Source: an uncultured Candidatus Saccharibacteria bacterium | Lineage (GTDB): Bacteria > Patescibacteriota > Minisyncoccia > Minisyncoccales > 2-12-FULL-40-12 | Length of the DNA: 64,000 nucleotides | Assembly (NCBI GenBank): GCA_964518135.1 | Contig: CAZFEY010000001.1 | Coordinates: 2,856-66,855, forward strand | Reading direction: 5' to 3' | Shown: one piece after another, positions 1 to 64,000 of the stretch | Layout: each line of letters begins with the position of its first letter | How positions within the stretch are numbered: position 1 is the stretch's first letter | Program-made: the position numbers and the translations under genes | Notes under the pieces: model-generated | What the model was told of the DNA's origin: nothing | Databases searched by the model: none | Seen by the model: the letters and a program-made list of their open reading frames with translations, nothing else

Positions 1-47
1 AGTTTTTATTGCCTTAACCAACATTTTCGTTATATCAAGGATTTCTG

Positions 48-80
48 CTACCTGGCGTACCAGGTAGTGAAAGTTCAACT
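48..80. repeat. left boundary of GIY-YIG cassette: 12-bp direct repeat 'ctacctggcgta' (48-59) followed by inverted-repeat arm 'ccaggtagtgaaagttcaac'
   Basis: Same 12-mer recurs at 375-386; 48-67 forms perfect hairpin ctacctgg-cgta-ccaggtag; arm is imperfect inverse of 360-382. Confidence 0.5.
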
Positions 81-352
81 TAATTTTTCAGCTTATTTTC
101 GTAGAAATGTTCTTTCAACGTGCGCTTCAACAATCTAGACCCTTGGTTCGTTTTAAGATATTCTTCTCTACGCTTAGCATCTTTATCGTTAAGATACGCC
201 TCATAATGAATCAACTGCCATGGTCTATGTGATTTTGTTGAAAAATTCAATCCGCGATTATGTTCTAAAAACCGTTCTTTTAACTTGGTAGTATAGCCGA
301 TATACAAATCTAAATAATTTCTACTCGACAAAACGTAAACATAATGAAACAT
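80..352 (-). CDS. small GIY-YIG nuclease-domain protein (90 aa)
   Basis: N-terminal 'YVYVL...YIGYT' GIY-YIG motif; size and sequence typical of stand-alone GIY-YIG catalytic-domain proteins; paralog of 14399..14647. Confidence 0.75.
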   Translation of the reverse strand: MFHYVYVLSSRNYLDLYIGYTTKLKERFLEHNRGLNFSTKSHRPWQLIHYEAYLNDKDAKRREEYLKTNQGSRLLKRTLKEHFYENKLKN

Positions 353-359
353 AATCGCT

Positions 360-386
360 GGTGTCGAATTTCTACTACCTGGCGTA
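360..386. repeat. right boundary of GIY-YIG cassette: inverted-repeat arm 'gtcgaatttctactacctgg' + 12-bp direct repeat 'ctacctggcgta' overlapping rny stop codon
   Basis: Reverse complement 'ccaggtagtagaaattcgac' matches left arm 'ccaggtagtgaaagttcaac' (about 16/20); 12-mer encodes YAR* of RNase Y and is duplicated at 48-59. Confidence 0.5.
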
Positions 387-1904
387 TTCTATAATTTTCT
401 TTTCTCGAATCAAATTAACTTTTATTTCACCCGGGTACTTCAACTCATCTTGAATTCTGTCAGCTATCTCTCGAGCCATTTTCTTGGCAGCGTAATCATC
501 AATTTCATCCGGCCTTACAAAAATCCTGATTTCGCGCCCCGCTTGAATAGCATAACTTTTATCAACACCCGAAAAAGAATTGGCAATGGCTTCCAAATCG
601 CCCAGTCTCTTTAGATAATTTTCAGCAGTATCTTTCCTTGCGCCAGGCCTTGCTCCAGAAATTGCATCTGCTGCATGCACGAGAACTGCTTCTAGATTAC
701 CGTAGGGATATGTTTCGTGATGAGATCTCATTGCTAAGATTATATCCTCTTCAACGTGGAACTTTTCTAAAATTTTCATTCCAATCTCAAGGTGAGATCC
801 TTCGACCTGATGATCAACTGCCTTTCCGATATCGTGCAGAAGTCCTGCTTTTTTAGCCACCTTTACGTTTCCTCCAAGATCAGCCGCCAGAGCCCCGGCA
901 AGGAAGCCCACCTCCATAGAATGCAACAAAACGCTTTGGCCATAGCTTGTGCGAAAGCGTAGTCTGCCAAGCAACTGCACTAATTTTGGGTCAAGATCTA
1001 AAATACCCATTTCGTAAACCGCTTGCTCGCCAGCTTCTTTCATTTGAGAATTTATTTCCTGCTCTGCCCAAACAACCACATCTTCGATCCTGGCAGGTTG
1101 AATTCGACCGTCTTTAATGAGTTTCTCCAAGGCCAACCTTGCTACTTGGCGACGTACTGGGTCAAAAGAAGAAATAATAACTGTCTCTGGCGTATCATCA
1201 ACCATTAACTCCACACCGGTCAACTTTTCAAAAGTTCTAATATTTCTTCCTTCCTTACCGATTATTCTTCCTTTTATTTCCTCTGACGGCAAGCTAATGG
1301 TAGTAGTTGAAAGCTCCTGCGCCTGATGAGCAGAATACCTTTGAATAGCTGTTGCTAACAATTCTTTTGATTTCTTTTCGTAAGCTTCGGCTCCAGCCGT
1401 TTCTAATTTTTTCATTCTTTCCAAGATGTCTTTTTGGTGGTCTTCTTCTATTTTTTCAAATAATTCTTTTTTCGCTTCGTTTTTGGACAATCCAGCTATT
1501 TTTTCCAGCTTCGCCCCTACCCTTTGTTCAGCACCCTCCAGGTTGGCTTTGATTTCTTTTAGCTTCTCTACTTTTTGATTGAAATCAACTTCTTTTCTTT
1601 CAAAGCCGGTTATCTTCTCGCCCAAAAGACTCTCTCTTTCTGTGAGGATTTTTTCTGTTTTGAGAAATTCGTCTCTTTTTACGTCTATCTCTTTTCTAGT
1701 GTCTTCTAGAACCTTACTGGCTTTTTCTTTGGCAGAAGCCAAAATAGATTCAGCTTCTTCTCTTGTTAGCTGAATTTTCTTCTGTAGTTTCGCCTCTATT
1801 GTGCGATGATCTCTTCTGGCTAGTGTTTGACGAGCGTAATAACCGGCAAAGACTCCCACAATTACAAAAGCCGTGCCTAAAAACGACAAAATTAATGGAT
1901 TCAT
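375..1904 (-). CDS. rny: ribonuclease Y (N-terminal TM, KH and HD domains)
   Basis: N-terminal membrane helix, coiled-coil, KH motif 'IGKEGRNIRTFEKLTGVEL', HD domain 'LLHDIGK'; length 509 aa. Confidence 0.9.
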   Translation of the reverse strand: MNPLILSFLGTAFVIVGVFAGYYARQTLARRDHRTIEAKLQKKIQLTREEAESILASAKEKASKVLEDTRKEIDVKRDEFLKTEKILTERESLLGEKITGFERKEVDFNQKVEKLKEIKANLEGAEQRVGAKLEKIAGLSKNEAKKELFEKIEEDHQKDILERMKKLETAGAEAYEKKSKELLATAIQRYSAHQAQELSTTTISLPSEEIKGRIIGKEGRNIRTFEKLTGVELMVDDTPETVIISSFDPVRRQVARLALEKLIKDGRIQPARIEDVVVWAEQEINSQMKEAGEQAVYEMGILDLDPKLVQLLGRLRFRTSYGQSVLLHSMEVGFLAGALAADLGGNVKVAKKAGLLHDIGKAVDHQVEGSHLEIGMKILEKFHVEEDIILAMRSHHETYPYGNLEAVLVHAADAISGARPGARKDTAENYLKRLGDLEAIANSFSGVDKSYAIQAGREIRIFVRPDEIDDYAAKKMAREIADRIQDELKYPGEIKVNLIREKKIIEYAR

Positions 1905-2076
1905 GAGTGAATTTTAGAGTTTGGGTATCTGACATTTAAGAAAATTGATTATGTTAATACCAAAAACTAATTAAAACAACTTGATAATTTCGATAAATAA
2001 ATCTTAGCAAAAAAAGGCGGGGGAGTCTACCCGGTAGTAGCCCCGCCATCTTTCGCACTATGCTTGCTATTTTCTA

Positions 2077-2658
2077 TTATTTTATCTTAATAACTTCATC
2101 AATGATCCCGTAGTCCTTAGCTTCTGGTGCTGATAAATAAAAATCTCTGTCAGTATCTTTTTCAATCTTATCGAGTGGCTGATTTGTGTGTTTTGCCAGA
2201 ATTTTATTGAGTTTTTCTTTGATTTTAACTATTTGCTTAGCCGTAATTTCAATTTCTATTGCCGCTCCCGTAGCCCCTCCCATAACTTGATGTAAAAGAA
2301 TCTCAGAGTTAGGTAGGGCGAAGCGCTTACCTTTTTGACCAGCTGCCAATATGGTGGCTGACATGGAAGCTGCCATACCTATGCAAACCGTTGAAACATC
2401 TGGTTTCACATATTGCATCGTATCATAAACCGCCAATCCCGCTGTTACCGACCCTCCCGGGCTATTAATATACAGTCTGATATCTTTATTAGGATCTTGA
2501 CTTGAGAGAAAAAGCAATTGAGCGATGACTGAATTCGCCAAGACATCTGTAACCGGTCCTGCCAAAAAAATAATTCTTTCTTTTAAAAGCCTGGAATAAA
2601 TATCGTAAGCTCTTTCTCCGTATTGGCCTTTTTCAATAACCGTAGGGATTAAATTCAT
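2077..2658 (-). CDS. clpP: ATP-dependent Clp protease proteolytic subunit
   Basis: Conserved ClpP core 'RIIFLAGPV...[20 protein letters not shown]...MGMAASMSA'. Confidence 0.9.
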
Positions 2659-2711
2659 ATAGTAAATATATAATTAATATAGCAGCAAATTTGATACAGG
2701 TAAAATTTTTA

Positions 2712-4031
2712 TTACTTCTCGGCTATGGCTTCTTTGTTATCTTTATCTTCTTTTTTCTTCTCTGATTTTTTCTTGGTTGTAGTTTTTTTGGTTTTTTTCT
2801 TTTCTGTGGTCTTCTCTTCTTTTTCTATCTTTTCTTTTTTTTCTTTCTCTGCTTCCTCTTCCTCTATTTCTTCTTCTATGTCTCCTGCCTGCTCTGCAGA
2901 TCTTACATCAATTTTCCAACCAGTTAATTTTGCGGCCAAACGAACGTTCTGCCCATCTCTACCAATAGCTAAGGACAACTGATCATCTGGCACAATCACC
3001 AAAGCCTTATTTCTTGGCAAGATTTTTACCTCTAAAACTTTGGCTGGGGCAATAGAATTAGCTATGAATTTTTCCGGATCGTCCGAATACTCAATGATGT
3101 CTATTTTTTCTCCACCCAATTCGCTTATTATGGCAGTAACCCTGGCTCCCCTCTGACCAACGGCGGAGCCAATTGGGTCTATGCTTTCTTCTGTAGAAAA
3201 CACGGCTATTTTTGATCTAAATCCAGCCTCCCTTGCGATGGCTCTTATTTGTACTTGACCGGCTGAAATTTCCGGTACTTCCAATTCGAAAAGTTTTGAA
3301 ACAAGTTTTGGATAAGCCCTGGACAAGAAAATCACGGGGCCTTTCGGGCTTTCTTCTGCTTTTAACAAAAATAATTTCAATCGCTGTCCTTGTCTGTAAA
3401 ATTCTCCCGGAACCTGTTCTTCTTTGGTCAAAATGCCTAAAGTTTTTCCAATATCTAAAAATATATTTCTTCCTTCAATTCTCTGTACAATCCCGGAAAC
3501 TATTTCTCCTTCCTTAGAGCGATATTCACCCAAAATAGTTTCTCTTTCAGCTTCTTTTATTTTCTGCAGAATTACCTGTTTGGCCGTTTGAGCAGCGATT
3601 CTACCATAATTACCTTTGGATTCTAGGGAACTTTCCAATTCTTCTCCTGGTTTAATTTTGGGATTAATTTTCTTTGCCTCGTCTAGCATTATATGTCTTT
3701 CGGGATTAAACCTAACCTTTTTAGCAACTCCTTCCTCCTCTTCTCTTGTTTCCATTCTTTCGTCTTGATCTAATTCTTGGGACATCTGTTCGAGTTCCTC
3801 TTCAGAATAAATCATTGATTCGTCAACCACGATTTTCACCTGCCAAAATTTAACGTCCCCAGTTTCCATATTCATCTTTGCCTTTACGATCTGTCCTTTT
3901 TTGCCGTAATCTTTTTTGTAAGCCACAGCCAAAGCCGACTCAATTGTTTCAATGATTTTCTCTGTGGGAATTTCTTTTTCCTCTGCGATCTGCGCAATAG
4001 CAGAAATGAATGCTTTAATGTCTAATTCCAT
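2712..4031 (-). CDS. nusA: transcription termination/antitermination factor NusA with K/E-rich C-terminal tail
   Basis: NusA N-terminal domain, S1 and tandem KH regions ('GEIVSGIVQRIEGRNIFLDIG', 'IGRDGQNVRLAAKLTGWKIDV'); low-complexity lysine tail. Confidence 0.9.
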   Translation of the reverse strand: MELDIKAFISAIAQIAEEKEIPTEKIIETIESALAVAYKKDYGKKGQIVKAKMNMETGDVKFWQVKIVVDESMIYSEEELEQMSQELDQDERMETREEEEGVAKKVRFNPERHIMLDEAKKINPKIKPGEELESSLESKGNYGRIAAQTAKQVILQKIKEAERETILGEYRSKEGEIVSGIVQRIEGRNIFLDIGKTLGILTKEEQVPGEFYRQGQRLKLFLLKAEESPKGPVIFLSRAYPKLVSKLFELEVPEISAGQVQIRAIAREAGFRSKIAVFSTEESIDPIGSAVGQRGARVTAIISELGGEKIDIIEYSDDPEKFIANSIAPAKVLEVKILPRNKALVIVPDDQLSLAIGRDGQNVRLAAKLTGWKIDVRSAEQAGDIEEEIEEEEAEKEKKEKIEKEEKTTEKKKTKKTTTKKKSEKKKEDKDNKEAIAEK

Positions 4032-4235
4032 ATTTTCTAATTTTCGTTTTATTATTAAATCTTTTTTAAGAATAATCTCCCTGTTATTTTTGGGACAAAG
4101 TTCGAAAAAAAGAATAAATCTCTGCGTTGTTTTTTTTGAAACTTCGTTTCAAAAAAAATAGCTCTCTATTTATGAGCTACTGTTATAATAACATCTTATT
4201 AAACAAGTAACTACCTGTCAACTGGCGCAAATTAA

Positions 4236-4268
4236 AAAGCCTCCTTTTAAAGGGAGAGCTTTTTTACT
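4236..4268. terminator. putative bidirectional hairpin terminator
   Basis: 'ctccttttaaagggag' short stem followed by T-run on + strand; A/T-rich run on both sides; downstream of minus-strand lipoprotein gene. Confidence 0.3.
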
Positions 4269-4282
4269 GGCCGAACAAGAGG

Positions 4283-5080
4283 TTATTCTCTAGCGGGCAC
4301 GGAGGCTGTGGAAAGATATTCCACCATCTGCGACAGAGCGTCATCGAAAGCTATCATCCAGATACTACGGATATCATAGCTCGCATCGCCCAATACAGGA
4401 CCTGTACGCTCCTGAACCGCTGCCTCTACGTAGAATGCTTTTTCAACATCGCCAGAATAGATTTCCTCTAAGGCAAAATCTATTCTGATAGAAGCGTGGC
4501 GCATTCTCACGCCCTGAATCTCAAAGGTAATTGGTCCAAATTGAGGATCGTTCTCGCTTGCCTCATAAAGGGTGACTGTTGCCGAGAAAGTATGAGTCAC
4601 CGGTCGCAGATGTCCCATTCTAGGAGCAGCGACAGGATCAATAAAACCTTCTCTGATCAAATCTTCTTGACGTTGAACATTTCCAAGAAACCTATCCTCC
4701 ATCGATTTAGCAATGACTATATCCATACCCGCGTTATACAGCGCTGTCACCAACATCGCATACAGAACGTCTTTACCGACTCCGGGAATTTCTACTCCCT
4801 CTACCGGCATCACGCCGACGACACGGATTGCTTCTGGCTGATTACGATCTGCGCGCAAAAGCGCGAGCTCGTCGCTTAACTGACCTACCTGGTCAGTAAG
4901 CGCCTGAATTTGCCCCAAGAGCTGCGAGTTGATTCCATCCTCCGAAGTGGAAACCTGAACCGATTCCTGGATCGTCTCGGACGTCGATTCCTCGGCCGAT
5001 TCTTCTCCGTCGGCCCTGGCGGGACAAGCCATAATCATGATTACAATAATCACGACCAATACTAGCACGATACTTTTCAT
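4283..5080 (-). CDS. hypothetical lipoprotein (signal peptide with lipobox-like '...IMAC'), compositionally GC-rich
   Basis: Hydrophobic N-terminus then acidic Ser/Glu-rich linker; no recognisable catalytic motif; GC visibly about 50% vs about 37% in neighbours. Confidence 0.5.
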   Translation of the reverse strand: MKSIVLVLVVIIVIMIMACPARADGEESAEESTSETIQESVQVSTSEDGINSQLLGQIQALTDQVGQLSDELALLRADRNQPEAIRVVGVMPVEGVEIPGVGKDVLYAMLVTALYNAGMDIVIAKSMEDRFLGNVQRQEDLIREGFIDPVAAPRMGHLRPVTHTFSATVTLYEASENDPQFGPITFEIQGVRMRHASIRIDFALEEIYSGDVEKAFYVEAAVQERTGPVLGDASYDIRSIWMIAFDDALSQMVEYLSTASVPARE

Positions 5081-5093
5081 TGTTATCGCGCCT

Positions 5094-5150
5094 CCTTATT
5101 TAGATTTAGGTTACTATATTAATTATAGCACACTTTATTAATTGATGTCA
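5094..5150 (-). promoter_or_regulatory. sigma70-like promoter (TTGACA-N17-TATAAT) with conserved downstream motif TTAATATAGTAACCTAA
   Basis: Minus strand reads TTGACATCAATTAATAAAGTGTGCTATAATTAATATAGTAACCTAA then AGGAGG RBS and ATG; near-identical arrangement upstream of SPFH gene at about 38990-39060. Confidence 0.45.
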
Positions 5151-5153
5151 AGC

Positions 5154-5546
5154 CTACTGGTAAGCATCGGCATTTTCGAAAAAAGAGATCTCTTGCTGTT
5201 TTTGATTATCGTCAAGCTCAATCGCAATAATATCAATTTGCCAAGGATTATCTAACGCAATTTTGTTTTGTATTAACCAGCACTCGGCGGCTTTTGCGAT
5301 TTTTTTTCTCTTTATCAAATCAACTCTATCTTCTGGAAAGAAAACATTTTCCCTGTTAGTAAAAGAGGTTTTTACCTCAACAAAATTAATGACATCATCT
5401 TTTTTACAGACGATGTCAATTTCCCCGGTTTGAGGACCGGCCAAAAAACCAACCTTAAAATTTTTATCTAAAATTTTATATCCCTTACCTTGAAGATAAT
5501 CCAAAGCAATTTTTTCGCCCAGAATACCAATTTCTTTTCCATTCAT
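5154..5546 (-). CDS. YraN/UPF0102 family endonuclease-like protein
   Basis: 'GEIDIVCKKDDVINFVEVKT' matches UPF0102 core (GE-D..VEVK); probable true start MNGKEIG (ORF as listed overlaps giant gene). Confidence 0.65.
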   Translation of the reverse strand: MNGKEIGILGEKIALDYLQGKGYKILDKNFKVGFLAGPQTGEIDIVCKKDDVINFVEVKTSFTNRENVFFPEDRVDLIKRKKIAKAAECWLIQNKIALDNPWQIDIIAIELDDNQKQQEISFFENADAYQ

Positions 5547-5553
5547 AACACAA

Positions 5554-8500
5554 CTAAATCGCGAATCTATTCTGAATGACTCCCGATTTAACATTCATGA
5601 CTTTCGAAGTAAAGATGTGGGAATAAGAGCCGTCGTCATTTTTCTTTTCGATCTTAAGGTAATATTTGCCTGGCGGAACAAGAATATAATATCTTCCATA
5701 TTGATTAGCGACTCTTTTTACCATCTCTTTGTCAACATCGGCATTAAATATTCTTAATATCGCAAATGACAAGGGAAGTCCGGTATCTTTTTCCGATAAA
5801 GTTCCAAAGGTTCTTGTTTTGATATTTAAAGATATAAGCACGCCCAAAAGCATATACAAAAGAACCACGATCAGGTTTGCGCGCTCGGGAGCCAAAAGAA
5901 CGCTTACTATTGCCGAGGCAAAACCAACAACAAATAAAATATCTGCCAACTGCCTAAAAGTAATTTCTGTTTGAGAATAAAGTTTCATCAAATTCTTTTG
6001 CTTTTTGGCAAATTCATTCCAGTCGAACTTTTCTCTATCTAACGGAATGTCTCTCGCGACAACGTCTCCTTTTTCACCCACCTCAACTTCGCCACCAAAA
6101 TAAAGATTACTATATATTTCATCGTTGCTTCTGCCGTAAAGTGCTTTTGATGGGAATTTATAGTGGGTTTTATTGGCTACCATGGTGTATTTACCAGGTT
6201 CTGCCAAAAATCCATACCGACCATCCAAATCAGTAATCGACGTGGTTACCTCCTCGCCTTTTTCGTTCTGTAACATTACATAGGCTGGGTCTAATGGCTG
6301 TTTTGTGATTGAGTCATAAACGGTACCCCAACCTTTGCTCTTACGCTTTAATCCAAACGCAATCATAAGCGATGACAGTAATCTTAGAAGTTGCAAGCCC
6401 CAATTAGCCGGTGAAATCGGTATAAACCCAATTAATCCCAACCCACTCACAATCAATCCAGTCATTGCAATTGCCTTGGCAGTATCCTCTGCTGCGGGAC
6501 TATTTAACCAGCCACGGACAATATCAATAATACCTTTCTGCTCTTCTTCCTCTTCTGGAACTGCTGGCACGCATCTCTCCTCGGTCCATTCTTCTATGGA
6601 AATATATTCTTGTTCGATCTCACACCATTGAGTACCCGGAGGAACACATCTGTCCACCGTCCACTCTTCTTCTGGCATATATCTTTGTTCAACTTCGCAC
6701 CATCTCGCTCCGTCGGTAACACATCTCCTTTCGGTCCAATCTTGTTCTGGTATATACTGCCTTTCTTTCATGCACCACTTAAGAATAGGAGTTATACACC
6801 TTCCTTCGGTCCACTGTTCTATCGGTATGTATTGTTTTTCCGCTCCGCACCATTTGGTGCCCGGGGGAGTACAACGTTCTTCTGTCCAATCTTGCTCTGG
6901 AATAAAATGCTGTTCAAACTCACACCACTTAGCGCCTTCGGGCACGCATCTCTCCTCGGTCCATTCGTCTTGAGGTATAAACCTTTGTTCGTCTTCGCAC
7001 CATACTGTTAATGGCGGAGGGACGCATCTATCAACGCTCCATTCTTCTTCGGGTATGAATTGCTGCTCGGCTTCGCACCAAAGAGTTCCGTCAGGCGCGC
7101 ATCTTTCCTCGGTCCATTCGTCTTGAGGTATAAATTGTTGTTCTTTCTCACACCATTGATTTACCGGCCCTCCACCACCTCCAGGGACATCACACCTTGC
7201 GCTTGTCCATTCTCCTTGAGGTATAAAAGCATTTTCTTTGACGCACCAGGTCATCACCGCAGCTGGGAACCAATTAATGTTATTGCCATTATCTACAAAA
7301 TGAACTGGATCAATCGGCAGAGCCGCTTGGTTAACCGAATTCCCAACGTTCACGAAATCAACATTCCAAGCAGCAGGATTAATATTCCATTGGTCAGCTC
7401 CGGCTCCTCCTGCTCTCTCAAGGTTAATATTGTTTCCAGCCGCTCCAGCAATTTCCCAACTAGCCGGGCTTGTAATTGTTTGAGTGGAGTCTGATTGGAA
7501 AGCCAAAGTTTTGCCCGGTGTCGTGCAGCTAAAATTCCAAAAAGTAGAGTTACCACTGATGGTTGAGGTTTGGGTCGCATCATTAAAGGTAACTGTGTTA
7601 TTGCTATGAGAAAATATTCCATTCTTAGTCCAATTACTACCCAAAGTGATATTTTTACCATCGGCATTAAGATTTGCGGCGGCATCTATTGTTAGACTGC
7701 CAGTTAAAGCATTGGCTCCGGTCAGATTTCCCACCGGAACATATGTTTCAGCTCCGGAAAACTGAATTGAATTATAGGTGGTGGTTGTAACATTAATATT
7801 TCCCGCAGCATTCGTTGCTGAATACTGAACAGTGGAATTAGTTCCAGGAGTCAAAGTGCCATTAACAGTTAAAACTGTTGCTACGGCTCCGGCATTGGCA
7901 AGGTTCAATATGTACCCATTAGAGGCGAGATCCAACGTATTGTTAGCATTAACGGTCATTATGTCCGCAGTCATTGAGGAAGCCAAGGTCAGCTCATTTC
8001 CTGCTCCTCCGCCAATAACTACTGCTCCAATATTTTGCTTAACCGCTGTGGAGTCGGTGTAGTTATTGTCTTCGACTCCATCAAAAGTTAAAGTTCCTCC
8101 TTTAGTGTAGGTAGTGCCTGCGTCTAAAGTAAAGTTGCCGGCATAATTCTGGCTCAAAGCATTGGTGTCAAAAGTACCAGCTGATTGTAAAAAATTTCCA
8201 TCAACATCTAAAGCATTGTTGGTTAATTGTAGGATTCCGGCTCCGGAGTGGGTTAGATGATTGAAAAGGAATCCCGCTCCTACTCCTCCGGAGTCCAGGG
8301 CTTGGGTGCCGGCGGCAGCGCTAAAAGTAACAAGACCCTCTCTTGGAGTAAATGTTCCATTATTATCCCAATTACCGGCCAGAGTAATATTATAATCACC
8401 ACCAAAAACAGCATCTAGGGTAGCGCCGTTATCAATGGTTAAGCTTCCCGTTAAAGCATTTGCGCCAGTATGATTACCTTCTAAAATATAAGTTTCAGCG

Positions 8501-11500
8501 CCAGAAAGTTGTAAGCTACTATAGGGCGTAATGGTAACGGTTATATTTATAGCGCCATTCACTCCTGAATATTGTACCGTAGAGGTGCCAGGATTAAGAG
8601 TCCCGGTTACTCTTAGTACGTGTGCGATTTCTGCAGGGTCAGCCCAAATACCACTAGATCCGCCTGCTAAATTTAAAGTATAGCTACCTACACCTAGATT
8701 TAAGGTAGTGCTAACATCTAAGGAATTCACGGTCATCGAAGAAGCCAATGTAATTTCCTTTCCAACGCCACCCCCAATAATAACCTCTCCGATATCTTGT
8801 TTTACAGCTGTTGAGTCCGTATAAATTGCCGTATCTGTTGCTCCATCAAAAGTTAGAGTTCCGCCTTTGGTATAAGTAGTGTCTGCATCAAGAGTAAAAC
8901 TGCCAGCGTAGTTTTGGTCTAAAGCGTTAGTATTAAAGGTACCTGCCTGAAGGCGAAAATTGCCATCCACATCAAGAGGACTGTTGGCAAGAGTTAACAT
9001 CCCGCCTCCTGTATAATCTATGGTTAGATTCCAAAAAGCGCTTGCTCCAGGGTCTAGGAGTGGAAAGGGCGGAGGAGCGCCGGGATAATCAAAAACAACT
9101 GTATTGTTGCCATGGGTGAAAATAGCTGAATTTGCCCAACCGCTACCACCACCAACATACATATCCTGCCCGTTAGCATTAAATATGCCTGCCGAATTAA
9201 TAAAACCACCATCTATGTCAACCGCATTCGTAATGAGTCTCAATGTTCCATCGCCAGAGTGAGTAAGACCATTAAAAGATTTGCCAGCGCCCACTCCTCC
9301 GGAATTCAAATCTTGAGTTCCAACTCCGGCATTAAAAGTAACAGTATTAGACCTTGGGGTAAATGTTCCGGCATTAGACCAATTACCAGCCAAAGTAATG
9401 TTGTAGTTTTGACCATCAACAGCGTCTAAGGTAGCGCCACTATCAATTGTTAAACTTCCAGTCAAAGCATTGCCGCCCGTAAGATTACCTAAAAGTTCAT
9501 AGGTTTCAGCTCCAGAAAACTGCAAAGAGTTATAAGTCGTAGTAGTAACCTCGATATTGTTGCCTACGATAACTCCGGAATATTTCACCGTGGAAGTACC
9601 CGGCGTAAGAGTACCTATTACGATTAGTGAATCCCCGACCCCATCCCCATGAACAGCAGCCGTAAGAACACCTTGTAAATCTAAGGTGTAGTTATTAGAA
9701 TTTAAATCTAAAACATTGTCTATGTTGATAGTCATCGTATCCACGGTCATACTGGATAGTAAAGTAAGCTGATTGTCTGGAGGGGCGGCGGCGGCGGACA
9801 ACAACCTAACCGTCCCTATGTTTTGTTTTGTGTCATTGGAATCAGTATAGGTTATCCCGAGACCATGATTAAAGGTAACTGTTCCGCCCTTAGTGTAAGT
9901 AGTGTTGGCTAAAAGCTCAACATCGCCAGAAAAAACTTGGCTCAATCCATTAGCATCGAAAGTTCCTCCTTGAAGCGAAAAAGTCCCATCTACATCTAAT
10001 AAGTTGGTGTCAAGTTGTTTAATTCCAGCGTTGCTTAAAGTAAGGTTATAAAAACTACTATTTGGACCGTTGTCTATGGTTTGAGTTCCAGCTGCGGCGT
10101 TGAAGGTAACTGTGCCACTTCCGGGAGTAAAAACCCAATTATTATCCCAATTGCCAGCTAAAGTAATTCCGTAGTTTTGAACGACATCAGCGCTCAAAGT
10201 TGAAACATTATCTATGGTTATATTTCCGGTTAAAGCGTTGGCGCCTGTTAAATTGCCCAATAATACATAAGTCTCGGCGCCAGAAACCTGAAGAGAATTG
10301 TAGGTGGTATTGGTAACTAGCATATTGCCCCCTCCAAAAACCGCTGAATACTTCACCGTGGAGGTTCCGGGAGTAAGGGTTCCGTCAACACGCAGCGAAT
10401 CCCTCTCGGCTGGATGCCCTGGCAGGGGCACTAAAAACACATCTTTTAAATCTAAAACATAACTATTCGAACCTAAATCGAGAGTGTTGTCGGCATCAAT
10501 CAACATTGTGTCCACGGTCATATTAGACGCAAGAGTAATCTTTTTCCCTGCTCCGCCACCGATAACAACGGTCCCAATATTTTGTGTCGCGGCCGTGGAA
10601 TCGGTATAAATCGCAGTATCTGTCGCTCCATCAAAGGTTAAAGCACCTCCTTTGGTATAACCAGTACCCAAATCCAAAGTAAAGCCACCTGCGTAATTTT
10701 GGTTTAGAGCGTTAGCGTTAAAGGTTCCATCCTGGAGACGGAAGTTGCCATCTACATCGAGATTATTGGTATCGAGAGCTATACTTCCACCTGCTCCGCT
10801 AAGATTTATGGTAAGATGCCAAAAAGAACTTGAACCGTTATTTAAGGTGTATACTGCGATTTCTGTACCATTGAATTCAACTGTGCTTGAACCGGGAGTA
10901 AAGGTACCGGAATTAGACCAGTTTCCTGAAAGAGTAGCAGTATAAGTTTCAGCGTTAAAATTTGCGCCGGCCTGGATAGTAACATCGTCAGAAATTAAGT
11001 TACCGCCCGGGGTATAAGTTTTATTCGTCCAGACAATAAAATCAACTCCCGCATCTAATGTTAGATCGCTACCAGCCACCGAAAAAGGAACTGCTAGCCC
11101 GCCTTCGCCAGTAGAAAAATCTGCATTTGTTATTGGCCCCGCTGTTTCATGTCTGGCAGTAACAGTATCAAGGCTGGAAACTGTAAAATCAGCTATGTTT
11201 GTGGTAGTCGTTGCAACAGTAACTATAGCCACATCTTCGCCAGCGCCGCCCGAGTAAAAAGTAATAATATCGCCATCGCTAAAATAATGCTGCATTGTAA
11301 AGGTAATGTTGGCGCCTGCCAATATATCGGATGTTGCTGGCACCAAGCTAGTGGGTAAACCCCCATTTATCGCTATTGTCGTGTCATTTAAATTATCTCC
11401 GCTATTATTAAATACAGTAATGTCTATCTGAAAAAGCCAATTGGTATTATTGTCAGAGTTAGTTGAGGTAATAGCCGTAACGGTTCCACCATTAATACTG

Positions 11501-12726
11501 TTAGAATCTTTAACGTCTACGTATGTAACCGAGACAGATGCGGCAGCGACAACATCTACCTCCCATTGACTTCCTGGCGTAGTACTCCTTAAGACAATTT
11601 GGTTGGCGCCGGCACCTCCAGTTAAAAGAAGATTGGTAATAGTCTGGGTTGTACCATCGGTGAAGGTAATTTGTTTGGCAGCGGTTATAGAAGTAAAGTT
11701 TTCGAATGTCGTAGAGCCAGAGATTGTTGACACCTTGCCACTGTCGTTAAAAGTCACCGAAGGATTTGCTCCATTAAAAGAACCACTCGTAAAAGCCCAA
11801 CTGCCAGATAATGCTATGGTACCGCCTACATTATATGTGGCGCCATTCAAAGTAAAATTCCCTGAAATAGTTAGTACGCTGGGATCGTTGAAGATCCCGC
11901 TAGTCAAATCAACATTACCAGTAACGCTCAATCTGTTGCCGAATACTTCTAAGACATTGTAAGTTCCGCCGGATTGGGTAAAATTACCACCGACAATAAG
12001 GTTTACAGCCACACTCAATCCTCCTCCAGATAAATCAACATTGCCAGTGGTCTCTGTATTCCCAGTACTTGTAAATGTTCCTCCTGCCACACTTAACGAA
12101 CTAGCCGTGATAGCATTACCCCCATCAGAAAAAGCAGCGATGCTGTTGGCACCAGCCATCGCGAAAGCTCCCATACCCGGTATTGCCACCGTCAAAGATA
12201 TTGAGCCGTCATATCCGTCTGTGGCACCCGCGTCGCCCGTAATAGTTAATGATTCTCCAGCTGATCCCCAAGTGCCGAGATTGTCAATGGTGACATTTTT
12301 ATCATTGGTGCTGTTAAAAGTTACTGTGTCTCCAGCGGCTGGGGCGCCATCTGGCAACCAGTTAAGATCATCTGACCAGTTTTCTGTTAATCCTTCACCG
12401 TCCCAAACTTTTGCTTCGGCCTTGACTAAAAAAGGAATAGAGGAAAACAATACCAGAATCAACAAAAATAATGTTCCAAATAAAGAAAGCCAGTGGGTAA
12501 TCTGGGCGTAAGGATTCAGATGCCAACGGTAATACGCAACTGATTTTCGTAATAAGTATCTATGCAAAGGAGCCAACTGCGGAATAGTGGTTTTTTTGGC
12601 AGAGTATGGAATCAGAAAAAGCCATTCGTTGAGCTCTTGGACTTTTTTTGAACGTTCCCTTTTCTCTTTCTCCATTTTAGCGATTCGCCTTTCTTCTTTT
12701 GTTTGAAAAATCCGCCCAAAGGCCAT
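5554..12726 (-). CDS. giant (2390 aa) membrane-anchored surface protein: N-terminal signal-anchor, long parallel beta-helix/autotransporter-like repeat region, 9x 25-aa Cys-pair repeats, C-terminal TM helices with two carboxypeptidase-regulatory-like beta-sandwich domains
   Basis: Repeated 'GNLTGANALTGSLTIDN...NITLAGNW.N.GTFTP...TVTFNA..GTQ' units; tandem WCE.EQ.FIP..EWTEERC.P repeats; 'GTVYDSITKQPLDPAYVMLQNEKGEEVTTSITDLDGRYGF...GKYTMV' CarboxypepD_reg-like; several hydrophobic helices near C-terminus. Confidence 0.8.
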   Translation of the reverse strand: MAFGRIFQTKEERRIAKMEKEKRERSKKVQELNEWLFLIPYSAKKTTIPQLAPLHRYLLRKSVAYYRWHLNPYAQITHWLSLFGTLFLLILVLFSSIPFLVKAEAKVWDGEGLTENWSDDLNWLPDGAPAAGDTVTFNSTNDKNVTIDNLGTWGSAGESLTITGDAGATDGYDGSISLTVAIPGMGAFAMAGANSIAAFSDGGNAITASSLSVAGGTFTSTGNTETTGNVDLSGGGLSVAVNLIVGGNFTQSGGTYNVLEVFGNRLSVTGNVDLTSGIFNDPSVLTISGNFTLNGATYNVGGTIALSGSWAFTSGSFNGANPSVTFNDSGKVSTISGSTTFENFTSITAAKQITFTDGTTQTITNLLLTGGAGANQIVLRSTTPGSQWEVDVVAAASVSVTYVDVKDSNSINGGTVTAITSTNSDNNTNWLFQIDITVFNNSGDNLNDTTIAINGGLPTSLVPATSDILAGANITFTMQHYFSDGDIITFYSGGAGEDVAIVTVATTTTNIADFTVSSLDTVTARHETAGPITNADFSTGEGGLAVPFSVAGSDLTLDAGVDFIVWTNKTYTPGGNLISDDVTIQAGANFNAETYTATLSGNWSNSGTFTPGSSTVEFNGTEIAVYTLNNGSSSFWHLTINLSGAGGSIALDTNNLDVDGNFRLQDGTFNANALNQNYAGGFTLDLGTGYTKGGALTFDGATDTAIYTDSTAATQNIGTVVIGGGAGKKITLASNMTVDTMLIDADNTLDLGSNSYVLDLKDVFLVPLPGHPAERDSLRVDGTLTPGTSTVKYSAVFGGGNMLVTNTTYNSLQVSGAETYVLLGNLTGANALTGNITIDNVSTLSADVVQNYGITLAGNWDNNWVFTPGSGTVTFNAAAGTQTIDNGPNSSFYNLTLSNAGIKQLDTNLLDVDGTFSLQGGTFDANGLSQVFSGDVELLANTTYTKGGTVTFNHGLGITYTDSNDTKQNIGTVRLLSAAAAPPDNQLTLLSSMTVDTMTINIDNVLDLNSNNYTLDLQGVLTAAVHGDGVGDSLIVIGTLTPGTSTVKYSGVIVGNNIEVTTTTYNSLQFSGAETYELLGNLTGGNALTGSLTIDSGATLDAVDGQNYNITLAGNWSNAGTFTPRSNTVTFNAGVGTQDLNSGGVGAGKSFNGLTHSGDGTLRLITNAVDIDGGFINSAGIFNANGQDMYVGGGSGWANSAIFTHGNNTVVFDYPGAPPPFPLLDPGASAFWNLTIDYTGGGMLTLANSPLDVDGNFRLQAGTFNTNALDQNYAGSFTLDADTTYTKGGTLTFDGATDTAIYTDSTAVKQDIGEVIIGGGVGKEITLASSMTVNSLDVSTTLNLGVGSYTLNLAGGSSGIWADPAEIAHVLRVTGTLNPGTSTVQYSGVNGAINITVTITPYSSLQLSGAETYILEGNHTGANALTGSLTIDNGATLDAVFGGDYNITLAGNWDNNGTFTPREGLVTFSAAAGTQALDSGGVGAGFLFNHLTHSGAGILQLTNNALDVDGNFLQSAGTFDTNALSQNYAGNFTLDAGTTYTKGGTLTFDGVEDNNYTDSTAVKQNIGAVVIGGGAGNELTLASSMTADIMTVNANNTLDLASNGYILNLANAGAVATVLTVNGTLTPGTNSTVQYSATNAAGNINVTTTTYNSIQFSGAETYVPVGNLTGANALTGSLTIDAAANLNADGKNITLGSNWTKNGIFSHSNNTVTFNDATQTSTISGNSTFWNFSCTTPGKTLAFQSDSTQTITSPASWEIAGAAGNNINLERAGGAGADQWNINPAAWNVDFVNVGNSVNQAALPIDPVHFVDNGNNINWFPAAVMTWCVKENAFIPQGEWTSARCDVPGGGGGPVNQWCEKEQQFIPQDEWTEERCAPDGTLWCEAEQQFIPEEEWSVDRCVPPPLTVWCEDEQRFIPQDEWTEERCVPEGAKWCEFEQHFIPEQDWTEERCTPPGTKWCGAEKQYIPIEQWTEGRCITPILKWCMKERQYIPEQDWTERRCVTDGARWCEVEQRYMPEEEWTVDRCVPPGTQWCEIEQEYISIEEWTEERCVPAVPEEEEEQKGIIDIVRGWLNSPAAEDTAKAIAMTGLIVSGLGLIGFIPISPANWGLQLLRLLSSLMIAFGLKRKSKGWGTVYDSITKQPLDPAYVMLQNEKGEEVTTSITDLDGRYGFLAEPGKYTMVANKTHYKFPSKALYGRSNDEIYSNLYFGGEVEVGEKGDVVARDIPLDREKFDWNEFAKKQKNLMKLYSQTEITFRQLADILFVVGFASAIVSVLLAPERANLIVVLLYMLLGVLISLNIKTRTFGTLSEKDTGLPLSFAILRIFNADVDKEMVKRVANQYGRYYILVPPGKYYLKIEKKNDDGSYSHIFTSKVMNVKSGVIQNRFAI
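6540..7290. repeat. about 9 diverged tandem about 75-bp repeats (encode 25-aa WCE...ERCVP units on minus strand)
   Basis: Periodic recurrence in protein and in spurious plus-strand ORFs (repeated '...LSSVHSS...'). Confidence 0.7.
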
Positions 12727-12882
12727 TTTAAAGATTATTAATTAATACCTATCTAAAGATTTGACCACGAACACAAAACAAATCTCAATCTCGAAACTTT
12801 ATCTATATTATAAAATAATAACACAACGCAAGATAAAAAAAACGGCATTTCTGCCGTTCTTAAAGTCGCGCTCTTGGCAAGA

Positions 12883-13353
12883 TCATCCGTCGTCCAACAA
12901 TCTTGCATCGATTGGACCATCGAGAGAATCTTTGAATTTTAACAACTCTTCATCCCCTTGATCAAATCTCTCTTCTATGCTTCTTGCGACCTCTGCCATC
13001 AGCATAGAGACAACGATTTTCTTCACCACTTCTTCGCGCTTTCTCTTGTTGCTGTCGTCAACAAAAGAGCTGCCCGTTATCAACCTGCATAGCACAGCAT
13101 CCTCCTCCAGAACCTTTCTGATCGCAGGATAATTACCCCACACAAAGAACTCCGTAAATGCCCTATAACTTTCGAGGTCCAAGGAGCCCCTATTGAGGAC
13201 GTCGCACAGACGAAGTAGCGTTTCTCTGCAGCGCAGCAAATGATCTCTGGCGGCTTCGGGACTACCCTTCTCATTGGGGAAATGGTCTTCTTTTCTGTTT
13301 TTTCTATTTTTTGCCACTGGCGCACCTCTTTTAGACGTTAAAGTTACTAACAC
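12883..13353 (-). CDS. hypothetical protein, GC-rich (about 50%)
   Basis: No recognisable motifs; composition departs from neighbours. Confidence 0.4.
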   Translation of the reverse strand: MLVTLTSKRGAPVAKNRKNRKEDHFPNEKGSPEAARDHLLRCRETLLRLCDVLNRGSLDLESYRAFTEFFVWGNYPAIRKVLEEDAVLCRLITGSSFVDDSNKRKREEVVKKIVVSMLMAEVARSIEERFDQGDEELLKFKDSLDGPIDARLLDDG

Positions 13354-13412
13354 AAATCATACCAAAGGCTAGCGCAAAAACAATCCAATACGCTATTTGA
13401 CACGATTAATGT

Positions 13413-14126
13413 TTAATTACGGTCTCGAAGAAAATAAATGCCGACATAAGACAAAGGAGTATAAACAGCTCCCATTGCTACCTTATAAAGCCACCAAGTA
13501 ATAATAATGCTTATGAGCGTAGGCGTTGAATACACTCCCGCAAACGCTATTACCATAAAAATTACCGTATCTAGAAATTGCGACCAAAGATTAGAAAGCA
13601 TTGATCTTAACCAGAAAAATTTCACGCCCATTTTTTCTCGCAAAAAGAAAAACGAAAATACATCTTGATATTCTGCAATTAGGAATGCAGCCAAAGAAGC
13701 TACGGCAATACGAACAGAAACACCAAAGACCTGATTATATCCTTCTTTTACCCATTCACCGTCAGCAGACCATGGTAGCGCAATCGAAAGAAGAGAATAA
13801 ACAATAAACAATGCCGTACTGATAAAACCGGCTAAAACAAAAAACTTTGCAGTTTTCTTTCCATAAACTTCTCCAATAACATCTGTCATCAAAAAAACAA
13901 CCGGAAAAGAAAATACAGCCACAGACAAATGAGAACCGAACAAAAATGGCATTATTTTCAACCCCAAAGTATTTGCCGCAAACAAAGAAGTAAGATAAAT
14001 CGCAAGAGCAATAAGAATTTTTTTGAATGATTTTTCAGGAAATTGAAACATAAAAATAAATAATTTAGTTGATAATAAATAAGTTTGTTTTTTCAAATAA
14101 AAAACCGCCTGATAGGGCAGAAACAA
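13413..14126 (-). CDS. YhhQ/VUT-family (queuosine-precursor transporter-like) integral membrane protein
   Basis: 6-7 TM helices, 'FPVVFLMTDVIGEVYGKK' resembles YhhQ/DUF165 signature (F..TD.I.E.YG...A); real start probably later Met. Confidence 0.55.
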   Translation of the reverse strand: MFLPYQAVFYLKKQTYLLSTKLFIFMFQFPEKSFKKILIALAIYLTSLFAANTLGLKIMPFLFGSHLSVAVFSFPVVFLMTDVIGEVYGKKTAKFFVLAGFISTALFIVYSLLSIALPWSADGEWVKEGYNQVFGVSVRIAVASLAAFLIAEYQDVFSFFFLREKMGVKFFWLRSMLSNLWSQFLDTVIFMVIAFAGVYSTPTLISIIITWWLYKVAMGAVYTPLSYVGIYFLRDRN

Positions 14127-14246
14127 ACTAATTCAAAATCTACCCTACGGTCTAAAAGAATGAAACTTCATATACAAACCCAGACCAAGTTTTAATCCTA
14201 TAGTTATGAAGCATATATTTTAGTTGTAGTTAAACATATTTAATCT

Positions 14247-14289
14247 TGATGGACCTAGCCAGAATCGAACTGGCGACTGATTAATGTCC
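14247..14289 (-). pseudogene. tRNA-like 3' fragment (T-arm GCCAG-TTCGATT-CTGGC + acceptor 3' strand TAGGTCC)
   Basis: Reverse complement gives canonical T-arm and acceptor strand but no complete 5' half; lies immediately 3' of tRNA-Ala. Confidence 0.35.
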
Positions 14290-14385
14290 CGACAGTTCTG
14301 GTGGACCCAGGCGGACTCGAACCGCCGTTTCCGCAATGCGAATGCGACGTCTTACCGCTGGACCATGGGCCCGCCAGAACTGTCG
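14290..14385. repeat. perfect 12-bp inverted repeat (cgacagttctgg / ccagaactgtcg) bracketing tRNA-Ala
   Basis: Arms at 14290-14301 and 14374-14385; arms include the CCA end; would form 12-bp leader/trailer stem around the pre-tRNA. Confidence 0.7.
14299..14372 (-). tRNA. tRNA-Ala (anticodon CGC), CCA encoded
   Basis: RC: GGGCCCA-TG-...-TCGCA-TTCGCAT-TGCGG-AAAC-GGCGG-TTCGAGT-CCGCC-TGGGTCC-A-CCA; G3:U70 alanine identity pair present. Confidence 0.85.
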
Positions 14386-14398
14386 AGGATCCTCGTAT

Positions 14399-14647
14399 TT
14401 ATAAATTTTTTGAAATTAATCCTTCGATCGCACGTCTCTTTTTCCAAGATTTAATCTGCAACTCTCTTTCTTTGGCATCTTTTAATAATCTATACTCTTC
14501 TTTATGCACAATTTCCCAGGGAATATATCTTTTCGTAGATTTAACTAGGCCTTTGTTATGTAAGCTAATTCTTATTTCCAAATCTTCACAACTACCGATA
14601 TAAAATGAATTATTTTTCTCAGATTTTAAAATGTATGTATAAAACAT
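14399..14647 (-). CDS. small GIY-YIG nuclease-domain protein (82 aa)
   Basis: 'MFYTYILKSEKNNSFYIGSCEDLEIRISLHNKG' GIY-YIG motif; paralog of 80..352. Confidence 0.75.
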   Translation of the reverse strand: MFYTYILKSEKNNSFYIGSCEDLEIRISLHNKGLVKSTKRYIPWEIVHKEEYRLLKDAKERELQIKSWKKRRAIEGLISKNL

Positions 14648-14715
14648 TTTAAAAAATTTATAAATCGGGACGAATGCGCCGTTCTGCCATTTAACTACAG
14701 GCCCTACTATATATA

Positions 14716-14812
14716 TGTCGGGGTGCCGGGAATTCCCGCCTGCCTATCACTATCGCTTTAGGCGATGGCGGGCAGGGAACCCGAATTACTGACTTTCACC
14801 TACCGTCGCCTT
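14716..14812 (-). other. tRNA-like conserved element (acceptor-like stem + T-arm-like CGGG-TTCCCTG-CCCG); uninterrupted copy of the element that hosts tRNA-Arg at 16795-16945
   Basis: Shares 'GGGTTCCCTGCCCGCCAT...AGGCAGGCGGG' with 16821-16931; contains 'GGTAGGTGAAAGT' similar to GIY-YIG cassette inverted repeat; the spurious ORFs beginning 'MAGREP' are its translation. Confidence 0.35.
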
Positions 14813-14820
14813 ATTTTGTC

Positions 14821-14893
14821 GGGGTACCCAGATTCGAACTGGGGTCACACGAACCCGAATCGTGTATACTACCACTGTACTATACCCCGTATC
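14821..14893 (-). tRNA. tRNA-Pro (anticodon CGG), no encoded CCA
   Basis: RC: CGGGGTA-TA-GTAC..GTAT-A-CACGA-TTCGGGT-TCGTG-TGAC-CCCAG-TTCGAAT-CTGGG-TACCCCG-A; fully Watson-Crick acceptor, U8, G37. Confidence 0.8.
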
Positions 14894-14894
14894 A

Positions 14895-15160
14895 GGCTTA
14901 TGGCGGACGAGGCCGAAGCCAGCGTAATACCGTTATACCACACCCCGAAAAACTCCCCCAGACAAGATAATATGGATTTTGGGACAATCCGCAACCTTCA
15001 ACAAAACAAATCCTCAAGAGCAAGGGATTTTATTGCTTGGGGAACATCCGCAGGCAAATTGCATGGTTCCGCGAAGCGGAAATTTGCCGAGGAACCGAGC
15101 TTGTCCCGCGCTGGCGGGACAGGGCGTATCCCCAAATATAAAATCCTTGAAGCTCCCCCC
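14895..15160. ncRNA. candidate structured non-coding RNA (GC-rich, nested hairpins and a pseudoknot), family unknown
   Basis: GGCAAATT...AATTTGCC 8-bp inverted repeat enclosing CCGC-GAAG-GCGG hairpin; loop GGTTCC pairs with downstream GGAACC; GTCCCGC-GCTG-GCGGGAC hairpin; GC about 48%; no convincing ORF. Confidence 0.3.
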
Positions 15161-16692
15161 TAACTCACCCAATACTTTTTCTTCGTCATCTCATCCTTTT
15201 TTACTATCAATTGTTCTTTGTCTTTCCTAGATTTTTTAACTAAAGACGTTAATTCTTTATCGGACAACTTACCTAGCTTTTCAGTTTCTTTTTTTAAAAA
15301 CGCTTTTTTGTTGTTTTTTGGATCTTCCAAGATAATCCCCAATAAAATATCCAAAATTTGTCCAACTTTCGGTCCTGGTTTCATTTTCAGAATTTTCATA
15401 ACATCATTCCCTGAAACCTTCAGCATTTTTGCCGAAATCGGGTCTTGCGAGACTTTATCAATGATATATTTAAGATGTCTTAATTTGTATGGTTCGGCCT
15501 TGGGAACGCCAGAACCAATTCTATCTGCCATTCTTAATTGCAAAAGTTCTTCCATATTTTCTATTCCTACCTGACGAACCAGCCTGCGCACAGACGACTC
15601 TCCAACCTCGTCCACATTATAATAAAATAGGTGATAACGAACTAGTTTTGTTATTTTCTCAATGTCTTTATTGGAAAATCTAAGACGATCTAGAATCTGA
15701 CGAGCCATTTTGGCCCCGACAATTTCGTGCCCATAAAAAGTTGAATCTGACCCTTCGCCATGCTTAACTCTTGGCTTTGCAATATCGTGCAACAAAGAGG
15801 CTATTCTTACGTTCTTGTTAAAATTTTTCTTTGCGGCAAAGTCGAGCGCCCTCATATTATGCTCATAACAAGAGTATATATGATGTTTATTCTGACCAAT
15901 ATTATAACCCTCTTCAAGTTCTGGCAAGATATGTTTCAAGAGCGAAAGTTCTCTTAACAACTCTATCCCGCCCATTGCACTTTCTGACATTATAATTTTC
16001 GAAAACTCGTCTCTTATTCTTTCTTGCGAAATATACCTAATCAAATCAGAGTTTTCCTTAATGGCTTTGGCCGTTTCATTTTCTATGTTCCAACCCATTG
16101 TGGTCGCAAAACGAACAGCCCTCATCATTCTCAAAGCGTCTTCTGAAAACCTTTCTCTGGGATTTCCAACGGCTCTAATCAGCTTTTGTTGTAAATCTTC
16201 CTGCCCATTAAAAAGATCTACGACCTTAAAACCTAAATCTTGAAGCTTAAAATCTGAATCTTTTTTTGTCGGTGCTTTAAGCTTTAAGCTTCGCGCTTCA
16301 AGGCCTAACGCTATTGCGTTTACTGTAAAATCGCGCCTAGCTAAATCTTCTTCAAGATTTTTAGCAAAACCGATGTTGTCTGGATGGCGCTTGTCCGTGT
16401 ATTTCGCTTCTTTTCGGAAGGTAGTAATTTCAACTTCTTTCAGTGAAACTTTTTTGCTGCCAGTTTGAACTGTTACCGTAAGAAATTTATTTTCACAAAA
16501 ACTATCTGGGAATATCTTTTGTATCTCTTCTGGCTTAGCATCGGTAGTTATGTCCCAATCCTCGGGATCTGCTCCTCGTAAAATATCCCTAACACACCCT
16601 CCTACAACATAGGCACCATATCCGCTTTTATGAAGTTTTTGGATAATATTCTTTATTTCCTTCGGTATTTCTATTTTTACCATTAAAATCAT
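15160..16692 (-). CDS. cca: CCA-adding enzyme / poly(A) polymerase family nucleotidyltransferase with HD domain
   Basis: 'GAYVVGGCVRDILRG...DWDITT' Pol-beta NT motif, 'RDFTVNAIA', HD domain 'LLHDIAKP'. Confidence 0.85.
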   Translation of the reverse strand: MILMVKIEIPKEIKNIIQKLHKSGYGAYVVGGCVRDILRGADPEDWDITTDAKPEEIQKIFPDSFCENKFLTVTVQTGSKKVSLKEVEITTFRKEAKYTDKRHPDNIGFAKNLEEDLARRDFTVNAIALGLEARSLKLKAPTKKDSDFKLQDLGFKVVDLFNGQEDLQQKLIRAVGNPRERFSEDALRMMRAVRFATTMGWNIENETAKAIKENSDLIRYISQERIRDEFSKIIMSESAMGGIELLRELSLLKHILPELEEGYNIGQNKHHIYSCYEHNMRALDFAAKKNFNKNVRIASLLHDIAKPRVKHGEGSDSTFYGHEIVGAKMARQILDRLRFSNKDIEKITKLVRYHLFYYNVDEVGESSVRRLVRQVGIENMEELLQLRMADRIGSGVPKAEPYKLRHLKYIIDKVSQDPISAKMLKVSGNDVMKILKMKPGPKVGQILDILLGIILEDPKNNKKAFLKKETEKLGKLSDKELTSLVKKSRKDKEQLIVKKDEMTKKKYWVS

Positions 16693-16781
16693 TCTATCTT
16701 AAAAATTGATTTTTTCAATCTTTTGAGTTAGGCTTAAAAACAGCATAACGGTTAATATTTCCTAGCAAAATTATCTTATGC

Positions 16782-16950
16782 CCCCGTGGCAAGGCGCCTC
16801 GCTTCGGACGAGAAAATTGAGGGTTCCCTGCCCGCCATATTTGCCTCCATAGTGAAACGGATATCATACATGGCTTCGGACCATGAGTTCCGGGTTCGAA
16901 TCCTGGTGGAGGTACGGCAAGGCAGGCGGGGAGTCCTTTTGGGGGTACGA
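16782..16950 (+). other. degenerate tRNA-Arg-like outer element (acceptor GCCCCCG/TGGGGGT, anticodon-loop CTTCGGA) interrupted by intact tRNA-Arg
   Basis: Outer sequence has anticodon stem-loop CTCG-CTTCGGA-CGAG identical in loop to inner tRNA; halves 'GGGTTCCCTGCCCGCCAT' and 'AGGCAGGCGGG' are contiguous in the 14716-14812 copy. Confidence 0.3.
16843..16914 (+). tRNA. tRNA-Arg (anticodon TCG), no encoded CCA
   Basis: GCCTCCA-TA-GTGA..TCAT-A-CATGG-CTTCGGA-CCATG-AGTT-CCGGG-TTCGAAT-CCTGG-TGGAGGT-A; G1:U72 wobble. Confidence 0.8.
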
Positions 16951-17035
16951 TTATTTATTTTTGAGCGTAGCGAGAAAACATTTATTTTTATCGTAAAATG
17001 ATATATAATCCGAGAAGAATAATCCATATTGCAAG

Positions 17036-17455
17036 ATGAAAAAGATAATCCTAAATATAATTTTATTGTCTTTTATAATCGGCCTACCCTACATTGCTAA
17101 CGCACAACCAGTTGGCTTAGTGCCTTGCGGTAACATTGGCGAACCACCCTGTCAACTCTGCCACATATTTATTCTCTTTAATAACATTATCTCATTCTTG
17201 CTTGTTCCTGGTAATCCCTTTGGGGGATTCCCTGTGGTACTTGCTATCGCTGGACTAATGATATTATGGTCAGGATTCTTATATATAATGAGCTTTGGGG
17301 ACCCTAAGAACCTAATCAAATCAAGAGAAATACTAAAAGCAACGGGCCTTGGATTGTTAATAGTTTATGGCGCTTGGGCTGCTGTTAACACATTGTCATG
17401 GTTCGGCATTATTCCGAATAACTGGTTTACGATTAACTGCCCTATTATTCCTTAA
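17036..17455 (+). CDS. secreted VirB2/TrbC-like pilin-like protein (stand-alone, 139 aa)
   Basis: Sec signal peptide, then hydrophobic helices separated by short polar loop 'SFGDPKNLIKSREILKATG'; paralogous to N-termini of 27978.. and 33753.. proteins. Confidence 0.45.
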   Translation: MKKIILNIILLSFIIGLPYIANAQPVGLVPCGNIGEPPCQLCHIFILFNNIISFLLVPGNPFGGFPVVLAIAGLMILWSGFLYIMSFGDPKNLIKSREILKATGLGLLIVYGAWAAVNTLSWFGIIPNNWFTINCPIIP

Positions 17456-17462
17456 AAAACAA

Positions 17463-17496
17463 CGCGCCCGTAGCTCAATTGGCCCCGCACCCTCCA
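17463..17496 (+). pseudogene. tRNA 5' fragment (acceptor GCGCCCG + D-arm GCTC-AATTGG) directly abutting tRNA-Lys
   Basis: Canonical acceptor/D-arm start without remainder; partial complementary strand 'TAGGCGC' found 3' of tRNA-Lys (17590-17597). Confidence 0.35.
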
Positions 17497-17570
17497 TGCC
17501 CCCATAGCTTAATTGGTAAAGCAGGAACCTCTTAAGTTCAAGAGTCCAGGTTCGAGCCCTGGTGGGGGCA
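17497..17570 (+). tRNA. tRNA-Lys (anticodon CTT), no encoded CCA
   Basis: GCCCCCA-TA-GCTT-AATTGGTA-AAGC-A-GGAAC-CTCTTAA-GTTCA-AGAGT-CCAGG-TTCGAGC-CCTGG-TGGGGGC-A. Confidence 0.8.
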
Positions 17571-17655
17571 TAGAGCGTACGGGGCAAACCTAGGCGCAAT
17601 ACAATAATCAAGTCGAGATAATTAAGGTATTACTGTTAAACAACATACATTATAT

Positions 17656-17922
17656 ATGCTAAGCAACGAGGAAAAAGGAAAGATAATATCAAAACACAAA
17701 ATCCACGAGAAAGACACTGGATCTGCCGAGGTGCAAATCGCTTTACTTTCCGAGGAGATAGATAAGCTTCTTTTGCATCTTAAAAGCCACGCAAAAGATT
17801 TTCATTCAAAGCGGGGTCTTTTGAAAATGGTATCAAGAAGAAGGAAGCTTTTGAGCGTCTTGAAAGAAGAAGACGAAAAAAGATATAATAGTATTATAAA
17901 AAAAGTTGGTCTTAAAAAATAG
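17656..17922 (+). CDS. rpsO: 30S ribosomal protein S15
   Basis: '[50 protein letters not shown]' S15 signature. Confidence 0.9.
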
Positions 17923-18030
17923 CAACCGTTTCGTTGTTTTTTCTGGTGCGATTCTAAAAATAACCCGCCGGTCATCACGAACATTCATTAGTTTTTAAAG
18001 TTTATTCATAGTGATCGGTAGTATCTATTT

Positions 18031-18615
18031 GTGATCATAAAACATTTAGGACAAAGAGTTGGAGTATTTATAGATATTCAAAACCTTTATCATTCTGCTA
18101 AAAATCTTTACCAGTCTAGGGTTAATTTTGAAGAAGTTCTCAAATTCGCCATTGGCGGACGTAGCCTGATAAGGGCTTTTGCTTATGTGGTTAGAACCAA
18201 AACGGGCGAAGAAAGGCCTTTTTTTGACGCGCTAGTGAGTCTCGGCATTGAAACACGTATCCGCGATTTACAAGAGTTTTTTGGCGGTCAAAAAAAAGCC
18301 GACTGGGACGTTGGTATTGTAATTGACGCCATACGAATAGCTCCAAGCGTTGATACTATCGTTCTGGCATCGGGAGATGGAGATTTTATATCTCTCGTTG
18401 AATACTTAAAAAACCAGGGGAAAAGAGTAGAAGTTATTGCTTTCGACAGATCAGCATCAAAAGGATTAAAGGAAATAGCTGATGAATTTATTGATATGGA
18501 AAAAAATACGGATAAATATCTTTTACACGCAAAACGCAATTTGTTTAATCTCAAAATTGGCAAAATTAATATAAGAAAAACTGACCCGAAACCAAAATGG
18601 AAAAATTCAAATTAA
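18031..18615 (+). CDS. NYN-domain (LabA-like/DUF88) putative RNase
   Basis: 'VGVFIDIQNLY' N-terminal Asp motif and 'LASGDGDFISLVEYLKNQGKRVEV' typical of NYN/LabA fold. Confidence 0.65.
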   Translation: MIIKHLGQRVGVFIDIQNLYHSAKNLYQSRVNFEEVLKFAIGGRSLIRAFAYVVRTKTGEERPFFDALVSLGIETRIRDLQEFFGGQKKADWDVGIVIDAIRIAPSVDTIVLASGDGDFISLVEYLKNQGKRVEVIAFDRSASKGLKEIADEFIDMEKNTDKYLLHAKRNLFNLKIGKINIRKTDPKPKWKNSN

Positions 18616-20711
18616 AACTGGGTGAACGCGAACTCGTGGTTGAAATTAAAAATCTCGCCGAACAAGCCAATGGTTCTTTATTAATAAGATACGGCGATAC
18701 CTTGATTCTAGCTACTTGCGTAATGTCAAAATTAGAAAAAGAAAATCTTGATTTCTTCCCCTTGATTGTTGATTACGAAGAAAGATACTATGCTGCCGGA
18801 AAAATTAGGGGTGGAAGATTTATGAAGAGAGAAGGAAAACCTTCAGACGAAGCAATATTGGTATCGAGACTGATCGATCGCCCAATCAGGCCGCTGTTTC
18901 CAAAAAATCTTAATCGCGAAGTCCAAGTACTCCTAACTTGTCTTTCTTGGGACGCAGAGAATGATCCAGACATAATAGGTATTATTGGTGCATCTCTCTC
19001 TCTTTCGATATCTGATATTCCCTGGTCTGGGCCAATATCATCTGTCAGAGTGGCAAGAATCGACGATCGGTTCGTCATAAATCCAACCTATCAACAAAGA
19101 GAACAAAGCCAATTCGATTTAGTTCTTACGGGGGTAGAGCAAAAAGGAGAAATCTTAACAAATATGATCGAGGGTGGATTTGATGAAACATCAGAAGAAT
19201 TGCTTTCTGGCGCTTTCGAATTTGCTATTCCTTATTTAAAACAAGCTATTGATTTTCAAAAAGAAATTATGGAAACAGTAGGGAAAACGAAAGTTACCAT
19301 CCAAGAAAAACAAAAAGATACGGAGCTAGAAGAAGAAGTGCGATACATTATAAAGGATAGATTAGAGGAAGCGCTATACCAAACCAATAAGGCGAAAAGG
19401 ATTGCCAGTGTTGATGAAATCAAGCAAGAAGTTTCTACCATTATCGGAGAAAAAGATCCTTATAAAATCAAAAGTGCATTGGCTTTGGTAGATGACGAAA
19501 TCGAAAAAATAATACATAACAATATAGTCCAGAACGGAAAAAGGCCCGACGGCAGAAAAATTGACGAAATTAGACAGCTTCATGTCGAGGCAGGATTACT
19601 CCCAAGAACTCATGGCTCCGGCCTTTTCGAAAGAGGGCAGACTAAAAGTTTGTCTATTTTAACTTTAGGATCGCCTGGCGACCAGCAGCTTTTAGAAGGA
19701 ATGGAAATAGTTGGTAAAAAACGTTTTATGCACCATTATAATTTCCCTCCTTATTCCGTAGGAGAGATAAAACCAATGAGGGGACCTGGTAGAAGAGAAA
19801 TTGGACATGGCATGCTCGCTGAAAAAGCTTTGCTTCCTCTTATTCCTTCTTTTGAGGAATTTCCCTACACCATCAGAGTAGTATCTGAAATACTCTCCTC
19901 TAATGGTTCTAGCTCTATGGCTGCTGTTTCTTCTTCTTCTCTCGCATTAATGGATGCGGGCGTACCTATTAAAGGACCCGCCACCGGCATCGCCATTGGG
20001 TTAATGACTGATCAATCTTCTATTGTTGATAACCCCAATAAAAAATATAAAATTTTAGCAGATATCCAAGGGCCAGAAGATCACTATGGCGATATGGATT
20101 TTAAAATCGCTGGCACAAGAAACGGCATCACAGCTATTCAAATGGATGTTAAAATAAAGGGAATCAGCCACAATATATTTAAAGAGGCTTTAAGTCTTGG
20201 TCAAAAAATAAGAGCGCAGATTCTAGACGAAATAGAAAAAACGCTCGCAAAACCCAGAGAAAATCTCTCCCCCTACGCTCCCCGCATAATAACAATTAAA
20301 ATCAACCCAGAAAAAATTAGAGAAGTAATAGGACCCGGGGGCAAGGTAATCAATGAAATTATAGCGAACACCGGAGCCGCAATAGATATTGACCAATCCG
20401 GATTGGTTTTTATTACATCAGAAAACCAAGAGGGTGCGCAAAAAGCCGCTGACATAATCGAAGGAATAACCAGAGAAGTGCAAATCGGAGAAACTTTTAA
20501 TGGCAAGGTAAAACGCTTGATAGACTTTGGCGCATTTGTAGAAATACTGCCCAATCAAGAAGGATTAATACATATATCTCAATTATCAACAAATAGGGCA
20601 AAAAAAATAAACGAGCTCGCCAAGGTAGGAGATGTTATACCGGTAAAGGTCATAAGTATAGACGAGCAGGGAAGAATCAATCTTGCTCCGGAAAAATCAG
20701 CAAAGAGATAA
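18597..20711 (+). CDS. pnp: polynucleotide phosphorylase
   Basis: Two RNase PH domains, KH and S1 domains; classic rpsO-pnp arrangement. Confidence 0.95.
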   Translation: MEKFKLKLGERELVVEIKNLAEQANGSLLIRYGDTLILATCVMSKLEKENLDFFPLIVDYEERYYAAGKIRGGRFMKREGKPSDEAILVSRLIDRPIRPLFPKNLNREVQVLLTCLSWDAENDPDIIGIIGASLSLSISDIPWSGPISSVRVARIDDRFVINPTYQQREQSQFDLVLTGVEQKGEILTNMIEGGFDETSEELLSGAFEFAIPYLKQAIDFQKEIMETVGKTKVTIQEKQKDTELEEEVRYIIKDRLEEALYQTNKAKRIASVDEIKQEVSTIIGEKDPYKIKSALALVDDEIEKIIHNNIVQNGKRPDGRKIDEIRQLHVEAGLLPRTHGSGLFERGQTKSLSILTLGSPGDQQLLEGMEIVGKKRFMHHYNFPPYSVGEIKPMRGPGRREIGHGMLAEKALLPLIPSFEEFPYTIRVVSEILSSNGSSSMAAVSSSSLALMDAGVPIKGPATGIAIGLMTDQSSIVDNPNKKYKILADIQGPEDHYGDMDFKIAGTRNGITAIQMDVKIKGISHNIFKEALSLGQKIRAQILDEIEKTLAKPRENLSPYAPRIITIKINPEKIREVIGPGGKVINEIIANTGAAIDIDQSGLVFITSENQEGAQKAADIIEGITREVQIGETFNGKVKRLIDFGAFVEILPNQEGLIHISQLSTNRAKKINELAKVGDVIPVKVISIDEQGRINLAPEKSAKR

Positions 20712-20736
20712 AATTCAGTTTTAAAAATTAGAAAGT

Positions 20737-23616
20737 ATGGTACAAGGCCAACAACAAACGGATAACCAAGATATTCTTAAGAAGGCCGAGATAAAAACAA
20801 TGCAGGCTGATATTTTGGCTGCCCAAAAAATATCTGACAAGAACGACCTAGCTACTCGAGAAAGAGAAATGGCAAGAAAAATAACAGAACAGAAAAGGGC
20901 CGAGGAAGAACGTAAAAAGATTGCCGCTCAAACCATAAAGAAAACTTTACCGACGCAAACTAAAAAAATTGACGAAAAAAAAGTGATCAATGATGGAGAA
21001 GAAGCTATTAAAAAATTTGAGGCGGATAGGAGGAAAGAAGAATCAGATGTTATAGCGAAAACAAACGTAAAAATCCAAGAAGAACAAAGAAAAAAAGAAA
21101 TAGCCGAACGGAAGGCCGCTGAAGAAAGGCGTCTCGAAGAAGAAAAAAAACAGAGAAATGCAGAAAAAGAAAAATTAAAACAAATAGAAGAAGCCCGAAA
21201 AAAAGAGATCGTAGCAATACGACAAAGAGAAGAAGCGATACTCGCGGCCAAAGAAGCAAGACGCATCAGGGAAAGGGAAATACTGCAATTAGAAGAAGAA
21301 AAAATATTATTAGAAAAAGGGCTTCAAGATATTTTGAGCAGAAGAGTTCCGCTAGAAACAGAAATAAACCAGCTTGCCAAGCGAGAATCTCAATTGCAGG
21401 AAAATTTGAATGAAGTCTCGAAAAGAGAAGATGAGGTTGAAAGAGAAGTAAAAACAATTGAAGCTAAGGAAAAATCGGCCGACACAGAAGAGAAGAAGAA
21501 ACTTGAACAACAAAGATGGGAAATTGAAGAGAAGAGAAGGAGAGTAGAGAAAGAAAGGTGGGAATGGGAGGCAGAAATCGGTAAAGTAAAGGACCAAAAA
21601 AGAGAGGTTAGTTTAAGGTATAATAGACTTTTGACTAACGAAGAGGAAATCCTAGAGAGAAAAAGGGCAATCGCTGACAAACAAGAAGAAATTAAAATAG
21701 AAAATGAGAAAATAGAATTAGAAAAAGAATTACAAAGGTTAAAAGAGAAAAAATCTCCCCTAGAGATAGAGATTAATGCCATTTTGGAGAGAGAATCTCA
21801 ACTCCAAGCGAAACTAGACAGCGTTTCGAGTAAAGAGAATGACATTGAAAGAGAAATAAGCTCAATTGAAGACAGAGAAAAATCTACTGGCGTGACCGAG
21901 GGGAAAAAAGAGCTTGAACAACAAAGATGGGAGATTGAAGAGAAAAGAAGGGGAGTGGAAAAAGAGAGGTGGGAATGGGAGGCAGAAATCGGAAAAGTAA
22001 AGGACGACCTAAAAAGAATAGAAAATGAGTATCAAAAAATTCTCTTAAGAGAAAAGGAATTATTATTAAAACTACACCCAGAACAAATAACTAATTTATC
22101 TAACCGATTGGAAGAGGAAGAGAAAGCTACAATACCTACAAAAACAACACCTCCCTTACAAAAAAGAGAAAGGGCAGATGTTAAAATTTCCGAAAACAAA
22201 CCCGTAAAACCAGAACCCCAGAACAAGGAAGAAAACCTTGCCGACTCGACTATTTCTCAAAAGACAGCCGCGCCAGAAAAAACGCAACTGGACAACCATC
22301 AAGAGAAACAACATCTAGACGAGACAATAAATAGACAAATGGAAGTGCTAAAAGAGATCGAACGTCTTAAGGCAGAAACAGAAAAAGAAAAACAACAGAC
22401 AAGAAACGAAGGAGAGGTAGCGCAAACACAGGTAAATATAACCGTTGAATCAGCCCACGAGCAAGAGTCTGGGCAGACAACAACCATCCAATCCCAACCA
22501 GAACCGGCACTAGATCAGGAAGAGATAACCACGCATCAAGTACCACCCCAACCAATACCCATTAAACCGCAGAAATTCTGGATGAAAGAAGAGGCTAAAG
22601 CATTTGAAACGCAAACCAGAGATCCTCAAAAAGAAAGCGAGATTAAAAAGCGACTTGATGAAATCCAACAACAAGAAGAAATAGAAAGAAAAGAATTTTT
22701 AGAAAGGATTCAAGGAAGTGAATCGAAAAAATCGACCATTGGAAGAATTAATAAAGAAAATATTCCTATCAAGCCTCAACCAGAAACACCTGAAATTATT
22801 ACATCTATAGCGCCTCGGCCCTCTGCTTTTGGTAAATTCTGGTCAAGAATTTTAGCAACAATGATAGTTGTCGCCATCTTCGCTGGTGTGTTTTGGTTAA
22901 TTTACTGGACATTCTTTATCCGAAAAGCGCAAATCAAAACAACCTGGTGTGAAAACGAAAAAGTCCAGATACCGCAATCTGAATTCTCTCCAGAAAGATG
23001 CGTTCCGCCACCCATCGTGATTCCTGAAATTCGCGTTCCGCCAGATTTAATTAGTATTGCAACCAGAAAGGAAATTGTTGTTCCGGAAAAAGGAGATCCA
23101 TTAAAGGAGCTGGCAAGATTTTTAGAGGAAAATGGCGAAGAACTAGAACAAAATAAGCCTACCAGGATAGTAATAAAGAGCCTCGATAAAAAGGAAGTGC
23201 TTGGTTTTGAGGATTTTTTCAATCTTTTTAAGGCAACTGTGCCAGATGGTTTTTATTCTAAAATCAACAAAGACTTTAATCTTCTTATCTACCCACAGAA
23301 AGAAGGACGAAGATGGGGCATAATAAGCCAAATTACAACCCAAGAAGGCGTTGATGTTGTTGGCGAAACAGTAACTATGCTTCGGCTTTGGGAAGACAAA
23401 ATGGATCAAAATCTCCAAACTCTTTTTGTATTTTTTGGAAAAACAGAACCAGCCATAAATGATTTCTTCACCAGAGTGCCGTATGGAAACATAAACATAC
23501 GTTGCCAGACTTTCAGCAAAGAGGATTTTGGCGATTGCTACGCTATAAAAGGAAACAGTTTCGTTTTAACCACCTCCTTAGAAAGTATAAAAAAAATATT
23601 AGACGAAATAAAATAA
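20737..23616 (+). CDS. K/E-rich coiled-coil membrane protein (959 aa) with internal about 136-aa duplication, one TM helix, and C-terminal domain bearing the WCENE...ERCVPPP Cys-pair motif
   Basis: Heptad-like charged repeats; 'QQRWEIEEKRR.VEKERWEWEAEIGKVKD' present twice; TM 'ILATMIVVAIFAGVFWLIYWTFFI' followed by motif shared with giant protein. Confidence 0.65.
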   Translation: MVQGQQQTDNQDILKKAEIKTMQADILAAQKISDKNDLATREREMARKITEQKRAEEERKKIAAQTIKKTLPTQTKKIDEKKVINDGEEAIKKFEADRRKEESDVIAKTNVKIQEEQRKKEIAERKAAEERRLEEEKKQRNAEKEKLKQIEEARKKEIVAIRQREEAILAAKEARRIREREILQLEEEKILLEKGLQDILSRRVPLETEINQLAKRESQLQENLNEVSKREDEVEREVKTIEAKEKSADTEEKKKLEQQRWEIEEKRRRVEKERWEWEAEIGKVKDQKREVSLRYNRLLTNEEEILERKRAIADKQEEIKIENEKIELEKELQRLKEKKSPLEIEINAILERESQLQAKLDSVSSKENDIEREISSIEDREKSTGVTEGKKELEQQRWEIEEKRRGVEKERWEWEAEIGKVKDDLKRIENEYQKILLREKELLLKLHPEQITNLSNRLEEEEKATIPTKTTPPLQKRERADVKISENKPVKPEPQNKEENLADSTISQKTAAPEKTQLDNHQEKQHLDETINRQMEVLKEIERLKAETEKEKQQTRNEGEVAQTQVNITVESAHEQESGQTTTIQSQPEPALDQEEITTHQVPPQPIPIKPQKFWMKEEAKAFETQTRDPQKESEIKKRLDEIQQQEEIERKEFLERIQGSESKKSTIGRINKENIPIKPQPETPEIITSIAPRPSAFGKFWSRILATMIVVAIFAGVFWLIYWTFFIRKAQIKTTWCENEKVQIPQSEFSPERCVPPPIVIPEIRVPPDLISIATRKEIVVPEKGDPLKELARFLEENGEELEQNKPTRIVIKSLDKKEVLGFEDFFNLFKATVPDGFYSKINKDFNLLIYPQKEGRRWGIISQITTQEGVDVVGETVTMLRLWEDKMDQNLQTLFVFFGKTEPAINDFFTRVPYGNINIRCQTFSKEDFGDCYAIKGNSFVLTTSLESIKKILDEIK

Positions 23617-23984
23617 TGATCAAAGATAAAAAGTTTATCCAACGACAAAAAGAAAAATTAGAACAAGAAAAAAGTGATATCGAGAATTCTTTGAAGAGTT
23701 TCGCTACGAAAGACAAAAAATTAACGGGCGACTGGGATACTAAATTTCCTCAATTTAATAGCTCTGACCTGGAAGATTCTTCCGACGAGGTAGAAGAGTA
23801 CGAAAACCTCTTACCAATTGAATTCTCGCTGGAGAAAAGATTAAATGCAGTAAATACGGCATTAAATAATATAAAAGAAGAGAAATACGGCTATTGCATA
23901 AAATGCGAAAAAGAAATTCCCGTAGAAAGACTAGAAGCTCATCCTTCTGCCCAAACTTGTAATCAGTGCGATTCTAAAAAGTAA
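23616..23984 (+). CDS. DksA/TraR-family C4 zinc-finger protein
   Basis: C-terminal 'CIKCEKEIPVERLEAHPSAQTCNQCD' four-Cys finger after coiled-coil; probable start ATG overlapping upstream stop (listed ORF extends upstream). Confidence 0.65.
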   Translation: MIKDKKFIQRQKEKLEQEKSDIENSLKSFATKDKKLTGDWDTKFPQFNSSDLEDSSDEVEEYENLLPIEFSLEKRLNAVNTALNNIKEEKYGYCIKCEKEIPVERLEAHPSAQTCNQCDSKK

Positions 23985-24015
23985 TTTTCTATGCCTAAAT
24001 TAAGTTTTAAAAAAT

Positions 24016-25572
24016 ATGCCGTCTAAGGTTTTCTCGGCAGCTATCTGCGGGCTGGATGCCCAAATTATAGAGGTGGAGGTTGATTGCAGTTATGGCCTCC
24101 GCTATTTTAATATAGTCGGATTACCAGATAAAAGCGTAGAAGAAGCAAGAGAAAGAGTGGGGTCTGCGATAAAAAGCATTAAGCTTTCTTCCCCACAACA
24201 AAAACCTCTGCGCGTTTTAGTAAATCTGGCTCCAGCCGACCTAAAAAAAGAAGGGAGCTTATACGACCTACCTATTGCTTTAGGATTTTTACTTGCGTCA
24301 AAACAAACTAATTTTAACCCAGAACAAAGAATATTCATGGGTGAATTATCGTTAGACGGAAAACTAAGGCCGATAAAAGGCGCCTTGTCTGTTGCCTTGA
24401 TGGCACAAGGTAAATTCTCCGAAATAATTCTTCCGAAGGATAATGCCGCAGAGGCTGCTATCATACTAAGTGATAAACCAGATCAAAAAATAAACAAGTT
24501 TGTTCCTAACGGAATAAAGATTATTGGAGCCGAAACGTTAAGCGAGGTTCTAGCGCACATAGAAGGGAGGAAAGAAATCGCACCTACTGTCGCAGATTTT
24601 TCAAATTATGCGCCAAAAGATAATTTCTCTTCCGAAATCAACTTCATAAAAGGACAGGAATATGCAAAAAGAGCATTGGAGATAGTGGCCGGAGGCAGTC
24701 ATAATTTATTAATGATTGGCCCGCCAGGATCCGGTAAGACATTACTGGCCAAAGCACTGCCTTATTTAATGCCACCCCTCACATTTAAAGAGGCTTTGGA
24801 GGTAACGAAAATTTACAGCGTTGCCGGTATATTACCAAAAGAACAACCAATTATCGGATTAAGGCCGTTTAGAAGCCCTCACCATACGACGTCCGAAACG
24901 GCTCTTATCGGAGGCGGCAATCCGCCAAGGCCTGGAGAAATAACTTTAGCCCATAAAGGCGTGCTTTTTCTGGATGAATTTCCAGAATTTCACCGCGATG
25001 CGTTAGAAAGTTTACGGCAACCAATAGAAGAGGGAAGAATTACTATTTTGCGCGCAAAGCACTCTTTAACATTGCCTGCCAGATTCACCTTGGTATCGGC
25101 AGCAAATCCTTGTCCTTGCGGCCATTTTAATAACCCAGACAGGGAATGCGTGTGCAATAGTTCTCAAATACAATCCTACAGAAGAAAACTGTCTGGTCCT
25201 TTGATGGATAGGATAGATCTTGTGGTTGAGGTTCCCCAGATTAAATACGAAAAGTTAGTAGCGCCTGAACAAAATCATCCCTGGAATGAAATTAAACAAA
25301 AAATCAAAAACGCACGAGTCATACAACAACAAAGATTCGGCAAAGACTCAACGAATGCTGAAATGACAATGCAACACATAAAAAAGTTTTGCGAAATTGA
25401 TAGTAAGTCTCAAAATCTTTTAAGGAAATACGTTGATTCTGGTAAGTTGTCGGCAAGGGGATACCATAGAATACTTAAAATTGCTAGAACCATTGCCGAT
25501 CTAGAGGTAACCGAAAAAATATCCTACGAACACATAGGTGAAGCCTTAATATATAGAACAAAAGAGGTGTAA
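24016..25572 (+). CDS. YifB/ComM-family Mg-chelatase-like AAA+ ATPase
   Basis: Lon-like N-domain, Walker A 'GPPGSGKT', 'FLDEFPEF' Walker B, C-terminal MgChelatase domain. Confidence 0.85.
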   Translation: MPSKVFSAAICGLDAQIIEVEVDCSYGLRYFNIVGLPDKSVEEARERVGSAIKSIKLSSPQQKPLRVLVNLAPADLKKEGSLYDLPIALGFLLASKQTNFNPEQRIFMGELSLDGKLRPIKGALSVALMAQGKFSEIILPKDNAAEAAIILSDKPDQKINKFVPNGIKIIGAETLSEVLAHIEGRKEIAPTVADFSNYAPKDNFSSEINFIKGQEYAKRALEIVAGGSHNLLMIGPPGSGKTLLAKALPYLMPPLTFKEALEVTKIYSVAGILPKEQPIIGLRPFRSPHHTTSETALIGGGNPPRPGEITLAHKGVLFLDEFPEFHRDALESLRQPIEEGRITILRAKHSLTLPARFTLVSAANPCPCGHFNNPDRECVCNSSQIQSYRRKLSGPLMDRIDLVVEVPQIKYEKLVAPEQNHPWNEIKQKIKNARVIQQQRFGKDSTNAEMTMQHIKKFCEIDSKSQNLLRKYVDSGKLSARGYHRILKIARTIADLEVTEKISYEHIGEALIYRTKEV

Positions 25573-25576
25573 ACAA

Positions 25577-25600
25577 AAAATCCCTCGCAGGGATTTTTAC
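25577..25600. terminator. bidirectional Rho-independent terminator
   Basis: AATCCCT-cgc-AGGGATT stem followed by TTTTT; A-run on opposite side; between convergent genes. Confidence 0.6.
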
Positions 25601-25662
25601 TTTTTACTTCCTATTTTCCAGATTCTATTTCCTATTTCCTATATCTTAAGTCCTAAATCCCA

Positions 25663-26790
25663 TTACCTAGCGAATGGGTTTGTCCCTCCTCTCACTTCAA
25701 AGTGCAAGTGACAACCAGTTGAAATTCCTGCACCACTCATTCCTGGCTTACCGCCCGTTAAGGCTATAACCTGACCTTGCGAAACTTGCTCGCCCGGACC
25801 CACCATGCTTGTAGCTAAGTGACCATAAAAAGTAACTAGTCCATTGGGATGTAAAATCATAATGTAATTTCCTGCTCCACCGTTCCAGCCATATCTTACT
25901 CTTTGTACTTGTCCTCCGGCCGCTGCATAGATTGGACTATTGCATTTACTGGCAAAATCAACGGCGTTGTGCCAGTGTAAACCTTGAGTTAAAGAGCAAG
26001 ACCCAACAACAGGACATATAAAATAGCTTGAACCGACCGGTATTTGATTCGATGGAACTATTGGCTTGGCAGCTACTGATTGTGACGGCATTTTTCCGCC
26101 CGGCACAACCAAGATGTCTCCTATATAAATATCTTCTTCTTCGGCTAACTCGTTAAAAGCAATAATATCATTCGTCTCTACTTTATAGGTTTTAGCAATA
26201 GCGGCCAAAGTATCGCCCTTTTTAACATAATGTGCCACGCCAGAAATAGGCAAGATGATCAATGACTGGCCCGGCTTTATCTTTGCGCCCCTGCCTAGCT
26301 CATTAGCCCAAAGCAATGTTTCTAAAGTGATATCGAACTTTTCGGCTATACTATTCAAGCTATCTCCATCTTCAACAATATACTCAACAATTTCTGCTCT
26401 GTCGCTCGAAAAATCTTCTTCTTCTCCGATTATCGCACCAAGCGTCTGGCCCGTTGTCATTACCGGAGGAGTAAAAGCCACCAAGCTGTTATTTTGCACA
26501 AATAGCGTATCTGGAGTTTCTTTAACTGCATCGGTCGTCGCCAGACCAACAAAAAGATCGGTTTTATTAACCGAACTTTTTATATCTTCATCCAATAATA
26601 TATTTAACAAATCAACGTTTAATAACGATGCTTGTAAATTATCCTTGACCAATAAGGCGCTTGTTTTCCGCGCAGAAAAAACATTGAAAACAGTAGCGAA
26701 TAAAAGCAAAATTACTACCACCAGCCATAAATGGGAAAAAGGGTCTTTGGCAGATCCTTTTCTCTTAAGCAAACTGATTGTTTTTCTCAT
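25663..26790 (-). CDS. LysM-domain M23 family peptidoglycan endopeptidase
   Basis: Two LysM repeats ('GDSLNSIAEKFDITLETLLWANEL', 'GDTLAAIAKTYKVETNDIIAFNEL'); M23 core 'HNAVDFA...GNYIMILHPNGLVTFYGHL...GCHLHFEV'; start taken at MRKTISLL signal anchor. Confidence 0.85.
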   Translation of the reverse strand: MRKTISLLKRKGSAKDPFSHLWLVVVILLLFATVFNVFSARKTSALLVKDNLQASLLNVDLLNILLDEDIKSSVNKTDLFVGLATTDAVKETPDTLFVQNNSLVAFTPPVMTTGQTLGAIIGEEEDFSSDRAEIVEYIVEDGDSLNSIAEKFDITLETLLWANELGRGAKIKPGQSLIILPISGVAHYVKKGDTLAAIAKTYKVETNDIIAFNELAEEEDIYIGDILVVPGGKMPSQSVAAKPIVPSNQIPVGSSYFICPVVGSCSLTQGLHWHNAVDFASKCNSPIYAAAGGQVQRVRYGWNGGAGNYIMILHPNGLVTFYGHLATSMVGPGEQVSQGQVIALTGGKPGMSGAGISTGCHLHFEVRGGTNPFAR

Positions 26791-26935
26791 TAAAGAGGCT
26801 AAAGCCTCAAAAGAGATTTGTTGTCTAGGAATATTTCTTAAAAATCTTTCAAAAAAATCTTTCCCGACTAGCCTAAGTGGCACGACGCACCACCGGCAAA
26901 CTATGTTTATTAGTTTATCACTACCAGGCATTAAG

Positions 26936-27060
26936 TCAACCCCGTTAGAAACCATCTGTGAAAATTTGCTTACTAAGCATAGAAGCCGTGAGGCGACTCC
27001 GTCTCATAGCTCTCTGTAAAATCGATGGCCATCGCGGGCTTCTAACGGGGTCAACTCCGA
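26936..27060. promoter_or_regulatory. structured element: perfect 11-bp inverted repeat (ccccgttagaa / ttctaacgggg) closing about 100 nt containing 12-bp palindrome cgatggccatcg; candidate riboswitch/leader or small RNA
   Basis: Arms at 26940-26950 and 27040-27050; internal hairpins (gcttagtaagc); lies in 5' leader region of M23 peptidase (minus) and upstream of rsmA (plus). Confidence 0.35.
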
Positions 27061-27118
27061 TAGTGGAAAGCGATTGTGGTCTTATTTTGCATGATTTTCT
27101 GTTAAGATATATTAAGTA

Positions 27119-27955
27119 ATGACATCATCCATATTAAGGGAAACCGAAAAACTGTTAAAAGAGTCTAGAATAAGACCATCTAAAGGGTTGGGGCAGAATT
27201 TTCTGATTAGCGAAGCTGTCATCGAAAACATAATACAAACTGCCGACCTAGGACCAAATGACATCGTGCTAGAAATAGGTGCTGGCACAGGCATTCTAAC
27301 CAAAGAGCTAGCCAAGAAAGCTAAAAGAGTAATTACTATAGAAAAAGACGCTAGGATGGTAGCAATTTTACAAAAAGAGTTAGAGAAATTTAAAAATGTT
27401 AAGGTAGTTCATGGCGATACTTTGAGAATCCGCGACGACGAACTACCGACCATTAGCTACAAGCTGATTGCCAATTTACCCTACTATATAACAACTCCTG
27501 TAATCAGGAAGTCCCTAGAGTCAAGTAGGCCGCCAAAAACAATGGTTTTAATGGTTCAAAAAGAGGTTGCGCAAAAAATCGTAGCCAAGCCGCCAAAAAC
27601 AAACCTACTGGCAGTATCTGTGCATATATATGCGCGCCCTAAGATTGTATCGTTCGTCTCTAAAGAATCTTTCTGGCCAAAACCAAGAGTTGATTCCGCG
27701 ATCCTCCAAATTACTCCACTAATTAACGCTGATAAAAAACTAATAAACACTAATGCATTTTTCAAAATACTGAAGGCAGGATTCTCCCAGCCAAGGAAAC
27801 AGCTTCTTAATAATTTTTCAAATGTGTTAAAATTAAAAAAGGAAGTGACAAAAAACTTATTAATAAAACAAGGGATAGACCCAACAAGAAGAGCGGGAAC
27901 CATAACTATAGAAGAGTGGATCCAGTTGACAGAAAACTTCTCTAGTATTTTATAA
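27119..27955 (+). CDS. rsmA: 16S rRNA (adenine1518/1519-N6)-dimethyltransferase
   Basis: 'LGQNFLISEAVIENI...VLEIGAGTGILTKELA' SAM-binding motif; length 278 aa. Confidence 0.9.
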   Translation: MTSSILRETEKLLKESRIRPSKGLGQNFLISEAVIENIIQTADLGPNDIVLEIGAGTGILTKELAKKAKRVITIEKDARMVAILQKELEKFKNVKVVHGDTLRIRDDELPTISYKLIANLPYYITTPVIRKSLESSRPPKTMVLMVQKEVAQKIVAKPPKTNLLAVSVHIYARPKIVSFVSKESFWPKPRVDSAILQITPLINADKKLINTNAFFKILKAGFSQPRKQLLNNFSNVLKLKKEVTKNLLIKQGIDPTRRAGTITIEEWIQLTENFSSIL

Positions 27956-27977
27956 TTCGTTGCTATAAAATATATCA

Positions 27978-30533
27978 ATGGCTAATAAAAAAATAGTTCT
28001 AGCAATGCTGCTCGCCGTAGTTATTGTTCCTGTATTCTTTTCTTTTGCTTGGGCACAGAACGATAGAGAGCTAGAAGTTGACTACCCGGACATTGGCGGA
28101 ATAGCAGGACCAACCAAAGTTACCGTAGGGCTTCCAGAATACATTAGATATATTTTTAATTTCGTTGTTGGGTTTGCTGGTGTTATTTTATTATACGCCC
28201 TGATAAGGGGAGGCCTTTCTTATTTAGCCTCGGGGGCAAATGTGGCAAAATTAAAAACGGCAAGAGAGCAACTCGGCTCTGTCTTTTTGGGAATAGTAAT
28301 CCTTTTGTCATCTTACATCATCTTAACTACCATTAATCCTCAATTGGCTATTTTAAACCTTCCAATTTTTAGCAATCTGAATTTGGGAGGAGGAACTCCT
28401 GCAACATTCACCACAGACGAAGCGTCTATAATCTATTATGAGATTCCGATTGGACAAATGATAAAAAATGGGGTCTGGAAAACGAGCGCGATAGAAGCAA
28501 TGACCAACATAGATGAAACGGGAATATTAGACGAATTTGAAAAATTTATTACAAGCGAAATTACCACAAGAGATGGAATTTCTATTAAAAGAATCTCTGA
28601 TTTAAATAAATACCTTAAAACATTAGCCGAGAGTTGTAGCTGTAGTGAGATGTCTCCGATCTGTACCAAGCCTAAAAACTTTACCATTGATGTTGGCTGT
28701 ACCGGAGATCCTTGTGAAAAAAATAGAGACAAAATAGAAGACGTCCTAGACATCAATAGCAAGCTAATAGAAAATCCTGACGAGCCAATAAATAGCCTTA
28801 AAGAATTCAATGACAAAATAAAGGATAATCCTGATGAGCCAATAAATAGCCTTAAAGAATTCCTAGAAGAACAAGATAAATTTTTTAACAATCTTGATGT
28901 CCAAGAAAAATTTTCTGAGTGCTTAGAGACTGGGTTTTTAATAACACAGGGTGAATATTTACAATCCGTACGCTACTACGAAGATCAAGGAATTAAAACA
29001 GAGGTCGTCCAGAGCTATATGCCTTCTAAAGGCGACCCATTTACATTTTATTGCACCGTTGGCGGCACAATGATGGATATACCGATAAAGCAAGACGAAC
29101 TTTCCGTACCTATATCGGGTGGAACTGGGTTTGACTTACCGCCATCCGCAACAGAAGAGCCTGAACCATTGAGCTGTCCCGGCGTGGTGCCTATTGGCGA
29201 AATAATAGACGTTGTTGGATCTGCTTCTGTGATATCGAATGAAAACTTAACAGGGCTTACGGAGTTAATCGACGAACTAACAATCGAGATGAGAGATATG
29301 GCCGATAGAATATCGGAGTGCAACGAAGACAGTTGCAAATCACCACAGACTGGCAAGAATGCTGCTAATTGTAAGTGCTTTCCTAATCCTTGTTATATAC
29401 CTCCCGGCGTCCCCTGTCCTCCCGGTTTGGGATTTTGCGTTGGACAGATGTGCATGACCCCTTGTCTCAAGCCATCTCCTGGTAGTTGTGAGGCTAAAAA
29501 TTTTGATGCCCCAAACTATGGCTCACCATGCCCTTTGGGAAGATTGGCTGAATCTTCTGAACCAGGAGATCCCCCAGACATAAAGTCAATGGAAAAAACC
29601 ATTAAAGACATTAAGAGAACTGAAAATACAATTCTTGAAGCTATCGAAGGGCTAAGGCAAGGCTTTTCCAATACGCCCTACGTTGTTGAAACTCCGCAAC
29701 AAATCCCAATAGACTTAGTAGAGGGAGTCAAATGGGTTATGGGATTTTGTAGAAATGAAGATATTGTCAATCCAACCTGGGCAATGGTAAATTGCGGCTT
29801 GGCTACCGGCAATATAGGACCTGATGGCAATGAAATTGCTGGATGCGATCTGCGAAGTTTCTTTTGCTGTACTGGCGATAGGGCAGCAGCAGAAAACGCA
29901 AGACTATCATATTCTAGCGGTGGAGGTGGAGGCGGGGGTGGACAATATGCCGCAACCTATTACACCCCATACGTTGGTCCACCAGTAGCGACTGATGGCG
30001 CATGCAACCAAAGAATCATTACGCAAGCATCAAAATATGACGGAATACTTTATAGTCAAGGATGGAATAAGTCAACATATCCTGCTGAATGCCGAACTCG
30101 AAGTAGGGGCCATTGTTACACGGCTGCGGAAAATAAAGGACCAGAAGGAGTACAATGCCTAGATTGTTCTGGTTTCGCTAGTCGCGTTTATAGAGATCTT
30201 GGTATTCTCCCGCTAGCACCAACTGACCCGAGCGCAGGATGGTGTCATCATGTAGCAGCAATAATAGCCAATAGGTCATATTTCTACGAAATATCAGCGC
30301 AAGATATATTACCAGGAGATTTAGTTACGAATGGCTCTGGTTCTGAAGGAGACCCTATGCATGTTGTTATTTATGAAAGCGGTGATGCCTCAAGAAGATT
30401 TTGGACGTGGCAAGAAGGAGGCGGAGGCGGTGGTGGCCTTCCCGGCTGTAATGGTAAAGTATGTAGAACAGAAAGGACCGCGCGAAGCAATCAGCGATAC
30501 TGGAGAAGAGTAAATGAATGCGATACGTTCTAA
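27978..30533 (+). CDS. secreted fusion protein: VirB2/TrbC-like two-helix pilin-like N-domain + Cys-rich ectodomain + C-terminal NlpC/P60 peptidoglycan hydrolase domain flanked by Gly8 runs
   Basis: Signal peptide; 'YIRYIFNFVVGFAGVILLY...ASGANVAKLKTAREQLGSVFLGIVILLSSYI..TINPQL'; NlpC/P60 Cys 'CLDCSGFASRVY' and His 'GDLV...HVVIY'; GGGGGGGG at aa about 650 and about 815. Confidence 0.6.
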   Translation: MANKKIVLAMLLAVVIVPVFFSFAWAQNDRELEVDYPDIGGIAGPTKVTVGLPEYIRYIFNFVVGFAGVILLYALIRGGLSYLASGANVAKLKTAREQLGSVFLGIVILLSSYIILTTINPQLAILNLPIFSNLNLGGGTPATFTTDEASIIYYEIPIGQMIKNGVWKTSAIEAMTNIDETGILDEFEKFITSEITTRDGISIKRISDLNKYLKTLAESCSCSEMSPICTKPKNFTIDVGCTGDPCEKNRDKIEDVLDINSKLIENPDEPINSLKEFNDKIKDNPDEPINSLKEFLEEQDKFFNNLDVQEKFSECLETGFLITQGEYLQSVRYYEDQGIKTEVVQSYMPSKGDPFTFYCTVGGTMMDIPIKQDELSVPISGGTGFDLPPSATEEPEPLSCPGVVPIGEIIDVVGSASVISNENLTGLTELIDELTIEMRDMADRISECNEDSCKSPQTGKNAANCKCFPNPCYIPPGVPCPPGLGFCVGQMCMTPCLKPSPGSCEAKNFDAPNYGSPCPLGRLAESSEPGDPPDIKSMEKTIKDIKRTENTILEAIEGLRQGFSNTPYVVETPQQIPIDLVEGVKWVMGFCRNEDIVNPTWAMVNCGLATGNIGPDGNEIAGCDLRSFFCCTGDRAAAENARLSYSSGGGGGGGGQYAATYYTPYVGPPVATDGACNQRIITQASKYDGILYSQGWNKSTYPAECRTRSRGHCYTAAENKGPEGVQCLDCSGFASRVYRDLGILPLAPTDPSAGWCHHVAAIIANRSYFYEISAQDILPGDLVTNGSGSEGDPMHVVIYESGDASRRFWTWQEGGGGGGGLPGCNGKVCRTERTARSNQRYWRRVNECDTF
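28773..28863 (+). repeat. two 36-bp near-identical direct repeats (aatcctga[c/t]gagccaataaatagccttaaagaattc) 55 bp apart, in-frame (ENPDEPINSLKEF x2)
   Basis: Direct reading of sequence; 1 mismatch. Confidence 0.8.
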
Positions 30534-30592
30534 AAAATCTTAGCGGAAATATTTTAATAACCCCACTTTGAGTTGTTGATAAAATATTATTT

Positions 30593-33500
30593 ATGAATAA
30601 AAAAAGTATTTATAATGTATTTAAAAAAACTAGCGGCCTGACCATCCCTCTTTTCGCATTAATCTTAGCCACGATTGCGATCTTGTTAGTTGCAACCAAA
30701 AGTGCGGCTCAAATACCATCTCTTTTTCTGCCAAATTTTCCAAGCAGATTAATGTATTTATCGGACGCGATAGCTAATACTAGCCAAGAATTAATCAGTC
30801 CAAATCAAGACATGATAGATCTTGTTAATGAATGTAGCTGCGAATTCTCACAATCCCAATGCAAACAAATTATAACAAATGGACAACCGTCTGGCTGTGT
30901 AACGATTGGGGCTATCGGTAAACCTTGTTCTTTGGTATCTCCAGGAGAAGAAACAGAACCTACGATCCGCAGTTTACAGCGAAAATCTCGTAATTTGGCA
31001 TTGGATTTATCTTACTTGCGAAAACTTCTAATTAAAGAAAAAGAGGCGGGACTAGAAAGACAACTTGAAACATTAAGAAAAGATCCAAGTGCGGGCATTG
31101 ACGACGCTCAAGACCTAAGAGATGCAATTAATATCATCCTTGGAACTTCTGCCGATTACGCAGACGGCGCCCTTTCTAAGGTCATAACAAAAGCGGAGGC
31201 TAATCTAGAAAGACCAAAACAGTGCTCGACCAATGCTTGTACCCCTCATTGCGGCCCAGGAGATAGTTTCTCTTTAAGTGAGTATATGTGTTTACCAGCT
31301 CTTACCTTCGAACTTGGCGAGGTAAAACCAACCGTTATTAATTTCCATGCTGGAATTGAGATTGAGGATTGGGAGCTTGGCAAGATAGAAATAACCAATG
31401 TTAAATTAAATCTTCCAGAGTCAATTGACATACCCGAACTTCCGGGACTAAAAATGCCATCTTTTTCGATATCTGTGCCGGAAATCAAAATTGACTGTCC
31501 AACCAAAAAACAAGAAATTTCCTTCCAAACTCCACAACCCTCTCTGCCAAAAACACCGACGATGAAATTATCCTGCCCAACCTATAATACGACTGCTAGC
31601 TATCAATACCCATCAGACCTTCAACCGGGCAGTGAAAAGTATCGAGAATTCGAATGGTTTTTGGAAACTTTCTCTTGGTTATCGGGCATATGTATGGATG
31701 CGGTATGGGGAGATGGAGATTTACCGGATAGCCAAAAAATGCAATACCCCGATAAATTCAATCAGTCTTTAACTACTTGTTTCGACCCATTTAATGTTGC
31801 TAATAAATTAATACAGGAGTGTAACGAACAGTATGCGAACTATCATCCATCCAACCCACCAAGCGGTCCACCGCCAGTTTATCCTGCCTGTGAATATTGG
31901 GTTAACAAACAACCGGCCGAGTTTGGCAGTATAACAGAAGAACATTGTTTTAAATTTTTTGAAGGATTTGCCGATCCATCAGGAACGCAGGGGTGGGAAG
32001 ATATCGACGGAAACCCTGCAACGAACGATCCAAAAACATTTGACCCTGGAACAAAAGATAAAATATATGACTATCTCGAGCAAAAATACGGAATCACAAT
32101 AGACGACGAACCCCAAGACCAATGTCGTGATAAACTAGACCCTCTACCAACCCTTATTGATTCTTGCAATAAACTTCGCGAGCTACATCCCCAGAAACAA
32201 GCTATAGAATTCCCCGATCAATGTAAGATCTTACCAATATTTTACAATCTTCCAGACTATATCCCTCCCCATCAAATTGCTAGTCCAGAAGTTCTTGAGT
32301 TATTTGCTCAATCTCAATTATTATCAGGGCAACAAATGAACGACCTGCCAAGCAAATCGATTTCCGGTTGCCCCTCTATTGGAGCTCCTTCAATACCTAA
32401 AATACCATTATCTAAGTACTCGATAATTATTCCCGATATCAAGCTACCAACTTTTAAATTGGGTCCGTTCTTCAGAATAAAATTACCTAGTCTAATTTTT
32501 GAGGATTTGATATTTGAAGATATTGAACTATGCAATCTGGATGATTGCCAATTCAAATTCCCCAATTTAAACTTTGAAGCACCAACGTTAACAATACCTC
32601 AAATAGACGTTCCATCGATTAAGCTTGAGAGCTTTAACGTACCTGGCATTCCTAACGATATCGGCAAGGGCATAGAGATAAGTATAAGCCCTATGGAATT
32701 TCAGCCATTTGATTTTGACTTTTCACAGCTGATTAATTTAAATTCTCTGGTTTCTCCAGAATTCCAGACTCCCGATATTTCTCTCCCCAAACCGAAACTG
32801 ACGTTTGGCTTTGAGGGACTTGATATTGATTTCACAAGTTTGCTATCTGGATTATTTGATTTTAACCTTCCGCCAAACCCTGGTCTCGCATGCCTCCCAG
32901 AATTTTGGAATATAGATGGCATACCTATCGCATTCGACTTCCCTGACTATATTTTTTCTTGGCCTGCATTCCCAGATATCCCTGAAATTCCTGGCTGCGC
33001 GGATGCTAAAAAATTCTGCAAAGACATCAATGGTTCTATTCAGAAAATAACTGAACAGGCTGGAGAAATTCAAGAAGTTGTTAATGGCACTATCCAAACT
33101 GAAATCCAAGGCGTTCTTAATATGTTCAAAAATGAGATAGAAAACCAATTAACGGGCGCTATCGAAAGCAAGCTTAACGATATCGCAACAGAAATTAAAA
33201 AAGAAATTTACAATTGGATCCAAAGCAATGCTCCACCATCAACAAGCCTACCCTCAGCTCCGATACCGGGAGTATTCCCAGTAGCTGATGGGCTTTCTTG
33301 TCAAGGACTACCGCCTTTAACTATTGACCTAAAAGATATTCTTGGCGACCTATATATTAACACGATAGAATTGGAAGATTATTTACCACCGGGGTTGAAT
33401 CTGGAAAAAATTTCTATTCCCTGGCCAGATGAGTTAAAAAACTTAGATCTTTCAACGATAAACAATCCTCTATGCTCGGACTGTAAAGGATTAAGTTATG

Positions 33501-33766
33501 AACTACCAACCGTTCCTCTCTCTGGTCTTAAATATGAAAAAAGTGTACCAATTGAGCTCCCCGGATTCCAATATCCTTCTCCACAAATTAATTTCGGGAG
33601 TCCTTTACCAAATGCAACTGCCTGTGTTAGCCAACCGCCGACTGGGAACGCTTGCGGCGCAGCTCCTGGCGACATGCAAACCGACCTTACTGGTTCTGAT
33701 GGCATACAAGAGCTCAGCCAAAAACTTAACGATGCTTCTAAAAAGATAAGGGATGTATTACAATAA
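30593..33766 (+). CDS. large (1057 aa) N-terminally membrane-anchored Cys-rich extracellular protein
   Basis: Single N-terminal TM; shares 'ECSC...C...GC...PC' module with 27978.. protein; many Pro/Cys; no catalytic motif recognised. Confidence 0.55.
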   Translation: MNKKSIYNVFKKTSGLTIPLFALILATIAILLVATKSAAQIPSLFLPNFPSRLMYLSDAIANTSQELISPNQDMIDLVNECSCEFSQSQCKQIITNGQPSGCVTIGAIGKPCSLVSPGEETEPTIRSLQRKSRNLALDLSYLRKLLIKEKEAGLERQLETLRKDPSAGIDDAQDLRDAINIILGTSADYADGALSKVITKAEANLERPKQCSTNACTPHCGPGDSFSLSEYMCLPALTFELGEVKPTVINFHAGIEIEDWELGKIEITNVKLNLPESIDIPELPGLKMPSFSISVPEIKIDCPTKKQEISFQTPQPSLPKTPTMKLSCPTYNTTASYQYPSDLQPGSEKYREFEWFLETFSWLSGICMDAVWGDGDLPDSQKMQYPDKFNQSLTTCFDPFNVANKLIQECNEQYANYHPSNPPSGPPPVYPACEYWVNKQPAEFGSITEEHCFKFFEGFADPSGTQGWEDIDGNPATNDPKTFDPGTKDKIYDYLEQKYGITIDDEPQDQCRDKLDPLPTLIDSCNKLRELHPQKQAIEFPDQCKILPIFYNLPDYIPPHQIASPEVLELFAQSQLLSGQQMNDLPSKSISGCPSIGAPSIPKIPLSKYSIIIPDIKLPTFKLGPFFRIKLPSLIFEDLIFEDIELCNLDDCQFKFPNLNFEAPTLTIPQIDVPSIKLESFNVPGIPNDIGKGIEISISPMEFQPFDFDFSQLINLNSLVSPEFQTPDISLPKPKLTFGFEGLDIDFTSLLSGLFDFNLPPNPGLACLPEFWNIDGIPIAFDFPDYIFSWPAFPDIPEIPGCADAKKFCKDINGSIQKITEQAGEIQEVVNGTIQTEIQGVLNMFKNEIENQLTGAIESKLNDIATEIKKEIYNWIQSNAPPSTSLPSAPIPGVFPVADGLSCQGLPPLTIDLKDILGDLYINTIELEDYLPPGLNLEKISIPWPDELKNLDLSTINNPLCSDCKGLSYELPTVPLSGLKYEKSVPIELPGFQYPSPQINFGSPLPNATACVSQPPTGNACGAAPGDMQTDLTGSDGIQELSQKLNDASKKIRDVLQ

Positions 33767-33776
33767 CATAACATCA

Positions 33777-35465
33777 ATGAAGCAGGAAAAAGATAAAATT
33801 AATAAAACCGTCTTTCTTGTGATCGCAATTTTGTTTTTGTCTTTTTCTTTTAGCGATTATGCAGTAGCGGCATTAGCTAAAAAATGTGGCCCCGATAATC
33901 CTAGCGACCCCGCTTGTCTCCCCGGACAAAAGTGCGTAGAACAAGAATTGGGATCACCACCCGAAACAGAGTGGAGGTGTGCCAGGCCATTGGAAATTAT
34001 TTACCCTCAAATCCCAGGACAACCTGCGACAACAACGCCAGAAACGGTTGCTACTGGCCTCTCTCAATACTTTAGATATATTTTCCTATTTGCAGTTTTT
34101 CTTATCGGATTAGTAATCCTGGCCGTTTTTGTTTATTACGGAACAAGATATATGTCGTTGGCTTCGACCGGAAACGTGTCCGGACTCGCCGATGCCAAGC
34201 AAGGTATTAGCGCGGCTCTATTAGGAACTGCAATCTTGGTGTGCTCCTATGTTATATTTAATACTATAAATCCACAACTAACTATCCTTTCATTGCCAAG
34301 CGCGGCAATCTTAGAACAAGTAATCCCACCCGGCGTTTACGTCTGCAATTACGAATACAGCGGTAATTCAGTTACAAGCAAGGCTGTCAGTGAAAATCTT
34401 ATAGCCGATGACAGTATTGGCACTATTCTGTCTGCTTACATTTCTAAAGCAGGGGAAGAGCAAATCGAGATTGTTAAATTAATGCAAAGCATATTTGTTG
34501 ATCCGGACAATAATGATCATACCTGTCCAAAGGTCAATTTTTCTGGTAATTTCCAAAACTTTGCAGTCGAAGAAAAGAATACAATGTTTGTTGTCCCATC
34601 TATAAGATTTTCTGCTCAACTTAAAGCTGGTAGTACCGACGAATACGAGTATGTAAAAAAACCGTCCTACGAATACGGCTTGATTTTACACGAGAAAGAT
34701 GATTTAAGAGGTAAATGTTTAGAATATCCGAATATTAACGATTACGGTGGACAAATTTACACCGAGGTCACGTTTGAAAATGGAAGAATGATGATTGGCG
34801 ATACTCCTTATAGCACCGGAGGGACATATGTGAATCCAATAAAGGACTTTGAGGCGGGGGTGGGAATTCCAAACAATAACTTTTCCAAGAATCGCGCCAG
34901 ATCAATAACAATTTTTAAAAGACCAGAAATAAAACCATCCTCAACAGCCCAAGGATTAACATTACATATGTGCGCTGATTACGACAGAACCGGAATGTGT
35001 CCACAGTCTCTGTATGATGCTGGGGCAATAGACACGACAACGGGGGAACCTAAATATCCAGCTAGTGCTAATTTCCCACCTAACTTAGCACCGCCAGCAG
35101 ACCCTAAAGATACAGACGTTTATTCTCTTTATTCCAGTGATCCCAATTTGCCCATCGACCCTCGCTTAGAGAACGTAGCTCCGGGGACAGGAAACGGTTA
35201 TGGTATACGATCAACTCGAATCGATCCCGACAATTCAGTATTCGCGATTTTAATGGATGCCGAGAATAATTGCTCGATTCTTAAAGGCGATAATCCCGAT
35301 ATTGGAAATATAGCAATCAATAAATGTGATTTTGACGTCGATCAACAGGTAGGCGGTCGCTGTGACTCAAAACACGGTCTTTTGTGGTGGCACTGGGGCG
35401 GATTCACTGATAAATGCGTGCCCTGCGTTACCACAATACAAGTTTTTGAAGGTAAAGTATTGTAA
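33777..35465 (+). CDS. secreted fusion protein: VirB2/TrbC-like pilin-like domain + about 400-aa C-terminal ectodomain
   Basis: Signal peptide, 'YFRYIFLFAVFLIGLVILAVFVYY...ASTGNVSGLADAKQGISAALLGTAILVCSYVIFNTINPQL' aligns with 27978.. N-domain; start taken at MKQEKDK. Confidence 0.55.
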   Translation: MKQEKDKINKTVFLVIAILFLSFSFSDYAVAALAKKCGPDNPSDPACLPGQKCVEQELGSPPETEWRCARPLEIIYPQIPGQPATTTPETVATGLSQYFRYIFLFAVFLIGLVILAVFVYYGTRYMSLASTGNVSGLADAKQGISAALLGTAILVCSYVIFNTINPQLTILSLPSAAILEQVIPPGVYVCNYEYSGNSVTSKAVSENLIADDSIGTILSAYISKAGEEQIEIVKLMQSIFVDPDNNDHTCPKVNFSGNFQNFAVEEKNTMFVVPSIRFSAQLKAGSTDEYEYVKKPSYEYGLILHEKDDLRGKCLEYPNINDYGGQIYTEVTFENGRMMIGDTPYSTGGTYVNPIKDFEAGVGIPNNNFSKNRARSITIFKRPEIKPSSTAQGLTLHMCADYDRTGMCPQSLYDAGAIDTTTGEPKYPASANFPPNLAPPADPKDTDVYSLYSSDPNLPIDPRLENVAPGTGNGYGIRSTRIDPDNSVFAILMDAENNCSILKGDNPDIGNIAINKCDFDVDQQVGGRCDSKHGLLWWHWGGFTDKCVPCVTTIQVFEGKVL

Positions 35466-35486
35466 TATTGAATATTTAAAAAACCG

Positions 35487-37070
35487 ATGATAGAGCGTCT
35501 TATCGCCGTATTCACGGCTATCCCAACCCTTATAATTGCGGCTATCTATCTGCTCTTTATTTTGATTACTGGGTTTTTTGTGTCTGTGGCAAGTGGTCTT
35601 TTAGAATGGATAATCAGCCCAAACTTTATTTCTTTAAGCTATACCAAGCCCTGTCTAGCAATCAACAATTACCAGCCTACCGGATCCGCAGATACTTGCA
35701 ACCCCGTAATTGGGCTTGGTTTAGATACTATCCAGCAATTTGTTAACATGTTATTGGTGTTGATACTAATATATATAGCGCTCTCAATAGCCCTTAGAGC
35801 TGGCGGAGGCAAAGCTGAAAAATTATTTCCGCAACTAATCATTGTGGCTCTCTTAGTCAATTTCGCTCCAGTTTTCATAGGTTTAGTTGTTGATGCGGCC
35901 AATATTTTAATGAATTATTTCTTAACCCCTTTACAGGGCGGATTTAGCCAGATCGGGGCTCAGTTATCTGTATTTTGGGATGCGATAGTAAAAAACTTCT
36001 CGAAAATATGGTCTGACCTACCAAGCCAAATGACGCTATTGGGCATGGGATCTGTAATAGTATTTGTAAATATTACCGTGGCGACGATCTTATTCTTGTT
36101 CGCAGGAATCCTTTTTGTCAGGTTTATAGCTATCTGGGTAATTGTCATCTTGTCTCCTCTGGCTTTTGTCTTTTCGATCCTACCTCAAACCAATAATCTG
36201 TATAAAATGTGGGAAAAACAGCTAGTCCAGTGGTCATTTGTAGGAATACCGATCGCGTTTTTTATGTATCTCGGCGTTTCAAGCCTATCTGTACTAACGC
36301 AGAACTTTAATGCCGCCTCGATACAAGCCCCGAATTTAAATTCTTCAGTATCGCAGCTTTTGAGTCAATTACTCCCTTATTTCACTGTGGTTATTTTCTT
36401 GGTAATAGGACTCTTTGTGGGAATTTCCATGTCGGCGATGGGCGCTAACGCTGTCGTAAAAGGTATGGGAAAGGGAGCCGCTGCGGTTGGGAACTGGAGC
36501 AAAGGAAAGATTGGCGACTTAGGAAACAGGGTCAGGCAAGGCGCAAAGAATCGGGCAGGGCAATTCACATTTGCTCAAAGACAATCTATGAATGCCGGAA
36601 GAACAAAATTACAAGCCTTTACGTCTGGAACAATGGCAGCGGCTGGTTGGACTCATTCGAAACAGAAAAGCACCGGTATGGTATACCGTGCCGCAAGAAA
36701 AACAGGCTACGGAAAATTGCGCGCAGCATGGGCAACTACCGCTGCGACCACTGGTCTCAATAGAGGTATAAATACTGCTTTAAGAGGTCAAATTAAGCTT
36801 CAAGCATATAAAAAGGGACTGGCGCAAGGCATGACCAAAAAACAAGCAGTTAAGTACGCCCAACAATACACCGCGCTCTTGCAAAAACTACCTCAAAAAC
36901 GAAAAGATAGTGCGAAAAAGGCATTTAAGAAGGGAGCTGGAACAATATTATGGAGAGCTCCCATGGCGGTAACTAGAGGAATGAGTGGCGCTATCTTATT
37001 GGCTTTAAAAGAAATATATAAAGAATTAAGCAAAAAGAAGAAAACAAAAAAAACGAAAAAAAAGCCATAA
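35487..37070 (+). CDS. polytopic membrane protein, VirB6/TrbL-like by architecture (6-7 TM + basic hydrophilic C-tail)
   Basis: Multiple hydrophobic helices then long Lys/Ala/Gly-rich tail ending KKKTKKTKKKP; position within T4SS-like locus. Confidence 0.4.
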   Translation: MIERLIAVFTAIPTLIIAAIYLLFILITGFFVSVASGLLEWIISPNFISLSYTKPCLAINNYQPTGSADTCNPVIGLGLDTIQQFVNMLLVLILIYIALSIALRAGGGKAEKLFPQLIIVALLVNFAPVFIGLVVDAANILMNYFLTPLQGGFSQIGAQLSVFWDAIVKNFSKIWSDLPSQMTLLGMGSVIVFVNITVATILFLFAGILFVRFIAIWVIVILSPLAFVFSILPQTNNLYKMWEKQLVQWSFVGIPIAFFMYLGVSSLSVLTQNFNAASIQAPNLNSSVSQLLSQLLPYFTVVIFLVIGLFVGISMSAMGANAVVKGMGKGAAAVGNWSKGKIGDLGNRVRQGAKNRAGQFTFAQRQSMNAGRTKLQAFTSGTMAAAGWTHSKQKSTGMVYRAARKTGYGKLRAAWATTAATTGLNRGINTALRGQIKLQAYKKGLAQGMTKKQAVKYAQQYTALLQKLPQKRKDSAKKAFKKGAGTILWRAPMAVTRGMSGAILLALKEIYKELSKKKKTKKTKKKP

Positions 37071-37095
37071 AATAATAAATTTAAAATAAAAAACT

Positions 37096-37566
37096 ATGCC
37101 CGAAGAATTTGATATTCAAAAAGTAAAAGAAAATTACCCTGAAATACTAGAGATAATACCATCAGAAATCATAGACCTAGCCACTTCGGAAGATACTCAA
37201 AATAGCATCGCTGGTATTTGTATTGATAACGACATAGAAAGCGAAGAGATCATTGAAAATATTGCTTATTATATAGGTCTATCTTTGTTGGGCGAGTTGC
37301 CTATTCAACAATTAACAGACACTCTTGTTGAGAAAGTAGGATTAGAGCATGGCTTAGCGGAAAAAATATATACAGAAATCGATCAGGTAATATTTGATAA
37401 GGTTCGAAGTTCTTTGGAAGAATTATACAAGAAAAGAGATCAAGAAATAACAGAAGGAGAAATCGATGAATTATCCGAAGAACAAGAAGATTCTAGCGCG
37501 CCAGAAACGCAAAAAGCAGGAGATCAAGAATCAACAAAAGACACTTACCGAGAAAATATTGAATAA
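37096..37566 (+). CDS. acidic hypothetical protein
   Basis: pI clearly acidic, no motifs. Confidence 0.45.
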   Translation: MPEEFDIQKVKENYPEILEIIPSEIIDLATSEDTQNSIAGICIDNDIESEEIIENIAYYIGLSLLGELPIQQLTDTLVEKVGLEHGLAEKIYTEIDQVIFDKVRSSLEELYKKRDQEITEGEIDELSEEQEDSSAPETQKAGDQESTKDTYRENIE

Positions 37567-37634
37567 GTAAACTCAATTCCTCCGGAATTAAACAGGCTTG
37601 ATTCTGACGAATAAAAAAGAGGGCGAGATTCCTC

Positions 37635-37997
37635 TCACCCTTCTTCATCTTCATCCTCCTCTTCGTCTTCATCCTCCTCCTCTTTTCTTCGAGGTTTAGG
37701 TTTAGACGATTTGAACTTAGATCGTTTTTTGTTGGTACCTTTCTTGGGTTTCTCATCGATCTCTACCTGGAAAACAGCTTCTAGGAAACCGATGATTATC
37801 ATCCAAATAATGTACCAAATTGCCATGATCGCGATCAGTAAACCGCTACCTATCGCGATCAAAATATTACCACCCATTTTCCAGCCAGAACCATTTCTGG
37901 TTGTTCTGCGAGGGATACGTCCGTAACGAGACTTTCTTCTATTGACGCGTCCACCGACATCAACAATGTCCTCCCCAAACTGTTCTTCATCCGTCAT
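37635..37997 (-). CDS. small membrane protein with poly-Glu/Asp tail (possible NfeD-like partner of SPFH protein)
   Basis: Two TM helices; translationally coupled (overlap) with upstream SPFH gene. Confidence 0.4.
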   Translation of the reverse strand: MTDEEQFGEDIVDVGGRVNRRKSRYGRIPRRTTRNGSGWKMGGNILIAIGSGLLIAIMAIWYIIWMIIIGFLEAVFQVEIDEKPKKGTNKKRSKFKSSKPKPRRKEEEDEDEEEDEDEEG

Positions 37998-38974
37998 TAT
38001 TTGCCTCCCTTAGCTAAGGAAATGAGCTGGGCAAGCGTAGCATCTACACCTTGCCCACCAGCGAATTCGACTCTCTGGCCGGCATTTGCAGCATATGCTA
38101 TCTGGGCCGGAGTGAGATCGATAGCCGCCTTGTAAAGCATCTGCTTAAGCGCTGGATCCTTGTTAATCTCTTTTTGCAGATCGATTGTCGACTTGCCAGA
38201 GATTTTTTCCAGGGCTCGCATTATTGCCCCAACTCCACCCTTAGTAATAGCTTCTGCTTCATGTTCAGCGGCATCGGCTTTACGCAAAGCAGTCTGAACG
38301 AGGGCTCGTGCCTCTAATAGATCTTCGCTTAGGTCAAAATCACGAATAGTGATTTGTTCCAGGTGAATACCTATTTTATCGAGAGCCTCAATGATTTTCG
38401 CGAGCTCTCCTTGCGGTAGCTGATTTTTCAAATCAACCCCAGAACCCTTCATTGTTAAGCCTTCATCTAAGTGCAGTGTGTTGAGGTAGGCTCGGATAGC
38501 GTTTTCGAAAAGATTTCGAGCAACACTCATCCAATTCTCAACAGAGTAGGTTGCTCTGTACGCGCCTGACCAAGAGTTGCCAGTTGCGTCTTCGTACGCT
38601 TCATCTGGACTTTTGACCCGTACTTGCGCTATCACACCGCGAGGTGTCGCGCTCCCATCTTTGAAATCTACCTCAATCGAAGTATCTCCTTCGAAAAGTT
38701 TGACCTCTTGGATCCAAATCGGAATAATATTCCGAATTGTTTCTATGCCCGGAATGATCCATTGCAACCCGGGACGAAGTGATCGGAAAAATTTTCCAAA
38801 TAGCTCCGTTACAAATCTCTCTTCTTCGCCGATTGATCTGAATCCATAGAAAACCGAGATCAACACAACGGTCAAGATACCACCGCCCCAATAATGACCG
38901 GCTCGAAACAGCACAAGGTCGATGATCGCACCAATAATGATAGCGATAATCATAAAGACAGTTAGAGTAGGCAT
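37997..38974 (-). CDS. SPFH/band-7 (stomatin/HflK-like) membrane protein
   Basis: N-terminal TM then band-7 core 'VTELFGKFFRSLRPGLQWIIPGIETIRNI...IEVDFKD'. Confidence 0.8.
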   Translation of the reverse strand: MPTLTVFMIIAIIIGAIIDLVLFRAGHYWGGGILTVVLISVFYGFRSIGEEERFVTELFGKFFRSLRPGLQWIIPGIETIRNIIPIWIQEVKLFEGDTSIEVDFKDGSATPRGVIAQVRVKSPDEAYEDATGNSWSGAYRATYSVENWMSVARNLFENAIRAYLNTLHLDEGLTMKGSGVDLKNQLPQGELAKIIEALDKIGIHLEQITIRDFDLSEDLLEARALVQTALRKADAAEHEAEAITKGGVGAIMRALEKISGKSTIDLQKEINKDPALKQMLYKAAIDLTPAQIAYAANAGQRVEFAGGQGVDATLAQLISLAKGGK

Positions 38975-38989
38975 TGTTTTCTCCTTATC

Positions 38990-39062
38990 GGTGTATTTTA
39001 CCTATTAGGTACTATATTAAGTATAGCACCTTATGGTTTTTTTGTCAATACCAAGTGGGGCA
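38990..39062 (-). promoter_or_regulatory. sigma70-like promoter (TTGACA-N17-TATACT) with conserved downstream TTAATATAGTACCTAA motif
   Basis: Minus strand: TTGACAAAAAAACCATAAGGTGCTATACTTAATATAGTACCTAATAGG...AAGGAG...ATG; near-identical to 5094-5150 element. Confidence 0.45.
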
Positions 39063-39114
39063 TACTTAAAACTGGCTTTTTTGAATGTATTTTGTGTTAT
39101 AATTTAAGAAGTGA

Positions 39115-39180
39115 TAAACTTATAGAACAAGTTTGTTCCTGATGAAATAGAATAAGTTTGTTATTAGCGCAATAAAGCAA
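39115..39180. promoter_or_regulatory. three 25-bp-phased direct repeats with core AAGTTTGTT inside short palindromes (gAACAAGTTTGTTc / aatAAGTTTGTTatt / agcAAGTTTGTTgct); candidate operator array
   Basis: Cores at 39119, 39144, 39169 (exact 25-bp spacing); same palindrome family at 63066-63098. Confidence 0.5.
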
Positions 39181-39205
39181 GTTTGTTGCTAATGCAATAA
39201 AGCAT

Positions 39206-39622
39206 ATGCAATTTGATGTCCCTCAATTTGTTGAGTCTGAAACCAAAATAGCTGGATCTTTAACATTTAGACAGGTTTTATATCTTGCTGCTGCTGGTAT
39301 TGTCGTAATGGTTTCTTATTTCGGCCTGGCCAAAACCAACCTTGGTTTATTTATATTTATTACTGTTTTGGCAATCGTTTTTGGTTTGGCGTTCGCATTC
39401 CTTAAGATTGGTGGATTCTCTCTGGCAGTCTTTCTGAAGAATCTAATATTTTTCTTGATATCTTCCAAGGTTTATCTGTGGAGAAAACCTGCTGTGGCAC
39501 CCAAGGTTATCCAGAAAAGAATCGCTTCACCAGCAGAAGCAGAGAAAGAGAAAACCCTTAAAATGGGTGGAGAAAGCCGACTTAACAAGCTTTCAACCCA
39601 AATAGAAACAAACACCCAATAA
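39206..39622 (+). CDS. PrgI/VirB3-like small two-TM protein
   Basis: 'LTFRQVLYLAAAGIVVM' then second TM; size and position immediately upstream of VirB4 as in Gram-positive T4SS. Confidence 0.45.
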   Translation: MQFDVPQFVESETKIAGSLTFRQVLYLAAAGIVVMVSYFGLAKTNLGLFIFITVLAIVFGLAFAFLKIGGFSLAVFLKNLIFFLISSKVYLWRKPAVAPKVIQKRIASPAEAEKEKTLKMGGESRLNKLSTQIETNTQ

Positions 39623-39627
39623 CAACT

Positions 39628-40272
39628 ATGGCCGAACTTACTACGCAAAAGTTTTTAGAAATATCTCAAATCAAGGAAGGTGTTATCGTTCTGCGAAATA
39701 AAGCTCTGCGAGGAATCTTAATGGTGTCTTCGGTTAACTTCGCGTTGAAGTCTACTGACGAACAAAGCGCTATCCTGTATCAATTCCAAAGTTTTTTAAA
39801 TGCGCTCGATTTTTCGTGTCAAATAGTTGTTCAATCAAGAAGATTAAATATCACCGGTTATTTAGAAAAGTTGGAAGAACTAGAACAAAAACAAAAAAAT
39901 AAACTTTTAAAATTACAAACGAAAGAGTATAAAGATTTTATTAAACAATTGGTTGAAGAGAAAGAAATACTAACTAAAAGTTTCTTTGTGGTTGTACCAT
40001 ATTCTATTTCGGAAATGATTGGTCCTGAATCTTCCCAGAAAGGATTATTAGCGCAAGCTAAATTGCCAACTTTGACAGAAGAAAATTTCCAAAGATGCAA
40101 AACGCAACTATGGCAAAGGATGGAGTATGTGGCTCTAGGATTAAGAAGGTGCGGACTTCAATCTGTCCCCCTGACAACGCCCGAAATCGTCGAGCTTTTT
40201 TGGAGCTTACATCATCCTAAAGAAGCAGAAGTGGGATTTTACCCGGAATTTCCAATGGAATTAATTGTGTAA
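39628..40272 (+). CDS. VirB4/TrbE N-terminal-domain-like protein (separate ORF)
   Basis: 'LRGILMVSSVNFALKSTDEQSAILYQFQSFLNALDFSCQIVVQS' resembles N-terminal region of VirB4-family ATPases. Confidence 0.45.
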   Translation: MAELTTQKFLEISQIKEGVIVLRNKALRGILMVSSVNFALKSTDEQSAILYQFQSFLNALDFSCQIVVQSRRLNITGYLEKLEELEQKQKNKLLKLQTKEYKDFIKQLVEEKEILTKSFFVVVPYSISEMIGPESSQKGLLAQAKLPTLTEENFQRCKTQLWQRMEYVALGLRRCGLQSVPLTTPEIVELFWSLHHPKEAEVGFYPEFPMELIV

Positions 40273-40279
40273 TCCAATA

Positions 40280-42067
40280 ATGAAACTACCATTTTTTAAA
40301 AAAAGAGGTGAAGACCAATTAGTCGCTGAGGTTGCGCTACCAGAAACAGTGGGAATTAGCGACATTATAGCACCTTCTTCGATCGAGGTATCTCCTAATT
40401 ATGTAAAGATAGGAGAAAGATTAGCCAAAACATTTTTTATCTTTTCTTATCCTAGCTCCTTAACAACTGGGTGGTTTTCGCCAATTATCAATTTAGACAC
40501 AACAATGGATATTGGTATTTTTATTCACCCAGTAGATATGGCGCAGGTTCTTAAGCAGTTAAGGAAAAAAGTTACCGAAGTGCAGGCCGATATAATAGAA
40601 AGAGAGGAAAAAGGTTTAATTCGAGACCCTCAAACAGAAATGGCATTCCGTAATTTAGAAGAATTGCGAGAAAAATTCATATCAGCGCAAGAAAGAATGT
40701 TTAGGGTGGGTATATATATAACAATTTATGCCGACAGCGAAAAACAACTTACCGAAACCGAAGTGTTCTTAAGATCGGCGATAGAGGGTAGATTGGTTTA
40801 TTCAAAACCTGCAACGTTCCAGCAAAAAAAAGGCTTTATTTCAACTTCTCCTTACGGGATAGACGCTTTGCAAATTACCACCTCAATGAATACAGCTCCG
40901 GTATCTAGTGCTTTTCCGTTTGTATCTTTCGATTTGAGCTCGAACGACGGTATTTTATACGGAATCAACCAGCATAATAATTCCTTAATTTTATTCGATA
41001 GATTTACGCTGGAAAACTCCAACGCTGTTATCTTCGGAACTTCAGGCTCTGGAAAAAGCTATTTGGTAAAGTTGGATGCCTTACGATCTCTAATGATTGG
41101 CGCTAATGTTATTATTATTGACCCCGAAAATGAATACAAGGCCTTAGCTGATACGGTCGGAGGTTCTTTCTTTAACATTTCCCTATCTTCTAATGACCGA
41201 ATTAACCCATTTGACTTACCCCCACCAAGAGAAGGAGAAAGACCGGAAGACGTCTTAAGGTCTAACACAATGAATTTGGTCGGATTATTAAGGATTATGC
41301 TAGGAGGATTAACGCCCGAAGAAGATGCAATAATAGACAGAGCCCTTACTGAAACTTATGCCGCCAAAGACATCACGCCAGATAGTGATTTTTCTGCGGC
41401 TACACCTCCATTACTTTCGGACTTAGAAGATGTTCTATCGACAATGGAGGGTGCAGAAAACTTAACTATAAAGCTAAGAAAGTTTACTCAAGGCACTTAC
41501 TCATCGTTCTTTAATCAGCACTCTAATGTTTCTATGGATAACAATATGATCGTTTTTGGCATAAGAGACATGGAAGAACAATTAAGGCCGATTGCGATGT
41601 ATATAATTATGAGGTATATCTGGAATCAGGTTAGATCTATACTAAAAAAAAGGGTTTTGATTATAGATGAAGCATGGTGGCTTATGCAAACAGAAGATGG
41701 TGCATCTTTCTTGTATGGATTAGTAAAAAGGTCTAGAAAGTACTGGCTAGGAGTCACAACAATAACTCAAGACGTTGGCGATTTTATGAAGTCAGAATAT
41801 GGAAAACCTATCATTACCAACTCTGCATTGAAGATTTTGATGAAGCAATCTCCGGCCACAATCAATCTTGTTCAACAAACGTTTAACCTTACAGAAGAAG
41901 AAAAATATATTCTGCTTGAACCGTCTGTGGGAGAGGGCATATTCTTTGCCGGGCAAAAACATGTAGCCATAAAAGTTATGGCATCTTACACTGAAGACCA
42001 AATTATAACTACGGACCCGGGGCAATTAGCGAAAATCAAAAGAGCAAAAGCAGATTTAACCGAATAA
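40280..42067 (+). CDS. VirB4/TrbE/CagE-family type IV secretion ATPase (ATPase domain)
   Basis: Walker A 'GTSGSGKS', Walker B/'DEAW' hallmark 'VLIIDEAWWLM'; start at internal ATG. Confidence 0.85.
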   Translation: MKLPFFKKRGEDQLVAEVALPETVGISDIIAPSSIEVSPNYVKIGERLAKTFFIFSYPSSLTTGWFSPIINLDTTMDIGIFIHPVDMAQVLKQLRKKVTEVQADIIEREEKGLIRDPQTEMAFRNLEELREKFISAQERMFRVGIYITIYADSEKQLTETEVFLRSAIEGRLVYSKPATFQQKKGFISTSPYGIDALQITTSMNTAPVSSAFPFVSFDLSSNDGILYGINQHNNSLILFDRFTLENSNAVIFGTSGSGKSYLVKLDALRSLMIGANVIIIDPENEYKALADTVGGSFFNISLSSNDRINPFDLPPPREGERPEDVLRSNTMNLVGLLRIMLGGLTPEEDAIIDRALTETYAAKDITPDSDFSAATPPLLSDLEDVLSTMEGAENLTIKLRKFTQGTYSSFFNQHSNVSMDNNMIVFGIRDMEEQLRPIAMYIIMRYIWNQVRSILKKRVLIIDEAWWLMQTEDGASFLYGLVKRSRKYWLGVTTITQDVGDFMKSEYGKPIITNSALKILMKQSPATINLVQQTFNLTEEEKYILLEPSVGEGIFFAGQKHVAIKVMASYTEDQIITTDPGQLAKIKRAKADLTE

Positions 42068-42074
42068 TAAGACC

Positions 42075-42473
42075 ATGCCAGAAGAAATCGAGGAATCGCA
42101 AGAACCACAAGAAACAGAAGAAATCCAGGAGAGTGGCGGAGCAATGAACCTTTTAAGCCCAGAAGGGCTTGTAATGATGTCTGTGGCAGTAGTTATTGAC
42201 TTGATCGGCTTGATTATAGTGTGCGTAGGATTAGATGATTTTGGCATCACCGATATAATAGGTATGATTTTTATAGGCTCTTGGATGTTTTTCAGGTCTG
42301 GCGCAATGCCAGAAAGAAAAACTCCCTCGAAAAAATCGAAGGGAGCTGGGAAAACGGCAGAGCGAAATGTATTAAAAAGATTCGGCCTAACAGGGCTAGC
42401 CGAGCTAATCCCGTACTTAGGCGCACTACCTTGGTGGACTATAATGGTTTATAAAGAATTAACCGAAAGCTAA
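42075..42473 (+). CDS. small acidic-N-terminus membrane protein
   Basis: Two hydrophobic helices; last gene of plus-strand block. Confidence 0.45.
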   Translation: MPEEIEESQEPQETEEIQESGGAMNLLSPEGLVMMSVAVVIDLIGLIIVCVGLDDFGITDIIGMIFIGSWMFFRSGAMPERKTPSKKSKGAGKTAERNVLKRFGLTGLAELIPYLGALPWWTIMVYKELTES

Positions 42474-42979
42474 CCTGCTAAAGCGCCCGACTTAAGCCTT
42501 ATAGCTATTCTTCTGTTCGGATTTTCTCCAATGCTTTCGGTAATAATATTTTCGTTATTGGATAATTCCATATGAACAACCCTTCTTTCGTAAGCCGACA
42601 TCTGTGGTAAAACTATTTCCTTTTTGGATAAAATAACTTCTTCTGCTGAAAGCCGAGCTAGCTCTTTTAAGTACTCGGATTTTTTCTTTTTATAGCTATT
42701 GATGTCTAATTCGAATAAAAACTGTTTATCCGTTTTCTTTCTCAACACGCACCTAATCAAGTGTTGGATCTCCATTAGCGCCTGGCCACGCTCGCCAATC
42801 AAAACCTGTGGCTCCTGGGCATGGACGTCAACCGAAACAACATCTGCCGGGACAGCATTTTTGTCTTGCGCAGAAGTACTGCCTAGCACCAAAGAGCCAA
42901 GTTCAACTTCAAATCCTGTTTTTTGGAAAAATTCTTGGATTAAGTTTTTTATTATTTTTAATTCGTTGCTGTTTATCAT
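42470..42979 (-). CDS. Jag/KhpB-like RNA-binding protein (KH + R3H)
   Basis: R3H motif 'ERRVVHMELSNNENI', conserved synteny downstream of yidC. Confidence 0.8.
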   Translation of the reverse strand: MINSNELKIIKNLIQEFFQKTGFEVELGSLVLGSTSAQDKNAVPADVVSVDVHAQEPQVLIGERGQALMEIQHLIRCVLRKKTDKQFLFELDINSYKKKKSEYLKELARLSAEEVILSKKEIVLPQMSAYERRVVHMELSNNENIITESIGENPNRRIAIRLKSGALAG

Positions 42980-43701
42980 TTTGTATTATTTTTTAATAAA
43001 CTTTTTTGTTGAAAAGTAGAAAATAAAGAAGTTACTATCCAATATAATGCCAGAGCAGACGGCAACTTCCAAAGTATCATAACAGTAAATAAAGGGAAAA
43101 AATAAAGCATTTGTTTCTGCATCATTGAAGACATTTGTGCCTGGGCGTCTTTTTTATTTCTGCCGGTATTTTTTGTGGCAGGGGTCATTGTTTTAGCCTG
43201 GAAAAATTGGCCTATACCAGCCATCAATGCCAATGCGACTGATGGTTCTCCGAGGTTTAATATGCCCAGAAACATCGGGTCAATAAAATCGGGGGCCGGC
43301 AAAAAGGAATAAATATCATTTAGCTGTTCCGGCTGAAATCCTCTCCAAAAAATACGCCAAAGAGCAATCAATATCGGTACCTGGACCAACGAAAGAACTA
43401 ACCCGGAAAAAGGATTTACCCTTGCTTGTTTGTAAAGATCCATTACCTCCGTCGCTTGTTTTTGCTTATCGTTTTTGTATTTTTCTTGCAATTCTTTCAC
43501 CTTAGGCTGGAGATCCTGCACTGCCTTTTGAATTTTAATAGCTTCCGACCCCAATGGGTAAAGCGCTAATTTGATCAAAATAGTTAAAGCGACGATGGCT
43601 ATCCCAAAATCTTTACCCGGTAAAAATTGATACAATAAAATCAAAAGATTAAATAATGGCTGATAAAGTGCTACGTGAAAAAAATTTATTAATACATCCA
43701 T
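42976..43701 (-). CDS. yidC: membrane protein insertase YidC (short form)
   Basis: YidC/Oxa1 core helices 'LYPLGSEAIKIQKAVQDLQPKVKELQEKYKND...MDLYKQARVNP'. Confidence 0.85.
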   Translation of the reverse strand: MDVLINFFHVALYQPLFNLLILLYQFLPGKDFGIAIVALTILIKLALYPLGSEAIKIQKAVQDLQPKVKELQEKYKNDKQKQATEVMDLYKQARVNPFSGLVLSLVQVPILIALWRIFWRGFQPEQLNDIYSFLPAPDFIDPMFLGILNLGEPSVALALMAGIGQFFQAKTMTPATKNTGRNKKDAQAQMSSMMQKQMLYFFPLFTVMILWKLPSALALYWIVTSLFSTFQQKSLLKNNTK

Positions 43702-43719
43702 AATAATCTACCTTTAGTT

Positions 43720-44043
43720 TTAAACTGCTTTTTTCAATAGTTGCTCAACGATTTTTTTTAAATCTGCAAAGCTTTTACGCTCTAATCCTGATTGAGCCAC
43801 AAAAACCATATCAAAACCATTGTCGCTACTTAATTCCGCCAACGTTTTCAATCTCCTTCTTAAGCGATTGCGAACAACCGCTTTTTTTGAAACATCCTTA
43901 CTTATAACAAAGCCTTGGCGGTTATAACCAAGACGATTGGCAGCAACTTGAAGAAACAAACAATCTCCCTTAGTTCTCTTTCCTTTCTTAAAAACAATTC
44001 CAAAATCTCTCTTTCGCCTTAACCGATTAATTTTTGACAACAT
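43720..44043 (-). CDS. rnpA: ribonuclease P protein component
   Basis: 'LRRKRDFGIVFKKGKR' and 'RNRLRRRLK' RnpA signatures; start set at MLSKINRL. Confidence 0.8.
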   Translation of the reverse strand: MLSKINRLRRKRDFGIVFKKGKRTKGDCLFLQVAANRLGYNRQGFVISKDVSKKAVVRNRLRRRLKTLAELSSDNGFDMVFVAQSGLERKSFADLKKIVEQLLKKAV

Positions 44044-44065
44044 TAATTGGGTTGTAAAAACAAAA

Positions 44066-44199
44066 TCACGCAACCAGTCGCTGCCTTCCCTTTCTTCTAC
44101 GCCTAGCTACAACCTTTCTTCCTCCCTTAGTCGACTTCCTTTTTCTAAAGCCGTGTGTTTTTTTTCTTTTTCTTTTCTTTGGTTGATATGTAATACTCA
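44066..44199 (-). CDS. rpmH: 50S ribosomal protein L34
   Basis: Translates to [44 protein letters not shown]; not in ORF track (<60 aa). Confidence 0.85.
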
Positions 44200-44459
44200 T
44201 AGACCCTACGTAATACACTTGTGGATTATGTAATACTTATAAATTTCAAACAACACCCTTAAAACCTTAGACAACTCTGTTTTAGAATAACAAAAAAATG
44301 ACCCCAAGTCAAACCCGCGCCAATAATTATTTATATACACAGCTTTTGCCCAGTTTCTTAACAGTGAAATTAGCTTTTGCCTTAATTTACCTTAAATTTG
44401 CACTTAATTTTCTTTTTGATGGCCCTGTGATATAATCAAAAATCTTAAATCTAACCCTT

Positions 44460-45806
44460 ATGAGCAAAGAAGAGCTTTGGCAAGCTGTTTTGGCCCAAAT
44501 ACAACTAAACATATCTCCTGCCAATTTCAATACGTGGTTTAAAAGCACCTCGATTATTTCCTTGGAAGAGGGACAAGTTACGGTTTCTGTCCCAAGTTTA
44601 TTTGTTAAGGGTTGGTTAGAGCAAAAATACAACAAAACCATATTTAAAATATTGAGAGATCTCAATCCTGAAATCCGAGATGTAAAATACATTGTGGGAA
44701 GTTTTAAGCCAAAAGTCGCAAAAAAAGAATACTCAACCCCTGAAACCAGCGAACAATCTGGTTTTTTTGAGTTAAAAACAAACAAAGAAACAAACCTCAA
44801 CCCTAGATACACCTTTGAAAGTTTTGTGGTGGGATCTTTTAATGAACTATCTCACGCAGCAGCTTTAGCCACGGCGGAAAGCCCGGGTAGTATGTATAAT
44901 CCTCTTTTTATATATGGGGGGGTGGGGCTTGGAAAAACACATCTTTTGCAGGCGACGGGCAACGAGATTACGCAAAAGTTTCCCAACAAAAAAATAAAGT
45001 ATGTTTCTTCTGAAAAATTCACCTCTGAGGTTGTAGCCTCTATGAGAAACAAGACTATGGATAACATTAAGTCGAAATACAGGACGGTTGACGTCTTAAT
45101 TATAGATGATGTTCAGTTTTTATCAGGAAAAGAAAGAACGCAAGAAGAATTTTTTCACACATTTAACCATCTTTACGAAAAAAACAAGCAAATAATATTA
45201 TCTTCTGACAGACCTCCTAAAGCCATCTCGTCTCTTACCGAAAGATTAAGATCTAGGTTTGAAGGGGGTATGATTACTGATATTAGCTACCCAGACCTTG
45301 AAACAAGAATGGCTATTTTAAAACAAAAAGCTCAAGAAAAAAATATTGTCTTGCCAGACGAAATCATCGCCTTAGTGGCAACAAAAATACAAAAAAACAT
45401 CAGAGAATTAGAGGGCGCTCTTAATAGACTTTTGGTTCATTATAAAGTTAACAGCGCGTTTGGGACAGACGACGCAATGGTTGTTTTAAAAAAGACCCTT
45501 ATCGCCCCAACAAGAACCACCACCCCTAAAAAAATAATCCAGGCAGTGGCTGATTTTTACGACATTAAAGAAAAAATACTTTCCACAACATCTCGTAAAA
45601 AAGAAATAGTAAAACCAAGACAAGTAGCGATGTTTTTGTTGCGAGAAGATTTAAAATGTTCCTTCCCTTTTATTGGGCAAAAATTTGGGGGGAAGGATCA
45701 CACAACAGCGATACATTCTTACGAAAAAATTAATAAAGAATTTTTAATAAACAACGACCTAAAAGAGGAAATTGAGTTAATAAGGCAAAACGTATCTAAT
45801 TTATAA
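44460..45806 (+). CDS. dnaA: chromosomal replication initiator protein DnaA
   Basis: AAA+ 'GGVGLGKTHLL', 'LIIDDVQFL', C-terminal DNA-binding domain 'VAMFLLRE...'. Confidence 0.95.
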   Translation: MSKEELWQAVLAQIQLNISPANFNTWFKSTSIISLEEGQVTVSVPSLFVKGWLEQKYNKTIFKILRDLNPEIRDVKYIVGSFKPKVAKKEYSTPETSEQSGFFELKTNKETNLNPRYTFESFVVGSFNELSHAAALATAESPGSMYNPLFIYGGVGLGKTHLLQATGNEITQKFPNKKIKYVSSEKFTSEVVASMRNKTMDNIKSKYRTVDVLIIDDVQFLSGKERTQEEFFHTFNHLYEKNKQIILSSDRPPKAISSLTERLRSRFEGGMITDISYPDLETRMAILKQKAQEKNIVLPDEIIALVATKIQKNIRELEGALNRLLVHYKVNSAFGTDDAMVVLKKTLIAPTRTTTPKKIIQAVADFYDIKEKILSTTSRKKEIVKPRQVAMFLLREDLKCSFPFIGQKFGGKDHTTAIHSYEKINKEFLINNDLKEEIELIRQNVSNL

Positions 45807-45960
45807 TCTGTGTAAAACCAATTATTGACTTGTGGAAAAATAAATAATTTAAAATTAAATTTATTATCCACAAAAAATAAACAACAAAAAACATCAAAAA
45901 AAACAACTTTTAAAGCTTAATAATAATTAAAGATTATTATCCACACAAACAACTATAATA
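45807..45960. promoter_or_regulatory. oriC-type region: two perfect DnaA boxes TTATCCACA (45868-45876, 45941-45949) plus degenerate box, AT-rich
   Basis: Exact consensus 9-mers read in sequence; classical dnaA-dnaN intergenic location. Confidence 0.7.
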
Positions 45961-47097
45961 ATGAAAATAACTATTTTAAAAGAAAAATTACAAGAAGGAC
46001 TCAACGCCATTTCTAGAATTGTCGGAAAAAACACATCATTGCCAATACTTTCTAATGTTTTAATTGAATCAGATAGCAACACAATAATTCTTTCCGCGAC
46101 AGACTTGGAGATTGGTATAAAATATCGAATTCTTTCTCGGGTGGATAAAAAAGGGAAGGTGGCTATTCCCTTGGTAACTTTTCTTGGTGTTGTAGGAGCA
46201 TTGCCCAAAAAACCAATCAATATTGAATCTGAATCTACACTTTTGATTGTTAAGTCTGAAAATTTTGAAATAAACATAAAAGGATTGCCGGTCGAAGATT
46301 TTCCAATTATCCCCAACTTAATAAATGGCGAGACGGTTAATATCTCCGCTAGTGTTTTTTGCGACGCCATATCTTCTGTTTGTGATTTAGCCTCAACGTC
46401 TTCTATTAGGCCAGAAATATCAGGGGTTTTAGTTTCTTTTCTTGGTAAGACGCTAAAAACCGTTGCGACAGACAGCTTTCGCTTAGCAGAAAAAAGCGTT
46501 TCTTGTGGAATTGATCTTGGTAGCCATTCTTTTATTTTGCCACAAAGATCAGCGAAAGAGGTTGTTGGTATTTTTGGGGGGAAGGATAGCGTTGGAGAAT
46601 TAAAAATTACACTTGACCAAAACCAAATATCTATAGAGTCTTTGCCTTCCGGGGCTGACCAATCAACAATATATTTAACCTCAAAAATTATCGACGGAGA
46701 GTACCCTAATTATAAAGAAATTATTCCATCTTCTGGCGAGGCACAAGTTGTGTTGGACAGGGGTGGTTTTTTGGACCAAATTAAACTTGCTTCGTTTTTT
46801 TGCGGCAAAACGGGGGAAGTTAGGTTGGGCATTGACAACAAGCGAGGCGGATTAAGTATCTATAGCCAAAACCAAGAATCGGGAGAACATTCGTCTTTTT
46901 TGCCCGGACAAGTAAAGGGTAAGGGAGATGAGGCCTCTTTTAATTGCAGGTTTTTACTTGATGGGCTTTCAAAAATCAAGAGTTCGGAGGTTGTTTTTGA
47001 GCTAACTAAGCGTAATGGTGATTTGGGCCCAGGAGTTTTAAAACCAATAGGAGATCAGAGTTTTATTTATATTTTAATGCCTCTTAATTTGGGATAG
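45961..47097 (+). CDS. dnaN: DNA polymerase III beta sliding clamp
   Basis: Three-domain beta-clamp pattern, 378 aa, follows dnaA. Confidence 0.9.
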   Translation: MKITILKEKLQEGLNAISRIVGKNTSLPILSNVLIESDSNTIILSATDLEIGIKYRILSRVDKKGKVAIPLVTFLGVVGALPKKPINIESESTLLIVKSENFEINIKGLPVEDFPIIPNLINGETVNISASVFCDAISSVCDLASTSSIRPEISGVLVSFLGKTLKTVATDSFRLAEKSVSCGIDLGSHSFILPQRSAKEVVGIFGGKDSVGELKITLDQNQISIESLPSGADQSTIYLTSKIIDGEYPNYKEIIPSSGEAQVVLDRGGFLDQIKLASFFCGKTGEVRLGIDNKRGGLSIYSQNQESGEHSSFLPGQVKGKGDEASFNCRFLLDGLSKIKSSEVVFELTKRNGDLGPGVLKPIGDQSFIYILMPLNLG

Positions 47098-47098
47098 G

Positions 47099-49012
47099 CT
47101 AAAGAGTTTTTATTATCGCCTTTTCTATAAACGCTCTCCATATTGGCCCGGCAACAATAATGCCTGGCTCTTTTAGCATTGGAGTGTTGTCATTGTTTCC
47201 AACCCAAACACCGGCGACTATAGAAGGTGTGTAGCCGATTATCCACCCGTCTTTATAGTCTTGAGTTGTTCCTGTTTTTGCCGCGACCTGGTAATTTTCA
47301 AAATACATTGGGGATCTCCACCCAAAAACAGGCGCTCTAGCATTGTTATCTGATAAGATCGATGTAATAAGTCGTGTTATTTTTGAATCCAAAACTCTTT
47401 TTGGAGTGTTAATATTCTCTTCTATTGTATTATCATCTGAATCTAGTATTTTTATCACTGCCATTGGTGGCAACCTGAGGCCATCAGTAGAGAATACTCC
47501 ATAAACCGAGACCATATCTAAAAGCTTCACACTTCCACCCCCTAATACAAGTGGTAGCCCGTAAAATGTTGATGGTTCGGTAAGACTTGTTATGCCAAGT
47601 CTTTGGGCCATTTGGATGCTGTATTCTAGGCCTGCCAAATTCGCTAAAACCTTAACTGAAGGAATATTAAGCGATTGTGCTAGGGCTTGTCTTAAAGTTA
47701 CTGGCCCACGAAAAAAACCGTCATAATTTTGTGGCGTATATGGATTAGACAATGTGCCAAAATTTGTGAACTCATCAACTACAACCGTTTCGTCGTTATA
47801 TCCTTTTTCAAATGCAGCGGCGTAAACTATCGGCTTAAAAGATGATCCCGGTTGACGAACACGGATAGACACATTAGGATGTGGTTCAAAAAAACAGTTC
47901 TTTCCAGGAGAGCATCCTTTCGGCAATGACTCACCAAAGTAATCAACAGACCCAACCATCGCCATTATCTCTCCGGTCTTAGGATCTATCGCGACCAAAC
48001 TAGCATTAAAAGCTCGATAATAGCTTCTATTAGCTATAATTCCTTCTTTAACAGCCTGCTCAGCCGCTTTCTGTAGGTCCCAATCCAGGGAGGTATATAC
48101 TTTTAGCCCTTTTTCTTGTAAAAATTGTTCCCCATATTTATTCTCAAGATATTCTTTAACATACATCACAAAATGTGGCGCTTGAATAAGTTGCGATGGT
48201 TTTGCAAAAGCTATTTCAGTGTTTTTGGCTTTTTGCCATTCTTCCTCTAGGATAAATTGCGCTGTCTTCATCCGATCCAAGATACTGTCTTTTCTTTGCA
48301 ATAATTCTTCCTTGTGTTCGCCATAGGGAGATAGAAAGCTGGGAGCCTTAATAATGGCGGCCAAAACCGCTGCCTCTTCGAGAGACGCCTCGGATACCGG
48401 TTTTTTAAAATAAGTTAACGATGCCGCTTGGACTCCGTAAGTATTTGATCCAAATGGTACCTGGTTGAGATAGAATTCCAATATTTCTTCTTTTGAGTAT
48501 TGTCTTTCTAGCTCTATGGTTAGTATCAGCTCTCTTATTTTTCTTCCGATTGTTTTCTCTCTAGTTAACAAAGAAGAGCGAATAAGTTGTTGAGATATAG
48601 TTGATGCTCCTTGGGTTGGGCTCAATAGCCTCAAATTTGTTAAAATCGCCCTCGTAACGCCTTTAAAATCCACACCAGCATGTTTGTAAAAATTAATATC
48701 TTCAGCCGCGAGTACTGCCTTAATAACATTTTCGGGAACTCTGTCTATCGGGATGATTTCTCTTTTTTCTTCTCCATACATTTCATATAATAATACCTCT
48801 CCTGTTTTGTCGTAAATTTTCGTAGATTCGGTAAATGGTCTTTCGGTGAATTTTTCAGGTCTGGGCAAGTCTTTTGCATAATACACAAACAAAGACAAAA
48901 CAATTAAAGCAAAAAACAAAAAACAAAGCCCCACAAGGCCCAAAACCGATAAAAAGAGACCTAACTTGGTACTCTTTTTAAATATTTGACGATGAAACCT
49001 CCTTCTTGGCAT
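47099..49012 (-). CDS. class A penicillin-binding protein (glycosyltransferase GT51 + transpeptidase)
   Basis: GT51 'EDINFYKHAGVDFKGV...GASTISQQL', TP 'SSFKP' and 'KTGTT'. Confidence 0.9.
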   Translation of the reverse strand: MPRRRFHRQIFKKSTKLGLFLSVLGLVGLCFLFFALIVLSLFVYYAKDLPRPEKFTERPFTESTKIYDKTGEVLLYEMYGEEKREIIPIDRVPENVIKAVLAAEDINFYKHAGVDFKGVTRAILTNLRLLSPTQGASTISQQLIRSSLLTREKTIGRKIRELILTIELERQYSKEEILEFYLNQVPFGSNTYGVQAASLTYFKKPVSEASLEEAAVLAAIIKAPSFLSPYGEHKEELLQRKDSILDRMKTAQFILEEEWQKAKNTEIAFAKPSQLIQAPHFVMYVKEYLENKYGEQFLQEKGLKVYTSLDWDLQKAAEQAVKEGIIANRSYYRAFNASLVAIDPKTGEIMAMVGSVDYFGESLPKGCSPGKNCFFEPHPNVSIRVRQPGSSFKPIVYAAAFEKGYNDETVVVDEFTNFGTLSNPYTPQNYDGFFRGPVTLRQALAQSLNIPSVKVLANLAGLEYSIQMAQRLGITSLTEPSTFYGLPLVLGGGSVKLLDMVSVYGVFSTDGLRLPPMAVIKILDSDDNTIEENINTPKRVLDSKITRLITSILSDNNARAPVFGWRSPMYFENYQVAAKTGTTQDYKDGWIIGYTPSIVAGVWVGNNDNTPMLKEPGIIVAGPIWRAFIEKAIIKTL

Positions 49013-49076
49013 TATAAAAATAATACTAGATTAAAAGCCGATTTGCAACCAAGCTCTTGTTTGTTATGATTAAAAA

Positions 49077-50285
49077 ATGAATAGTTCCAAAGACCGAAAA
49101 ATTAAAAATATTTTAACAAGGGGCGTGGAAAAGATCTACCCTAATAGCGCTGCTCTAGAGGCGGTTTTGAGATCTAGTAAGAAAATCCGGCTTTACAATG
49201 GAATTGACCCGACTGGTCATTTGCACTTAGGCCACTTATCTGTTTTGAAAAAATTACGCCAATTTCAGGATTTAGGTCATGAGGTTATTGTTTTGATAGG
49301 TGATTTCACCGCGACAATTGGTGATCCTACCGATAAATATGCGGCCAGAAAGCCTCTAACTAGGAAACAAGCACTGGAAAATGCCAAAAATTATAAAATC
49401 CAAATTGGTAAAGTCCTAGATTTTAAAAAACCCAACGTCAGATTTTTGCATAATGCAAAATGGATTAATAAATTAAAACCAAACGATTTGCTTAAAATAT
49501 TTTCCCAGTTTACTGTGGCTCGGCTCTTGGAAAGAGATATGTTTCAAAAGAGAATAAGTGAGGGCAGAGATATTTTATTGCATGAATTTGTGTATCCGGT
49601 TTTTCAGGCTTATGACGGCTTGGTTATGAGCGTGGATTTAGAGATTGGCGGTAACGACCAAACCTTTAATATGCTTCGCGGCAGAGATTTAATGAAAAAA
49701 ATCAAAAACAAGGAAAAATTTATAATGGCCTTAAAATTACTAACCGATTCTACTGGCAAAAAAATGGGCAAAACCGATGGTAACTTTGTGTCTTTGTCTG
49801 AAGGCCCAGAAGAGATATTTGGTAAAATTATGGCTTGGCCAGATTCTTTATTGGCAAGCGGCCTTGAGCTTTTAACAGATATTTTTCAAGAAGAGATAGA
49901 AAAAATCCTAACCAACCCTAAAAAAGCAAAGGTTTTATTGGCAAAAGAGATTGTCCGAATTTGTCATAGCGACAAAGAGGCAAATTTGGCCGAAAAAGAG
50001 TTTAAAAGGGTTTTTGAAGACAAGCAGGTTCCTTTCAAAGTGCCAGAAGTTAGAATTGCCCAAAATACACTTTCAATCCTAGATTTATTGGTAAAAATCA
50101 AACTAGCCTCATCAAAATCAGAAGCGAAGAGATTGATTTTACAAGGAGGGGTAAAAATAGACGGAGTTTTACAAAAAGACTGGAAAGAAATAATTGAAAC
50201 AAAAAAAGCCGCCGGAGGCGAGTCTCGTAATAAGCGGGGACAAATTGTCCAAGTTGGCAAGAGAAAGTTTGCAAAAATAATTTAA
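49077..50285 (+). CDS. tyrS: tyrosyl-tRNA synthetase
   Basis: HIGH 'HLGHL', KMSKS 'KMGKT', C-terminal S4-like domain. Confidence 0.85.
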   Translation: MNSSKDRKIKNILTRGVEKIYPNSAALEAVLRSSKKIRLYNGIDPTGHLHLGHLSVLKKLRQFQDLGHEVIVLIGDFTATIGDPTDKYAARKPLTRKQALENAKNYKIQIGKVLDFKKPNVRFLHNAKWINKLKPNDLLKIFSQFTVARLLERDMFQKRISEGRDILLHEFVYPVFQAYDGLVMSVDLEIGGNDQTFNMLRGRDLMKKIKNKEKFIMALKLLTDSTGKKMGKTDGNFVSLSEGPEEIFGKIMAWPDSLLASGLELLTDIFQEEIEKILTNPKKAKVLLAKEIVRICHSDKEANLAEKEFKRVFEDKQVPFKVPEVRIAQNTLSILDLLVKIKLASSKSEAKRLILQGGVKIDGVLQKDWKEIIETKKAAGGESRNKRGQIVQVGKRKFAKII

Positions 50286-50767
50286 GCTTCTTTTATTGCA
50301 TAAGTTAGAGCTACGGCTAAGGCGTCGGCAACGTCATCTGTTCGAAGCTGTTCTTTTCTGGGATTGAGCAGTTTTTTTATTTTTTTTTGGATTTCTTTCT
50401 TTTCAGCCCTTCCGAATCCAGTCATGGTCATTTTGACTTGTAGAGGTGTGAAGCTGAAAACAGGAATTTTATTTTTAGCCGCTGTTAATAATATTACGCC
50501 ACTTGCTTGGCTTACCGGTATAGCGGTTTTTAAGTTTTTGAAAAAATAAATATTTTCTATGGCCATAACGTTTGGTTTGTGTCTTTTAATCAGTCTGCTA
50601 AGGTCGTTATTTATTTTTTTTAATCTGTCTGGTCTCTCTAATTTTGGGGTGGTTGTAATAAGCCCACACTCTAAACATTTAAAAGGCAATTTATTGTTGC
50701 CTTTATTGTGCTTTACTACGCCATATCCGATACTTGCTAGTCCCGGATCGATTCCCAGAATAATCAT
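50282..50767 (-). CDS. ruvC: Holliday junction resolvase RuvC
   Basis: 'ILGIDPGLASIGYGVV' RuvC N-terminal catalytic motif. Confidence 0.9.
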   Translation of the reverse strand: MIILGIDPGLASIGYGVVKHNKGNNKLPFKCLECGLITTTPKLERPDRLKKINNDLSRLIKRHKPNVMAIENIYFFKNLKTAIPVSQASGVILLTAAKNKIPVFSFTPLQVKMTMTGFGRAEKKEIQKKIKKLLNPRKEQLRTDDVADALAVALTYAIKEA

Positions 50768-50769
50768 AA

Positions 50770-51504
50770 TTAATTTTTAAGATTGGAGTACACCTCTTGG
50801 ACCGAATCTAGTTCATCTAAACCTTCAAAAAGCTTTTGGCAAGCGTTTTTCTTTTCTGGGTCTATGTCGATTTCTTCTTTAGCTACCCAATCGAGAGACA
50901 TGGAATTTGTTTTTATTCCTTGGCTTTCGAGTTTATTCTTTACCTGGTTTAACTCCTCGGGATTTGTATATACATAAAACTCATCATCGTTCTGCTTAAA
51001 ATCTTGAGCCCCAGATTCTATCGCTGCTATTTCCAACTTTTCTTTATCTTGAAAATCTTTTTCTTGTTCTTCGACGCTTAAAACAATACAACCTTTCTTT
51101 TCAAACATCCACCTTACAGCGCCCTCGCTTGCTAATTTGGAATTATTCTGGTTAATAACCTGTTTAATCTCTCCCAATGACCGGTTTTTGTTATCGGTTA
51201 TACCTTCAATAATGACAGCAATCCCCCCTGGCCCGAAAAGTTCAAAAGTCATCGCTTCTAGTTGTTCTCCAGCCAACTCTCCCGTGCCTTTCTTGATTGC
51301 CCTTTCGATATTGTCTTTGGGCATATTACATTCCTTAGCTTTTTCAATAGCCAGTCTCAATCCCGCATTAGTTATGGGGTCTCCCCCTCTTTCTTTTGCT
51401 GCGATAGATATGGCCTTGGAGAGTTTAGAAAAAATCTTGCCGCGCTTATTGTCGGCAATCTCTTTTTTGTATTTAATTGTTTTAAAATGCGAATGACCAG
51501 ACAT
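50770..51504 (-). CDS. yebC: YebC/PmpR family transcriptional regulator
   Basis: 'MSGHSHFKTIKYKKEIADNKRGKIFSKL' characteristic N-terminus. Confidence 0.9.
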   Translation of the reverse strand: MSGHSHFKTIKYKKEIADNKRGKIFSKLSKAISIAAKERGGDPITNAGLRLAIEKAKECNMPKDNIERAIKKGTGELAGEQLEAMTFELFGPGGIAVIIEGITDNKNRSLGEIKQVINQNNSKLASEGAVRWMFEKKGCIVLSVEEQEKDFQDKEKLEIAAIESGAQDFKQNDDEFYVYTNPEELNQVKNKLESQGIKTNSMSLDWVAKEEIDIDPEKKNACQKLFEGLDELDSVQEVYSNLKN

Positions 51505-51556
51505 GTTGCAGGCTTATTCTATTGCAATTACAAGAATAAAACAAGCATTATTTAAT

Positions 51557-52798
51557 TCAAGAATCCTTTTGAGGCGCGGATCTGCTTAAGATTAGTATTA
51601 TAATGCTGGAGATAATCGCTATAATTAGGGCGATAATTGCAGTAGAGAATATACCCCCATTGTTGAAAAACAGAGAACCAACAGTTGCGAGACTAGCTTG
51701 GTTATTGTCCGTATTTCTTACCGTCGATTTTTCGTTCGTGTCGTTTTTTACCACGCTGTCGGTATTAGTTTTTCCAGGGGTTAAATCTTGGCTCCACGCC
51801 CAATCATCGCTAAAACGATTGAACGATTTTCCCTTGGGAGCCGATAAATACTCAACTTTATCAACGGCTGTGCTATTGGGAGAAAACAAAATTAACCCAT
51901 CAGAATCGTTGTTAAGAGTAATTTTTGTTTGTGATTTTGGTAATAACAGAAATTCTTGGGCTGGGATAATGGCTCCTGTTGGTATTTTGTATTTGATAAT
52001 TTTGCCCTCTATGTCTTGGATCAGCCAGCCAGACACATTTGCGTCAAAAACATTTTGATTAAAAAGTTCAATCCATTCTTCCTGTTGAGTAGACGAATCG
52101 GGGGCCGGTAAAAATTCGTTGATTATAATACCGTTTTCTGTATTACTTCCCGCCACCACTTCGTTATCGAGATTAATACTTAATTCTGTTTTGATTTGTA
52201 AGTTCTCGATCACGCCGCTGCTGTTTTGTATTTTTGGCGTGCCCCCAGGGCTTTGGCTGGTTTGCCAATTAACGCCATCGGAACCTGCCATAAGCGGGCT
52301 TTTTCGCTCCATTGTTTGTTTTGTAGAATTGTCTCCCATAAGCCACTCGCCAGAGCCATTGATCTCATCAACAATTGCCTCCGAAGCGTCCTGTAATTGC
52401 AGATACTCGCCATTATTACTTAAGGATCCGGTATATATTTGGTCCGCGACAATACCAATAACGGAATTGTCATCTGTTCTTTCGAGCAAGAAGTATCCGT
52501 TTGCCGGGATAACTCCAGAAAGCTTGATGAGCGGGGTTTTGTCTGTTGATTTTAATATCCAACCCGTAATATCAATATTGGAGGAGGTATTATTATAAAG
52601 CTCTATCCATTCGTCATTTGCCGATGTGGTTGTGCCCATCCATGCTATTTCATTGATAACAACGCTTGTAGTGGCAAGAATTGGCATTGGCAACACAACA
52701 AGACACATTGCCCCAAAAAATAATTTTACATACTTTGCATTCATTTTTGCGTATTGTATCAGAAAGGGTTGGGTTGGGCGAGAATCTGGTTTAACCAC
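51557..52798 (-). CDS. secreted protein with two lamin-tail domains and C-terminal TM anchor
   Basis: 'VVINEIAWMGTTTSANDEWIELYN' and 'IIINEFLPAPDS...EEWIELFN' LTD signatures; hydrophobic C-terminus. Confidence 0.7.
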   Translation of the reverse strand: MVKPDSRPTQPFLIQYAKMNAKYVKLFFGAMCLVVLPMPILATTSVVINEIAWMGTTTSANDEWIELYNNTSSNIDITGWILKSTDKTPLIKLSGVIPANGYFLLERTDDNSVIGIVADQIYTGSLSNNGEYLQLQDASEAIVDEINGSGEWLMGDNSTKQTMERKSPLMAGSDGVNWQTSQSPGGTPKIQNSSGVIENLQIKTELSINLDNEVVAGSNTENGIIINEFLPAPDSSTQQEEWIELFNQNVFDANVSGWLIQDIEGKIIKYKIPTGAIIPAQEFLLLPKSQTKITLNNDSDGLILFSPNSTAVDKVEYLSAPKGKSFNRFSDDWAWSQDLTPGKTNTDSVVKNDTNEKSTVRNTDNNQASLATVGSLFFNNGGIFSTAIIALIIAIISSIIILILSRSAPQKDS

Positions 52799-53122
52799 TC
52801 TCCCTTGTTTTTATCTTGAAAATAGAATAGCATTGAAAGATATTGGGTTTAGAAACTGGAAAAATGATGTTATGGGAAATAAAAAACTACCAAAAAGCGT
52901 AAAGATATATATCAGAAAAGAAAAAGCGCGTATCCGCCGTGAAATTTTTGATACACAAAAACAAAAAGAGTTGATAAAAAAGATTTATCAGGACTTGCAA
53001 TCAGTAGGGTCCGCAAAAGGACACAGTATCTCTAATTAGAGGTTCGAATCCGTTTAGTTACCTCTTCAGTGAATTTAGGGCAAGGTCTGACAATGCTTGT
53101 CAAAATCTAAGATATCAAATAA

Positions 53123-53146
53123 TCGCCTTCTGGGCGGTTTTTTGGT
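53123..53146 (+). terminator. Rho-independent terminator (cgcc-ttct-ggcg + TTTTTT)
   Basis: Read directly. Confidence 0.55.
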
Positions 53147-53159
53147 AAATTAGAATAAT

Positions 53160-54065
53160 ATGCCATTTATTACTCAAGGTAAAACTAACTGGAAATTTAT
53201 TTTAGTCGTAGTTGCGTTGGCTTTGGTTGCCGCTGGTGGGATTCTAGTTCATCAGAATCAATGGTCTCGAGAAAAATACGTGAACATATCCAACGTTACT
53301 ACGAATTGCGCTAACGAAGGTGAGCGGGTCAGGGTTGATGGACAAGGTTTTCCTGCAATTTGCTGTTTGAATTTAAAGCCTATGTACGGTTCTGACAGAG
53401 AGGACTGTGCCTTACCAGATATGCCTGGCGATATCGGGGTTTGTAGTAATTGCGGTGATGGCGTTTGCGAACCACAGAATAATGAAAATAAATGTAATTG
53501 CTCGCAGGATTGTTCAGGCATCGAAACAATTAATTGGAAAACTTATAAAAACGAAGAATTTGAATTTGAGTTTAATTATCCAAATGATTGGATGAAAACA
53601 GGAGAGCCTTGCGATTGGCGGCCGTTTTGTCTCTATGTCATTGCTTATAACAAATTACCAGACGAGAGCGAAGAAGGTATTTGTCTTGGAGGAATCGATA
53701 TATGTTACAAGAAAGGATTTGATAGTTATAAAAATGCTTTTTCAGAGAGCCGCCTACCACCTAATTATTCCAAAGACAGTTTAATGAAATTCATTAATAT
53801 TGACGGAAAGAATGCAGGCCAATTAATCAGTTACGATGTTCACGGAGGCGATTATGTAATTGAAACACTACTTTTTACTGACGATGTTCGTATTCAGCTT
53901 TCACTTGTGTTACCCGTTGAACCATATAAGCCTCTTCCTGATAACCTTGAGAAGAACCAGGACAGAGAGAAAGATTTGAACAGAGGCATATTTCCCGACG
54001 AAGAAACAAAGGAAATGGTGTTAATATATAATCAGATGTTAAAGAGTTTTCGATTCTTACCTTAG
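53160..54065 (+). CDS. secreted Cys-rich hypothetical protein
   Basis: N-terminal TM/signal anchor; Cys cluster 'CSNCGDGVCEPQNNENKCNCSQDCSG'. Confidence 0.55.
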   Translation: MPFITQGKTNWKFILVVVALALVAAGGILVHQNQWSREKYVNISNVTTNCANEGERVRVDGQGFPAICCLNLKPMYGSDREDCALPDMPGDIGVCSNCGDGVCEPQNNENKCNCSQDCSGIETINWKTYKNEEFEFEFNYPNDWMKTGEPCDWRPFCLYVIAYNKLPDESEEGICLGGIDICYKKGFDSYKNAFSESRLPPNYSKDSLMKFINIDGKNAGQLISYDVHGGDYVIETLLFTDDVRIQLSLVLPVEPYKPLPDNLEKNQDREKDLNRGIFPDEETKEMVLIYNQMLKSFRFLP

Positions 54066-54172
54066 AAACAGGTTCTAATATTATCCGATATCCGCAGTAT
54101 GTTGAAATTAATTAAAATAATTGGTCGCTCTTGTCGAGCAACCAATTGTTTATGTGTTGTTTTTCCAGTCTA

Positions 54173-54496
54173 TCATTTTCTGGTTTGGTTTGGCCTGTAG
54201 CCTTCTTTTTTCCATCCCATCATTTCTTCGAACATGGGATCTTTTTCAGTGGCTGAAGGTTTTTTGGCCGGAGATTGGCCTGGTGGTTGTTTAGGCTTAT
54301 TTTCGCCTTTTTTGAAATTCTCGCTGACAGAAAGTCTTGCGCCGTAATCCGATGGCAAATCGGATGTTGGAGTGGTGGTTGGCGGTTTGGGTACCGCATC
54401 TTTCTTGTGCGGATCGTGCATAGATGGTCCTCTATTGGCTATTTTTGCCACAACAATAATAGCTACTATTATTGCGCCTATGATTAACCATGTCAT
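54173..54496 (-). CDS. small Pro/Lys-rich membrane protein
   Basis: Single N-terminal TM. Confidence 0.45.
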   Translation of the reverse strand: MTWLIIGAIIVAIIVVAKIANRGPSMHDPHKKDAVPKPPTTTPTSDLPSDYGARLSVSENFKKGENKPKQPPGQSPAKKPSATEKDPMFEEMMGWKKEGYRPNQTRK

Positions 54497-54887
54497 AGCG
54501 GGTCTCCTTTTTTTTGCGTACTTTGGACTATGGTGAGCTGATTTTATTTATACCTTAGAGAGATTTTTTGTCAATTAAAGGGTTTGACAAGGTACTAGAT
54601 TTTGATAAATTTAGATTGAGGGGGGTGCGGCATTGATTGCCTAAGGGCGCGGAATTTAATAAAGGAGGATAGAAAAGACGCGTCGCCAGCGATGCCCAAG
54701 CTGACAAGCTTATTCTAGTCGATTTTATTAAGTCCGATCTCCCCTTACCAAAGAAGAGATTTTTCGCTAGTTGGAAGAGGTTAAAAGACCTCTTTTTTGG
54801 TTGGCGAGAATGTATTATAATAAAATAAAGGTCGCACTTTTATTTTCTAGCACTGGGAGAAAGCATTTATTTGTATTTTTTACCTTT

Positions 54888-55157
54888 ATGGACAAAGAGA
54901 ATCTTCCAAAAGAAAAGGACTTGATCGGGAAAATAACGCACTATTTTGACCATATAGGGGTAGCGGTTATTGAACTTTCAAACCCTCTTAATGTTGGAGA
55001 TAACGTAAGAGTGGTTGGTGGCGAGACCGACTTTACCCAACAAATAGAATCCATAGAGCATGACCATAAAAAGATTGATAAGGCCATGCCTGGCGATTCT
55101 ATCGGTATTGCGATCGGTCAGAAGGTTAGAGATGGGTATAGAGTTTACAGGGTATAA
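54888..55157 (+). CDS. small beta-barrel hypothetical protein (EF-Tu domain-2-like pattern)
   Basis: 'GKITHYFDHIGVAVIELSNPLNVGDNVRVVGG...GDSIGIAIG' resembles translation-factor beta-barrel; start at MDKEN. Confidence 0.3.
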   Translation: MDKENLPKEKDLIGKITHYFDHIGVAVIELSNPLNVGDNVRVVGGETDFTQQIESIEHDHKKIDKAMPGDSIGIAIGQKVRDGYRVYRV

Positions 55158-55197
55158 AGATTTTAAATTCTAATAAATTTTAACTTCCCCATTTTTT

Positions 55198-55656
55198 ATG
55201 GAGCTTTTAAATAATTTTTCAATAGAGATTTTGTGGCAACTATTCTTCGCTGCGGCGTTAGGCGCCTTGATTGGAACAGAGAGAGAATACAAAAGAAAGG
55301 GTGCTGGGTTGCAAACTTATAGCCTGGTTGCTTTGGGATCTTGTCTTTTTACTGTCGTTTTTGTAACTATGTCTTCTTCCGTAGATTCAACAGGAAGTTC
55401 TACTGCGTATGAATCAGCTCGCTTGATTCAAGCCATTGCTACTGGTATTGGTTTTATAGGGGCGGGAGGGATTTTTAGGCAGGCGTCTGGCCCAATAGGG
55501 TTAACTACAGCTACTGGACTGTGGGTTGTGGCTGCGATTGGGGTTGCGGCGGGGTTTCAACTTTACTTTTTGGCAATAATAGTAGCTATTTTAACCATCG
55601 CTATTTTGTTGGGGCTTGGAAGAATAGAAGAAAAATTTTTTAAATCAAGAGAATAA
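55198..55656 (+). CDS. MgtC/SapB family membrane protein
   Basis: 'LGALIGTEREYKRKGAGLQTYSLVALGSCLFT' MgtC signature. Confidence 0.8.
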   Translation: MELLNNFSIEILWQLFFAAALGALIGTEREYKRKGAGLQTYSLVALGSCLFTVVFVTMSSSVDSTGSSTAYESARLIQAIATGIGFIGAGGIFRQASGPIGLTTATGLWVVAAIGVAAGFQLYFLAIIVAILTIAILLGLGRIEEKFFKSRE

Positions 55657-55660
55657 ATTT

Positions 55661-56017
55661 GTGCAAGGTCAAAAGATAATTGGTTTGATTCTATTAATAC
55701 TTGGCATGGCAATTATAGTTTATATTCTTTGGTATTCGTTTAATATTTTTACCGCAAAGATATCGCCTCCAGAGATTTTTAAGACCACAACAGAAAGTAA
55801 TGATAATATTCCTGCGCCCTCTTTAAATTTACAAGGACTAGGAATTGATTTAGAAAAATTAGCAGGAGAACAAATCCAAAAACAGATAGAATCTGTTATG
55901 CCAATGAACGCCGTCCCAAGACTGCTCAACTTGATAAGTTGGTCCATTCTTGCCGGGATTTTCATTTTGGGTGGAAGCCAGATTGCCAACATGGGCATAA
56001 ATTTGATTAAGAAATAG
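55661..56017 (+). CDS. small membrane protein
   Basis: Two hydrophobic helices. Confidence 0.45.
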   Translation: MQGQKIIGLILLILGMAIIVYILWYSFNIFTAKISPPEIFKTTTESNDNIPAPSLNLQGLGIDLEKLAGEQIQKQIESVMPMNAVPRLLNLISWSILAGIFILGGSQIANMGINLIKK

Positions 56018-56032
56018 GTTGTTGGAAAATAT

Positions 56033-57283
56033 ATGCAATTTGTTGCGGATCTTCATATTCATAGTAAATATTCAAGGGCAACGAGTAGAAGTTTAGACTT
56101 AGAAAATTTAGATAAGTGGGCACGCATTAAGGGTATCAAGGTGTTGGCCACGGGCGACTTTACCCATCCGGAATGGTTCAAGGTCCTTAAGGATAAATTA
56201 CGGCCATCGGCTCCGGGTCTTTACTGTTTGAAAACACAACCAGGGGATTCTGGTACTTTTTTTATCTTGAGTGTTGAGATCAGTTGCATCTATTCAAAAG
56301 GCGGCAAGGTAAGAAAGATTCACATTGTAGTATTGGCTCCATCTCTTGAGATTTGCGAGAAAATAAATGCCCGTTTGGGATTTATCGGGAATTTAAAAGC
56401 AGATGGTCGGCCGATTTTGGGGCTTGATGCCAAGGAATTAGTGAAAATAGTTCTAGGCGTTTCTCCAGAGTGCCTAGTGATACCGGCGCACGCTTGGACT
56501 CCTTGGTTTTCCATTTTTGGTTCTCGCTCCGGGTTCGATACTATCGAAGAGTGTTTCGAAGAATATTCTAAATATATCTATGCGATCGAGACTGGGCTAT
56601 CAAGCGATCCGGCAATGAACTGGCGGCTCTCGGCCCTAGACAAAATAACTCTAATCAGTTGTTCAGATGCTCACTCTCCGGCAAAAATAGGCAGAGAGGC
56701 AACAGTTTTTAATTCTGAAATTAGTTATAGCGCAATAATAGAAGCTATTAAAACAAAAGATTTAAACCGCCTTTTGTATACTATCGAATTTTTCCCAGAA
56801 GAAGGAAAATATCATTATGATGGCCATCGTCTTTGCGATGTAAGTTTTCATCCAGGTGAAACAAAAAAATATAATAATATTTGTCCAAAATGCAAAAAGC
56901 TTTTAACAATAGGGGTGCTAAGTAGGGTTAATGAATTGGCCGACAGGAAAGAAGGATTTAAGCCGGAGAATACAGTCCCTTTTAAAAGCCTGATTCCACT
57001 AGAGGAAGTTATTGCTAGTTCTTTTGGCGTAACTGTTGCCTCGAAAAGAGTTCAGAATGAGTATGAAAATCTAATTAAAAAAATTGGCAGCGAATTCAAA
57101 ATTTTACTGTCAGCCTCGGTAGAAGATTTGAATTCTGTTACTTTCCCCGAGGTTTCAGAAGGTATTTTAAAGGTAAGAGATGGAAAAGTTGATATTATTC
57201 CGGGGTATGATGGTGTTTTTGGAAGAATTAATATTCCAAGATCTGCAGGAGAAGCCTTGCTTGATCAAAAAAGCTTATTCTAG
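56033..57283 (+). CDS. PHP-domain protein, endonuclease Q (EndoQ/TIGR00375)-like
   Basis: 'ADLHIHSKYSRATS...VLATGDFTHPEW' PHP N-terminus and 'CPKCKK' zinc-finger-like element as in EndoQ. Confidence 0.55.
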   Translation: MQFVADLHIHSKYSRATSRSLDLENLDKWARIKGIKVLATGDFTHPEWFKVLKDKLRPSAPGLYCLKTQPGDSGTFFILSVEISCIYSKGGKVRKIHIVVLAPSLEICEKINARLGFIGNLKADGRPILGLDAKELVKIVLGVSPECLVIPAHAWTPWFSIFGSRSGFDTIEECFEEYSKYIYAIETGLSSDPAMNWRLSALDKITLISCSDAHSPAKIGREATVFNSEISYSAIIEAIKTKDLNRLLYTIEFFPEEGKYHYDGHRLCDVSFHPGETKKYNNICPKCKKLLTIGVLSRVNELADRKEGFKPENTVPFKSLIPLEEVIASSFGVTVASKRVQNEYENLIKKIGSEFKILLSASVEDLNSVTFPEVSEGILKVRDGKVDIIPGYDGVFGRINIPRSAGEALLDQKSLF

Positions 57284-57303
57284 TTGAAGAGATTTGAATA
57301 GGG

Positions 57304-57380
57304 GTTGACAAGTTTAATACAGGGAGTATTATGAAAATAGGAAACTATAGTATTGACATGCGAATCGCTAGACACTACAA
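57304..57380 (+). promoter_or_regulatory. tandem sigma70-like promoters upstream of greA (TTGACA-N17-TATTAT; TTGACA-N17-TACAAT) followed by about 160-nt structured leader
   Basis: Hexamers read directly; leader contains hairpins (ctgccctttgcatcaaggcag). Confidence 0.45.
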
Positions 57381-57544
57381 TAGACCAACCGAAAAAGAAG
57401 TACTTACAACTAAGGTATGGTTTTTTTCTGCCCTTTGCATCAAGGCAGATTACCAACACGAGGGGGTCTAGAAGAAATGAAACACCAGCTTATGGCCAAA
57501 AAAGATGATCTTCGCCTCCTCGCCCAGGGAGGCCTTTTACTCCT

Positions 57545-58024
57545 ATGATGAATCAAAAAAAGTTTTATTTAACAAAAGATGGGTTGGAAAAGATCAAAAA
57601 AGAGTACGATAAGCTCAAAAATCTTCGATTGATGAAGATTAAAAATGAAGCGCCCCGTACTTGGCAGTCAGAAGATTTAAATCCTGAATACCTTGCTTTT
57701 CAGGAAGATTTGAGTTTCTTTGAATCTAGGATTTACGAGCTAGAACACGTTCTAAAAAATGTAGAACTAATCAAAACCCCTCCAAAAGCGACGCAAGACG
57801 CAGTTCAACTGGGGGCCACGGTGACTCTTGAGGAAGAAGGAGGTAGAGTTAACGAGTTCGTAATCGTTGGGATGCTTGAAGCAAGTCCTGGAGAGGGAAA
57901 AATCTCTTCCGATTCTCCTGTTGGCAAAGCTTTGATAAATAAAAAGAAAGGAGAGGAGGTGGTTATTACTTCTCCTATCAGAGTGGTTTATAGAATTAAG
58001 AATATAAAATATCATCTTTCTTAG
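57545..58024 (+). CDS. greA: transcription elongation factor GreA
   Basis: 'YLTKDGLEKIKKEYDKL' coiled-coil N-domain and FKBP-like C-domain. Confidence 0.9.
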   Translation: MMNQKKFYLTKDGLEKIKKEYDKLKNLRLMKIKNEAPRTWQSEDLNPEYLAFQEDLSFFESRIYELEHVLKNVELIKTPPKATQDAVQLGATVTLEEEGGRVNEFVIVGMLEASPGEGKISSDSPVGKALINKKKGEEVVITSPIRVVYRIKNIKYHLS

Positions 58025-58047
58025 ATCGGTCGTCTAGTTTGAAAATG

Positions 58048-58086
58048 TGTTAAAATGAGCTTACTTAAATAGTGAGCTCATTTTCT
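58048..58086 (+). terminator. hairpin (AATGAGCTT / GAGCTCATT, 9 bp) followed by TTTTCT
   Basis: Read directly; weak U-tract. Confidence 0.4.
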
Positions 58087-59436
58087 ATGAAAGCCATTAT
58101 TGATTTATTATTAAAGACCAAGAAGATAGAAGAGCTGCGTCGAGTAGGTTGGGTTTTGATGCGGGTTAAAGACCCAGAAACCGTCACTGAGCACACCTTC
58201 CGTCTTTCCATACTTACAACTTTATTTGCAGAGATGATGGGATTAAACGTTGAAAAGGCGATTAAGATTGCCATTTTCCATGATCTTTGCGAAATTCACA
58301 GCGGAGACATTACCACGCTTCTTTATCATCCCGAATTCCGTAATGTTAAAAACGCAAAAGATCGAAAAAAGATCGAAATGAAATGGGCCCGACTTTCTGC
58401 ACGGGAAAAGAAAAAGATAGGCGGATTAAAGTTTAGAAAAGAGAAAAATGCCCTAGAGAAATTAATAAAATATTTACCAAACAAGATAAGGCACGAAATT
58501 TTTTCTTATTGGGTAGAATATGAAAAGGGTGTCTCAAAAGAAGGTCGGCTGGTAAGACAGCTTAATAGCGTAGAAACCCTGATTCAGTCTATTGAGTATT
58601 TTGGAGCAAACGAGAAGAAATCTGGCAGTACGTGGTGGGAATCAACTGAAGAAATCGCAGAGGACCATTTAGTGCTGGAATTTTTAGAGGTGATACAAGA
58701 AAAGTTATATCATGGCAAAAGAGTAAAGACAAAAAAGAACTTGGAAGGCATTTTAGATTTTATTATGGCGGTTGGTAAATTAAAAAAGATCCCGCGCAAG
58801 GGATGGGTTTTGAGAGGAGTCAAAAACCCGGAAACAGTAGCGGCACACAGCTTTAGCATGTCTTTGATGGCGTGGTTGATTTTAAGATCCAGAAACTTAA
58901 AATTACACCAAGAGAAATTGCTGAAAATGGTGCTTTATCATGAGCTTTCCAGGGTTTATTCAGAAGAAATGACGCCCTACGATAGCGTGTTGACGGGTAG
59001 AAATGCCAAGACCAAAAAGGATATTTTAAAACAATGGGTTCGATTATCCAGAAAAGAGAAATCAGAAACCTTCCTTAGGGATTATCGTAAAGAAAAAATT
59101 GCTATAAAGAAATTAGCATCCATTTTGGATGATAAGCGCAGAGAAGAAATAATGCTACTTTGGGAAGAATTTAAAGCCGGTAGTTCTTCGGAGGGATATT
59201 TCTTAAACCAAATAGAGGCCGTATCTACTCTTTTTAAGTCTCTAGTGTATTTTAGTGAAAAAAATAGTTCTTTTGTTGGACCGTTTTGGGAGTGGGCTTT
59301 TGAATCAGTTGACAATCCTGCGATTATTGAATTTATGGATGAATTAAAGAAAAAATTCAACAAAAAAAATCTATTTTCTGCTCCTCTCGTTTTCCTGTCT
59401 TTTTTGCAGGAGCGTTTCAATAAAAAAATAAAATGA
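58087..59436 (+). CDS. tandem HD-domain protein (two YfbR-like 5'-deoxynucleotidase-type HD domains)
   Basis: Two copies of 'RVGWVLMRVKDPETV.EHTFR' / 'RKGWVLRGVKNPETVAAHSF' and H..D metal motifs. Confidence 0.65.
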   Translation: MKAIIDLLLKTKKIEELRRVGWVLMRVKDPETVTEHTFRLSILTTLFAEMMGLNVEKAIKIAIFHDLCEIHSGDITTLLYHPEFRNVKNAKDRKKIEMKWARLSAREKKKIGGLKFRKEKNALEKLIKYLPNKIRHEIFSYWVEYEKGVSKEGRLVRQLNSVETLIQSIEYFGANEKKSGSTWWESTEEIAEDHLVLEFLEVIQEKLYHGKRVKTKKNLEGILDFIMAVGKLKKIPRKGWVLRGVKNPETVAAHSFSMSLMAWLILRSRNLKLHQEKLLKMVLYHELSRVYSEEMTPYDSVLTGRNAKTKKDILKQWVRLSRKEKSETFLRDYRKEKIAIKKLASILDDKRREEIMLLWEEFKAGSSSEGYFLNQIEAVSTLFKSLVYFSEKNSSFVGPFWEWAFESVDNPAIIEFMDELKKKFNKKNLFSAPLVFLSFLQERFNKKIK

Positions 59437-59508
59437 AATTCCCAATCTCAACCAAAAGGGATAACGACGTAATTGATATAATGGTTAACATAATAAAAAC
59501 CGTCTAAA

Positions 59509-60153
59509 ATGCAGCAACTAATTAATAAAGTAATAAAAGTTTTGATTTTGTCTGATATTGTTCTATTGACTGGTTTTGGTTTCGTGACACCAATTTTCGC
59601 AATTTTCTTAAGCGAGAATATCAGAGGGGGTAACGTTGAGGTTGCTGGTTTTGCCTCCGCGGTTTATTGGATAGTGATGTCGATAGTTGTTATTCCGCTT
59701 GGTAAATATTTAGACAGTTCTCGTGGAGAAAAAGATGACCTTTGGTTTGTGGTAATAGGTAATCTTCTAGCTGCTTTTGCTGTCTTTGGATACATCTTTT
59801 CTAAGCTTCCTTGGCACATCTATTTTTTGCAGGCTATTTATGCTATTGGAATGGGGATGAATGTACCCGGTTACTCTGCTATCTTCACTAGACACATTGA
59901 TAAGGGAAGAGAGGCTTTGGGCTGGAGCGTAAGAACGGCTTTAGTTGGGATGGGTGCGGGTGCAGCAGGAGCTCTAGGAGGAATGATTGCCTCCCGTCTC
60001 GGCTTTACATTTCTTTTTGTGATAGTAGGGATAATTATTCTTATTAGCGCCATTTTGCCTCTTTTAATTTCAAAAGAGATATTTTCTAAAGATGGAATAA
60101 TGCCGAGTATTCATAAAATTACAACAATCCAACCGCCATCTCCAAAAGAATGA
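59509..60153 (+). CDS. polytopic membrane protein (transporter fragment-like, 6 TM)
   Basis: Hydrophobicity pattern only. Confidence 0.45.
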   Translation: MQQLINKVIKVLILSDIVLLTGFGFVTPIFAIFLSENIRGGNVEVAGFASAVYWIVMSIVVIPLGKYLDSSRGEKDDLWFVVIGNLLAAFAVFGYIFSKLPWHIYFLQAIYAIGMGMNVPGYSAIFTRHIDKGREALGWSVRTALVGMGAGAAGALGGMIASRLGFTFLFVIVGIIILISAILPLLISKEIFSKDGIMPSIHKITTIQPPSPKE

Positions 60154-61874
60154 AAAATCAGGTATTAGCCAAAATACTTAACGAGATTGCAGATTATCTA
60201 TCAACAGAGGAAACTGCATTTAAGCCATATGCTTACCAAAGAGCTGCTTTATCTATAGAGTCTCTTAAGGATGACGTAGGGGATATTTACCGCGCAGGAG
60301 GAATAAAGGCTCTAGAGGAAATTCCGGGCGTTGGTAAAAGTATTGCCGAGAAAATAGAAGAATATATAAAGACTGGAAAAATAAAATATCATCAACAACT
60401 TAAAAAACGTTTACCTTTAGATATCGAAGGAATTATTGCGGTCGAGGGCATGGGTCCTAAAAAAGCAAAGGCGCTTTATCAAAAATTGGGGGTGCGAGAC
60501 GTTAAAGATTTAGAAAAAGCGGCGAAACAACATAAGATAGCGTCGCTTTTTGGTTTTGGCGAAAAAACGGAAAAGAATATTTTAGAAAGCATAACTTTCC
60601 TCAAGAGAAACAAGGGTAGATTTCTGTTAGGTGAAATTTTCCCCAAGGTGAAAGAAGTATTCGATGAATTATCAGTATTAGAAGACGTAGAAAATATATC
60701 TTTGGCGGGATCTGTTAGGCGCAGAGAAGAAACAATTGGCGATGTAGATTTTTTGGTTATTTCCAAAAATCCCGAGAGAATAATGGATTATTTTGTATCT
60801 CTGCCGGGCGTAGTTAAAATTTGGGGCAAGGGTCGGACAAAATCATCTGTAAGAACGGCAGAAGGATTCGATATGGATATTAGGGTGGTACCAGCTAAAT
60901 CTTATGGCGCAGCCCTACAGTATTTTACCGGCTCCAAAGAGCATAATATCGTTGTTCGTACTATTGCCATGAATAAAGGGTTGAAGCTTTCAGAGTACAG
61001 TCTTTTTAAGGGTCAAAGAATGATCGCCAGCGAAACAGAAGAAGAGATTTATAAGATTTTGGGCATGCAAACGCCTCCGCCAGAAATAAGGGAAAACAAG
61101 GGGGAAATAGAAGCTGCTATCCAGGGTAAATTACCAAAATTGATAGAACAAAGAGATATAAAAGGAGATTTGCATTGTCATTCTGATTGGGACGGTGGGG
61201 CTAATTCTGTTTTAGAATTAGCAAAAGCCGCTAAAGAGATGAGCTATGAGTATATTGGGATTTCCGACCATACCAAATTCTTGCGGATCGAAAAAGGCCT
61301 TAACGAACAACAATTACTGCGCCAGAGCAAGGAAATAAAAAAAATCAATGATAAATTTCGTACTTCTAGGTCCAAATTTTGTATTTTGCACGGCTGCGAA
61401 GCTAATATTATGCCTAATGGTTCAATAGATATCAAGGATGAAGTTTTACAAGGATTAGATTATGTTATTGCAGGGGTCCACTCTAGCTTGAAAATGGATA
61501 AAACAAAAATGACAGATAGAATTATTAATGCCATGAAGAATCCAAACGTAGATATTATTTCTCATCCCACGGGGAGACTCATCAATAGAAGGGATGAGTA
61601 TCGGATGGATTTTGATAAAATTCTTAAGGTTGCAAAAGAAACGGAAACGATTTTAGAAATTAACTCCTCGCCAGTCAGACTGGATTTAAAAGATCAGGAC
61701 ATCCGTTACGCCAAAGAGGTTGGTGTTAAAATGATTATCAATACGGATTCGCATCATAAAGACCAACTGCGATTTATGGAGTTTGGCGTATCTCAAGCTA
61801 GGCGCGGTTGGGCAGAGAAAAAAGATATTATAAATACTAATTCAGTAGAAGAATTGCTTAAATTTTTTGAATAA
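60150..61874 (+). CDS. polX: family X DNA polymerase with C-terminal PHP domain
   Basis: HhH motifs, 'GSVRRREETIGDVDFLV' Pol-beta palm, PHP 'GDLHCHSDWDGG'. Confidence 0.85.
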   Translation: MKNQVLAKILNEIADYLSTEETAFKPYAYQRAALSIESLKDDVGDIYRAGGIKALEEIPGVGKSIAEKIEEYIKTGKIKYHQQLKKRLPLDIEGIIAVEGMGPKKAKALYQKLGVRDVKDLEKAAKQHKIASLFGFGEKTEKNILESITFLKRNKGRFLLGEIFPKVKEVFDELSVLEDVENISLAGSVRRREETIGDVDFLVISKNPERIMDYFVSLPGVVKIWGKGRTKSSVRTAEGFDMDIRVVPAKSYGAALQYFTGSKEHNIVVRTIAMNKGLKLSEYSLFKGQRMIASETEEEIYKILGMQTPPPEIRENKGEIEAAIQGKLPKLIEQRDIKGDLHCHSDWDGGANSVLELAKAAKEMSYEYIGISDHTKFLRIEKGLNEQQLLRQSKEIKKINDKFRTSRSKFCILHGCEANIMPNGSIDIKDEVLQGLDYVIAGVHSSLKMDKTKMTDRIINAMKNPNVDIISHPTGRLINRRDEYRMDFDKILKVAKETETILEINSSPVRLDLKDQDIRYAKEVGVKMIINTDSHHKDQLRFMEFGVSQARRGWAEKKDIINTNSVEELLKFFE

Positions 61875-61876
61875 TC

Positions 61877-62323
61877 ATGCCCATTAGAAAATCTGCTGGA
61901 GCAATAATTTTTCATAAAGAGAATAATCAGGTTTATTATCTGCTTTTAGAATATCCATCTTCTTTGAGAAATGACAAAAAATATTGGGGATTTTCCAAGG
62001 GTACGATGGAGCAAGGAGAAGAAGAGATGGATACGATAATAAGAGAAATTAAAGAAGAGACAGGTCTCGAAGACTTAGATTTCGTAGAAGGATTTAAAGA
62101 GACAGAAAAATATTTTTTCAAAGAAGAGGGTAAAACTATTTTTAAAACAGTTAGCTATTTATTGGCAGAAACAAGGACTAAAGAGGTTAAAATTTCCCAC
62201 GAGCATTTAAGTTTTACTTGGTTATCCTATGAAGAAGCGTTGAAGAAATTAACATTTAAAAATGCCAAAGAAATTCTCAAAAAAGCCAATTCATACTTGA
62301 CAGATTGTAGTAGCAGTCCATAA
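61877..62323 (+). CDS. NUDIX hydrolase
   Basis: Nudix box 'GTMEQGEEEMDTIIREIKEETGL'. Confidence 0.8.
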   Translation: MPIRKSAGAIIFHKENNQVYYLLLEYPSSLRNDKKYWGFSKGTMEQGEEEMDTIIREIKEETGLEDLDFVEGFKETEKYFFKEEGKTIFKTVSYLLAETRTKEVKISHEHLSFTWLSYEEALKKLTFKNAKEILKKANSYLTDCSSSP

Positions 62324-62373
62324 TATAAATTATAATTATTTTGGAAAGAACCTTGGAGAAAGGAGGTATTAAA

Positions 62374-62547
62374 ATGAAAAAAGTGTTCCAAGGATTGAAG
62401 AACCCCTTCGCGCAAGGAGCCGTAATAATCATTATCTGTCTTGTTTTGGGAATATGGGATCCGGTGGGGTTCTTTGTTGGGATGATTGCCTTTATGGGTC
62501 TCGTTGCCATCTTCTGTGCAAAGAAAGCCGGATTAATCGATCTTTAA
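62374..62547 (+). CDS. small membrane protein (57 aa)
   Basis: AGGAGG RBS 8 nt upstream of ATG; two hydrophobic helices. Confidence 0.4.
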   Translation: MKKVFQGLKNPFAQGAVIIIICLVLGIWDPVGFFVGMIAFMGLVAIFCAKKAGLIDL

Positions 62548-62569
62548 CCCGGAGAATTCGCGAGATCAT

Positions 62570-62605
62570 TAAGCTTTCAGTATCTTGCTGAAAGCTTTTT
62601 CTTTT
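62570..62605 (+). terminator. Rho-independent terminator (aagctttcag-N7-ctgaaagctt + TTTTCTTTTCT)
   Basis: 10-bp perfect stem read directly. Confidence 0.65.
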
Positions 62606-62706
62606 CTAAAATTTTAAGAAATAAGATAAAATAAATTGACAAAAAAGGGTTATGATCAATAAAACTGCCGGGTGGCAGTTTTATTGTTAATTCTAGGGTT
62701 TAATTA

Positions 62707-63054
62707 TTATTTTTTAACTTCTTTGACGATTTTCTCAAAGATATCCGGATGTTTTTCTACGAGTTCTGATAGTATTTTTCGATTCAGCTCTATTTTTGCA
62801 TCTTTAAGGTTTTTTATGAATTTGCTATAGCTTAAACCGTATTTTTTACAAGTGGATCCGATTTTTGTTTGCCAAAGCTGTCTAGATGTTCTCTTTTTGA
62901 CCTTTCTATCGCGATAAGAATAAGTCCAAGCATGCTGCATTGCATCTTTTGCTAGTTTGTATTTTGATTTTCTACCCCAGCGAAAACCCTTGGCGTGTTT
63001 CAAAATGTTTTTTCTCCTCTTGTTGGCTGTTTTCCCTCTTTTTACTCTAGTCAT
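62707..63054 (-). CDS. rplT: 50S ribosomal protein L20
   Basis: 'MTRVKRGKTANKRRKNILKHAKGFRWGRK' L20 signature. Confidence 0.95.
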   Translation of the reverse strand: MTRVKRGKTANKRRKNILKHAKGFRWGRKSKYKLAKDAMQHAWTYSYRDRKVKKRTSRQLWQTKIGSTCKKYGLSYSKFIKNLKDAKIELNRKILSELVEKHPDIFEKIVKEVKK

Positions 63055-63065
63055 ATTATTTACGC

Positions 63066-63098
63066 AACAAGCTTGTTTATTGACATAACAAACTTGTT
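63066..63098. promoter_or_regulatory. two 12-bp palindromes AACAAGCTTGTT (63066-63077) and AACAAACTTGTT (63087-63098) between rpmI and rplT
   Basis: Second is exact reverse complement of AACAAGTTTGTT found at 39117-39128. Confidence 0.45.
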
Positions 63099-63286
63099 CA
63101 CTTTAAACTGATAAGTTTTTTGATTTTTTTCATCTCTGATTTTGATAATTGTATCCATTTTCTGCCTTTTCTGACAGCTTCTCCGGATTTTTTTGCGCGA
63201 TAATGGTCTTGTCCGGTGGGTCGTCTTAGAATCTTACCGGTCTTGGTTATTTTAAATCTTTTCGTGATCGATTTTCTTGTTTTCAT
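63098..63286 (-). CDS. rpmI: 50S ribosomal protein L35
   Basis: 'MKTRKSITKRFKITKTGKILRR' L35 signature. Confidence 0.9.
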   Translation of the reverse strand: MKTRKSITKRFKITKTGKILRRPTGQDHYRAKKSGEAVRKGRKWIQLSKSEMKKIKKLISLK

Positions 63287-63303
63287 GTTGTTTCTAATGG
63301 TAA

Positions 63304-63810
63304 TTATGTTTTTGATACTATAACGGTAAAACCCCTCGCCTCTCTTTTTAATTCTCTTTCTGTCTTAATTGGAACTAAATTTCCGAGACTATTGAGAAAT
63401 TGATTCATTTTTTCTTTTCCGATATCGGATAGCGATTTCTCTCTACCTCTTAAAACCAGTTCTACTCTTACCTTATGCCCTTTTTTTAAAAATTTTTCAG
63501 CCAATTTAACTTTGATTTCGGTATCGTGTTGAGAGGTTTTAAACCCTAGTCTTATATTCTTGATTTCATTATGTGTCCTTCCGACCGTCTTCTCTCTTTG
63601 TTTGACACGATATAAATATTTTCCGTAATTTCCTATCTTGCAAACTGGCGGATCAACCTTTTCTGTTACCTGTATTAAATCTAAATTGCGCTCCATCGAT
63701 ATGCGGAGCGCCTCTTGTGTTAATAGTACGCCTAACTGTTCGCCTAACTCGTCTACCACTCTTACCTTCTCTGCTCTTATTTGATTATTTACCAAGGGTC
63801 GTTTTATCAA
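63304..63810 (-). CDS. infC: translation initiation factor IF-3
   Basis: 'IRAEKVRVVDELGEQLGVL' N-domain, C-domain 'RELKREARGF'. Confidence 0.9.
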   Translation of the reverse strand: MIKRPLVNNQIRAEKVRVVDELGEQLGVLLTQEALRISMERNLDLIQVTEKVDPPVCKIGNYGKYLYRVKQREKTVGRTHNEIKNIRLGFKTSQHDTEIKVKLAEKFLKKGHKVRVELVLRGREKSLSDIGKEKMNQFLNSLGNLVPIKTERELKREARGFTVIVSKT

Positions 63811-63835
63811 AACTATTTATTTAAAAAATTTTTAT

Positions 63836-63960
63836 AGTGGAGGCGGAGGGGTTGAACCCTCGTCCGAAAATTAATTCAGAAATAAATCTACAAACTTAGC
63901 CAGGTTTGTTTTGGAACGAAAAGTATAAAATCTGGCAAAACCCTTTCGTTCTTTGCCTTT
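63836..63960 (-). promoter_or_regulatory. structured 5' leader of infC-rpmI-rplT operon (8-bp hairpin GAACGAAA/TTTCGTTC; tRNA-like T-arm + ...CCTCCA 3' end); possible L20-type autoregulatory leader
   Basis: RC contains GAGGG-TTCAAC-CCCTC T-arm-like hairpin adjacent to CGCCTCCA; no matching 5' acceptor strand, so not a complete tRNA. Confidence 0.3.
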
Positions 63961-64000
63961 GTTTTTGATAGCTCTCCAGGCACTAGAGTTATCTATCTCG

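Follow-up and report, generated by a model that had tools for sequence, protein, structure and literature searches.

A candidate homing-type element carrying a complete spare tRNA-Ala within a split tRNA-Ala gene of an uncultured Candidatus Saccharibacteria bacterium

A tRNA-Ala nested in a split tRNA-Ala gene

A complete tRNA-Ala(CGC) is located at 14299–14372 on the minus strand of the window (the whole 64,000-nt stretch of DNA analyzed) and is recognized by ARAGORN and by Rfam (58.9 bits; gathering score 29). The G3:U70 pair and the encoded CCA (14301–14299), pointed out in an earlier sequence-only reading, can be read directly, and A73 is also present. The 12-bp inverted repeat which that reading placed around the tRNA (14290–14301 and 14374–14385) is exact, CCA included, and corresponds to the stem of the second module of the element described below.

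The same reading took the tRNA to be nested in tRNA-like remnants, and the outer pieces do match a family-specific nhmmer profile. A resident tRNA-Ala(CGC) gene on the minus strand is represented by two remnants (14704–14671 and 14286–14250), split exactly between nt 35 and 36 (TTCG^CAT) by an intervening element of 384 bp (14670–14287). The 5' part (nt 1–35, 14671–14704, minus strand, GGGCCTGTAGTTAAATGGCAGAACGGCGCATTCG), which lies on the far side of an open reading frame and had been missed, ends with the second anticodon base. It matches profile positions 1–34 (14704–14671, E = 6e-6 to 1e-5) and is identical to the functional tRNA-Ala of a relative, L009, at 31 of 34 positions. The 3' part (nt 36–73, minus strand, CATTAATCAGTCGCCAGTTCGATTCTGGCTAGGTCCA) had been noticed with a wider span, 14247–14289, instead of 14250–14286; its T-arm and acceptor strand are intact, and 14285–14250 match profile positions 36–71 (E = 3e-3 to 5e-3).

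The anticodon stem of the outer gene is broken in the window (3' strand TAATC versus GCGCA, pairing lost), and no tRNA is called by ARAGORN from its rejoined halves. ARAGORN in intron mode (0–3000 nt, default and lowered thresholds) missed the outer tRNA and returned false positives elsewhere only. Joining of the halves at many arbitrary junctions produces ARAGORN calls of many tRNA identities, so this test shows only that the arms (acceptor, D and T) are compatible with one another. A distance of 13 nt separates the discriminator base of the outer tRNA-Pro from the start of the outer tRNA-Ala. This spacing fits the adjacency of the two genes in relatives (tRNA-Ala within 31 nt of tRNA-Pro in 41 of the 117 related loci having both) and therefore supports the identification of the outer pieces as the resident gene. 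The sequence recurs in five independent assemblies with 99–100% identity over the part covered (801 nt in three, ~565 nt in two), which rules out an assembly artefact.

The repeat was first considered as a possible pre-tRNA processing hairpin or, alternatively, as a scar of recombination or homing in a pre-existing tRNA gene. As an ordinary processing stem of the host, with flanks resembling tRNA by chance, it is scarcely credible. The region does fold much better than shuffled sequences (z = -5.2), and leader/trailer pairing would extend the acceptor stem. Among 114 orthologous tRNA-Ala(CGC) genes, however, the longest Watson–Crick leader/trailer repeat is usually 4–6 nt. It reaches at least 12 nt at three loci only (the window, L110 and L024), all nested, and these also account for all the genes with at least 10 nt, the repeat being absent from the other 111; its rarity shows that the 12-bp repeat is not due to chance. 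The stem is found solely where the element is present: the 41 loci with closely spaced tRNA-Pro and tRNA-Ala have neither the repeat nor tRNA fragments. The outer fragments score as tRNA-derived with a tRNA-Ala-specific profile, and the flanks of other loci rejoin as complete tRNAs. The scar interpretation is thus supported, the outer pieces being the halves of the resident tRNA-Ala(CGC) interrupted between nt 35 and 36.

Integrases are known to target tRNA genes at the anticodon and T loops, and a 5'-only or 3'-only fragment lies beside a full tRNA at L016, L050, L075, L118 and L152. The fragments could accordingly be att-type scars of integrase islands, or decayed tandem duplications, to which the nuclease gene is unrelated. 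This origin is highly improbable here, because no recombinase gene is present in or beside the element, whose only ORF is the GIY-YIG gene, the arrangement is nested rather than tandem, conserved inverted termini delimit the insertion, and its junctions (TTCG/TCCCG and CGGGA/CATT) contain no direct repeat or duplication. A lox-like recombinase site (arms and spacer, circular form), an IS200/IS605-type insertion 3' of a tetranucleotide, an integron attC and P-nucleotide-type hairpin footprints were considered and rejected, no supporting gene or junction signature being found for any of them.

Two stem-loop modules and a minimal GIY-YIG protein

The element is made up of two stem-loop modules in tandem, each closed by the same stem, all parts being given here on the minus strand. 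Module 1 consists of TCCCG, an AT-rich leader, a GIY-YIG open reading frame (ORF) and CGAGGA. The left terminus TCCCG (14666–14670), which forms the 5' side of the stem closing module 1, is invariant or compensated in 12 copies. The leader ATTTATAAATTTTTTAAA (14648–14665), read directly, has counterparts of similar kind after TCCCG in all ORF-bearing copies and is possibly a promoter or translation start region. The ORF (14399–14647, 82 aa including the stop codon) is on the same strand as the tRNA. It had been said to start 27 nt away from the tRNA; in fact it ends 26 nt upstream of it, and beyond mere adjacency it forms one of the two modules. CGAGGA (14390–14395) is placed by structure counts on the 3' side of the stem closing module 1, with a bulged A predicted at its position 3, which varies freely (A or T) among copies.

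Module 2 consists of TCCTCG, a 10-nt arm, the intact tRNA-Ala, a complementary arm and CGGGA. TCCTCG (14384–14389), the 5' strand of the closing stem, pairs with the right terminus CGGGA (14287–14291, read directly), and the T at its position 4 would form a bulge. The 5' arm ACAGTTCTGG (14374–14383) together with CG makes up the repeat unit 14374–14385. The 3' arm CCAGAACTGT (14292–14301) begins with three bases which are also the CCA of the cargo tRNA (14299–14372). CGAGGA and TCCTCG are the first and second halves of the 12-bp palindrome CGAGGATCCTCG already reported at this locus, which is present, shifted by one position (14384–14395 instead of 14383–14394), and represents the junction of the two modules. 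If the ORF module were lacking, the complementarity of terminus and arm would be 16 bp (GTCCCG+ACAGTTCTGG versus CCAGAACTGTCGGGAC).

The other three tRNAs of the window are also nested, none of them with an ORF. A mini hairpin, GTCCCGCGCTGGCGGGAC, is present at 15103–15120 (expected number 0.02).

Substitutions in the copies preserve pairing within each module. TCCCG and CGNGGA pair in all cells (100%), and one C-G pair has been replaced by U-A in a compensatory change. A compensatory C-G to U-A change also occurs in the TCCTCG–CGGGA stem of L173 and, judged by eye, of L185. Each of the two terminus substitutions has its compensating change inside its own module. All 8 arm pairs nearest the closing stem are changed on both sides in 12 copies, with 91.7% of cells paired. 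Overall, the two-hairpin model pairs 96.3% of cells with 10 pairs changed on both sides, and 0 of 500 shuffles are as good. A self-pairing palindrome or a symmetric protein site was rejected, since each palindrome half compensates with its own terminus and no covariation links the variable positions 3 and 10 (6 of 12 unpaired). The covariation fits RNA structure and single-stranded-DNA structure alike; the covarying module-2 stem may act in RNA of the element itself.

A true intervening sequence, removed from the transcript so that the outer halves, spliced or base-paired, form a second working tRNA-Ala, would also have covarying stems. The position between nt 35 and 36 is used by self-splicing group I introns in tRNAs of Patescibacteria as well (PMC13011429). 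In addition, removal of the element leaves perfect outer genes in L172 and L110, and by eye the arms are intact in L137 and L024. Yet a ribozyme core would not fit in the element, and no group I or group II intron signal was detected by Rfam either at the gathering threshold in the window or at E ≤ 10 in 14000–15200, where besides tRNAs only chance matches appeared. No bulge–helix–bulge was found by inspection: the archaeal-type two 3-nt bulges spaced by 4 bp are not present at the junctions, which lie at the base of perfect stems. In the favored fold each module has its own closing stem, and the two ends of the element are not paired with each other. Outer genes are decayed in the window, L173, L175, L179, L006 and L155, which means that they are not under selection. 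Splicing or pairing of the halves is therefore very unlikely.

The ORF product belongs to the GIY-YIG superfamily by Pfam (PF01541, 2.1e-14; cut-off 22.6 bits) and has its Tyr of GIY, Tyr-x-Gly of YIG, Arg and Glu; 25 homologues all retain Y5, Y16, G18, R26, H30, N31 and E62. Proteins of this family contain 80–90 aa. The catalytic domain occupies the entire protein, which lacks the separate DNA-binding domain of the I-TevI or Seg type. The NCBIfam model "group I intron endonuclease" gives 20.8 bits, below its cut-off of 56. The nearest solved structures are UPF0213 proteins (1ZG2, E = 0.037; 1YWL, E = 0.079), both weak matches. UPF0213/YhbQ/YazA is a minimal GIY-YIG family related to Slx1 (PMC7017083). 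At other loci (L007, L104 and L106), a 248-aa ORF appeared LAGLIDADG-like by eye; sequence searches of Pfam, NCBIfam and PDB did not confirm it.

Recurrence and movement of the element

The architecture was found again in 12 other loci. Among the 12 sampled clusters of GIY-YIG proteins, tRNA-Ala genes host 7 and tRNA-Lys 1; the remaining 4 have no tRNA gene as host. Copies reside in tRNA-Ala(CGC) (L175, L176, L179/L180), in tRNA-Ala(TGC) (L172, L173/L174, L182, L185) and in the D-stem of tRNA-Lys(CTT) (L183, GAG^CA), as well as at non-tRNA sites (L166, L169, L177, L181). An ORF-less derivative, L110, keeps a gutted module 1. Every tabulated copy is preceded by G and followed by CA (G^CA). An element in a tRNA gene always carries the matching inner tRNA, and the copy in L177 brings a substitute 5' end of atpG, the full atpG there having a synonymous G^CA to G^CT change. 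From copy to copy the arm sequences vary, with complementarity kept.

Deletion of the element in silico restores a tRNA-Ala callable by ARAGORN in L172, L173, L175 and L110 and a tRNA-Pro in L155, which shows that the junction is precise. The outer gene is intact in L172 and L110. It has a 5-nt deletion in L175 and two stem mismatches in L173, and in L179 hairpins are inserted in the outer tRNA halves. Element insertion is also repeated: in L182, an element lies in the inner tRNA of an older one.

The ORF module has moved recently and independently, as judged by sequence identity: L172 and L173 share ~99% identity in module 1 but ~87% or less in the tRNAs and arms around it. Of 161 loci retrieved by synteny, via the neighboring gene of the CCA-adding enzyme (tRNA nucleotidyltransferase), one has a GIY-YIG ORF at this site; further ORFs there (L175, L179/L180) were obtained through protein look-ups only. 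Nested loci are scattered in the ordering by CCA-adding enzyme. The ORF thus combines presence/absence polymorphism at a site with recent lateral movement, two of the behavioral marks of a homing endonuclease gene. A metagenome scan found no relative above 74% identity in the CCA-adding enzyme. That the GIY-YIG cassette was inserted later, between the arms of a 20-nt inverted repeat, was considered and rejected, because the same ORF plus tRNA module was found in other genomes.

Nested elements with other arm families and no trace of an ORF are known as well. The CCCCGTTAGAAAT arms occur in L024 and L006, the arms of L024 recurring at a tRNA-Pro gene (L155), and the CCCGCCAAAATTT arms occur in L137 and L075. 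For comparison with MITE- or REPIN-like elements, ORF-less copies are available at L110, L024, L137 and L155, together with one mini hairpin in the 64,000-nt window.

These ORF-less loci, the three further nested tRNAs of the window and the exchange of module 1 between otherwise different elements (L172 and L173) could mean that module 2 is made by another process. The GIY-YIG ORF would then be a later parasite of hairpins and not the agent that splits the genes. This is unlikely, since the YCCCG...CGGGR termini are common to the ORF-less families too and L110 still contains a gutted module 1. Moreover, composite elements at non-tRNA sites carry the module-2 hairpin and sit at G^CA, so the modules travel together at least sometimes. 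Homing endonuclease genes are expected to cycle through gain, decay and loss.

Proposed mechanism, comparison with known systems and significance

The best reading of the locus is neither a host processing hairpin nor a spliced intron. With a probability of about 0.68, the region 14287–14670 (minus strand) is a homing-type mobile element carrying a replacement for the tRNA it destroys. Insertion at G35^C36 of the anticodon loop would have destroyed the resident tRNA-Ala(CGC), leaving the flanking halves to decay. The module-2 tRNA would supply the lost tRNA-Ala function, so that the insertion is tolerated. The putative nuclease could break DNA at or near G^CA, and the element could spread by break repair from the occupied allele (homing), with the outer halves as homology arms. 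By analogy with insertion sequences other than introns in the rRNA genes of Candidate Phyla Radiation (CPR) bacteria, the covarying stems may act in RNA as fold insulators and/or RNase III-type processing sites; such processing would release mRNA and pre-tRNA.

Several points count against homing of this kind. The predicted 82-aa nuclease has no DNA-binding domain for finding G^CA. The ORF-less nested elements and the independent movement of module 1 leave room for the ORF as a secondary invader. The inner tRNA shares the anticodon loop of the target and is for that reason not obviously immune; in L182 it has been re-invaded. Finally, matching Ala(CGC), Ala(TGC), Lys and Pro cargo demands many independent captures or another mechanism.

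Partial parallels exist. The phage T4 SegB is reportedly a free-standing GIY-YIG homing endonuclease encoded in a tRNA gene cluster and is said to promote inheritance of itself plus neighboring tRNA genes. Its gene likewise lies among tRNA genes; unlike the window element, it is intergenic, has a DNA-binding part, splits no tRNA gene and has no nested halves around it. For the archaeal Caldiarchaeum, disrupted and fragmentary tRNA genes have reportedly been attributed to mobile elements. That model also links tRNA fragments beside a functional copy to a mobile element, but it involves a recombinase-type element and introns spliced by tRNA endonuclease, neither of which applies here. Free-standing endonuclease ORFs of fungal mitochondria (Allomyces atp6) enter the end of a gene with a replacement for the displaced part. 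A substitute for the disrupted sequence is brought in both cases, as in L177 with the atpG 5' end; the Allomyces example concerns an organellar protein gene and a partial tandem replacement, whereas the window element brings a complete copy of a bacterial tRNA nested in a hairpin.

The rRNA genes of CPR bacteria contain GIY-YIG-encoding insertion sequences which are neither group I nor group II introns, most insertion sequences being situated at the tops or bases of stem-loops (PMC11270868). They share with the window element the phylum and a GIY-YIG ORF in a non-intron insertion within a structured-RNA gene. The window element differs from them in its host, a tRNA gene split in the anticodon, and in its replacement tRNA, two-hairpin architecture and G^CA site. 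In bacterial tRNAs, group I introns are found in the anticodon loop, in Patescibacteria also at position 35/36, and some of them encode a homing endonuclease (PMC13011429). Phylum, loop and inter-nucleotide position are the same as here; these introns self-splice and the host tRNA is functional, whereas the window element has no ribozyme, inactivates its host gene and provides a spare copy instead.

Tentatively, and with somewhat less than even odds, the copies could represent a new class of elements in Patescibacteria. They would be built of stem-loop modules, mobilized by a minimal GIY-YIG protein, invade essential structured-RNA genes at G^CA and bring a complete spare tRNA. The modules of such a class are defined by structure and not by sequence, with YCCCG...CGGGR closing stems and hypervariable, always-complementary arms, and the mobilizing nuclease would be a minimal Slx1/YhbQ-like GIY-YIG protein without a DNA-binding domain. 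No description of a nested tRNA-in-tRNA or of such an element was found in the literature searched. If the class is real, serial re-invasion would drive a continual "Russian-doll" turnover of tRNA genes, and this turnover would explain the nesting of all four tRNAs of the conserved cluster in this genome.

The predicted 82-aa nuclease, reproducible G^CA site and covarying stems would make a compact system for structure-guided or RNA-assisted DNA targeting. Annotation is affected, as fragments and nested genes may be miscalled or missed. Besides self-splicing (introns) and trimming out of fragmentation-tolerant rRNA, bringing a spare copy would be a third strategy by which a selfish element persists in an essential RNA gene. 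In these reduced genomes, element-borne copies may repeatedly take the place of tRNA genes, which would matter for tRNA phylogeny and for horizontal transfer into core translation genes.

The split tRNA-Ala gene and its surroundings

Four tRNAs are predicted in the window by ARAGORN. One of them, the inner tRNA-Ala(CGC) (14299-14372, minus strand; Rfam score 58.9 bits against a gathering score of 29), carries G3:U70, A73 and an encoded CCA in the minus-strand reading, and the complete tRNA-Ala(CGC) described in the sequence-only reading is borne out by ARAGORN, Rfam and direct reading. The 12-nt inverted repeat around it (14290-14301 and 14374-14385), which includes the CCA, is exact. The palindrome CGAGGATCCTCG also exists, one base away from its first assignment, at 14384-14395. 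The GIY-YIG ORF (14647-14399, minus strand; 82 aa, Pfam 2.1e-14) is on the same strand as this tRNA; it had been said to start beside it, but actually ends 26 nt upstream of it.

Of the tRNA-like remnants proposed earlier, the 3' piece matches the tRNA-Ala profile; a 5' piece beyond the ORF had been missed. With profiles built from orthologous tRNAs of the CCA-adding-enzyme loci, the 5' piece (14704-14671, minus strand) covers positions 1-34 of tRNA-Ala (E = 6e-6) and the 3' piece (14285-14250, minus strand) positions 36-71 (E = 3e-3). At 31 of 34 positions, the 5' piece agrees with the functional tRNA-Ala of the comparison locus L009, and the acceptor strands of the two pieces pair, with G3:U70 among the pairs. 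Judged by their sequence, these outer pieces represent an older tRNA-Ala gene cut in two. The element (14670-14287, minus strand, 384 bp) is inserted at TTCG^CAT, between nucleotides 35 and 36 of this outer gene. The sequence is 99-100% identical across five independent assemblies, over the part covered by each contig; therefore, the arrangement is not an artefact.

Comparison loci (L numbers) were fetched with the CCA-adding enzyme (tRNA nucleotidyltransferase) gene beside the tRNAs (15160-16692) as bait, 80 from species-level genomes and 80 from metagenomes, at 59-74% amino acid identity to the enzyme of the window. Nearly all of them share the order tRNA-Lys(CTT), tRNA-Arg(TCG), enzyme, tRNA-Pro(CGG), tRNA-Ala(CGC), which is kept in about 160 Parcubacteria/Paceibacteria genomes (window 15160-18615 and loci L006-L165). 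The wobble base is C in three of the four tRNAs (Ala CGC, Pro CGG, Lys CTT) and U in Arg (TCG). The Arg-Lys interval often holds a T4SS-pilin-like gene, with S15 and an NYN-domain gene beyond. A 2390-aa ORF (5554-12726, minus strand) lies near the cluster, and a tmRNA gene (63835-64000), which shows the source to be a bacterium, is cut by the window edge. In 41 of the 117 loci having both genes, tRNA-Ala follows tRNA-Pro within 31 nt (within 7 nt in 35); the outer tRNA-Ala of the window begins 13 nt past the discriminator base of the outer tRNA-Pro frame. Therefore, the outer pieces occupy the place of the resident gene.

Among 114 orthologous tRNA-Ala(CGC) genes, the longest Watson-Crick repeat between leader and trailer is typically 4-6 nt, and it reaches at least 10 nt only in the window (12), L110 (12) and L024 (13), all three of them nested. 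No repeat stands beside the tRNA at loci with adjacent tRNA-Pro and tRNA-Ala. The suggestion of a processing hairpin for the pre-tRNA is thus rejected as a host feature, since the stem is absent in orthologues. The other suggestion, a scar of recombination or homing into a pre-existing tRNA gene, agrees with the outer tRNA-Ala halves flanking the element at 35/36.

Architecture of the element and covariation of its stems

A search with the GIY-YIG protein yielded 174 homologues, and gene locations were looked up for homologues sampled from 12 protein clusters. From 5' to 3', the common layout comprises the outer tRNA up to a G, TCCCG, an AT-rich leader, a GIY-YIG ORF of 80-94 aa, the 12-mer CG-N-GGATCC-N-CG, an arm, a complete inner tRNA, the complementary arm, CGGGA and the outer tRNA from CA on. 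The host gene is tRNA-Ala(CGC) in the window, L175, L176 and L179/L180, tRNA-Ala(TGC) in L172, L173/L174, L182 and L185, and tRNA-Lys(CTT), in the D-stem at GAG^CA, in L183. At non-tRNA sites (L166, L169, L177, L181), a small hairpin replaces arm, tRNA and arm. L110 is a copy of the element with the ORF deleted. G directly precedes and CA directly follows the element in all 12 tabulated copies. Removal of the element in silico restores a tRNA callable by ARAGORN, with the right anticodon, in L172, L173, L175, L110 and L155 (Pro); the same removal in the window gives no callable tRNA.

The termini, 12-mer and arms of 12 copies were aligned and two alternative structures were counted. In the model of two tandem hairpins (TCCCG with CGNGGA; TCCNCG plus arm with the complementary arm plus CGGGA), 96.3% of the cells are paired and 10 pairs are changed on both sides; 0 of 500 shuffles were as good. 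Pairing of the termini with each other and of the 12-mer with itself was rejected, as it leaves a mismatch and a G-U at the termini and 6 of 12 unpaired at the variable positions of the 12-mer. Only two terminus substitutions occur, in L110 (C to T, left) and L173 (G to A, right), and each is compensated within its own module. Arm pairs are changed on both sides in 8 of 8 cases, for example ACAGTTCT/AGAACTGT in the window, ATGGCAAA/TTTGCCAT in L173 and GTGACTCT/AGAGTCAC in L110. This covariation shows pairing of the stems to be under selection, which would hold for RNA or single-stranded DNA alike. The inverted repeat is the stem of module 2, running on into the inner tRNA's acceptor stem, and by the module pairing model the palindrome is therefore the junction of the two stem-loop modules.

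Mobility, decay and related insertions

None of the 160 other loci fetched by synteny has the ORF; L175 and L179/L180, reached through the protein look-up, carry it at this site. L172 and L173 differ at 3 positions (about 99% identity) in the stretch that opens with TCCCG, spans the ORF and closes with CGAGGAT, versus about 87% identity or less in the arms, both tRNAs and the flanks. On this contrast, the ORF module has moved recently and on its own. L182 (600-1200) has three consecutive GIY-YIG ORFs, and the 12-mer and arm of an older copy lie ahead of its outer 5' half. Here an inner tRNA-Ala(TGC), belonging to an older element, was invaded again, in a Russian-doll arrangement.

When the loci are ordered by the neighbouring enzyme, the nested loci L075, L024, L110 and L137 are scattered, and one small group (L023, the window, L006, L086, L163) contains members with different arm families. 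Scatter and mixed arm families both point to repeated invasions. The outer gene is perfect in L172 and L110 and, by eye, in L137 and L024. It is decayed in the window (anticodon-stem 3' strand TAATC vs. GCGCA), in L175 (5-nt deletion) and in L173 (two stem mismatches), and in L179 hairpins are inserted in both outer halves. Such a range from perfect to decayed is expected if insertion frees the outer gene from selection.

By profile detection, about 25 of 161 loci have fragments of a same-isotype tRNA next to an intact one, with break points clustered at positions 33-37. Nested elements without the ORF share termini of the YCCCG...CGGGR type and differ in their arms: CCCCGTTAGAAAT is found in L024 and L006 (Ala) and is identical in L155 (Pro), and CCCGCCAAAATTT in L137 and L075. 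Nuclease-type ORFs of other kinds also separate some tRNA fragments from complete tRNAs of matching kind. At the Pro locus of L109 (3204-3860) and L158 (4562-4915), the ORF has the Pfam 'homing endonuclease associated repeat' (2e-12); at the Lys locus of L007 (1461-2207), L104 (96-839) and L106, it encodes a 248-aa helix-turn-helix protein with a LAGLIDADG-like motif, an assignment that received no support from profile searches.

All four tRNAs of the window are nested, the outer frames of Arg and Lys resting mainly on reading by eye. The inner tRNA-Pro(CGG) (14889-14818, minus strand) lies in an outer tRNA-Pro (14718-14947), whose 5' half (14947-14913, minus strand; Pro profile E = 1.5e-4) ends in TTCGG and whose 3' part extends as far as its discriminator base, at 14718 (minus strand). 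The T-loop of this outer gene holds, between TTC and AATT, an extra GC-rich hairpin, CCTGCCCGCC-22 nt-GGCAGGCGGG, which is empty. The same arms bracket tRNA-Arg(TCG) (16843-16915, plus strand), which sits in the T-loop (TTC^GAGT) of an outer tRNA-Arg-like frame (16780-16947) with its own CTTCGGA anticodon loop, a shortened D-arm and a weak profile score (E = 0.07). The window has exactly two copies of the 16-mer GGGTTCCCTGCCCGCC, at the Arg and Pro loci. tRNA-Lys(CTT) (17497-17571, plus strand) is placed between CCCCG and CGGGG in a remnant of another tRNA-Lys (17464-17598; weak profile score, E = 0.6), with a 19-nt tRNA 5' start, GCGCCCGTAGCTCAATTGG, before CCCCG and TAGGCGCA after CGGGG. Its surroundings look like a much-decayed nested arrangement at a G^CA site. 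L019 has a leader similar to that of this tRNA-Lys, and the tRNA-Lys of L183 holds the GIY-YIG element. The enzyme gene and the outer tRNA-Pro are separated by 210 nt rich in hairpins, against only 5-20 nt in many relatives, e.g., L009 and L022. This spacer contains a solo mini hairpin with the termini of the element, GTCCCGCGCTGGCGGGAC (15103-15120; 0.02 expected by chance).

The principle of bringing a spare seems to extend to protein genes. In L177 (700-1200), the element lies within a 27-codon copy of the atpG start (MESPQNIKKRLKSVNNIGQITK/element/AMELIP*), directly followed by complete atpG with GCT at the matching site, where the interrupted copy has GCA (G^CA). Similarly, in L181 (700-1130) it lies in a 5' fragment of an unnamed Cys-rich gene and the complete gene follows directly. 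The window also contains a second, more distant GIY-YIG gene (83-351, minus strand; Pfam 3e-13). Within 38-377, this gene is flanked by a direct repeat of about 20 nt, ACGCCAGGTAG[T/C]AGAAAT[T/C]C, in which the end of the upstream 509-aa ORF (final codons and stop) is duplicated; a hairpin CTACCTGG/CCAGGTAG lies downstream.

Proposed mechanism and known systems

Judging from these comparisons, the element behaves like a homing endonuclease gene. A group I intron was rejected (no ribozyme signal, exons not maintained), as were an archaeal-type intron (no bulge-helix-bulge) and an integrase scar (no recombinase, no direct repeat). The established steps are modular insertion at G^CA of tRNA-Ala, an intact tRNA-Ala as cargo, a mobile ORF module, decay of the outer gene and re-invasion. 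The main rival, that the ORF merely colonises nested structures made otherwise, is considered unlikely, at somewhat less than one chance in five.

For a homing-like element, the GIY-YIG protein would break the target, and repair with an occupied allele as template would copy the element in, the outer halves acting as homology arms. The catalytic residues of the protein are invariant; its nearest solved relatives, with weak E-values, are UPF0213 proteins, which are classed together with Slx1, a structure-selective nuclease (PMC7017083). The promoter of the resident tRNA is probably where transcription enters, and the covarying stems could stop the inner tRNA from mispairing with the near-identical outer halves.

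Elements of tRNA-Ala(CGC), tRNA-Ala(TGC) and tRNA-Lys, and the ORF-less ones of tRNA-Pro, contain a matching inner tRNA, in which the G^CA site is retained, so that it is not obviously immune to the element. Inner and outer genes are nearly identical in some copies, for example in the 3' halves of L176, the D-arm and 5' anticodon-stem strand of L024 and the anticodon arm of L183, and differ in others. The cargo may travel with the element, be copied from the local gene at insertion or be homogenised later by gene conversion.

The closest known system is the non-intron GIY-YIG insertions of CPR rRNA genes. Those GIY-YIG-encoding insertion sequences are neither group I nor group II introns; of all insertion sequences in CPR rRNA genes, most sit at the top or the base of a stem-loop (PMC11270868). 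By analogy with them, the stems of the element may double as RNase III-type sites freeing mRNA and pre-tRNA. In the literature searched, neither tRNA-in-tRNA nesting nor this two-hairpin element was found described. Closest in strategy are organellar endonuclease ORFs, which bring a replacement gene end. Fragmentation is tolerated by rRNA and not by the anticodon loop, which would explain the need for a spare in the tRNA version.

Follow-up and report, generated by a model that had tools for sequence, protein, structure and literature searches.

In a 64-kb stretch of DNA from a candidate phyla radiation (CPR) bacterium, the whole of which is called the window here, it was found that the loops of tRNA genes hold small, precisely placed hairpin cassettes, and that each of the four tRNAs of the window lies within an interrupted tRNA gene. 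In every inner and outer pair that could be resolved, the two tRNAs had the same anticodon. We think it probable, with a likelihood of roughly 60%, that these structures are selfish homing-type DNA cassettes that target tRNA-gene loops and bring their own replacement tRNA. No description of a tRNA nested in an interrupted tRNA of the same anticodon was found in the searchable literature.

Nested tRNA Genes in the Window

A previous, sequence-only reading of this DNA had described one tRNA-like element present in two copies, one of them interrupted by an intact tRNA-Arg. When the coordinates were re-read in the window, the two shared blocks, an 18-mer and an 11-mer, were where that reading had placed them (Table 1), spaced by 19 nt in the minus-strand copy and separated in the plus-strand copy by ATTT, the 72-nt tRNA-Arg(tcg), and CGGCA. 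The interpretation as a single element did not hold: the 18-mer is the end of the host tRNA T stem plus TTC (GGGTTC) followed by the left arm of a hairpin insertion, and the 11-mer contains the right arm of the same insertion, such that what is shared is the universal T-arm GGGTTC and hairpin arms, in hosts that differ. Both hairpin insertions lie exactly between C56 and R57, one in a tRNA-Pro(CGG) (14947-14718) and the other in a tRNA-Arg(UCG) (16780-16947). The stretch 14716-14812, which had been taken for the element, is merely the 3′ third of the outer tRNA-Pro, a gene that ARAGORN calls once the insertions are removed.

The 15-mer GGTTCCCTGCCCGCC has two exact copies in 64 kb, compared to an expectation of 0.5 even allowing up to three mismatches, and no further exact occurrence was found in the window; this recurrence is not due to chance. 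The hairpin motif is present in the window as two exact copies and one variant, every one within a tRNA gene, and the blocks therefore do not behave as a REP-like genome-wide repeat. An independent JGI metagenome contig (L001) contains both copies in identical form, and therefore they are not an assembly artefact. Minimum-energy folding gave nested cloverleaves for both regions (z = -2.9 for 16780-16947 and -3.7 for 14947-14718).

In the Arg nest, GCCCCCG (16780-16786), TGGGGGT (16941-16947), and CTCG-CTTCGGA-CGAG (16799-16813), previously read as acceptor-like and anticodon stem-loop sequences, were all present. The 5′ part of the outer gene consists of the acceptor GCCCCCG, a truncated D region of 8 nt, CCTCG-CTTCGGA-CGAGA, and the T-stem strand GAGGG plus TTC to C56, and in the 3′ part GAGT is the remaining T loop, CCTTT the T stem, and TGGGGGT the acceptor. 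The predicted fold pairs 16780-85 with 16941-46, and a canonical T arm, GAGGG-TTCGAGT-CCTTT, results when 16826 is joined to 16931. ARAGORN made no call for the outer gene after removal of its insert because the D arm is missing. A functional tRNA-Arg(UCG) is indeed flanked on both sides, as had been proposed, by the halves of a second tRNA-Arg(UCG)-like gene that is damaged; the description of this second gene as a decayed copy of the inner gene was not borne out, because the two are identical at only 46/73 aligned positions. The covariance scan that had been suggested recovered the inner tRNA-Arg but missed the outer genes.

Table 1. Coordinates of the nested tRNA genes, cassettes, and shared blocks (positions in the window; a slash marks an insertion boundary or a junction).
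Nest	Feature	Position	Strand	Remarks
Pro	Outer tRNA-Pro(CGG), exon 1	14913..14947	-	Acceptor CGGGGTG, D arm, anticodon stem CTGGC, TTCGG
Pro	Cassette in outer anticodon loop (36/37), 117 nt = 23 + 71 + 23	14796..14912	-	CCTCGTCCGCCAT..., inner tRNA-Pro(CGG), ...GGCGACGGTAGGTGA
Pro	Inner (annotated) tRNA-Pro(CGG)	14889-14819	-	
Pro	Outer tRNA-Pro, exon 2	14777..14795	-	AA, GTCAG (3′ anticodon stem), TAAT, TCGGG (T stem), TTC
Pro	Hairpin-only family T insertion, outer T loop 56/57, 42 nt	14735..14776	-	CCTGCCCGCCAT-CGCCTAAAGCGATAGTGATA-GGCAGGCGGG
Pro	Outer tRNA-Pro, exon 3	14718..14734	-	AATT, CCCGG, CACCCCG, A73
Pro	Outer T-loop junction that splicing would give			GGGTTC / AATTCCCGG
Arg	Outer tRNA-Arg(UCG) remnant, 5′ part	16780..16826	+	Sequence read; fold
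Arg	Family T cassette, T loop 56/57, 104 nt = 16 + 72 + 16	16827..16930	+	
Arg	Left arm CCTGCCCGCCAT	16827-16838	+	Then ATTT
Arg	Inner tRNA-Arg(UCG), 72 nt	16843-16914	+	ARAGORN; Rfam RF00005, 59.8 bits
Arg	Right arm GGCAGGCGGG	16921-16930	+	Preceded by CGGCAA
Arg	Outer tRNA-Arg remnant, 3′ part	16931..16947	+	GAGT, CCTTT, TGGGGGT, A73
Arg	Outer junction that splicing would give			GAGGGTTC / GAGTCCTTTTGGGGG
Pro, Arg	18-mer GGGTTCCCTGCCCGCCAT	14782-14765; 16821-16838	-; +	
Pro, Arg	11-mer AGGCAGGCGGG	14745-14735; 16920-16930	-; +	
Ala	Outer tRNA-Ala(CGC) remnant, 5′ part to G35	14671..14704	-	GGGCCTG TA GTTAAATGGCAGAAC G GCGCA TTCG
Ala	Family A cassette, outer Ala 35/36	14287..14670	-	Same architecture in L264, L265, L266
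Ala	GIY-YIG ORF	14647-14399	-	PF01541, E = 2e-14
Ala	Inner tRNA-Ala(CGC)	14372-14302	-	
Ala	Outer tRNA-Ala remnant, 3′ part	14250..14286	-	CAT, TAATC, GCCAG-TTCGATT-CTGGC, TAGGTCC, A
Lys	Fourth nest, Arg(UCG)-like remnant around tRNA-Lys(CUU)	17464..17598	+	GCGCCCG TA GCTC AATTGG / CCCCGCACCCTCCAT + tRNA-Lys / TA GAGC G TACGG..CAAACC TAGGCGC A
Lys	Inner tRNA-Lys(CUU)	17498-17570	+	

That the annotated tRNA-Pro, tRNA-Ala, and tRNA-Lys nearby are nested likewise had been overlooked in the sequence-only reading. The joined exons 1-3 of the outer Pro gene were called by ARAGORN as a 72-nt tRNA-Pro(cgg) with every stem paired; its hairpin-only insertion is what had been described as the minus-strand copy. 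An arm variant of the Pro anticodon-loop cassette, GGCGACGG(T)AGG, also occurs in L195.

In the Ala nest, the 5′ portion of the cassette comprises TCCCGA, an AT-rich inverted repeat, an ORF for a GIY-YIG catalytic domain, and ACGAGGATCCTCGA, and the 3′ portion the stem CAGTTCTGG, the inner tRNA-Ala(CGC), CCAGAACTG, and TCGGGA. The family T cassettes of the window (Arg, Pro) have no ORF. The 5′ part of the outer Ala gene aligns with its counterparts in L264, L265, and L266; its 3′ anticodon strand has decayed (TAATC where TGCCG is expected), and G3:U70 is retained. Only in the Lys nest do the inner and outer tRNAs have different identities. Nothing but the acceptor and D arm survives of its outer gene, the 5′ part matches a tRNA-Arg(tcg) of L082 (GCGCCCGTAGCTCAATTGGATAGAGCG), and no single excision yielded a callable tRNA.

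Cassette Families, Insertion Sites, and Recurrence

The inverted-repeat ends of the cassettes are CCTGCC(CGCC)AT ... GGCAGG(CGGG) in family T and TCCCGA ... TCGGGA in family A, and in both families they form a stem. The loop of this stem contains a complete tRNA gene framed by a second stem, to which family A adds the GIY-YIG nuclease gene. The insertion points are 56/57 in the T loop and 35/36 or 36/37 in the anticodon loop; D arms were also hit, by related hairpins and one tRNA-bearing insertion, and two insertions lie within D stems. Comparison of filled and empty sites between two Aquimarina tRNA arrays showed that insertion occurs without target duplication: in tRNA-His, GGGTTC(38 nt)GAA in the T loop and CTAG(28 nt)CTTA in the D arm, and in tRNA-Ser, GGGTTC(40 nt)GA.

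A search for further copies, which had also been suggested, revealed the same cassette in many CPR metagenome contigs, in Gln, Gly, Arg, and Ala tRNA genes, and in the Aquimarina arrays. T loops with these arms were found in Saccharibacteria, Uhrbacteria, Doudnabacteria, Microgenomates, other Patescibacteria, and Aquimarina, and on about 22 metagenome contigs. Family T arms were also seen in L087, L099, L127, L129, L134, L160, L163, L179, and L223-L260. In an alignment of the Gln loci, the arms, an unpaired ATCGCT, and a C-A mismatch were invariant, and the second stem covaried.

Hairpin-only copies lay in or beside a tRNA gene with an intact gene of the same type nearby at four of seven loci (the window Pro, L087, L099, and L134). 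For L129 and L160, the same gene is intact just in the array of another species and not in the same genome, and at L163 no tRNA could be called. Second or third hairpins were present in the outer genes of the window Pro, L160, L195, L230, L233, and L245.

The genes neighbouring these loci encode Cca, a pilin-like protein, Vut_1, NYN, S15, and PNPase. No enzyme gene was found beside the family T cassettes, nor any recurrent neighbour protein apart from the synteny with cca.

In L264, L265, and L266, the outer Ala gene runs to G35, followed by TCCCGA, the nuclease gene, the inner Ala gene, and TCGGGA, and resumes at C36. L265 and L266 have 3 differences over about 295 nt (TCCCGA plus the ORF), whereas their exons, inner tRNAs, and 3′ spacers are widely divergent, a pattern that implies recent movement of the nuclease module. 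The outer gene of L265 has no defect: it is a tRNA-Ala(UGC) that keeps G3:U70 and encodes its CCA. The identical GIY-YIG protein is listed in 105 blocks of the sequence collection. A second copy of the GIY-YIG gene was located after rny, with part of the target duplicated beside it.

Comparison of Inner and Outer tRNAs

The anticodon-matched pairs were Gln CUG at seven distinct loci and Gln UUG at one, Gly CCC at one, Arg CCG at two, Arg UCG at two, Pro CGG at one, and, by reading and alignment, Ala CGC or UGC at two (L264 and L265). The anticodons covary, UUG occurring with UUG and CUG with CUG. None of nine inner tRNAs had mismatched stem pairs, whereas five of nine outer tRNAs had one to three (Fisher p = 0.03), although one of these five, L233, is confounded by a further insertion. 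The other four outer tRNAs (4/9) are perfect cloverleaves, and the range runs from perfect to badly decayed; the outer genes of the window Arg, Ala, and Lys nests and of L251 and L260 are beyond calling. Similarly, in the Gln alignment, 126/126 stem cells were paired in the inner tRNAs and 120/126 in the outer tRNAs.

When the outer tRNA-Gln genes of six loci are compared, 12 of the 21 stem pairs have changed in a compensatory manner, the acceptor stem included, and the outer acceptor stem cannot derive by copying from the inner gene. Loci L238 and L245 have identical inner tRNAs, but about 8 sites and an insertion in the D arm distinguish their outer tRNAs. Within a locus, the inner and outer cores are often closer to each other than the inner tRNAs are between loci. 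The paired inner and outer tRNAs of the window agree at only 46/72 to 48/71 positions, with the stem differences compensated, and therefore they represent separate lineages.

In the syntenic relatives L081 and L082, the same four tRNAs are un-nested and the outer genes are absent. The inner tRNA-Pro of the window is identical to the L081 tRNA-Pro at 70/71 positions; between these two genomes, Lys, Arg, and Ala reach only 55/75, 56/72, and 51/72.

Comparison with Known Systems

An Rfam cmscan of 13800-17800 with permissive filters (E ≤ 10) gave tRNA and noise only and no group I core, and a scan of the whole window at gathering thresholds found no group I intron. The inserts of 42, 104, and 117 nt (the last two with tRNAs of 72 and 71 nt) compare with about 200 nt or more for P3-P9, and the sequence of family A that is neither ORF nor tRNA amounts to about 60 nt. 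Furthermore, the 5′ exons end with C56, G35, or G36 and the family A insert ends with A, where U and G are usual. A bulge-helix-bulge intron is also a poor match, as the splice points, read by eye, are opposed at the base of one helix and the intron start CCUG finds no complement in the four nucleotides that open the 3′ exon (GAGT, AATT, GAAT). To our knowledge, the T-loop site 56/57 is not a site of bacterial tRNA introns.

The IA group I introns at 35/36 in Patescibacteria (Nakagawa et al. 2026, PMC13011429) occur in the same phylum, in interrupted tRNA genes that were missed by standard tools; like them, family A lies exactly at 35/36 and has a homing-endonuclease-type ORF. In contrast to group I introns, the present inserts are 42-118 nt long, are mostly tRNA, and contain a second tRNA. 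The multi-intron tRNA genes of archaea and red algae (Thermoproteales, Cyanidioschyzon), with transposed introns at non-canonical sites, likewise hold more than one short insert per gene, in the D, anticodon, and T regions, with related insert sequences in different tRNAs; the differences are that here the host is bacterial, there is no bulge-helix-bulge, whole same-anticodon tRNAs lie inside, and the exons of the interrupted gene degenerate.

Free-standing GIY-YIG homing endonuclease genes are known from phages, such as T4 segB in a tRNA cluster and mobE splitting nrdA in Aeh1. As in those systems, a small gene is found next to or within essential genes, with a near-identical module in different contexts; unlike them, the nuclease gene shares the interior of its target tRNA gene with a full replacement tRNA, and family T has no nuclease gene. 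Phages, ICEs, and tycheposons integrate in tRNA genes and restore the 3′ end from their own copy. The compensation of the interruption by carried sequence is similar here, but there is no integrase, the insert measures 0.1-0.4 kb, the cargo is an entire tRNA and not a 3′ segment, and both old halves are kept as a nest. In common with 23S rRNA intervening sequences and MITE/REP hairpins, the cassettes are hairpins in structural-RNA gene loops with a patchy distribution; they differ from these in being specific to tRNA genes, lacking target duplication, not being dispersed intergenically in the window, and having tRNA cargo. A REP/MITE identity was rejected on the confinement of the window copies to tRNA genes and the filled and empty sites without duplication.

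Discussion

The reading that we favour, homing-type cassettes that carry a replacement tRNA, accords with gene replacement by insertion, which was among the possibilities raised previously. In such a model, a cassette would insert at a loop, and the resident tRNA gene would be split and inactivated. Where the genome is small and has a single gene for each anticodon, the sole survivable insertions would be those with same-anticodon cargo, so that a functional inner tRNA would be found between the halves of an outer isoacceptor. The outer halves would drift afterwards, with mismatches, more hairpin hits, and deletions, and their loss would complete the replacement. Hairpin-only copies would be cargo-less derivatives that survive only in tRNA genes already redundant or dead. 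Insertion would thus take place in the DNA, and the outer genes would probably yield no working tRNAs. Family A may be driven by its putative GIY-YIG nuclease, and family T may be moved by a trans-acting enzyme or by homologous recombination through the conserved exons.

Several observations count against mobile cassettes with replacement cargo. No enzyme gene was found beside the family T cassettes. The insertion positions, which are mostly in loops although two lie in D stems, resemble those of archaeal tRNA introns, and the invariant arms with a covarying second stem fit a selected RNA or single-strand structure as well as a transposition signal. The compensatory changes and the perfect outer cloverleaves mean that the model needs either independent recent insertions into diverged residents or continued selection on the outer RNA, and the likeness of inner and outer tRNAs within loci means that it also has to invoke gene conversion following insertion. 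The inner tRNA of the Ala nests has the same anticodon-loop sequence as the presumed nuclease target, and the model must have it escape cutting.

Some of these points would be accounted for by the main rival reading, in which the inserts are true RNA-level introns of a new bacterial class, neither group I nor bulge-helix-bulge, the hairpin, whether or not it holds a tRNA, being excised and the exons ligated by an enzyme so that one transcript gives two working tRNAs. This is consistent with insertions that are precise to the nucleotide and whose removal restores canonical T and anticodon loops, with mostly-loop sites at several positions and several per gene, as in Thermoproteales tRNAs, with the many perfect outer cloverleaves and the compensated outer stems, acceptor included, and with invariant arms and an unpaired hexamer, as for recognition by a protein, next to a second stem that covaries. 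Patescibacteria are also rich in tRNA introns, including at 35/36 (PMC13011429). We nevertheless consider such introns unlikely, and slightly less likely still in the specific form of a class, likewise neither group I nor bulge-helix-bulge, whose arms CCUGCC...GGCAGG-CGGG serve as the recognition signal for removal from T, anticodon, and D loops, with some members housing a second tRNA to give two isoacceptors. Efficient splicing gives no reason for the cargo always sharing the host anticodon, the outer tRNA has decayed in many lineages and the inner never, and hairpin-only copies have an intact same-type gene nearby at four of seven loci. Moreover, the outer precursor would be severed during maturation of the inner tRNA by RNase P and 3′ processing, the junctions (by eye) and the Rfam scans point to neither known mechanism, and no candidate splicing enzyme was seen among the genes neighbouring the loci.

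An origin in place, in which template switching during replication, or repair primed from a hairpin, copied the resident tRNA around a hairpin and gene conversion then homogenised the copies, with no movement between genomes, would explain why the anticodons covary and why the inner and outer tRNAs of L247 and L244 are nearly identical except for the acceptor stem. It is rather improbable given that the same arms and spacers surround unrelated Gln, Gly, Arg, Ala, and Pro tRNAs in distant CPR classes and Bacteroidota, that the window pairs are divergent with compensated stems, that a nuclease module is near-identical in two different nests, and that the inner Pro matches the L081 Pro far better than the neighbouring tRNAs match theirs. 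More improbable yet is a resemblance to rRNA intervening sequences, with the helix cut by RNase III or RNase P/Z and left unligated to give a two-piece outer tRNA, or with the outer fold assisting only as a scaffold while the inner tRNA is processed. Folding predicts one long uninterrupted helix through the T stem, arms, and second stem, and insertions are known in CPR rRNA genes, as cited in PMC13011429. However, a tRNA broken in the T loop with tails of 16-27 nt, or within the anticodon, would probably not be usable, and outer genes decay or vanish while the inner stays (L081, L082; L251, L260). Hardly any credence can be given to chance or REP-like repeats or to integrase scars with att-site duplication, the latter also raised in the sequence-only reading. 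Although tRNA genes, their T and anticodon loops included, are classic integration sites, there is no integrase or island among the neighbours (cca, pilin-like protein, Vut_1, S15, PNPase), the 5′ and 3′ halves flank an insert of 104-420 nt instead of there being a direct repeat of a 3′ segment, the inner and outer sequences differ, and the window motif is confined to tRNA genes.

Because ARAGORN and Rfam detect the inner genes only, the phenomenon is invisible in current annotations, whether the inserts are mobile cassettes or introns. If they are introns, this would be a new bacterial RNA-splicing system and a bacterial counterpart to the multi-intron and split tRNA genes of archaea. If instead they are homing-type cassettes with replacement tRNAs, as we favour, they would represent a third way for a selfish element to inhabit an essential gene, after self-splicing introns and inteins and after integrases that rebuild the end of their target: the element brings a complete spare of the gene that it destroys, in a very compact tRNA-gene-targeting cassette. 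Stray tRNA halves that confuse annotation would thereby be explained. CPR tRNA genes would then turn over by replacement, which would explain odd tRNA phylogenies, such as the 70/71 identity of tRNA-Pro compared to about 72-78% for the other tRNAs.

Nested tRNA genes in the window

The sequence-only reading had described two blocks shared between the strands, and the coordinates bear this out. On the minus strand, the 18-mer GGGTTCCCTGCCCGCCAT (14782-14765) is separated by a 19-nt gap from the 11-mer AGGCAGGCGGG (14745-14735), and on the plus strand the same blocks, at 16821-16838 and 16920-16930, are separated by ATTT, tRNA-Arg(tcg) (16843-16914) and CGGCA. The independent JGI contig L001 has both copies in identical form. 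The 18-mer was found to consist of GGG (the end of a T stem), TTC (T54-C56) and CCTGCCCGCCAT, and the 11-mer to contain GGCAGGCGGG, followed directly at both loci by R57-A58-N-T and the 3′ strand of the T stem. Removal of CCTGCCCGCC...GGCAGGCGGG gave the canonical T arms GAGGG-TTCGAGT-CCTTT at the plus-strand locus and TCGGG-TTCAATT-CCCGG at the minus-strand locus. Therefore, the blocks mark the two ends of an insertion that separates C56 from R57 in two different host tRNAs, and are not one element present twice as had been thought. The 15-mer GGTTCCCTGCCCGCC, which represents the GGTTCCCTGCCCGCCC... motif, has two exact copies in the window, compared to 0.5 expected even when three mismatches are allowed, and so the recurrence of this motif is not by chance. 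No further copies of the arms were found within the 64 kb.

The sequence-only interpretation is partly supported. A working tRNA does lie within another tRNA gene, tRNA-Arg(tcg) inside a host gene at 16780-16947, and replacement of the host gene is also the reading favoured here. That the host is a decayed copy of the same tRNA was wrong: inner and outer tRNAs in the window are alike at only 46/72 to 48/71 positions, with compensated differences in the stems, and so belong to separate lineages of the same isoacceptor and are not recent duplicates. The inner tRNA genes and their hosts are listed in the table. ARAGORN with intron detection reported only the four inner tRNAs in the whole window; because Ala and Lys are nested as well as Arg and Pro, all four of the called tRNAs are nested.

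Inner tRNA genes and outer (host) tRNA genes in the window
Feature	Position	Strand	Description
tRNA-Ala(cgc)	14299-14372	minus	Inner; ARAGORN and Rfam
tRNA-Pro(cgg)	14818-14889	minus	Inner; ARAGORN and Rfam
tRNA-Arg(tcg)	16843-16915	plus	Inner; ARAGORN and Rfam
tRNA-Lys(ctt)	17497-17571	plus	Inner; ARAGORN and Rfam
Outer Arg host	16780-16947	plus	Acceptor GCCCCCG/TGGGGGT; anticodon arm CCTCG-CTTCGGA-CGAGA (UCG, Arg); D region 8 nt
Outer Pro host	14947-14718	minus	Three exons, two insertions; start well outside the sequence-only interval 14716-14812
Outer tRNA-Ala, 5′ part	14704-14671	minus	Last base G35
Outer tRNA-Ala, 3′ part	14286-14250	minus	First base C36; T arm and G3:U70 kept, 3′ anticodon strand decayed
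Outer Arg(UCG)-type remnant around tRNA-Lys	17464-17598	plus	Acceptor and D arm only; resembles tRNA-Arg of the syntenic relative L082

Exon 1 of the outer Pro gene reads CGGGGTG TG GTAT AACGGT ATTAC G CTGGC TTCGG; exon 2, between a 117-nt insertion and a 42-nt hairpin, reads AA GTCAG TAAT TCGGG TTC; and exon 3, directly 3′ of the hairpin, reads AATT CCCGG CACCCCG A. The 117-nt insertion lies in the anticodon loop, has the related ends CCTCGTCCGCCAT ... GGCGACGGTAGG and houses the annotated tRNA-Pro. When both insertions were removed, ARAGORN recognized a 72-nt tRNA-Pro(cgg) with all stems paired; splicing of the outer Pro gene would give the junction CTGGCTTCGGAAGTCAGTAATTCGGGTTCAATTCCCGGCACCCCGA. 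For the outer Arg gene the spliced junction would be GAGGGTTCGAGTCCTTTTGGGGGTA; this gene was not called by ARAGORN even after excision because its D region is so short. The Pro and Arg cassettes are laid out symmetrically (23 + 71 + 23 nt and 16 + 72 + 16 nt, respectively), and minimum-energy folds of both regions reproduced the nested cloverleaves (z = -2.9 and -3.7). The Ala insert is 384 nt long, starts with TCCCGA, ends with TCGGGA and holds an 82-aa GIY-YIG ORF (PF01541, E = 2e-14), and tRNA-Lys occupies the D loop of the Arg-type remnant. No clean tRNA emerged when the outer Ala, Arg and Lys genes were scanned with single deletions; the many Ala calls were rejected as chimaeras or odd long-arm models.

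Syntenic relatives and surroundings

Two syntenic relatives, contigs L081 and L082 (CCA enzymes 75% and 71% identical), have Lys, Arg, Pro and Ala genes in the same places, un-nested. The window inner Pro matches L081 Pro at 70/71 positions, compared to only 55/75, 56/72 and 51/72 for Lys, Arg and Ala, and the acceptor stems of the outer Pro and outer Ala resemble the L082-type genes. The best matches of the window CCA enzyme are Nealsonbacteria- and Pacebacteria-like at no more than 75% identity, and the GIY-YIG protein has a 100% identical counterpart in Parcubacteria group bacterium GW2011_GWA1_36_12. The organism belongs with the CPR bacteria of Parcubacteria type.

Just after tRNA-Ala in L081 (5895-5950) there is a small tRNA-like stretch, GGGGCGAGTTGTGATAATGGCGGTTCCCTGCCAGAGGCGGGTTCGCCC, containing GGTTCCCTGCC, which may be a remnant of an insertion of the T-loop type (family T, arms CCTGCC...GGCAGG) in an otherwise un-nested relative. 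Between cca and the outer tRNA-Pro of the window, about 200 nt of structured-looking non-coding sequence (14948-15160, minus strand) has the hairpins TGTCCCG..CGGGACA, GGCAAATT..AATTTGCC and TCCGC-TTCG-GCGGA, and the blocks GGGAGCTTC, GCGGAACCATG, GCCTGCG and CCCTTGCT are kept in L081 5470-5640. This sequence had no Rfam match, and no hidden split tRNA came to light when 14885-15180 (minus) was scanned with single deletions. A search for promoters and terminators told little (9 sites observed, 8.4 expected). Elsewhere in the window, the edge of the sequence cuts a tmRNA gene, of which the 3′ part is present (63835-64000, minus; Rfam RF00023, 60.5 bits), and an ORF at 5554-12726 (minus) encodes 2390 aa with a repetitive, Cys- and Trp-rich region, and its product looks like a surface protein.

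Related insertions in other genomes

A scan of one genome per species with a 17-mer gave 119 matches, most of which arose by chance or fall within protein-coding genes (among them a conserved ...GGSLPAI... motif); these were discarded after a check for the second arm and tRNA context. Hairpin-only T-loop insertions, which have no inner tRNA, were found in Saccharibacteria (L087), Patescibacteria (L099), Microgenomates (L134), a MAG (L163) and two Aquimarina tRNA arrays (L129 and L160), and T-loop insertions with an inner tRNA in Uhrbacteria (L127), Doudnabacteria (L179) and Patescibacteria (L195). A metagenome scan anchored on the left arm and the inner T loop gave 39 loci, about 22 of which are real nests. 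These include a Gln family with a constant 118-nt cassette, a Gly(CCC) family, Arg(UCG) genes interrupted at anticodon-loop position 35/36, where CTTC|GAA equals the local sequence of the T loop, and an Ala(CGC) gene with a T-loop cassette plus a 20-nt palindromic hairpin at 37/38. Among viral contigs nothing real was found, only chance matches in high-GC phage genes without tRNA context.

When filled and empty sites were compared between the Aquimarina arrays, the insertions measured exactly 38, 40 and 28 nt, and the target was not duplicated. These arrays, from marine Flavobacteria, have 15 and 12 tRNA genes packed in about 1.7 kb and 2.6 kb, and a CPR-type hairpin splits a different member in each, Ser(TGA) in one and His(GTG) in the other. 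In L087, in the region some 250 nt downstream of its tRNA-Pro(cgg), several 3′ fragments of tRNA-Pro (T arm and acceptor) come after one intact tRNA-Pro. Each fragment is split at 56/57; in one the CCTGCCCGCC hairpin is responsible, in another a different double hairpin (GCCCTATC..GATAGGGC, CCCCG..CGGGG). The series looks like repeated rounds of invasion. This second hairpin type, with arms CCCCG...CGGGG, and the CCTGCC-type variants CCTGCCTACC and CCTGCCCGTATTGC also occur in D loops or D stems of outer tRNAs (L099, L195 and window 17483-17584; L233, L160 and L245), and therefore the hairpin family is more diverse than the exact motif searched. The outer tRNA-Arg(tcg) region of L243 has two successive 3′ halves (GAACCACG... 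and GAACCACA...), each preceded by GGCAGGCGGG, which looks like a nest within a nest or imprecise repeated insertion.

Anticodons and condition of the inner and outer genes

In-silico excision followed by ARAGORN showed that the outer anticodon equals the inner anticodon in every resolvable pair: Gln CUG (L127/L232, L233, L238, L244/255, L247 and L250, and by eye only in L245, where the outer gene had no ARAGORN call), Gln UUG (L223/237/256), Gly CCC (L228), Arg CCG (L179, L195), Arg UCG (L229, L243) and Pro CGG (window). By reading, the same was found for the window Arg and Ala, L230 and the Ala nests of L264 and L265. The sole exception is Lys in the Arg-like remnant, and this genome has another Arg(UCG) gene 600 nt away.

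None of nine inner tRNAs has a mismatched stem pair, compared to five of nine outer tRNAs with one to three mismatched pairs (one of the five, L233, is confounded by a D-arm insertion) and four that are perfect. In a six-locus Gln alignment, 126/126 inner and 120/126 outer stem cells are paired (Fisher p = 0.03 for both contrasts), and 12 of 21 outer stem pairs, the acceptor stem included, have a compensatory change. The outer genes range from the flawless, CCA-encoding outer Ala of L265 to those beyond recognition (window Arg, Ala and Lys; L251 and L260), and many have second or third hairpins. The inner tRNAs of L238 and L245 are identical, whereas their outers are about eight sites apart with one extra insertion; the cores of the inner and outer tRNAs of L244 and L247 are nearly the same, with different acceptor stems. 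We read the outer genes as resident genes that were interrupted at different times and in part renewed through gene conversion by the inner copy.

GIY-YIG nuclease genes

Close homologues of the Ala-nest GIY-YIG ORF were found in the same architecture in contigs L264, L265 and L266. The shared order is outer Ala to G35, TCCCGA, an AT-rich stretch, the ORF, TCGAGGATCCnCGA, a spacer, inner tRNA-Ala, a spacer, TCGG(G/A)A and outer Ala from C36 onwards. The inner and outer anticodons of L264 and L265 are the same (CGC or UGC); in L266 the inner anticodon is UGC and the outer 3′ anticodon strand is decayed. The nuclease modules of L265 and L266 have three differences in about 295 nt amid exons, inner tRNAs and 3′ spacers that are quite unlike, which argues for recent movement of the module. 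In the window, the ORF is bracketed exactly by a 20-nt, AT-rich inverted repeat (14397-14416 and 14646-14665, 95% complementary), which suggests that the ORF is itself an insertion into an older cassette without an ORF.

A second GIY-YIG ORF of the window (80-352, minus), 41% identical to that of the Ala nest, lies just after rny (375-1904) and is flanked by a 19-nt direct repeat spanning the rny stop codon, CGCCAGGTAG(T/C)AGAAAT(T/C)C. The repeat gives the impression that the end of the target gene arrived with the nuclease gene or was duplicated by it. In L262 and L271-L274 the homologues are free-standing, directly after conserved genes (DNA ligase, YqeY). The free-standing copies and the repeat at the end of rny indicate that the behaviour of this family is that of free-standing homing endonuclease genes carrying with them a copy of the displaced sequence. 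A tblastn search with the GIY-YIG protein gave no match at family-T loci, and clustering of all ORFs within 2.5 kb of 25 cassettes revealed no recurrent enzyme beside family-T cassettes.

Discussion

The most economical account of the nests is a selfish cassette that acts at the DNA level and carries an isoacceptor replacement. Such a cassette would insert precisely into a tRNA-gene loop, splitting the resident gene, and would persist only by carrying a replacement tRNA. The split gene would then decay and eventually be deleted, leaving the cargo tRNA as the new resident, which would explain the un-nested Pro gene of L081 that is so similar to the window inner Pro. Hairpin-only copies would be derivatives without cargo that persist only where the tRNA gene is redundant or dead; four of the seven loci seen agree with this, the Aquimarina back-up gene being deduced only from the array of the other species. 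The main rival is that the outer tRNAs are functional and spliced, the insertions being introns. We retain it because mixed outers with compensatory stem changes would also be expected if the outer tRNA were functional and spliced. A group I intron was rejected, as there is no Rfam core at E <= 10, the insertions are too small and the end nucleotides are wrong, and a bulge-helix-bulge intron was rejected on reading of the junctions.

If the cassette moves as DNA, family T might be moved by an HUH-type transposase that acts on single strands, by a trans-acting nuclease or, following DNA uptake, by homologous recombination within the conserved exons. Transposition of the IS200/IS605 kind would fit the hairpin, the 4-nt tail past the stem, the lack of duplication and the loop targets, but it stays speculation because no transposase was found. 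Pairing of the CGGG tail with G53-C56 has the wrong polarity, and the integron attC model was rejected on reading of the junctions. An integrase scar does not apply, as there is no integrase and both tRNA halves are present, nor does a REP or MITE element, the insertions being neither dispersed nor accompanied by duplication.

Closest in working to the selfish cassette are homing-endonuclease cassettes and tRNA-targeting islands that repair their target, although in the nests the repair is a whole gene, placed within the old one. Group I introns at 35/36 are carried by tRNA-Asn and tRNA-Asp of Patescibacteria in the nearest paper (PMC13011429). The full-text literature, with incomplete coverage, gave no account of nested tRNA genes or of bacterial T-loop insertions, which is no proof of novelty. 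The interest of the nests is high because they are widespread, are missed by standard annotation, and either reading, a selfish cassette with a replacement tRNA or a new spliced bacterial tRNA intron, is directly testable.

Follow-up and report, generated by a model that had tools for sequence, protein, structure and literature searches.

A VirB2-type pilin and two pilin-module fusions to large ectodomains linked to a Patescibacteria-type T4SS operon

The window (the whole 64,000-nucleotide stretch of DNA analysed here) encodes one small VirB2/TrbC-type pilin and two large proteins in which a related pilin-type module precedes an extracytoplasmic region, and both fused genes lie at the head of a type IV secretion system (T4SS) operon. 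We consider it probable that the small protein is a polymerising pilin and that the two large ones are extracellular T4SS accessory proteins anchored by their pilin modules, the module serving as a docking piece. The three genes, their N-terminal modules and the surroundings of the small gene are as follows.

14399-14647, minus strand: GIY-YIG ORF (PF01541, E 2e-14)
16843-16915, plus strand: tRNA-Arg(TCG), upstream neighbour of the 139-aa gene; context, outside the T4SS
17036-17455, plus strand: stand-alone VirB2/TrbC-type pilin of the T4SS_pilin family, ATG start, 139 aa
17497-17571, plus strand: tRNA-Lys(CTT), downstream neighbour of the 139-aa gene; context, outside the T4SS
17656-17922: rpsO, 3' of tRNA-Lys(CTT)
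27978-30533, plus strand: 851-aa T4SS ectoprotein with signal peptide, pilin-type hairpin, Cys-rich core and NlpC/P60 module
28065-28382, plus strand: pilin-type N-domain of the 851-aa protein (residues 30-135; LEVDYP...TINPQL)
30156-30377, plus strand: NlpC/P60 module of the 851-aa protein (residues 727-800)
33753-35465, plus strand: 570-aa T4SS ectoprotein (563 aa if started at the second ATG, 33777)
33984-34316, plus strand: pilin-type N-domain of the 570-aa protein (residues 78-188)

Three related pilin modules in the window

The original prediction described a stand-alone 139-aa copy between two tRNA genes and two fusions of 851 and 563 aa, and all three genes exist in that form, with both tRNA genes on the same strand as the small pilin gene. 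The three polar loops that had been quoted are present as written, and both fused proteins contain the NPQL motif within TINPQL. The 139-aa protein has a counterpart with 100% identity, the hypothetical protein US98_C0018G0002 of Parcubacteria bacterium GW2011_GWC1_38_6 (Parcubacteria group), which places the window on a chromosome of the ultrasmall CPR bacteria (Patescibacteria). Among RNA genes, Rfam returned tRNAs and a tmRNA end and no others in the window, and a promoter and terminator scan around the 139-aa gene stayed at background level and gave no signal.

Pairwise comparison aligned the N-domains of the 851-aa and 570-aa proteins with 44% identity over 105 aa (E 2e-23), and the 139-aa protein matched the 851-aa N-domain at E 3e-4; against the 570-aa N-domain it gave no significant pairwise match. 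When the stand-alone family was compared with the fused N-domains by hhalign, the probability was 91% with 3 against 4 sequences, 96.6% with 112 against 4, and 98.0% (E 2.4e-13, 66 columns) with 112 against 151. All 625 six-frame ORFs of the window were also searched with the HMM profile of each subfamily. The fused-type profile found the 139-aa ORF at E 1.9e-4, with the next match at E 0.21, and the stand-alone profile found the 851-aa and 570-aa proteins at E 5.9e-5 and E 0.024, respectively, with the next at E 0.17. Multi-TM proteins among these ORFs (VirB6-like, YidC and Vut_1) did not score with either profile. Because the profile comparisons and the 625-ORF searches pick only these proteins, we conclude on sequence grounds that the window holds exactly three copies of the module and that their likeness exceeds generic hydrophobicity, as the proposed paralogy of the N-domains implied.

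The subfamilies also differ in their conserved positions. Stand-alone pilins carry a Cys quartet (C31/C39/C42/C135 in the 139-aa protein) of which three are invariant and one near-invariant, whereas the fused modules have none of it and are flanked by conserved motifs of their own, LEVxYP and NPxL. At the position aligned with NPxL, the stand-alone family has the similar VNTL.

Family membership and predicted topology

The T4SS_pilin model PF18895 aligned to all three proteins in the right model region, but the 139-aa protein scored 21.2 bits, the 851-aa protein 14.7 and the 570-aa protein 12.2, each short of its gathering threshold of 26.6 bits; NCBIfam gave no match for any of the three. Relatives of the stand-alone pilin numbered 364, and among those listed most were 130-190 aa long and annotated PF18895, several were also annotated PF04956, and some were named 'pilin' or 'VirB2 component' in their source. 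At E<=1e-3, PF18895 matched 92 of 112 stand-alone relatives (best E 5e-14) and 86 of 96 fused-type relatives (best E 3e-71), and PF04956 (TrbC/VirB2) matched 36 of the 112. A relative with 60% identity to the 139-aa protein (P0003) carries a precomputed PF18895 match. Given these relatives and match counts, we regard the sequence-based PF18895 assignment as firm at the level of the family, while below cut-off for each single window sequence. The stand-alone gene is an ordinary member of the published VirB2-type CPR pilin family.

The relation to VirB2 itself is closer for the stand-alone family than for the fused modules. Against eight annotated VirB2/TrbC genes from MPF_T plasmids, the stand-alone family reached 94.4% by hhalign (E 8.8e-8, 60 columns), in an alignment that takes in the conserved N-terminal helix motif (NNI..F), whereas the fused N-domain profile gave only 0.7-1.9% against proteobacterial VirB2, with the 4-sequence and the 151-sequence alignment alike. 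The VirB2/TrbC kinship predicted for all three copies thus holds through PF18895 and, for the stand-alone copy, by direct comparison; for the fused N-domains the tie to VirB2 appears transitive only, through the stand-alone family. With VirB2/TrbC of Gram-negative MPF_T systems (PF04956; Agrobacterium T-pilin, RP4 TrbC) the stand-alone CPR pilin shares a signal peptide, the NNI..F helix motif, two hydrophobic helices and a short basic turn. It differs in its monoderm host, in a turn region about 7 residues longer and in the Cys quartet, which VirB2 lacks, and it shows no sign of head-to-tail cyclisation; the fused modules have moved too far from VirB2 for direct alignment.

These data bear on the simplest competing explanation, namely that the N-domains are generic membrane anchors, alike through hydrophobic composition alone and unrelated to pilins. 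The sub-threshold single-sequence PF18895 scores and the failure of the fused profile to align to proteobacterial VirB2 would suit it, and so would our searches of PDB sequences, in which profiles of the fused N-domain, the 570-family and the 851-family found generic TM hairpins, such as a sensory rhodopsin transducer, or nothing. Fold searches with the helical hairpin were likewise non-specific, and for the archaeal Ced/Ted conjugative pilins (PDB 8dfu) the fold score lay within the generic helical-bundle background. Mere hydrophobic resemblance does not, however, explain why the cross-profile searches of the window selected just these three and no other membrane protein, the hhalign probabilities of 98% between the subfamilies and 94% for the stand-alone family against VirB2, the PF18895 matches of most relatives of both types, or the consistent linkage of the genes to a T4SS operon. 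We regard this explanation as largely refuted, with only the slightest chance of being right.

In a hydropathy scan all three proteins show two TM segments past the signal, and we read their signal-peptidase sites by eye as ANA|Q, AWA|Q and AVA|A, the first ending a signal peptide at residues 1-23 of the 139-aa pilin. The AF2 model of this pilin has helices at residues 2-20, 42-56, 67-85 and 90-122. The predicted two-helix hairpin with a polar loop is therefore borne out as a TM hairpin (67-85/90-122), but three helices rather than two follow the signal peptide, and the real turn is just about FGDP, the remainder of the quoted loop forming the onset of the last helix. The 139-aa pilin would be exported by Sec, lose its signal peptide and insert as a helical hairpin. 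From the established topology of VirB2 and the positive charges in the turn, we infer that both hairpin ends would lie outside the cell and the short basic turn would face the cytoplasm. With the hairpin ends outside, the C-terminal domains of the 851-aa and 570-aa proteins would therefore be extracellular, a location that their Cys-rich character fits.

Two conserved fusion families in the T4SS operon

The original prediction of large extracytoplasmic domains fused to the module is correct for both proteins, one of them a predicted NlpC/P60 enzyme. The 851-aa protein contains 33 Cys and a conserved Cys-rich core of about 500 aa, and its NlpC/P60 match (PF00877) reached E 2e-4 and 21.8 bits, a little short of the cut-off of 23 bits; by eye, this module shows LDCSGF and HVVIY motifs. 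In three orthologues (P0028, P0020 and P0066), the same domain scored above cut-off, with 31.1, 27.4 and 30.8 bits. Across the family, conservation spans the first ~640 residues and includes many invariant cysteines, while the C-terminal module is swapped: one orthologue (P0022) has Peptidase_M15_4 and two (P0051, P0023) have Peptidase_C39_2 in its place, and SLT, C70 and SLT_3 are further modules among relatives. In the 570-aa protein, a signal peptide, a small Cys-rich segment and the pilin-type hairpin precede a beta-rich ectodomain whose fold matches are betagamma-crystallin-like. It has 15 Cys and belongs to a family with invariant Cys columns; the role of this family is probably structural or adhesive.

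Such fusions had been called unusual, a description that the searches do not support. Run exhaustively, the fused N-domain profile matched 34,385 representative clusters at E<=1e-3, of which 174 reached E<=1e-30. The best 149 relatives, a list that leans to the fused subtype on which the profile is based, had a median length of 488 aa, and only 6 of the 149 were shorter than 200 aa. In these 149 the module lies at about residues 30-130, followed by NPxL in 136. Using the region after the pilin module as query, single-pass phmmer matched 23 representatives for the 851-aa protein and 27 for the 570-aa protein, and jackhmmer extended this to 47/149 (851-type) and 76/149 (570-type), so that most fall into two conserved full-length families. 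Narrower searches found less: a word-indexed search with the short fused N-domain returned two fragments only, and a profile search of genome contigs with a shallow alignment returned 4 Saccharibacteria loci only. On this evidence from sequence we conclude that the 851- and 570-type fusions are two conserved protein families and not rarities.

The T4SS operon continues downstream of the first fusion with the following genes.

30593-33766, plus strand: 1057-aa Cys-rich protein with an N-terminal membrane anchor; no known family
35487-37070, plus strand: polytopic VirB6/TrbL-like membrane protein, 527 aa; weak NCBIfam CD3337/EF1877 match
39206-39622, plus strand: PrgI (VirB3-like; PF12666, E 9e-9)
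39628-40272, plus strand: TrsD/TraC-like protein, equivalent of the VirB4 N-terminal domain
40265-42067, plus strand: VirB4-type ATPase (PF19044, E 8e-28; AAA_10, DUF87)

A gene for a 156-aa protein and, on the opposite strand, an SPFH gene pair separate the 527-aa gene from PrgI. On the 3' side of VirB4 come a 132-aa membrane protein and then jag/yidC, dnaA and dnaN, with dnaA 2.4 kb past virB4, so that the fused genes head an operon adjoining the dnaA region. No relaxase or coupling protein (T4CP) was found among the ORFs scanned across the window. By its VirB4, TrsD, PrgI and VirB6-like genes, its position near dnaA and its lack of a relaxase, the operon matches the Patescibacteria T4SS described in the literature, a monoderm-type system characteristic of the phylum, which is MPF_FATA-like, lies near dnaA without a relaxase and, unexpectedly, has VirB2-like pilins (PMC10633639, PMC12102498, PMC12857230).

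The linkage of the fused genes to this operon is conserved. The order ksgA, 851-type gene, gene for a ~1000-aa protein, 570-type gene and VirB6-like gene recurs in four other metagenome-assembled genomes (L005, L016, L018, L019); in the first three, the 851-type orthologues after ksgA are 750-990 aa long. The ~1000-aa Cys-rich protein is always encoded between the two pilin fusions, and the counterparts of the 1057-aa protein measure 1018 aa (L005), 975 aa (L016) and 1126 aa (L019). In L016, the syntenic orthologue of the 527-aa protein matches PF19590 (TrbL_3).

The stand-alone gene lies ~10.5 kb upstream of the T4SS operon and ~23 kb from virB4 in the window, and we assign it to this T4SS by its family and by its neighbourhood in L005, where just M23/LysM and ksgA separate the stand-alone pilin from the first fused gene. 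In view of that arrangement, the ~10 kb gap in the window is most simply read as a rearrangement. The original prediction placed this gene inside a tRNA/GIY-YIG cluster and suggested mobility or duplication. The tRNA genes do flank it and the GIY-YIG gene is real, but the latter is 2.4 kb away, upstream, beyond a gene for a CCA-adding enzyme. A recent duplicate or mobile copy in a tRNA/GIY-YIG hotspot would agree with these neighbours and with the fact that small GIY-YIG genes do move, as one between prgI and trsD in L016 illustrates. Yet orthologues with 41-50% identity stand in the same slot, immediately 5' of rpsO-NYN-pnp, in three further genomes (L005, L006, L007; the order there is CCA-adding enzyme or M23, then pilin, rpsO, NYN and pnp), and the protein is distant from the fused copies, so that it is no recent duplicate. 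Such an origin is highly improbable, and the evidence argues for inherited synteny, with the tRNA genes as mere neighbours.

Proposed roles and known systems

The stand-alone pilin type, the CPR T4SS and the presence of multiple VirB2-like paralogues have been published (Wang et al. 2023, PMC10633639; Quinonero-Coronel et al. 2025, PMC12102498), within a literature on the CPR system and its VirB2-like pilins dating from 2023-2025, and in Southlakia epibionticum VirB2-like pilins are essential for epibiotic growth (PMC10633639, PMC12102498, PMC12857230). The window proteins belong to the same family and to the same chromosomal, dnaA-side T4SS, again with several divergent paralogues per genome. 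In the published work, by contrast, the pilins figure as small proteins, with tandem arrays of 2-11 small pilin genes (PMC10633639, PMC12102498), whereas the window has one small pilin off the operon and two pilins as N-terminal modules of 570-aa and 851-aa proteins. We found no mention of pilin-module fusions to large ectodomains or hydrolases in the published literature, including these two papers. The 2025 survey lists PF18895 matches plainly as 'VirB2', without their lengths. The fusion architecture is implicit in domain databases.

As to function, the 139-aa protein is most likely the polymerising subunit of a pilus or of a channel lining built by the T4SS. The 851-aa family would supply the wall-opening component, in the role of VirB1, with an exchangeable module predicted to cleave peptidoglycan. 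The pilin module would be the docking piece that places both ectoproteins at the VirB6/VirB3/VirB4 platform handling the pilin; we propose a targeting device rather than a plain anchor. The 851-aa protein resembles the hydrolases that fill the VirB1 role in Gram-positive conjugation systems (PrgK, TraG of pIP501, CwlT, TcpG and the NlpC/P60 enzymes of the CD419/Orf14 type) in being encoded in the operon and tethered to the membrane with its catalytic module outside, and the NlpC/P60 catalytic type is common to both. Its tether, however, is a pilin-family hairpin and theirs a single signal-anchor, and it differs further by the ~500-aa Cys-rich core before the enzyme and by the swapping of the enzyme among orthologues.

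A different assembly, in line with the filament display of the original prediction, would make the fused proteins minor pilins that co-polymerise with the stand-alone pilin into a decorated pilus, placed at its tip or thinly spread over the shaft and showing a hydrolase and an adhesin-like domain to the host. They share the pilin module of the stand-alone subunit and their genes stand first in the T4SS operon, and exchangeable hydrolase modules are what one would expect of a host-facing tool. In the F- and T-pilus structures the termini of the VirB2-type hairpin point outward, and a C-terminal extension would be exposed. The tip or initiator minor pilins of type IV pili (CofB/TcpB) and VirB5 at T-pilus tips likewise place a bulky domain at a filament end; these are unrelated families and machines, and the likeness is by analogy only. 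What weighs against a decorated pilus is that extensions of 380-720 aa on a subunit of ~100 aa cannot pack at each helical position, that the fused modules lack the Cys quartet, and that their own flanking motifs (LEVxYP, NPxL) suggest a diverged role. The size of the extensions and the loss of the quartet make it unlikely that the fused proteins are general filament subunits. Moreover, no CPR T4SS pilus has been seen so far, and reviews treat a pilus as only a possibility for CPR systems (PMC12857230). Taken as a whole, we hold this arrangement to be unlikely.

A narrower form of it, a filament of the small pilin with a tip hydrolase and a crystallin-like adhesin by which the CPR epibiont binds its host and locally breaches the host wall, is quite unlikely in our estimate. 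If it were true, the structure would be like a phage tail lysin on a conjugative-type pilus, and the type of hydrolase (NlpC/P60, M15, C39-like, SLT) would track the wall chemistry of the host.

Alternatively, the large proteins and their multi-domain relatives might be precursors that are cut near NPxL into a pilin and a free secreted ectodomain. C-terminal processing is established for TrbC/VirB2 pilins, and in 136 of the 149 relatives NPxL comes after the second helix. Some relatives, moreover, have 2-6 pilin domains per chain, each with a LEVxYP-like motif at its start and NPxL at its end, and one of them sits within a pilin gene array. Against such cleavage, NPxL has no known protease or cleavage chemistry and is placed where a membrane-surface helix cap is expected; the stand-alone family has VNTL at the aligned position with nothing there to release; and the T4SS operon showed no gene for a dedicated peptidase. 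We therefore consider precursor processing improbable and retain a small polymerising pilin with two accessory ectoproteins docked through their pilin modules.

Among type IV secretion systems, that of the CPR alone has been shown to be essential for the growth of the cell that carries it, on a host bacterium. The two ectoproteins are specific candidates for components in contact with the wall of the epibiont or of the host cell. A tally of 'VirB2 pilins' in CPR genomes that relies on HMM matches lumps small polymerising pilins together with large multidomain proteins.

Conserved cysteines of the stand-alone pilin

The stand-alone pilin, a 139-aa VirB2/TrbC-type protein, carries a cysteine quartet that we examined in an alignment of 112 sequences.
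17036-17455 (+), stand-alone pilin with C31, C39, C42 and C135
Across the stand-alone CPR pilin family in this alignment, three cysteines near the mature N-terminus are invariant, and a fourth, located four residues before the C-terminus, is near-invariant. Cysteines of the C31/C39/C42/C135 type are absent from the pilin modules fused to the 851-aa and 570-aa proteins. Both the N- and C-terminal tails of the stand-alone pilin are predicted to be extracellular, and disulfides among the quartet could tie its two ends together. Such putative end-tying would be loosely analogous to the head-to-tail cyclisation of T-pilin and TrbC.

Genes in and beside the T4SS cluster

The 851-aa gene, which opens the T4SS operon, contains internal repeats, and its encoded NlpC/P60 module is bracketed by poly-glycine, with one run before it and the other after.
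28755-28865, near-perfect tandem duplication within the 851-aa gene, ENPDEPINSLKEFNDKIKD / NPDEPINSLKEFLEEQDK
about 29937-29960 and 30429-30449, poly-glycine runs of 8 and 7 Gly within the 851-aa gene
30593-33766 (+), 1057-aa protein, membrane-anchored at its N-terminus, with 30 Cys
37635-38974 (-), SPFH/Band_7 gene plus a small TM protein whose tail is highly charged
39628-40272 (+), TrsD/TraC-like protein corresponding to the N-terminal domain of VirB4
40265-42067 (+), VirB4-type ATPase gene with a TTG start
25663-26955 (-), LysM and Peptidase_M23 wall hydrolase

The 1057-aa protein matched no Pfam or NCBIfam family, and a gene of this type always lies between the two pilin fusions, encoding 1018 aa in L005, 975 aa in L016 and 1126 aa in L019 (loci in other genomes used for gene-order comparison). 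It is a conserved, uncharacterised component of the T4SS operon. Further along, the end of the TrsD/TraC-like gene shares 8 nt with the beginning of the ATPase gene, and VirB4 appears to be split into these two parts, an arrangement also found in L016. The SPFH/Band_7 pair sits mid-cluster on the opposite strand, with a Band_7 gene at the same place in L016.

A short distance upstream of the operon, the LysM/M23 gene is divergent from ksgA, as it also is in L005, L016 and L018. Since a 2025 survey noted M23/LysM domains in VirB1-like proteins, the LysM/M23 gene may be part of the T4SS as well.

Small GIY-YIG genes and other features

14399-14647 (-), stand-alone GIY-YIG gene of 82 aa, between tRNA-Ala and tRNA-Pro
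L016 16933-17220, GIY-YIG gene of 95 aa, inserted between prgI and trsD in a related genome
20737-23616 (+), 959-aa protein
5554-12726 (-), 2390-aa ORF with only faint domain matches
63835-64000 (-), tmRNA gene truncated at the edge of the window, with its 3' part present (Rfam, 60.5 bits)

The small GIY-YIG genes seem to be mobile within these genomes. The 959-aa protein had no family match; its position after pnp is kept in synteny (1079 aa in L005, 734 aa in L006), and the genes that come after it encode a DksA/TraR zinc-finger protein and a ComM/Mg-chelatase-like protein.

Multi-module pilin relatives

In the profile search, some relatives, including P0021, P0026 and P0027, carried 2-6 pilin modules per polypeptide, with six matched stretches in the single chain of P0026.
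L020 1777-3435, P0026 locus, within an array that holds four more small pilin genes
This organisation suggests that the multi-module relatives are covalently fused counterparts of the pilin arrays already published, or else polyproteins made up of pilins.
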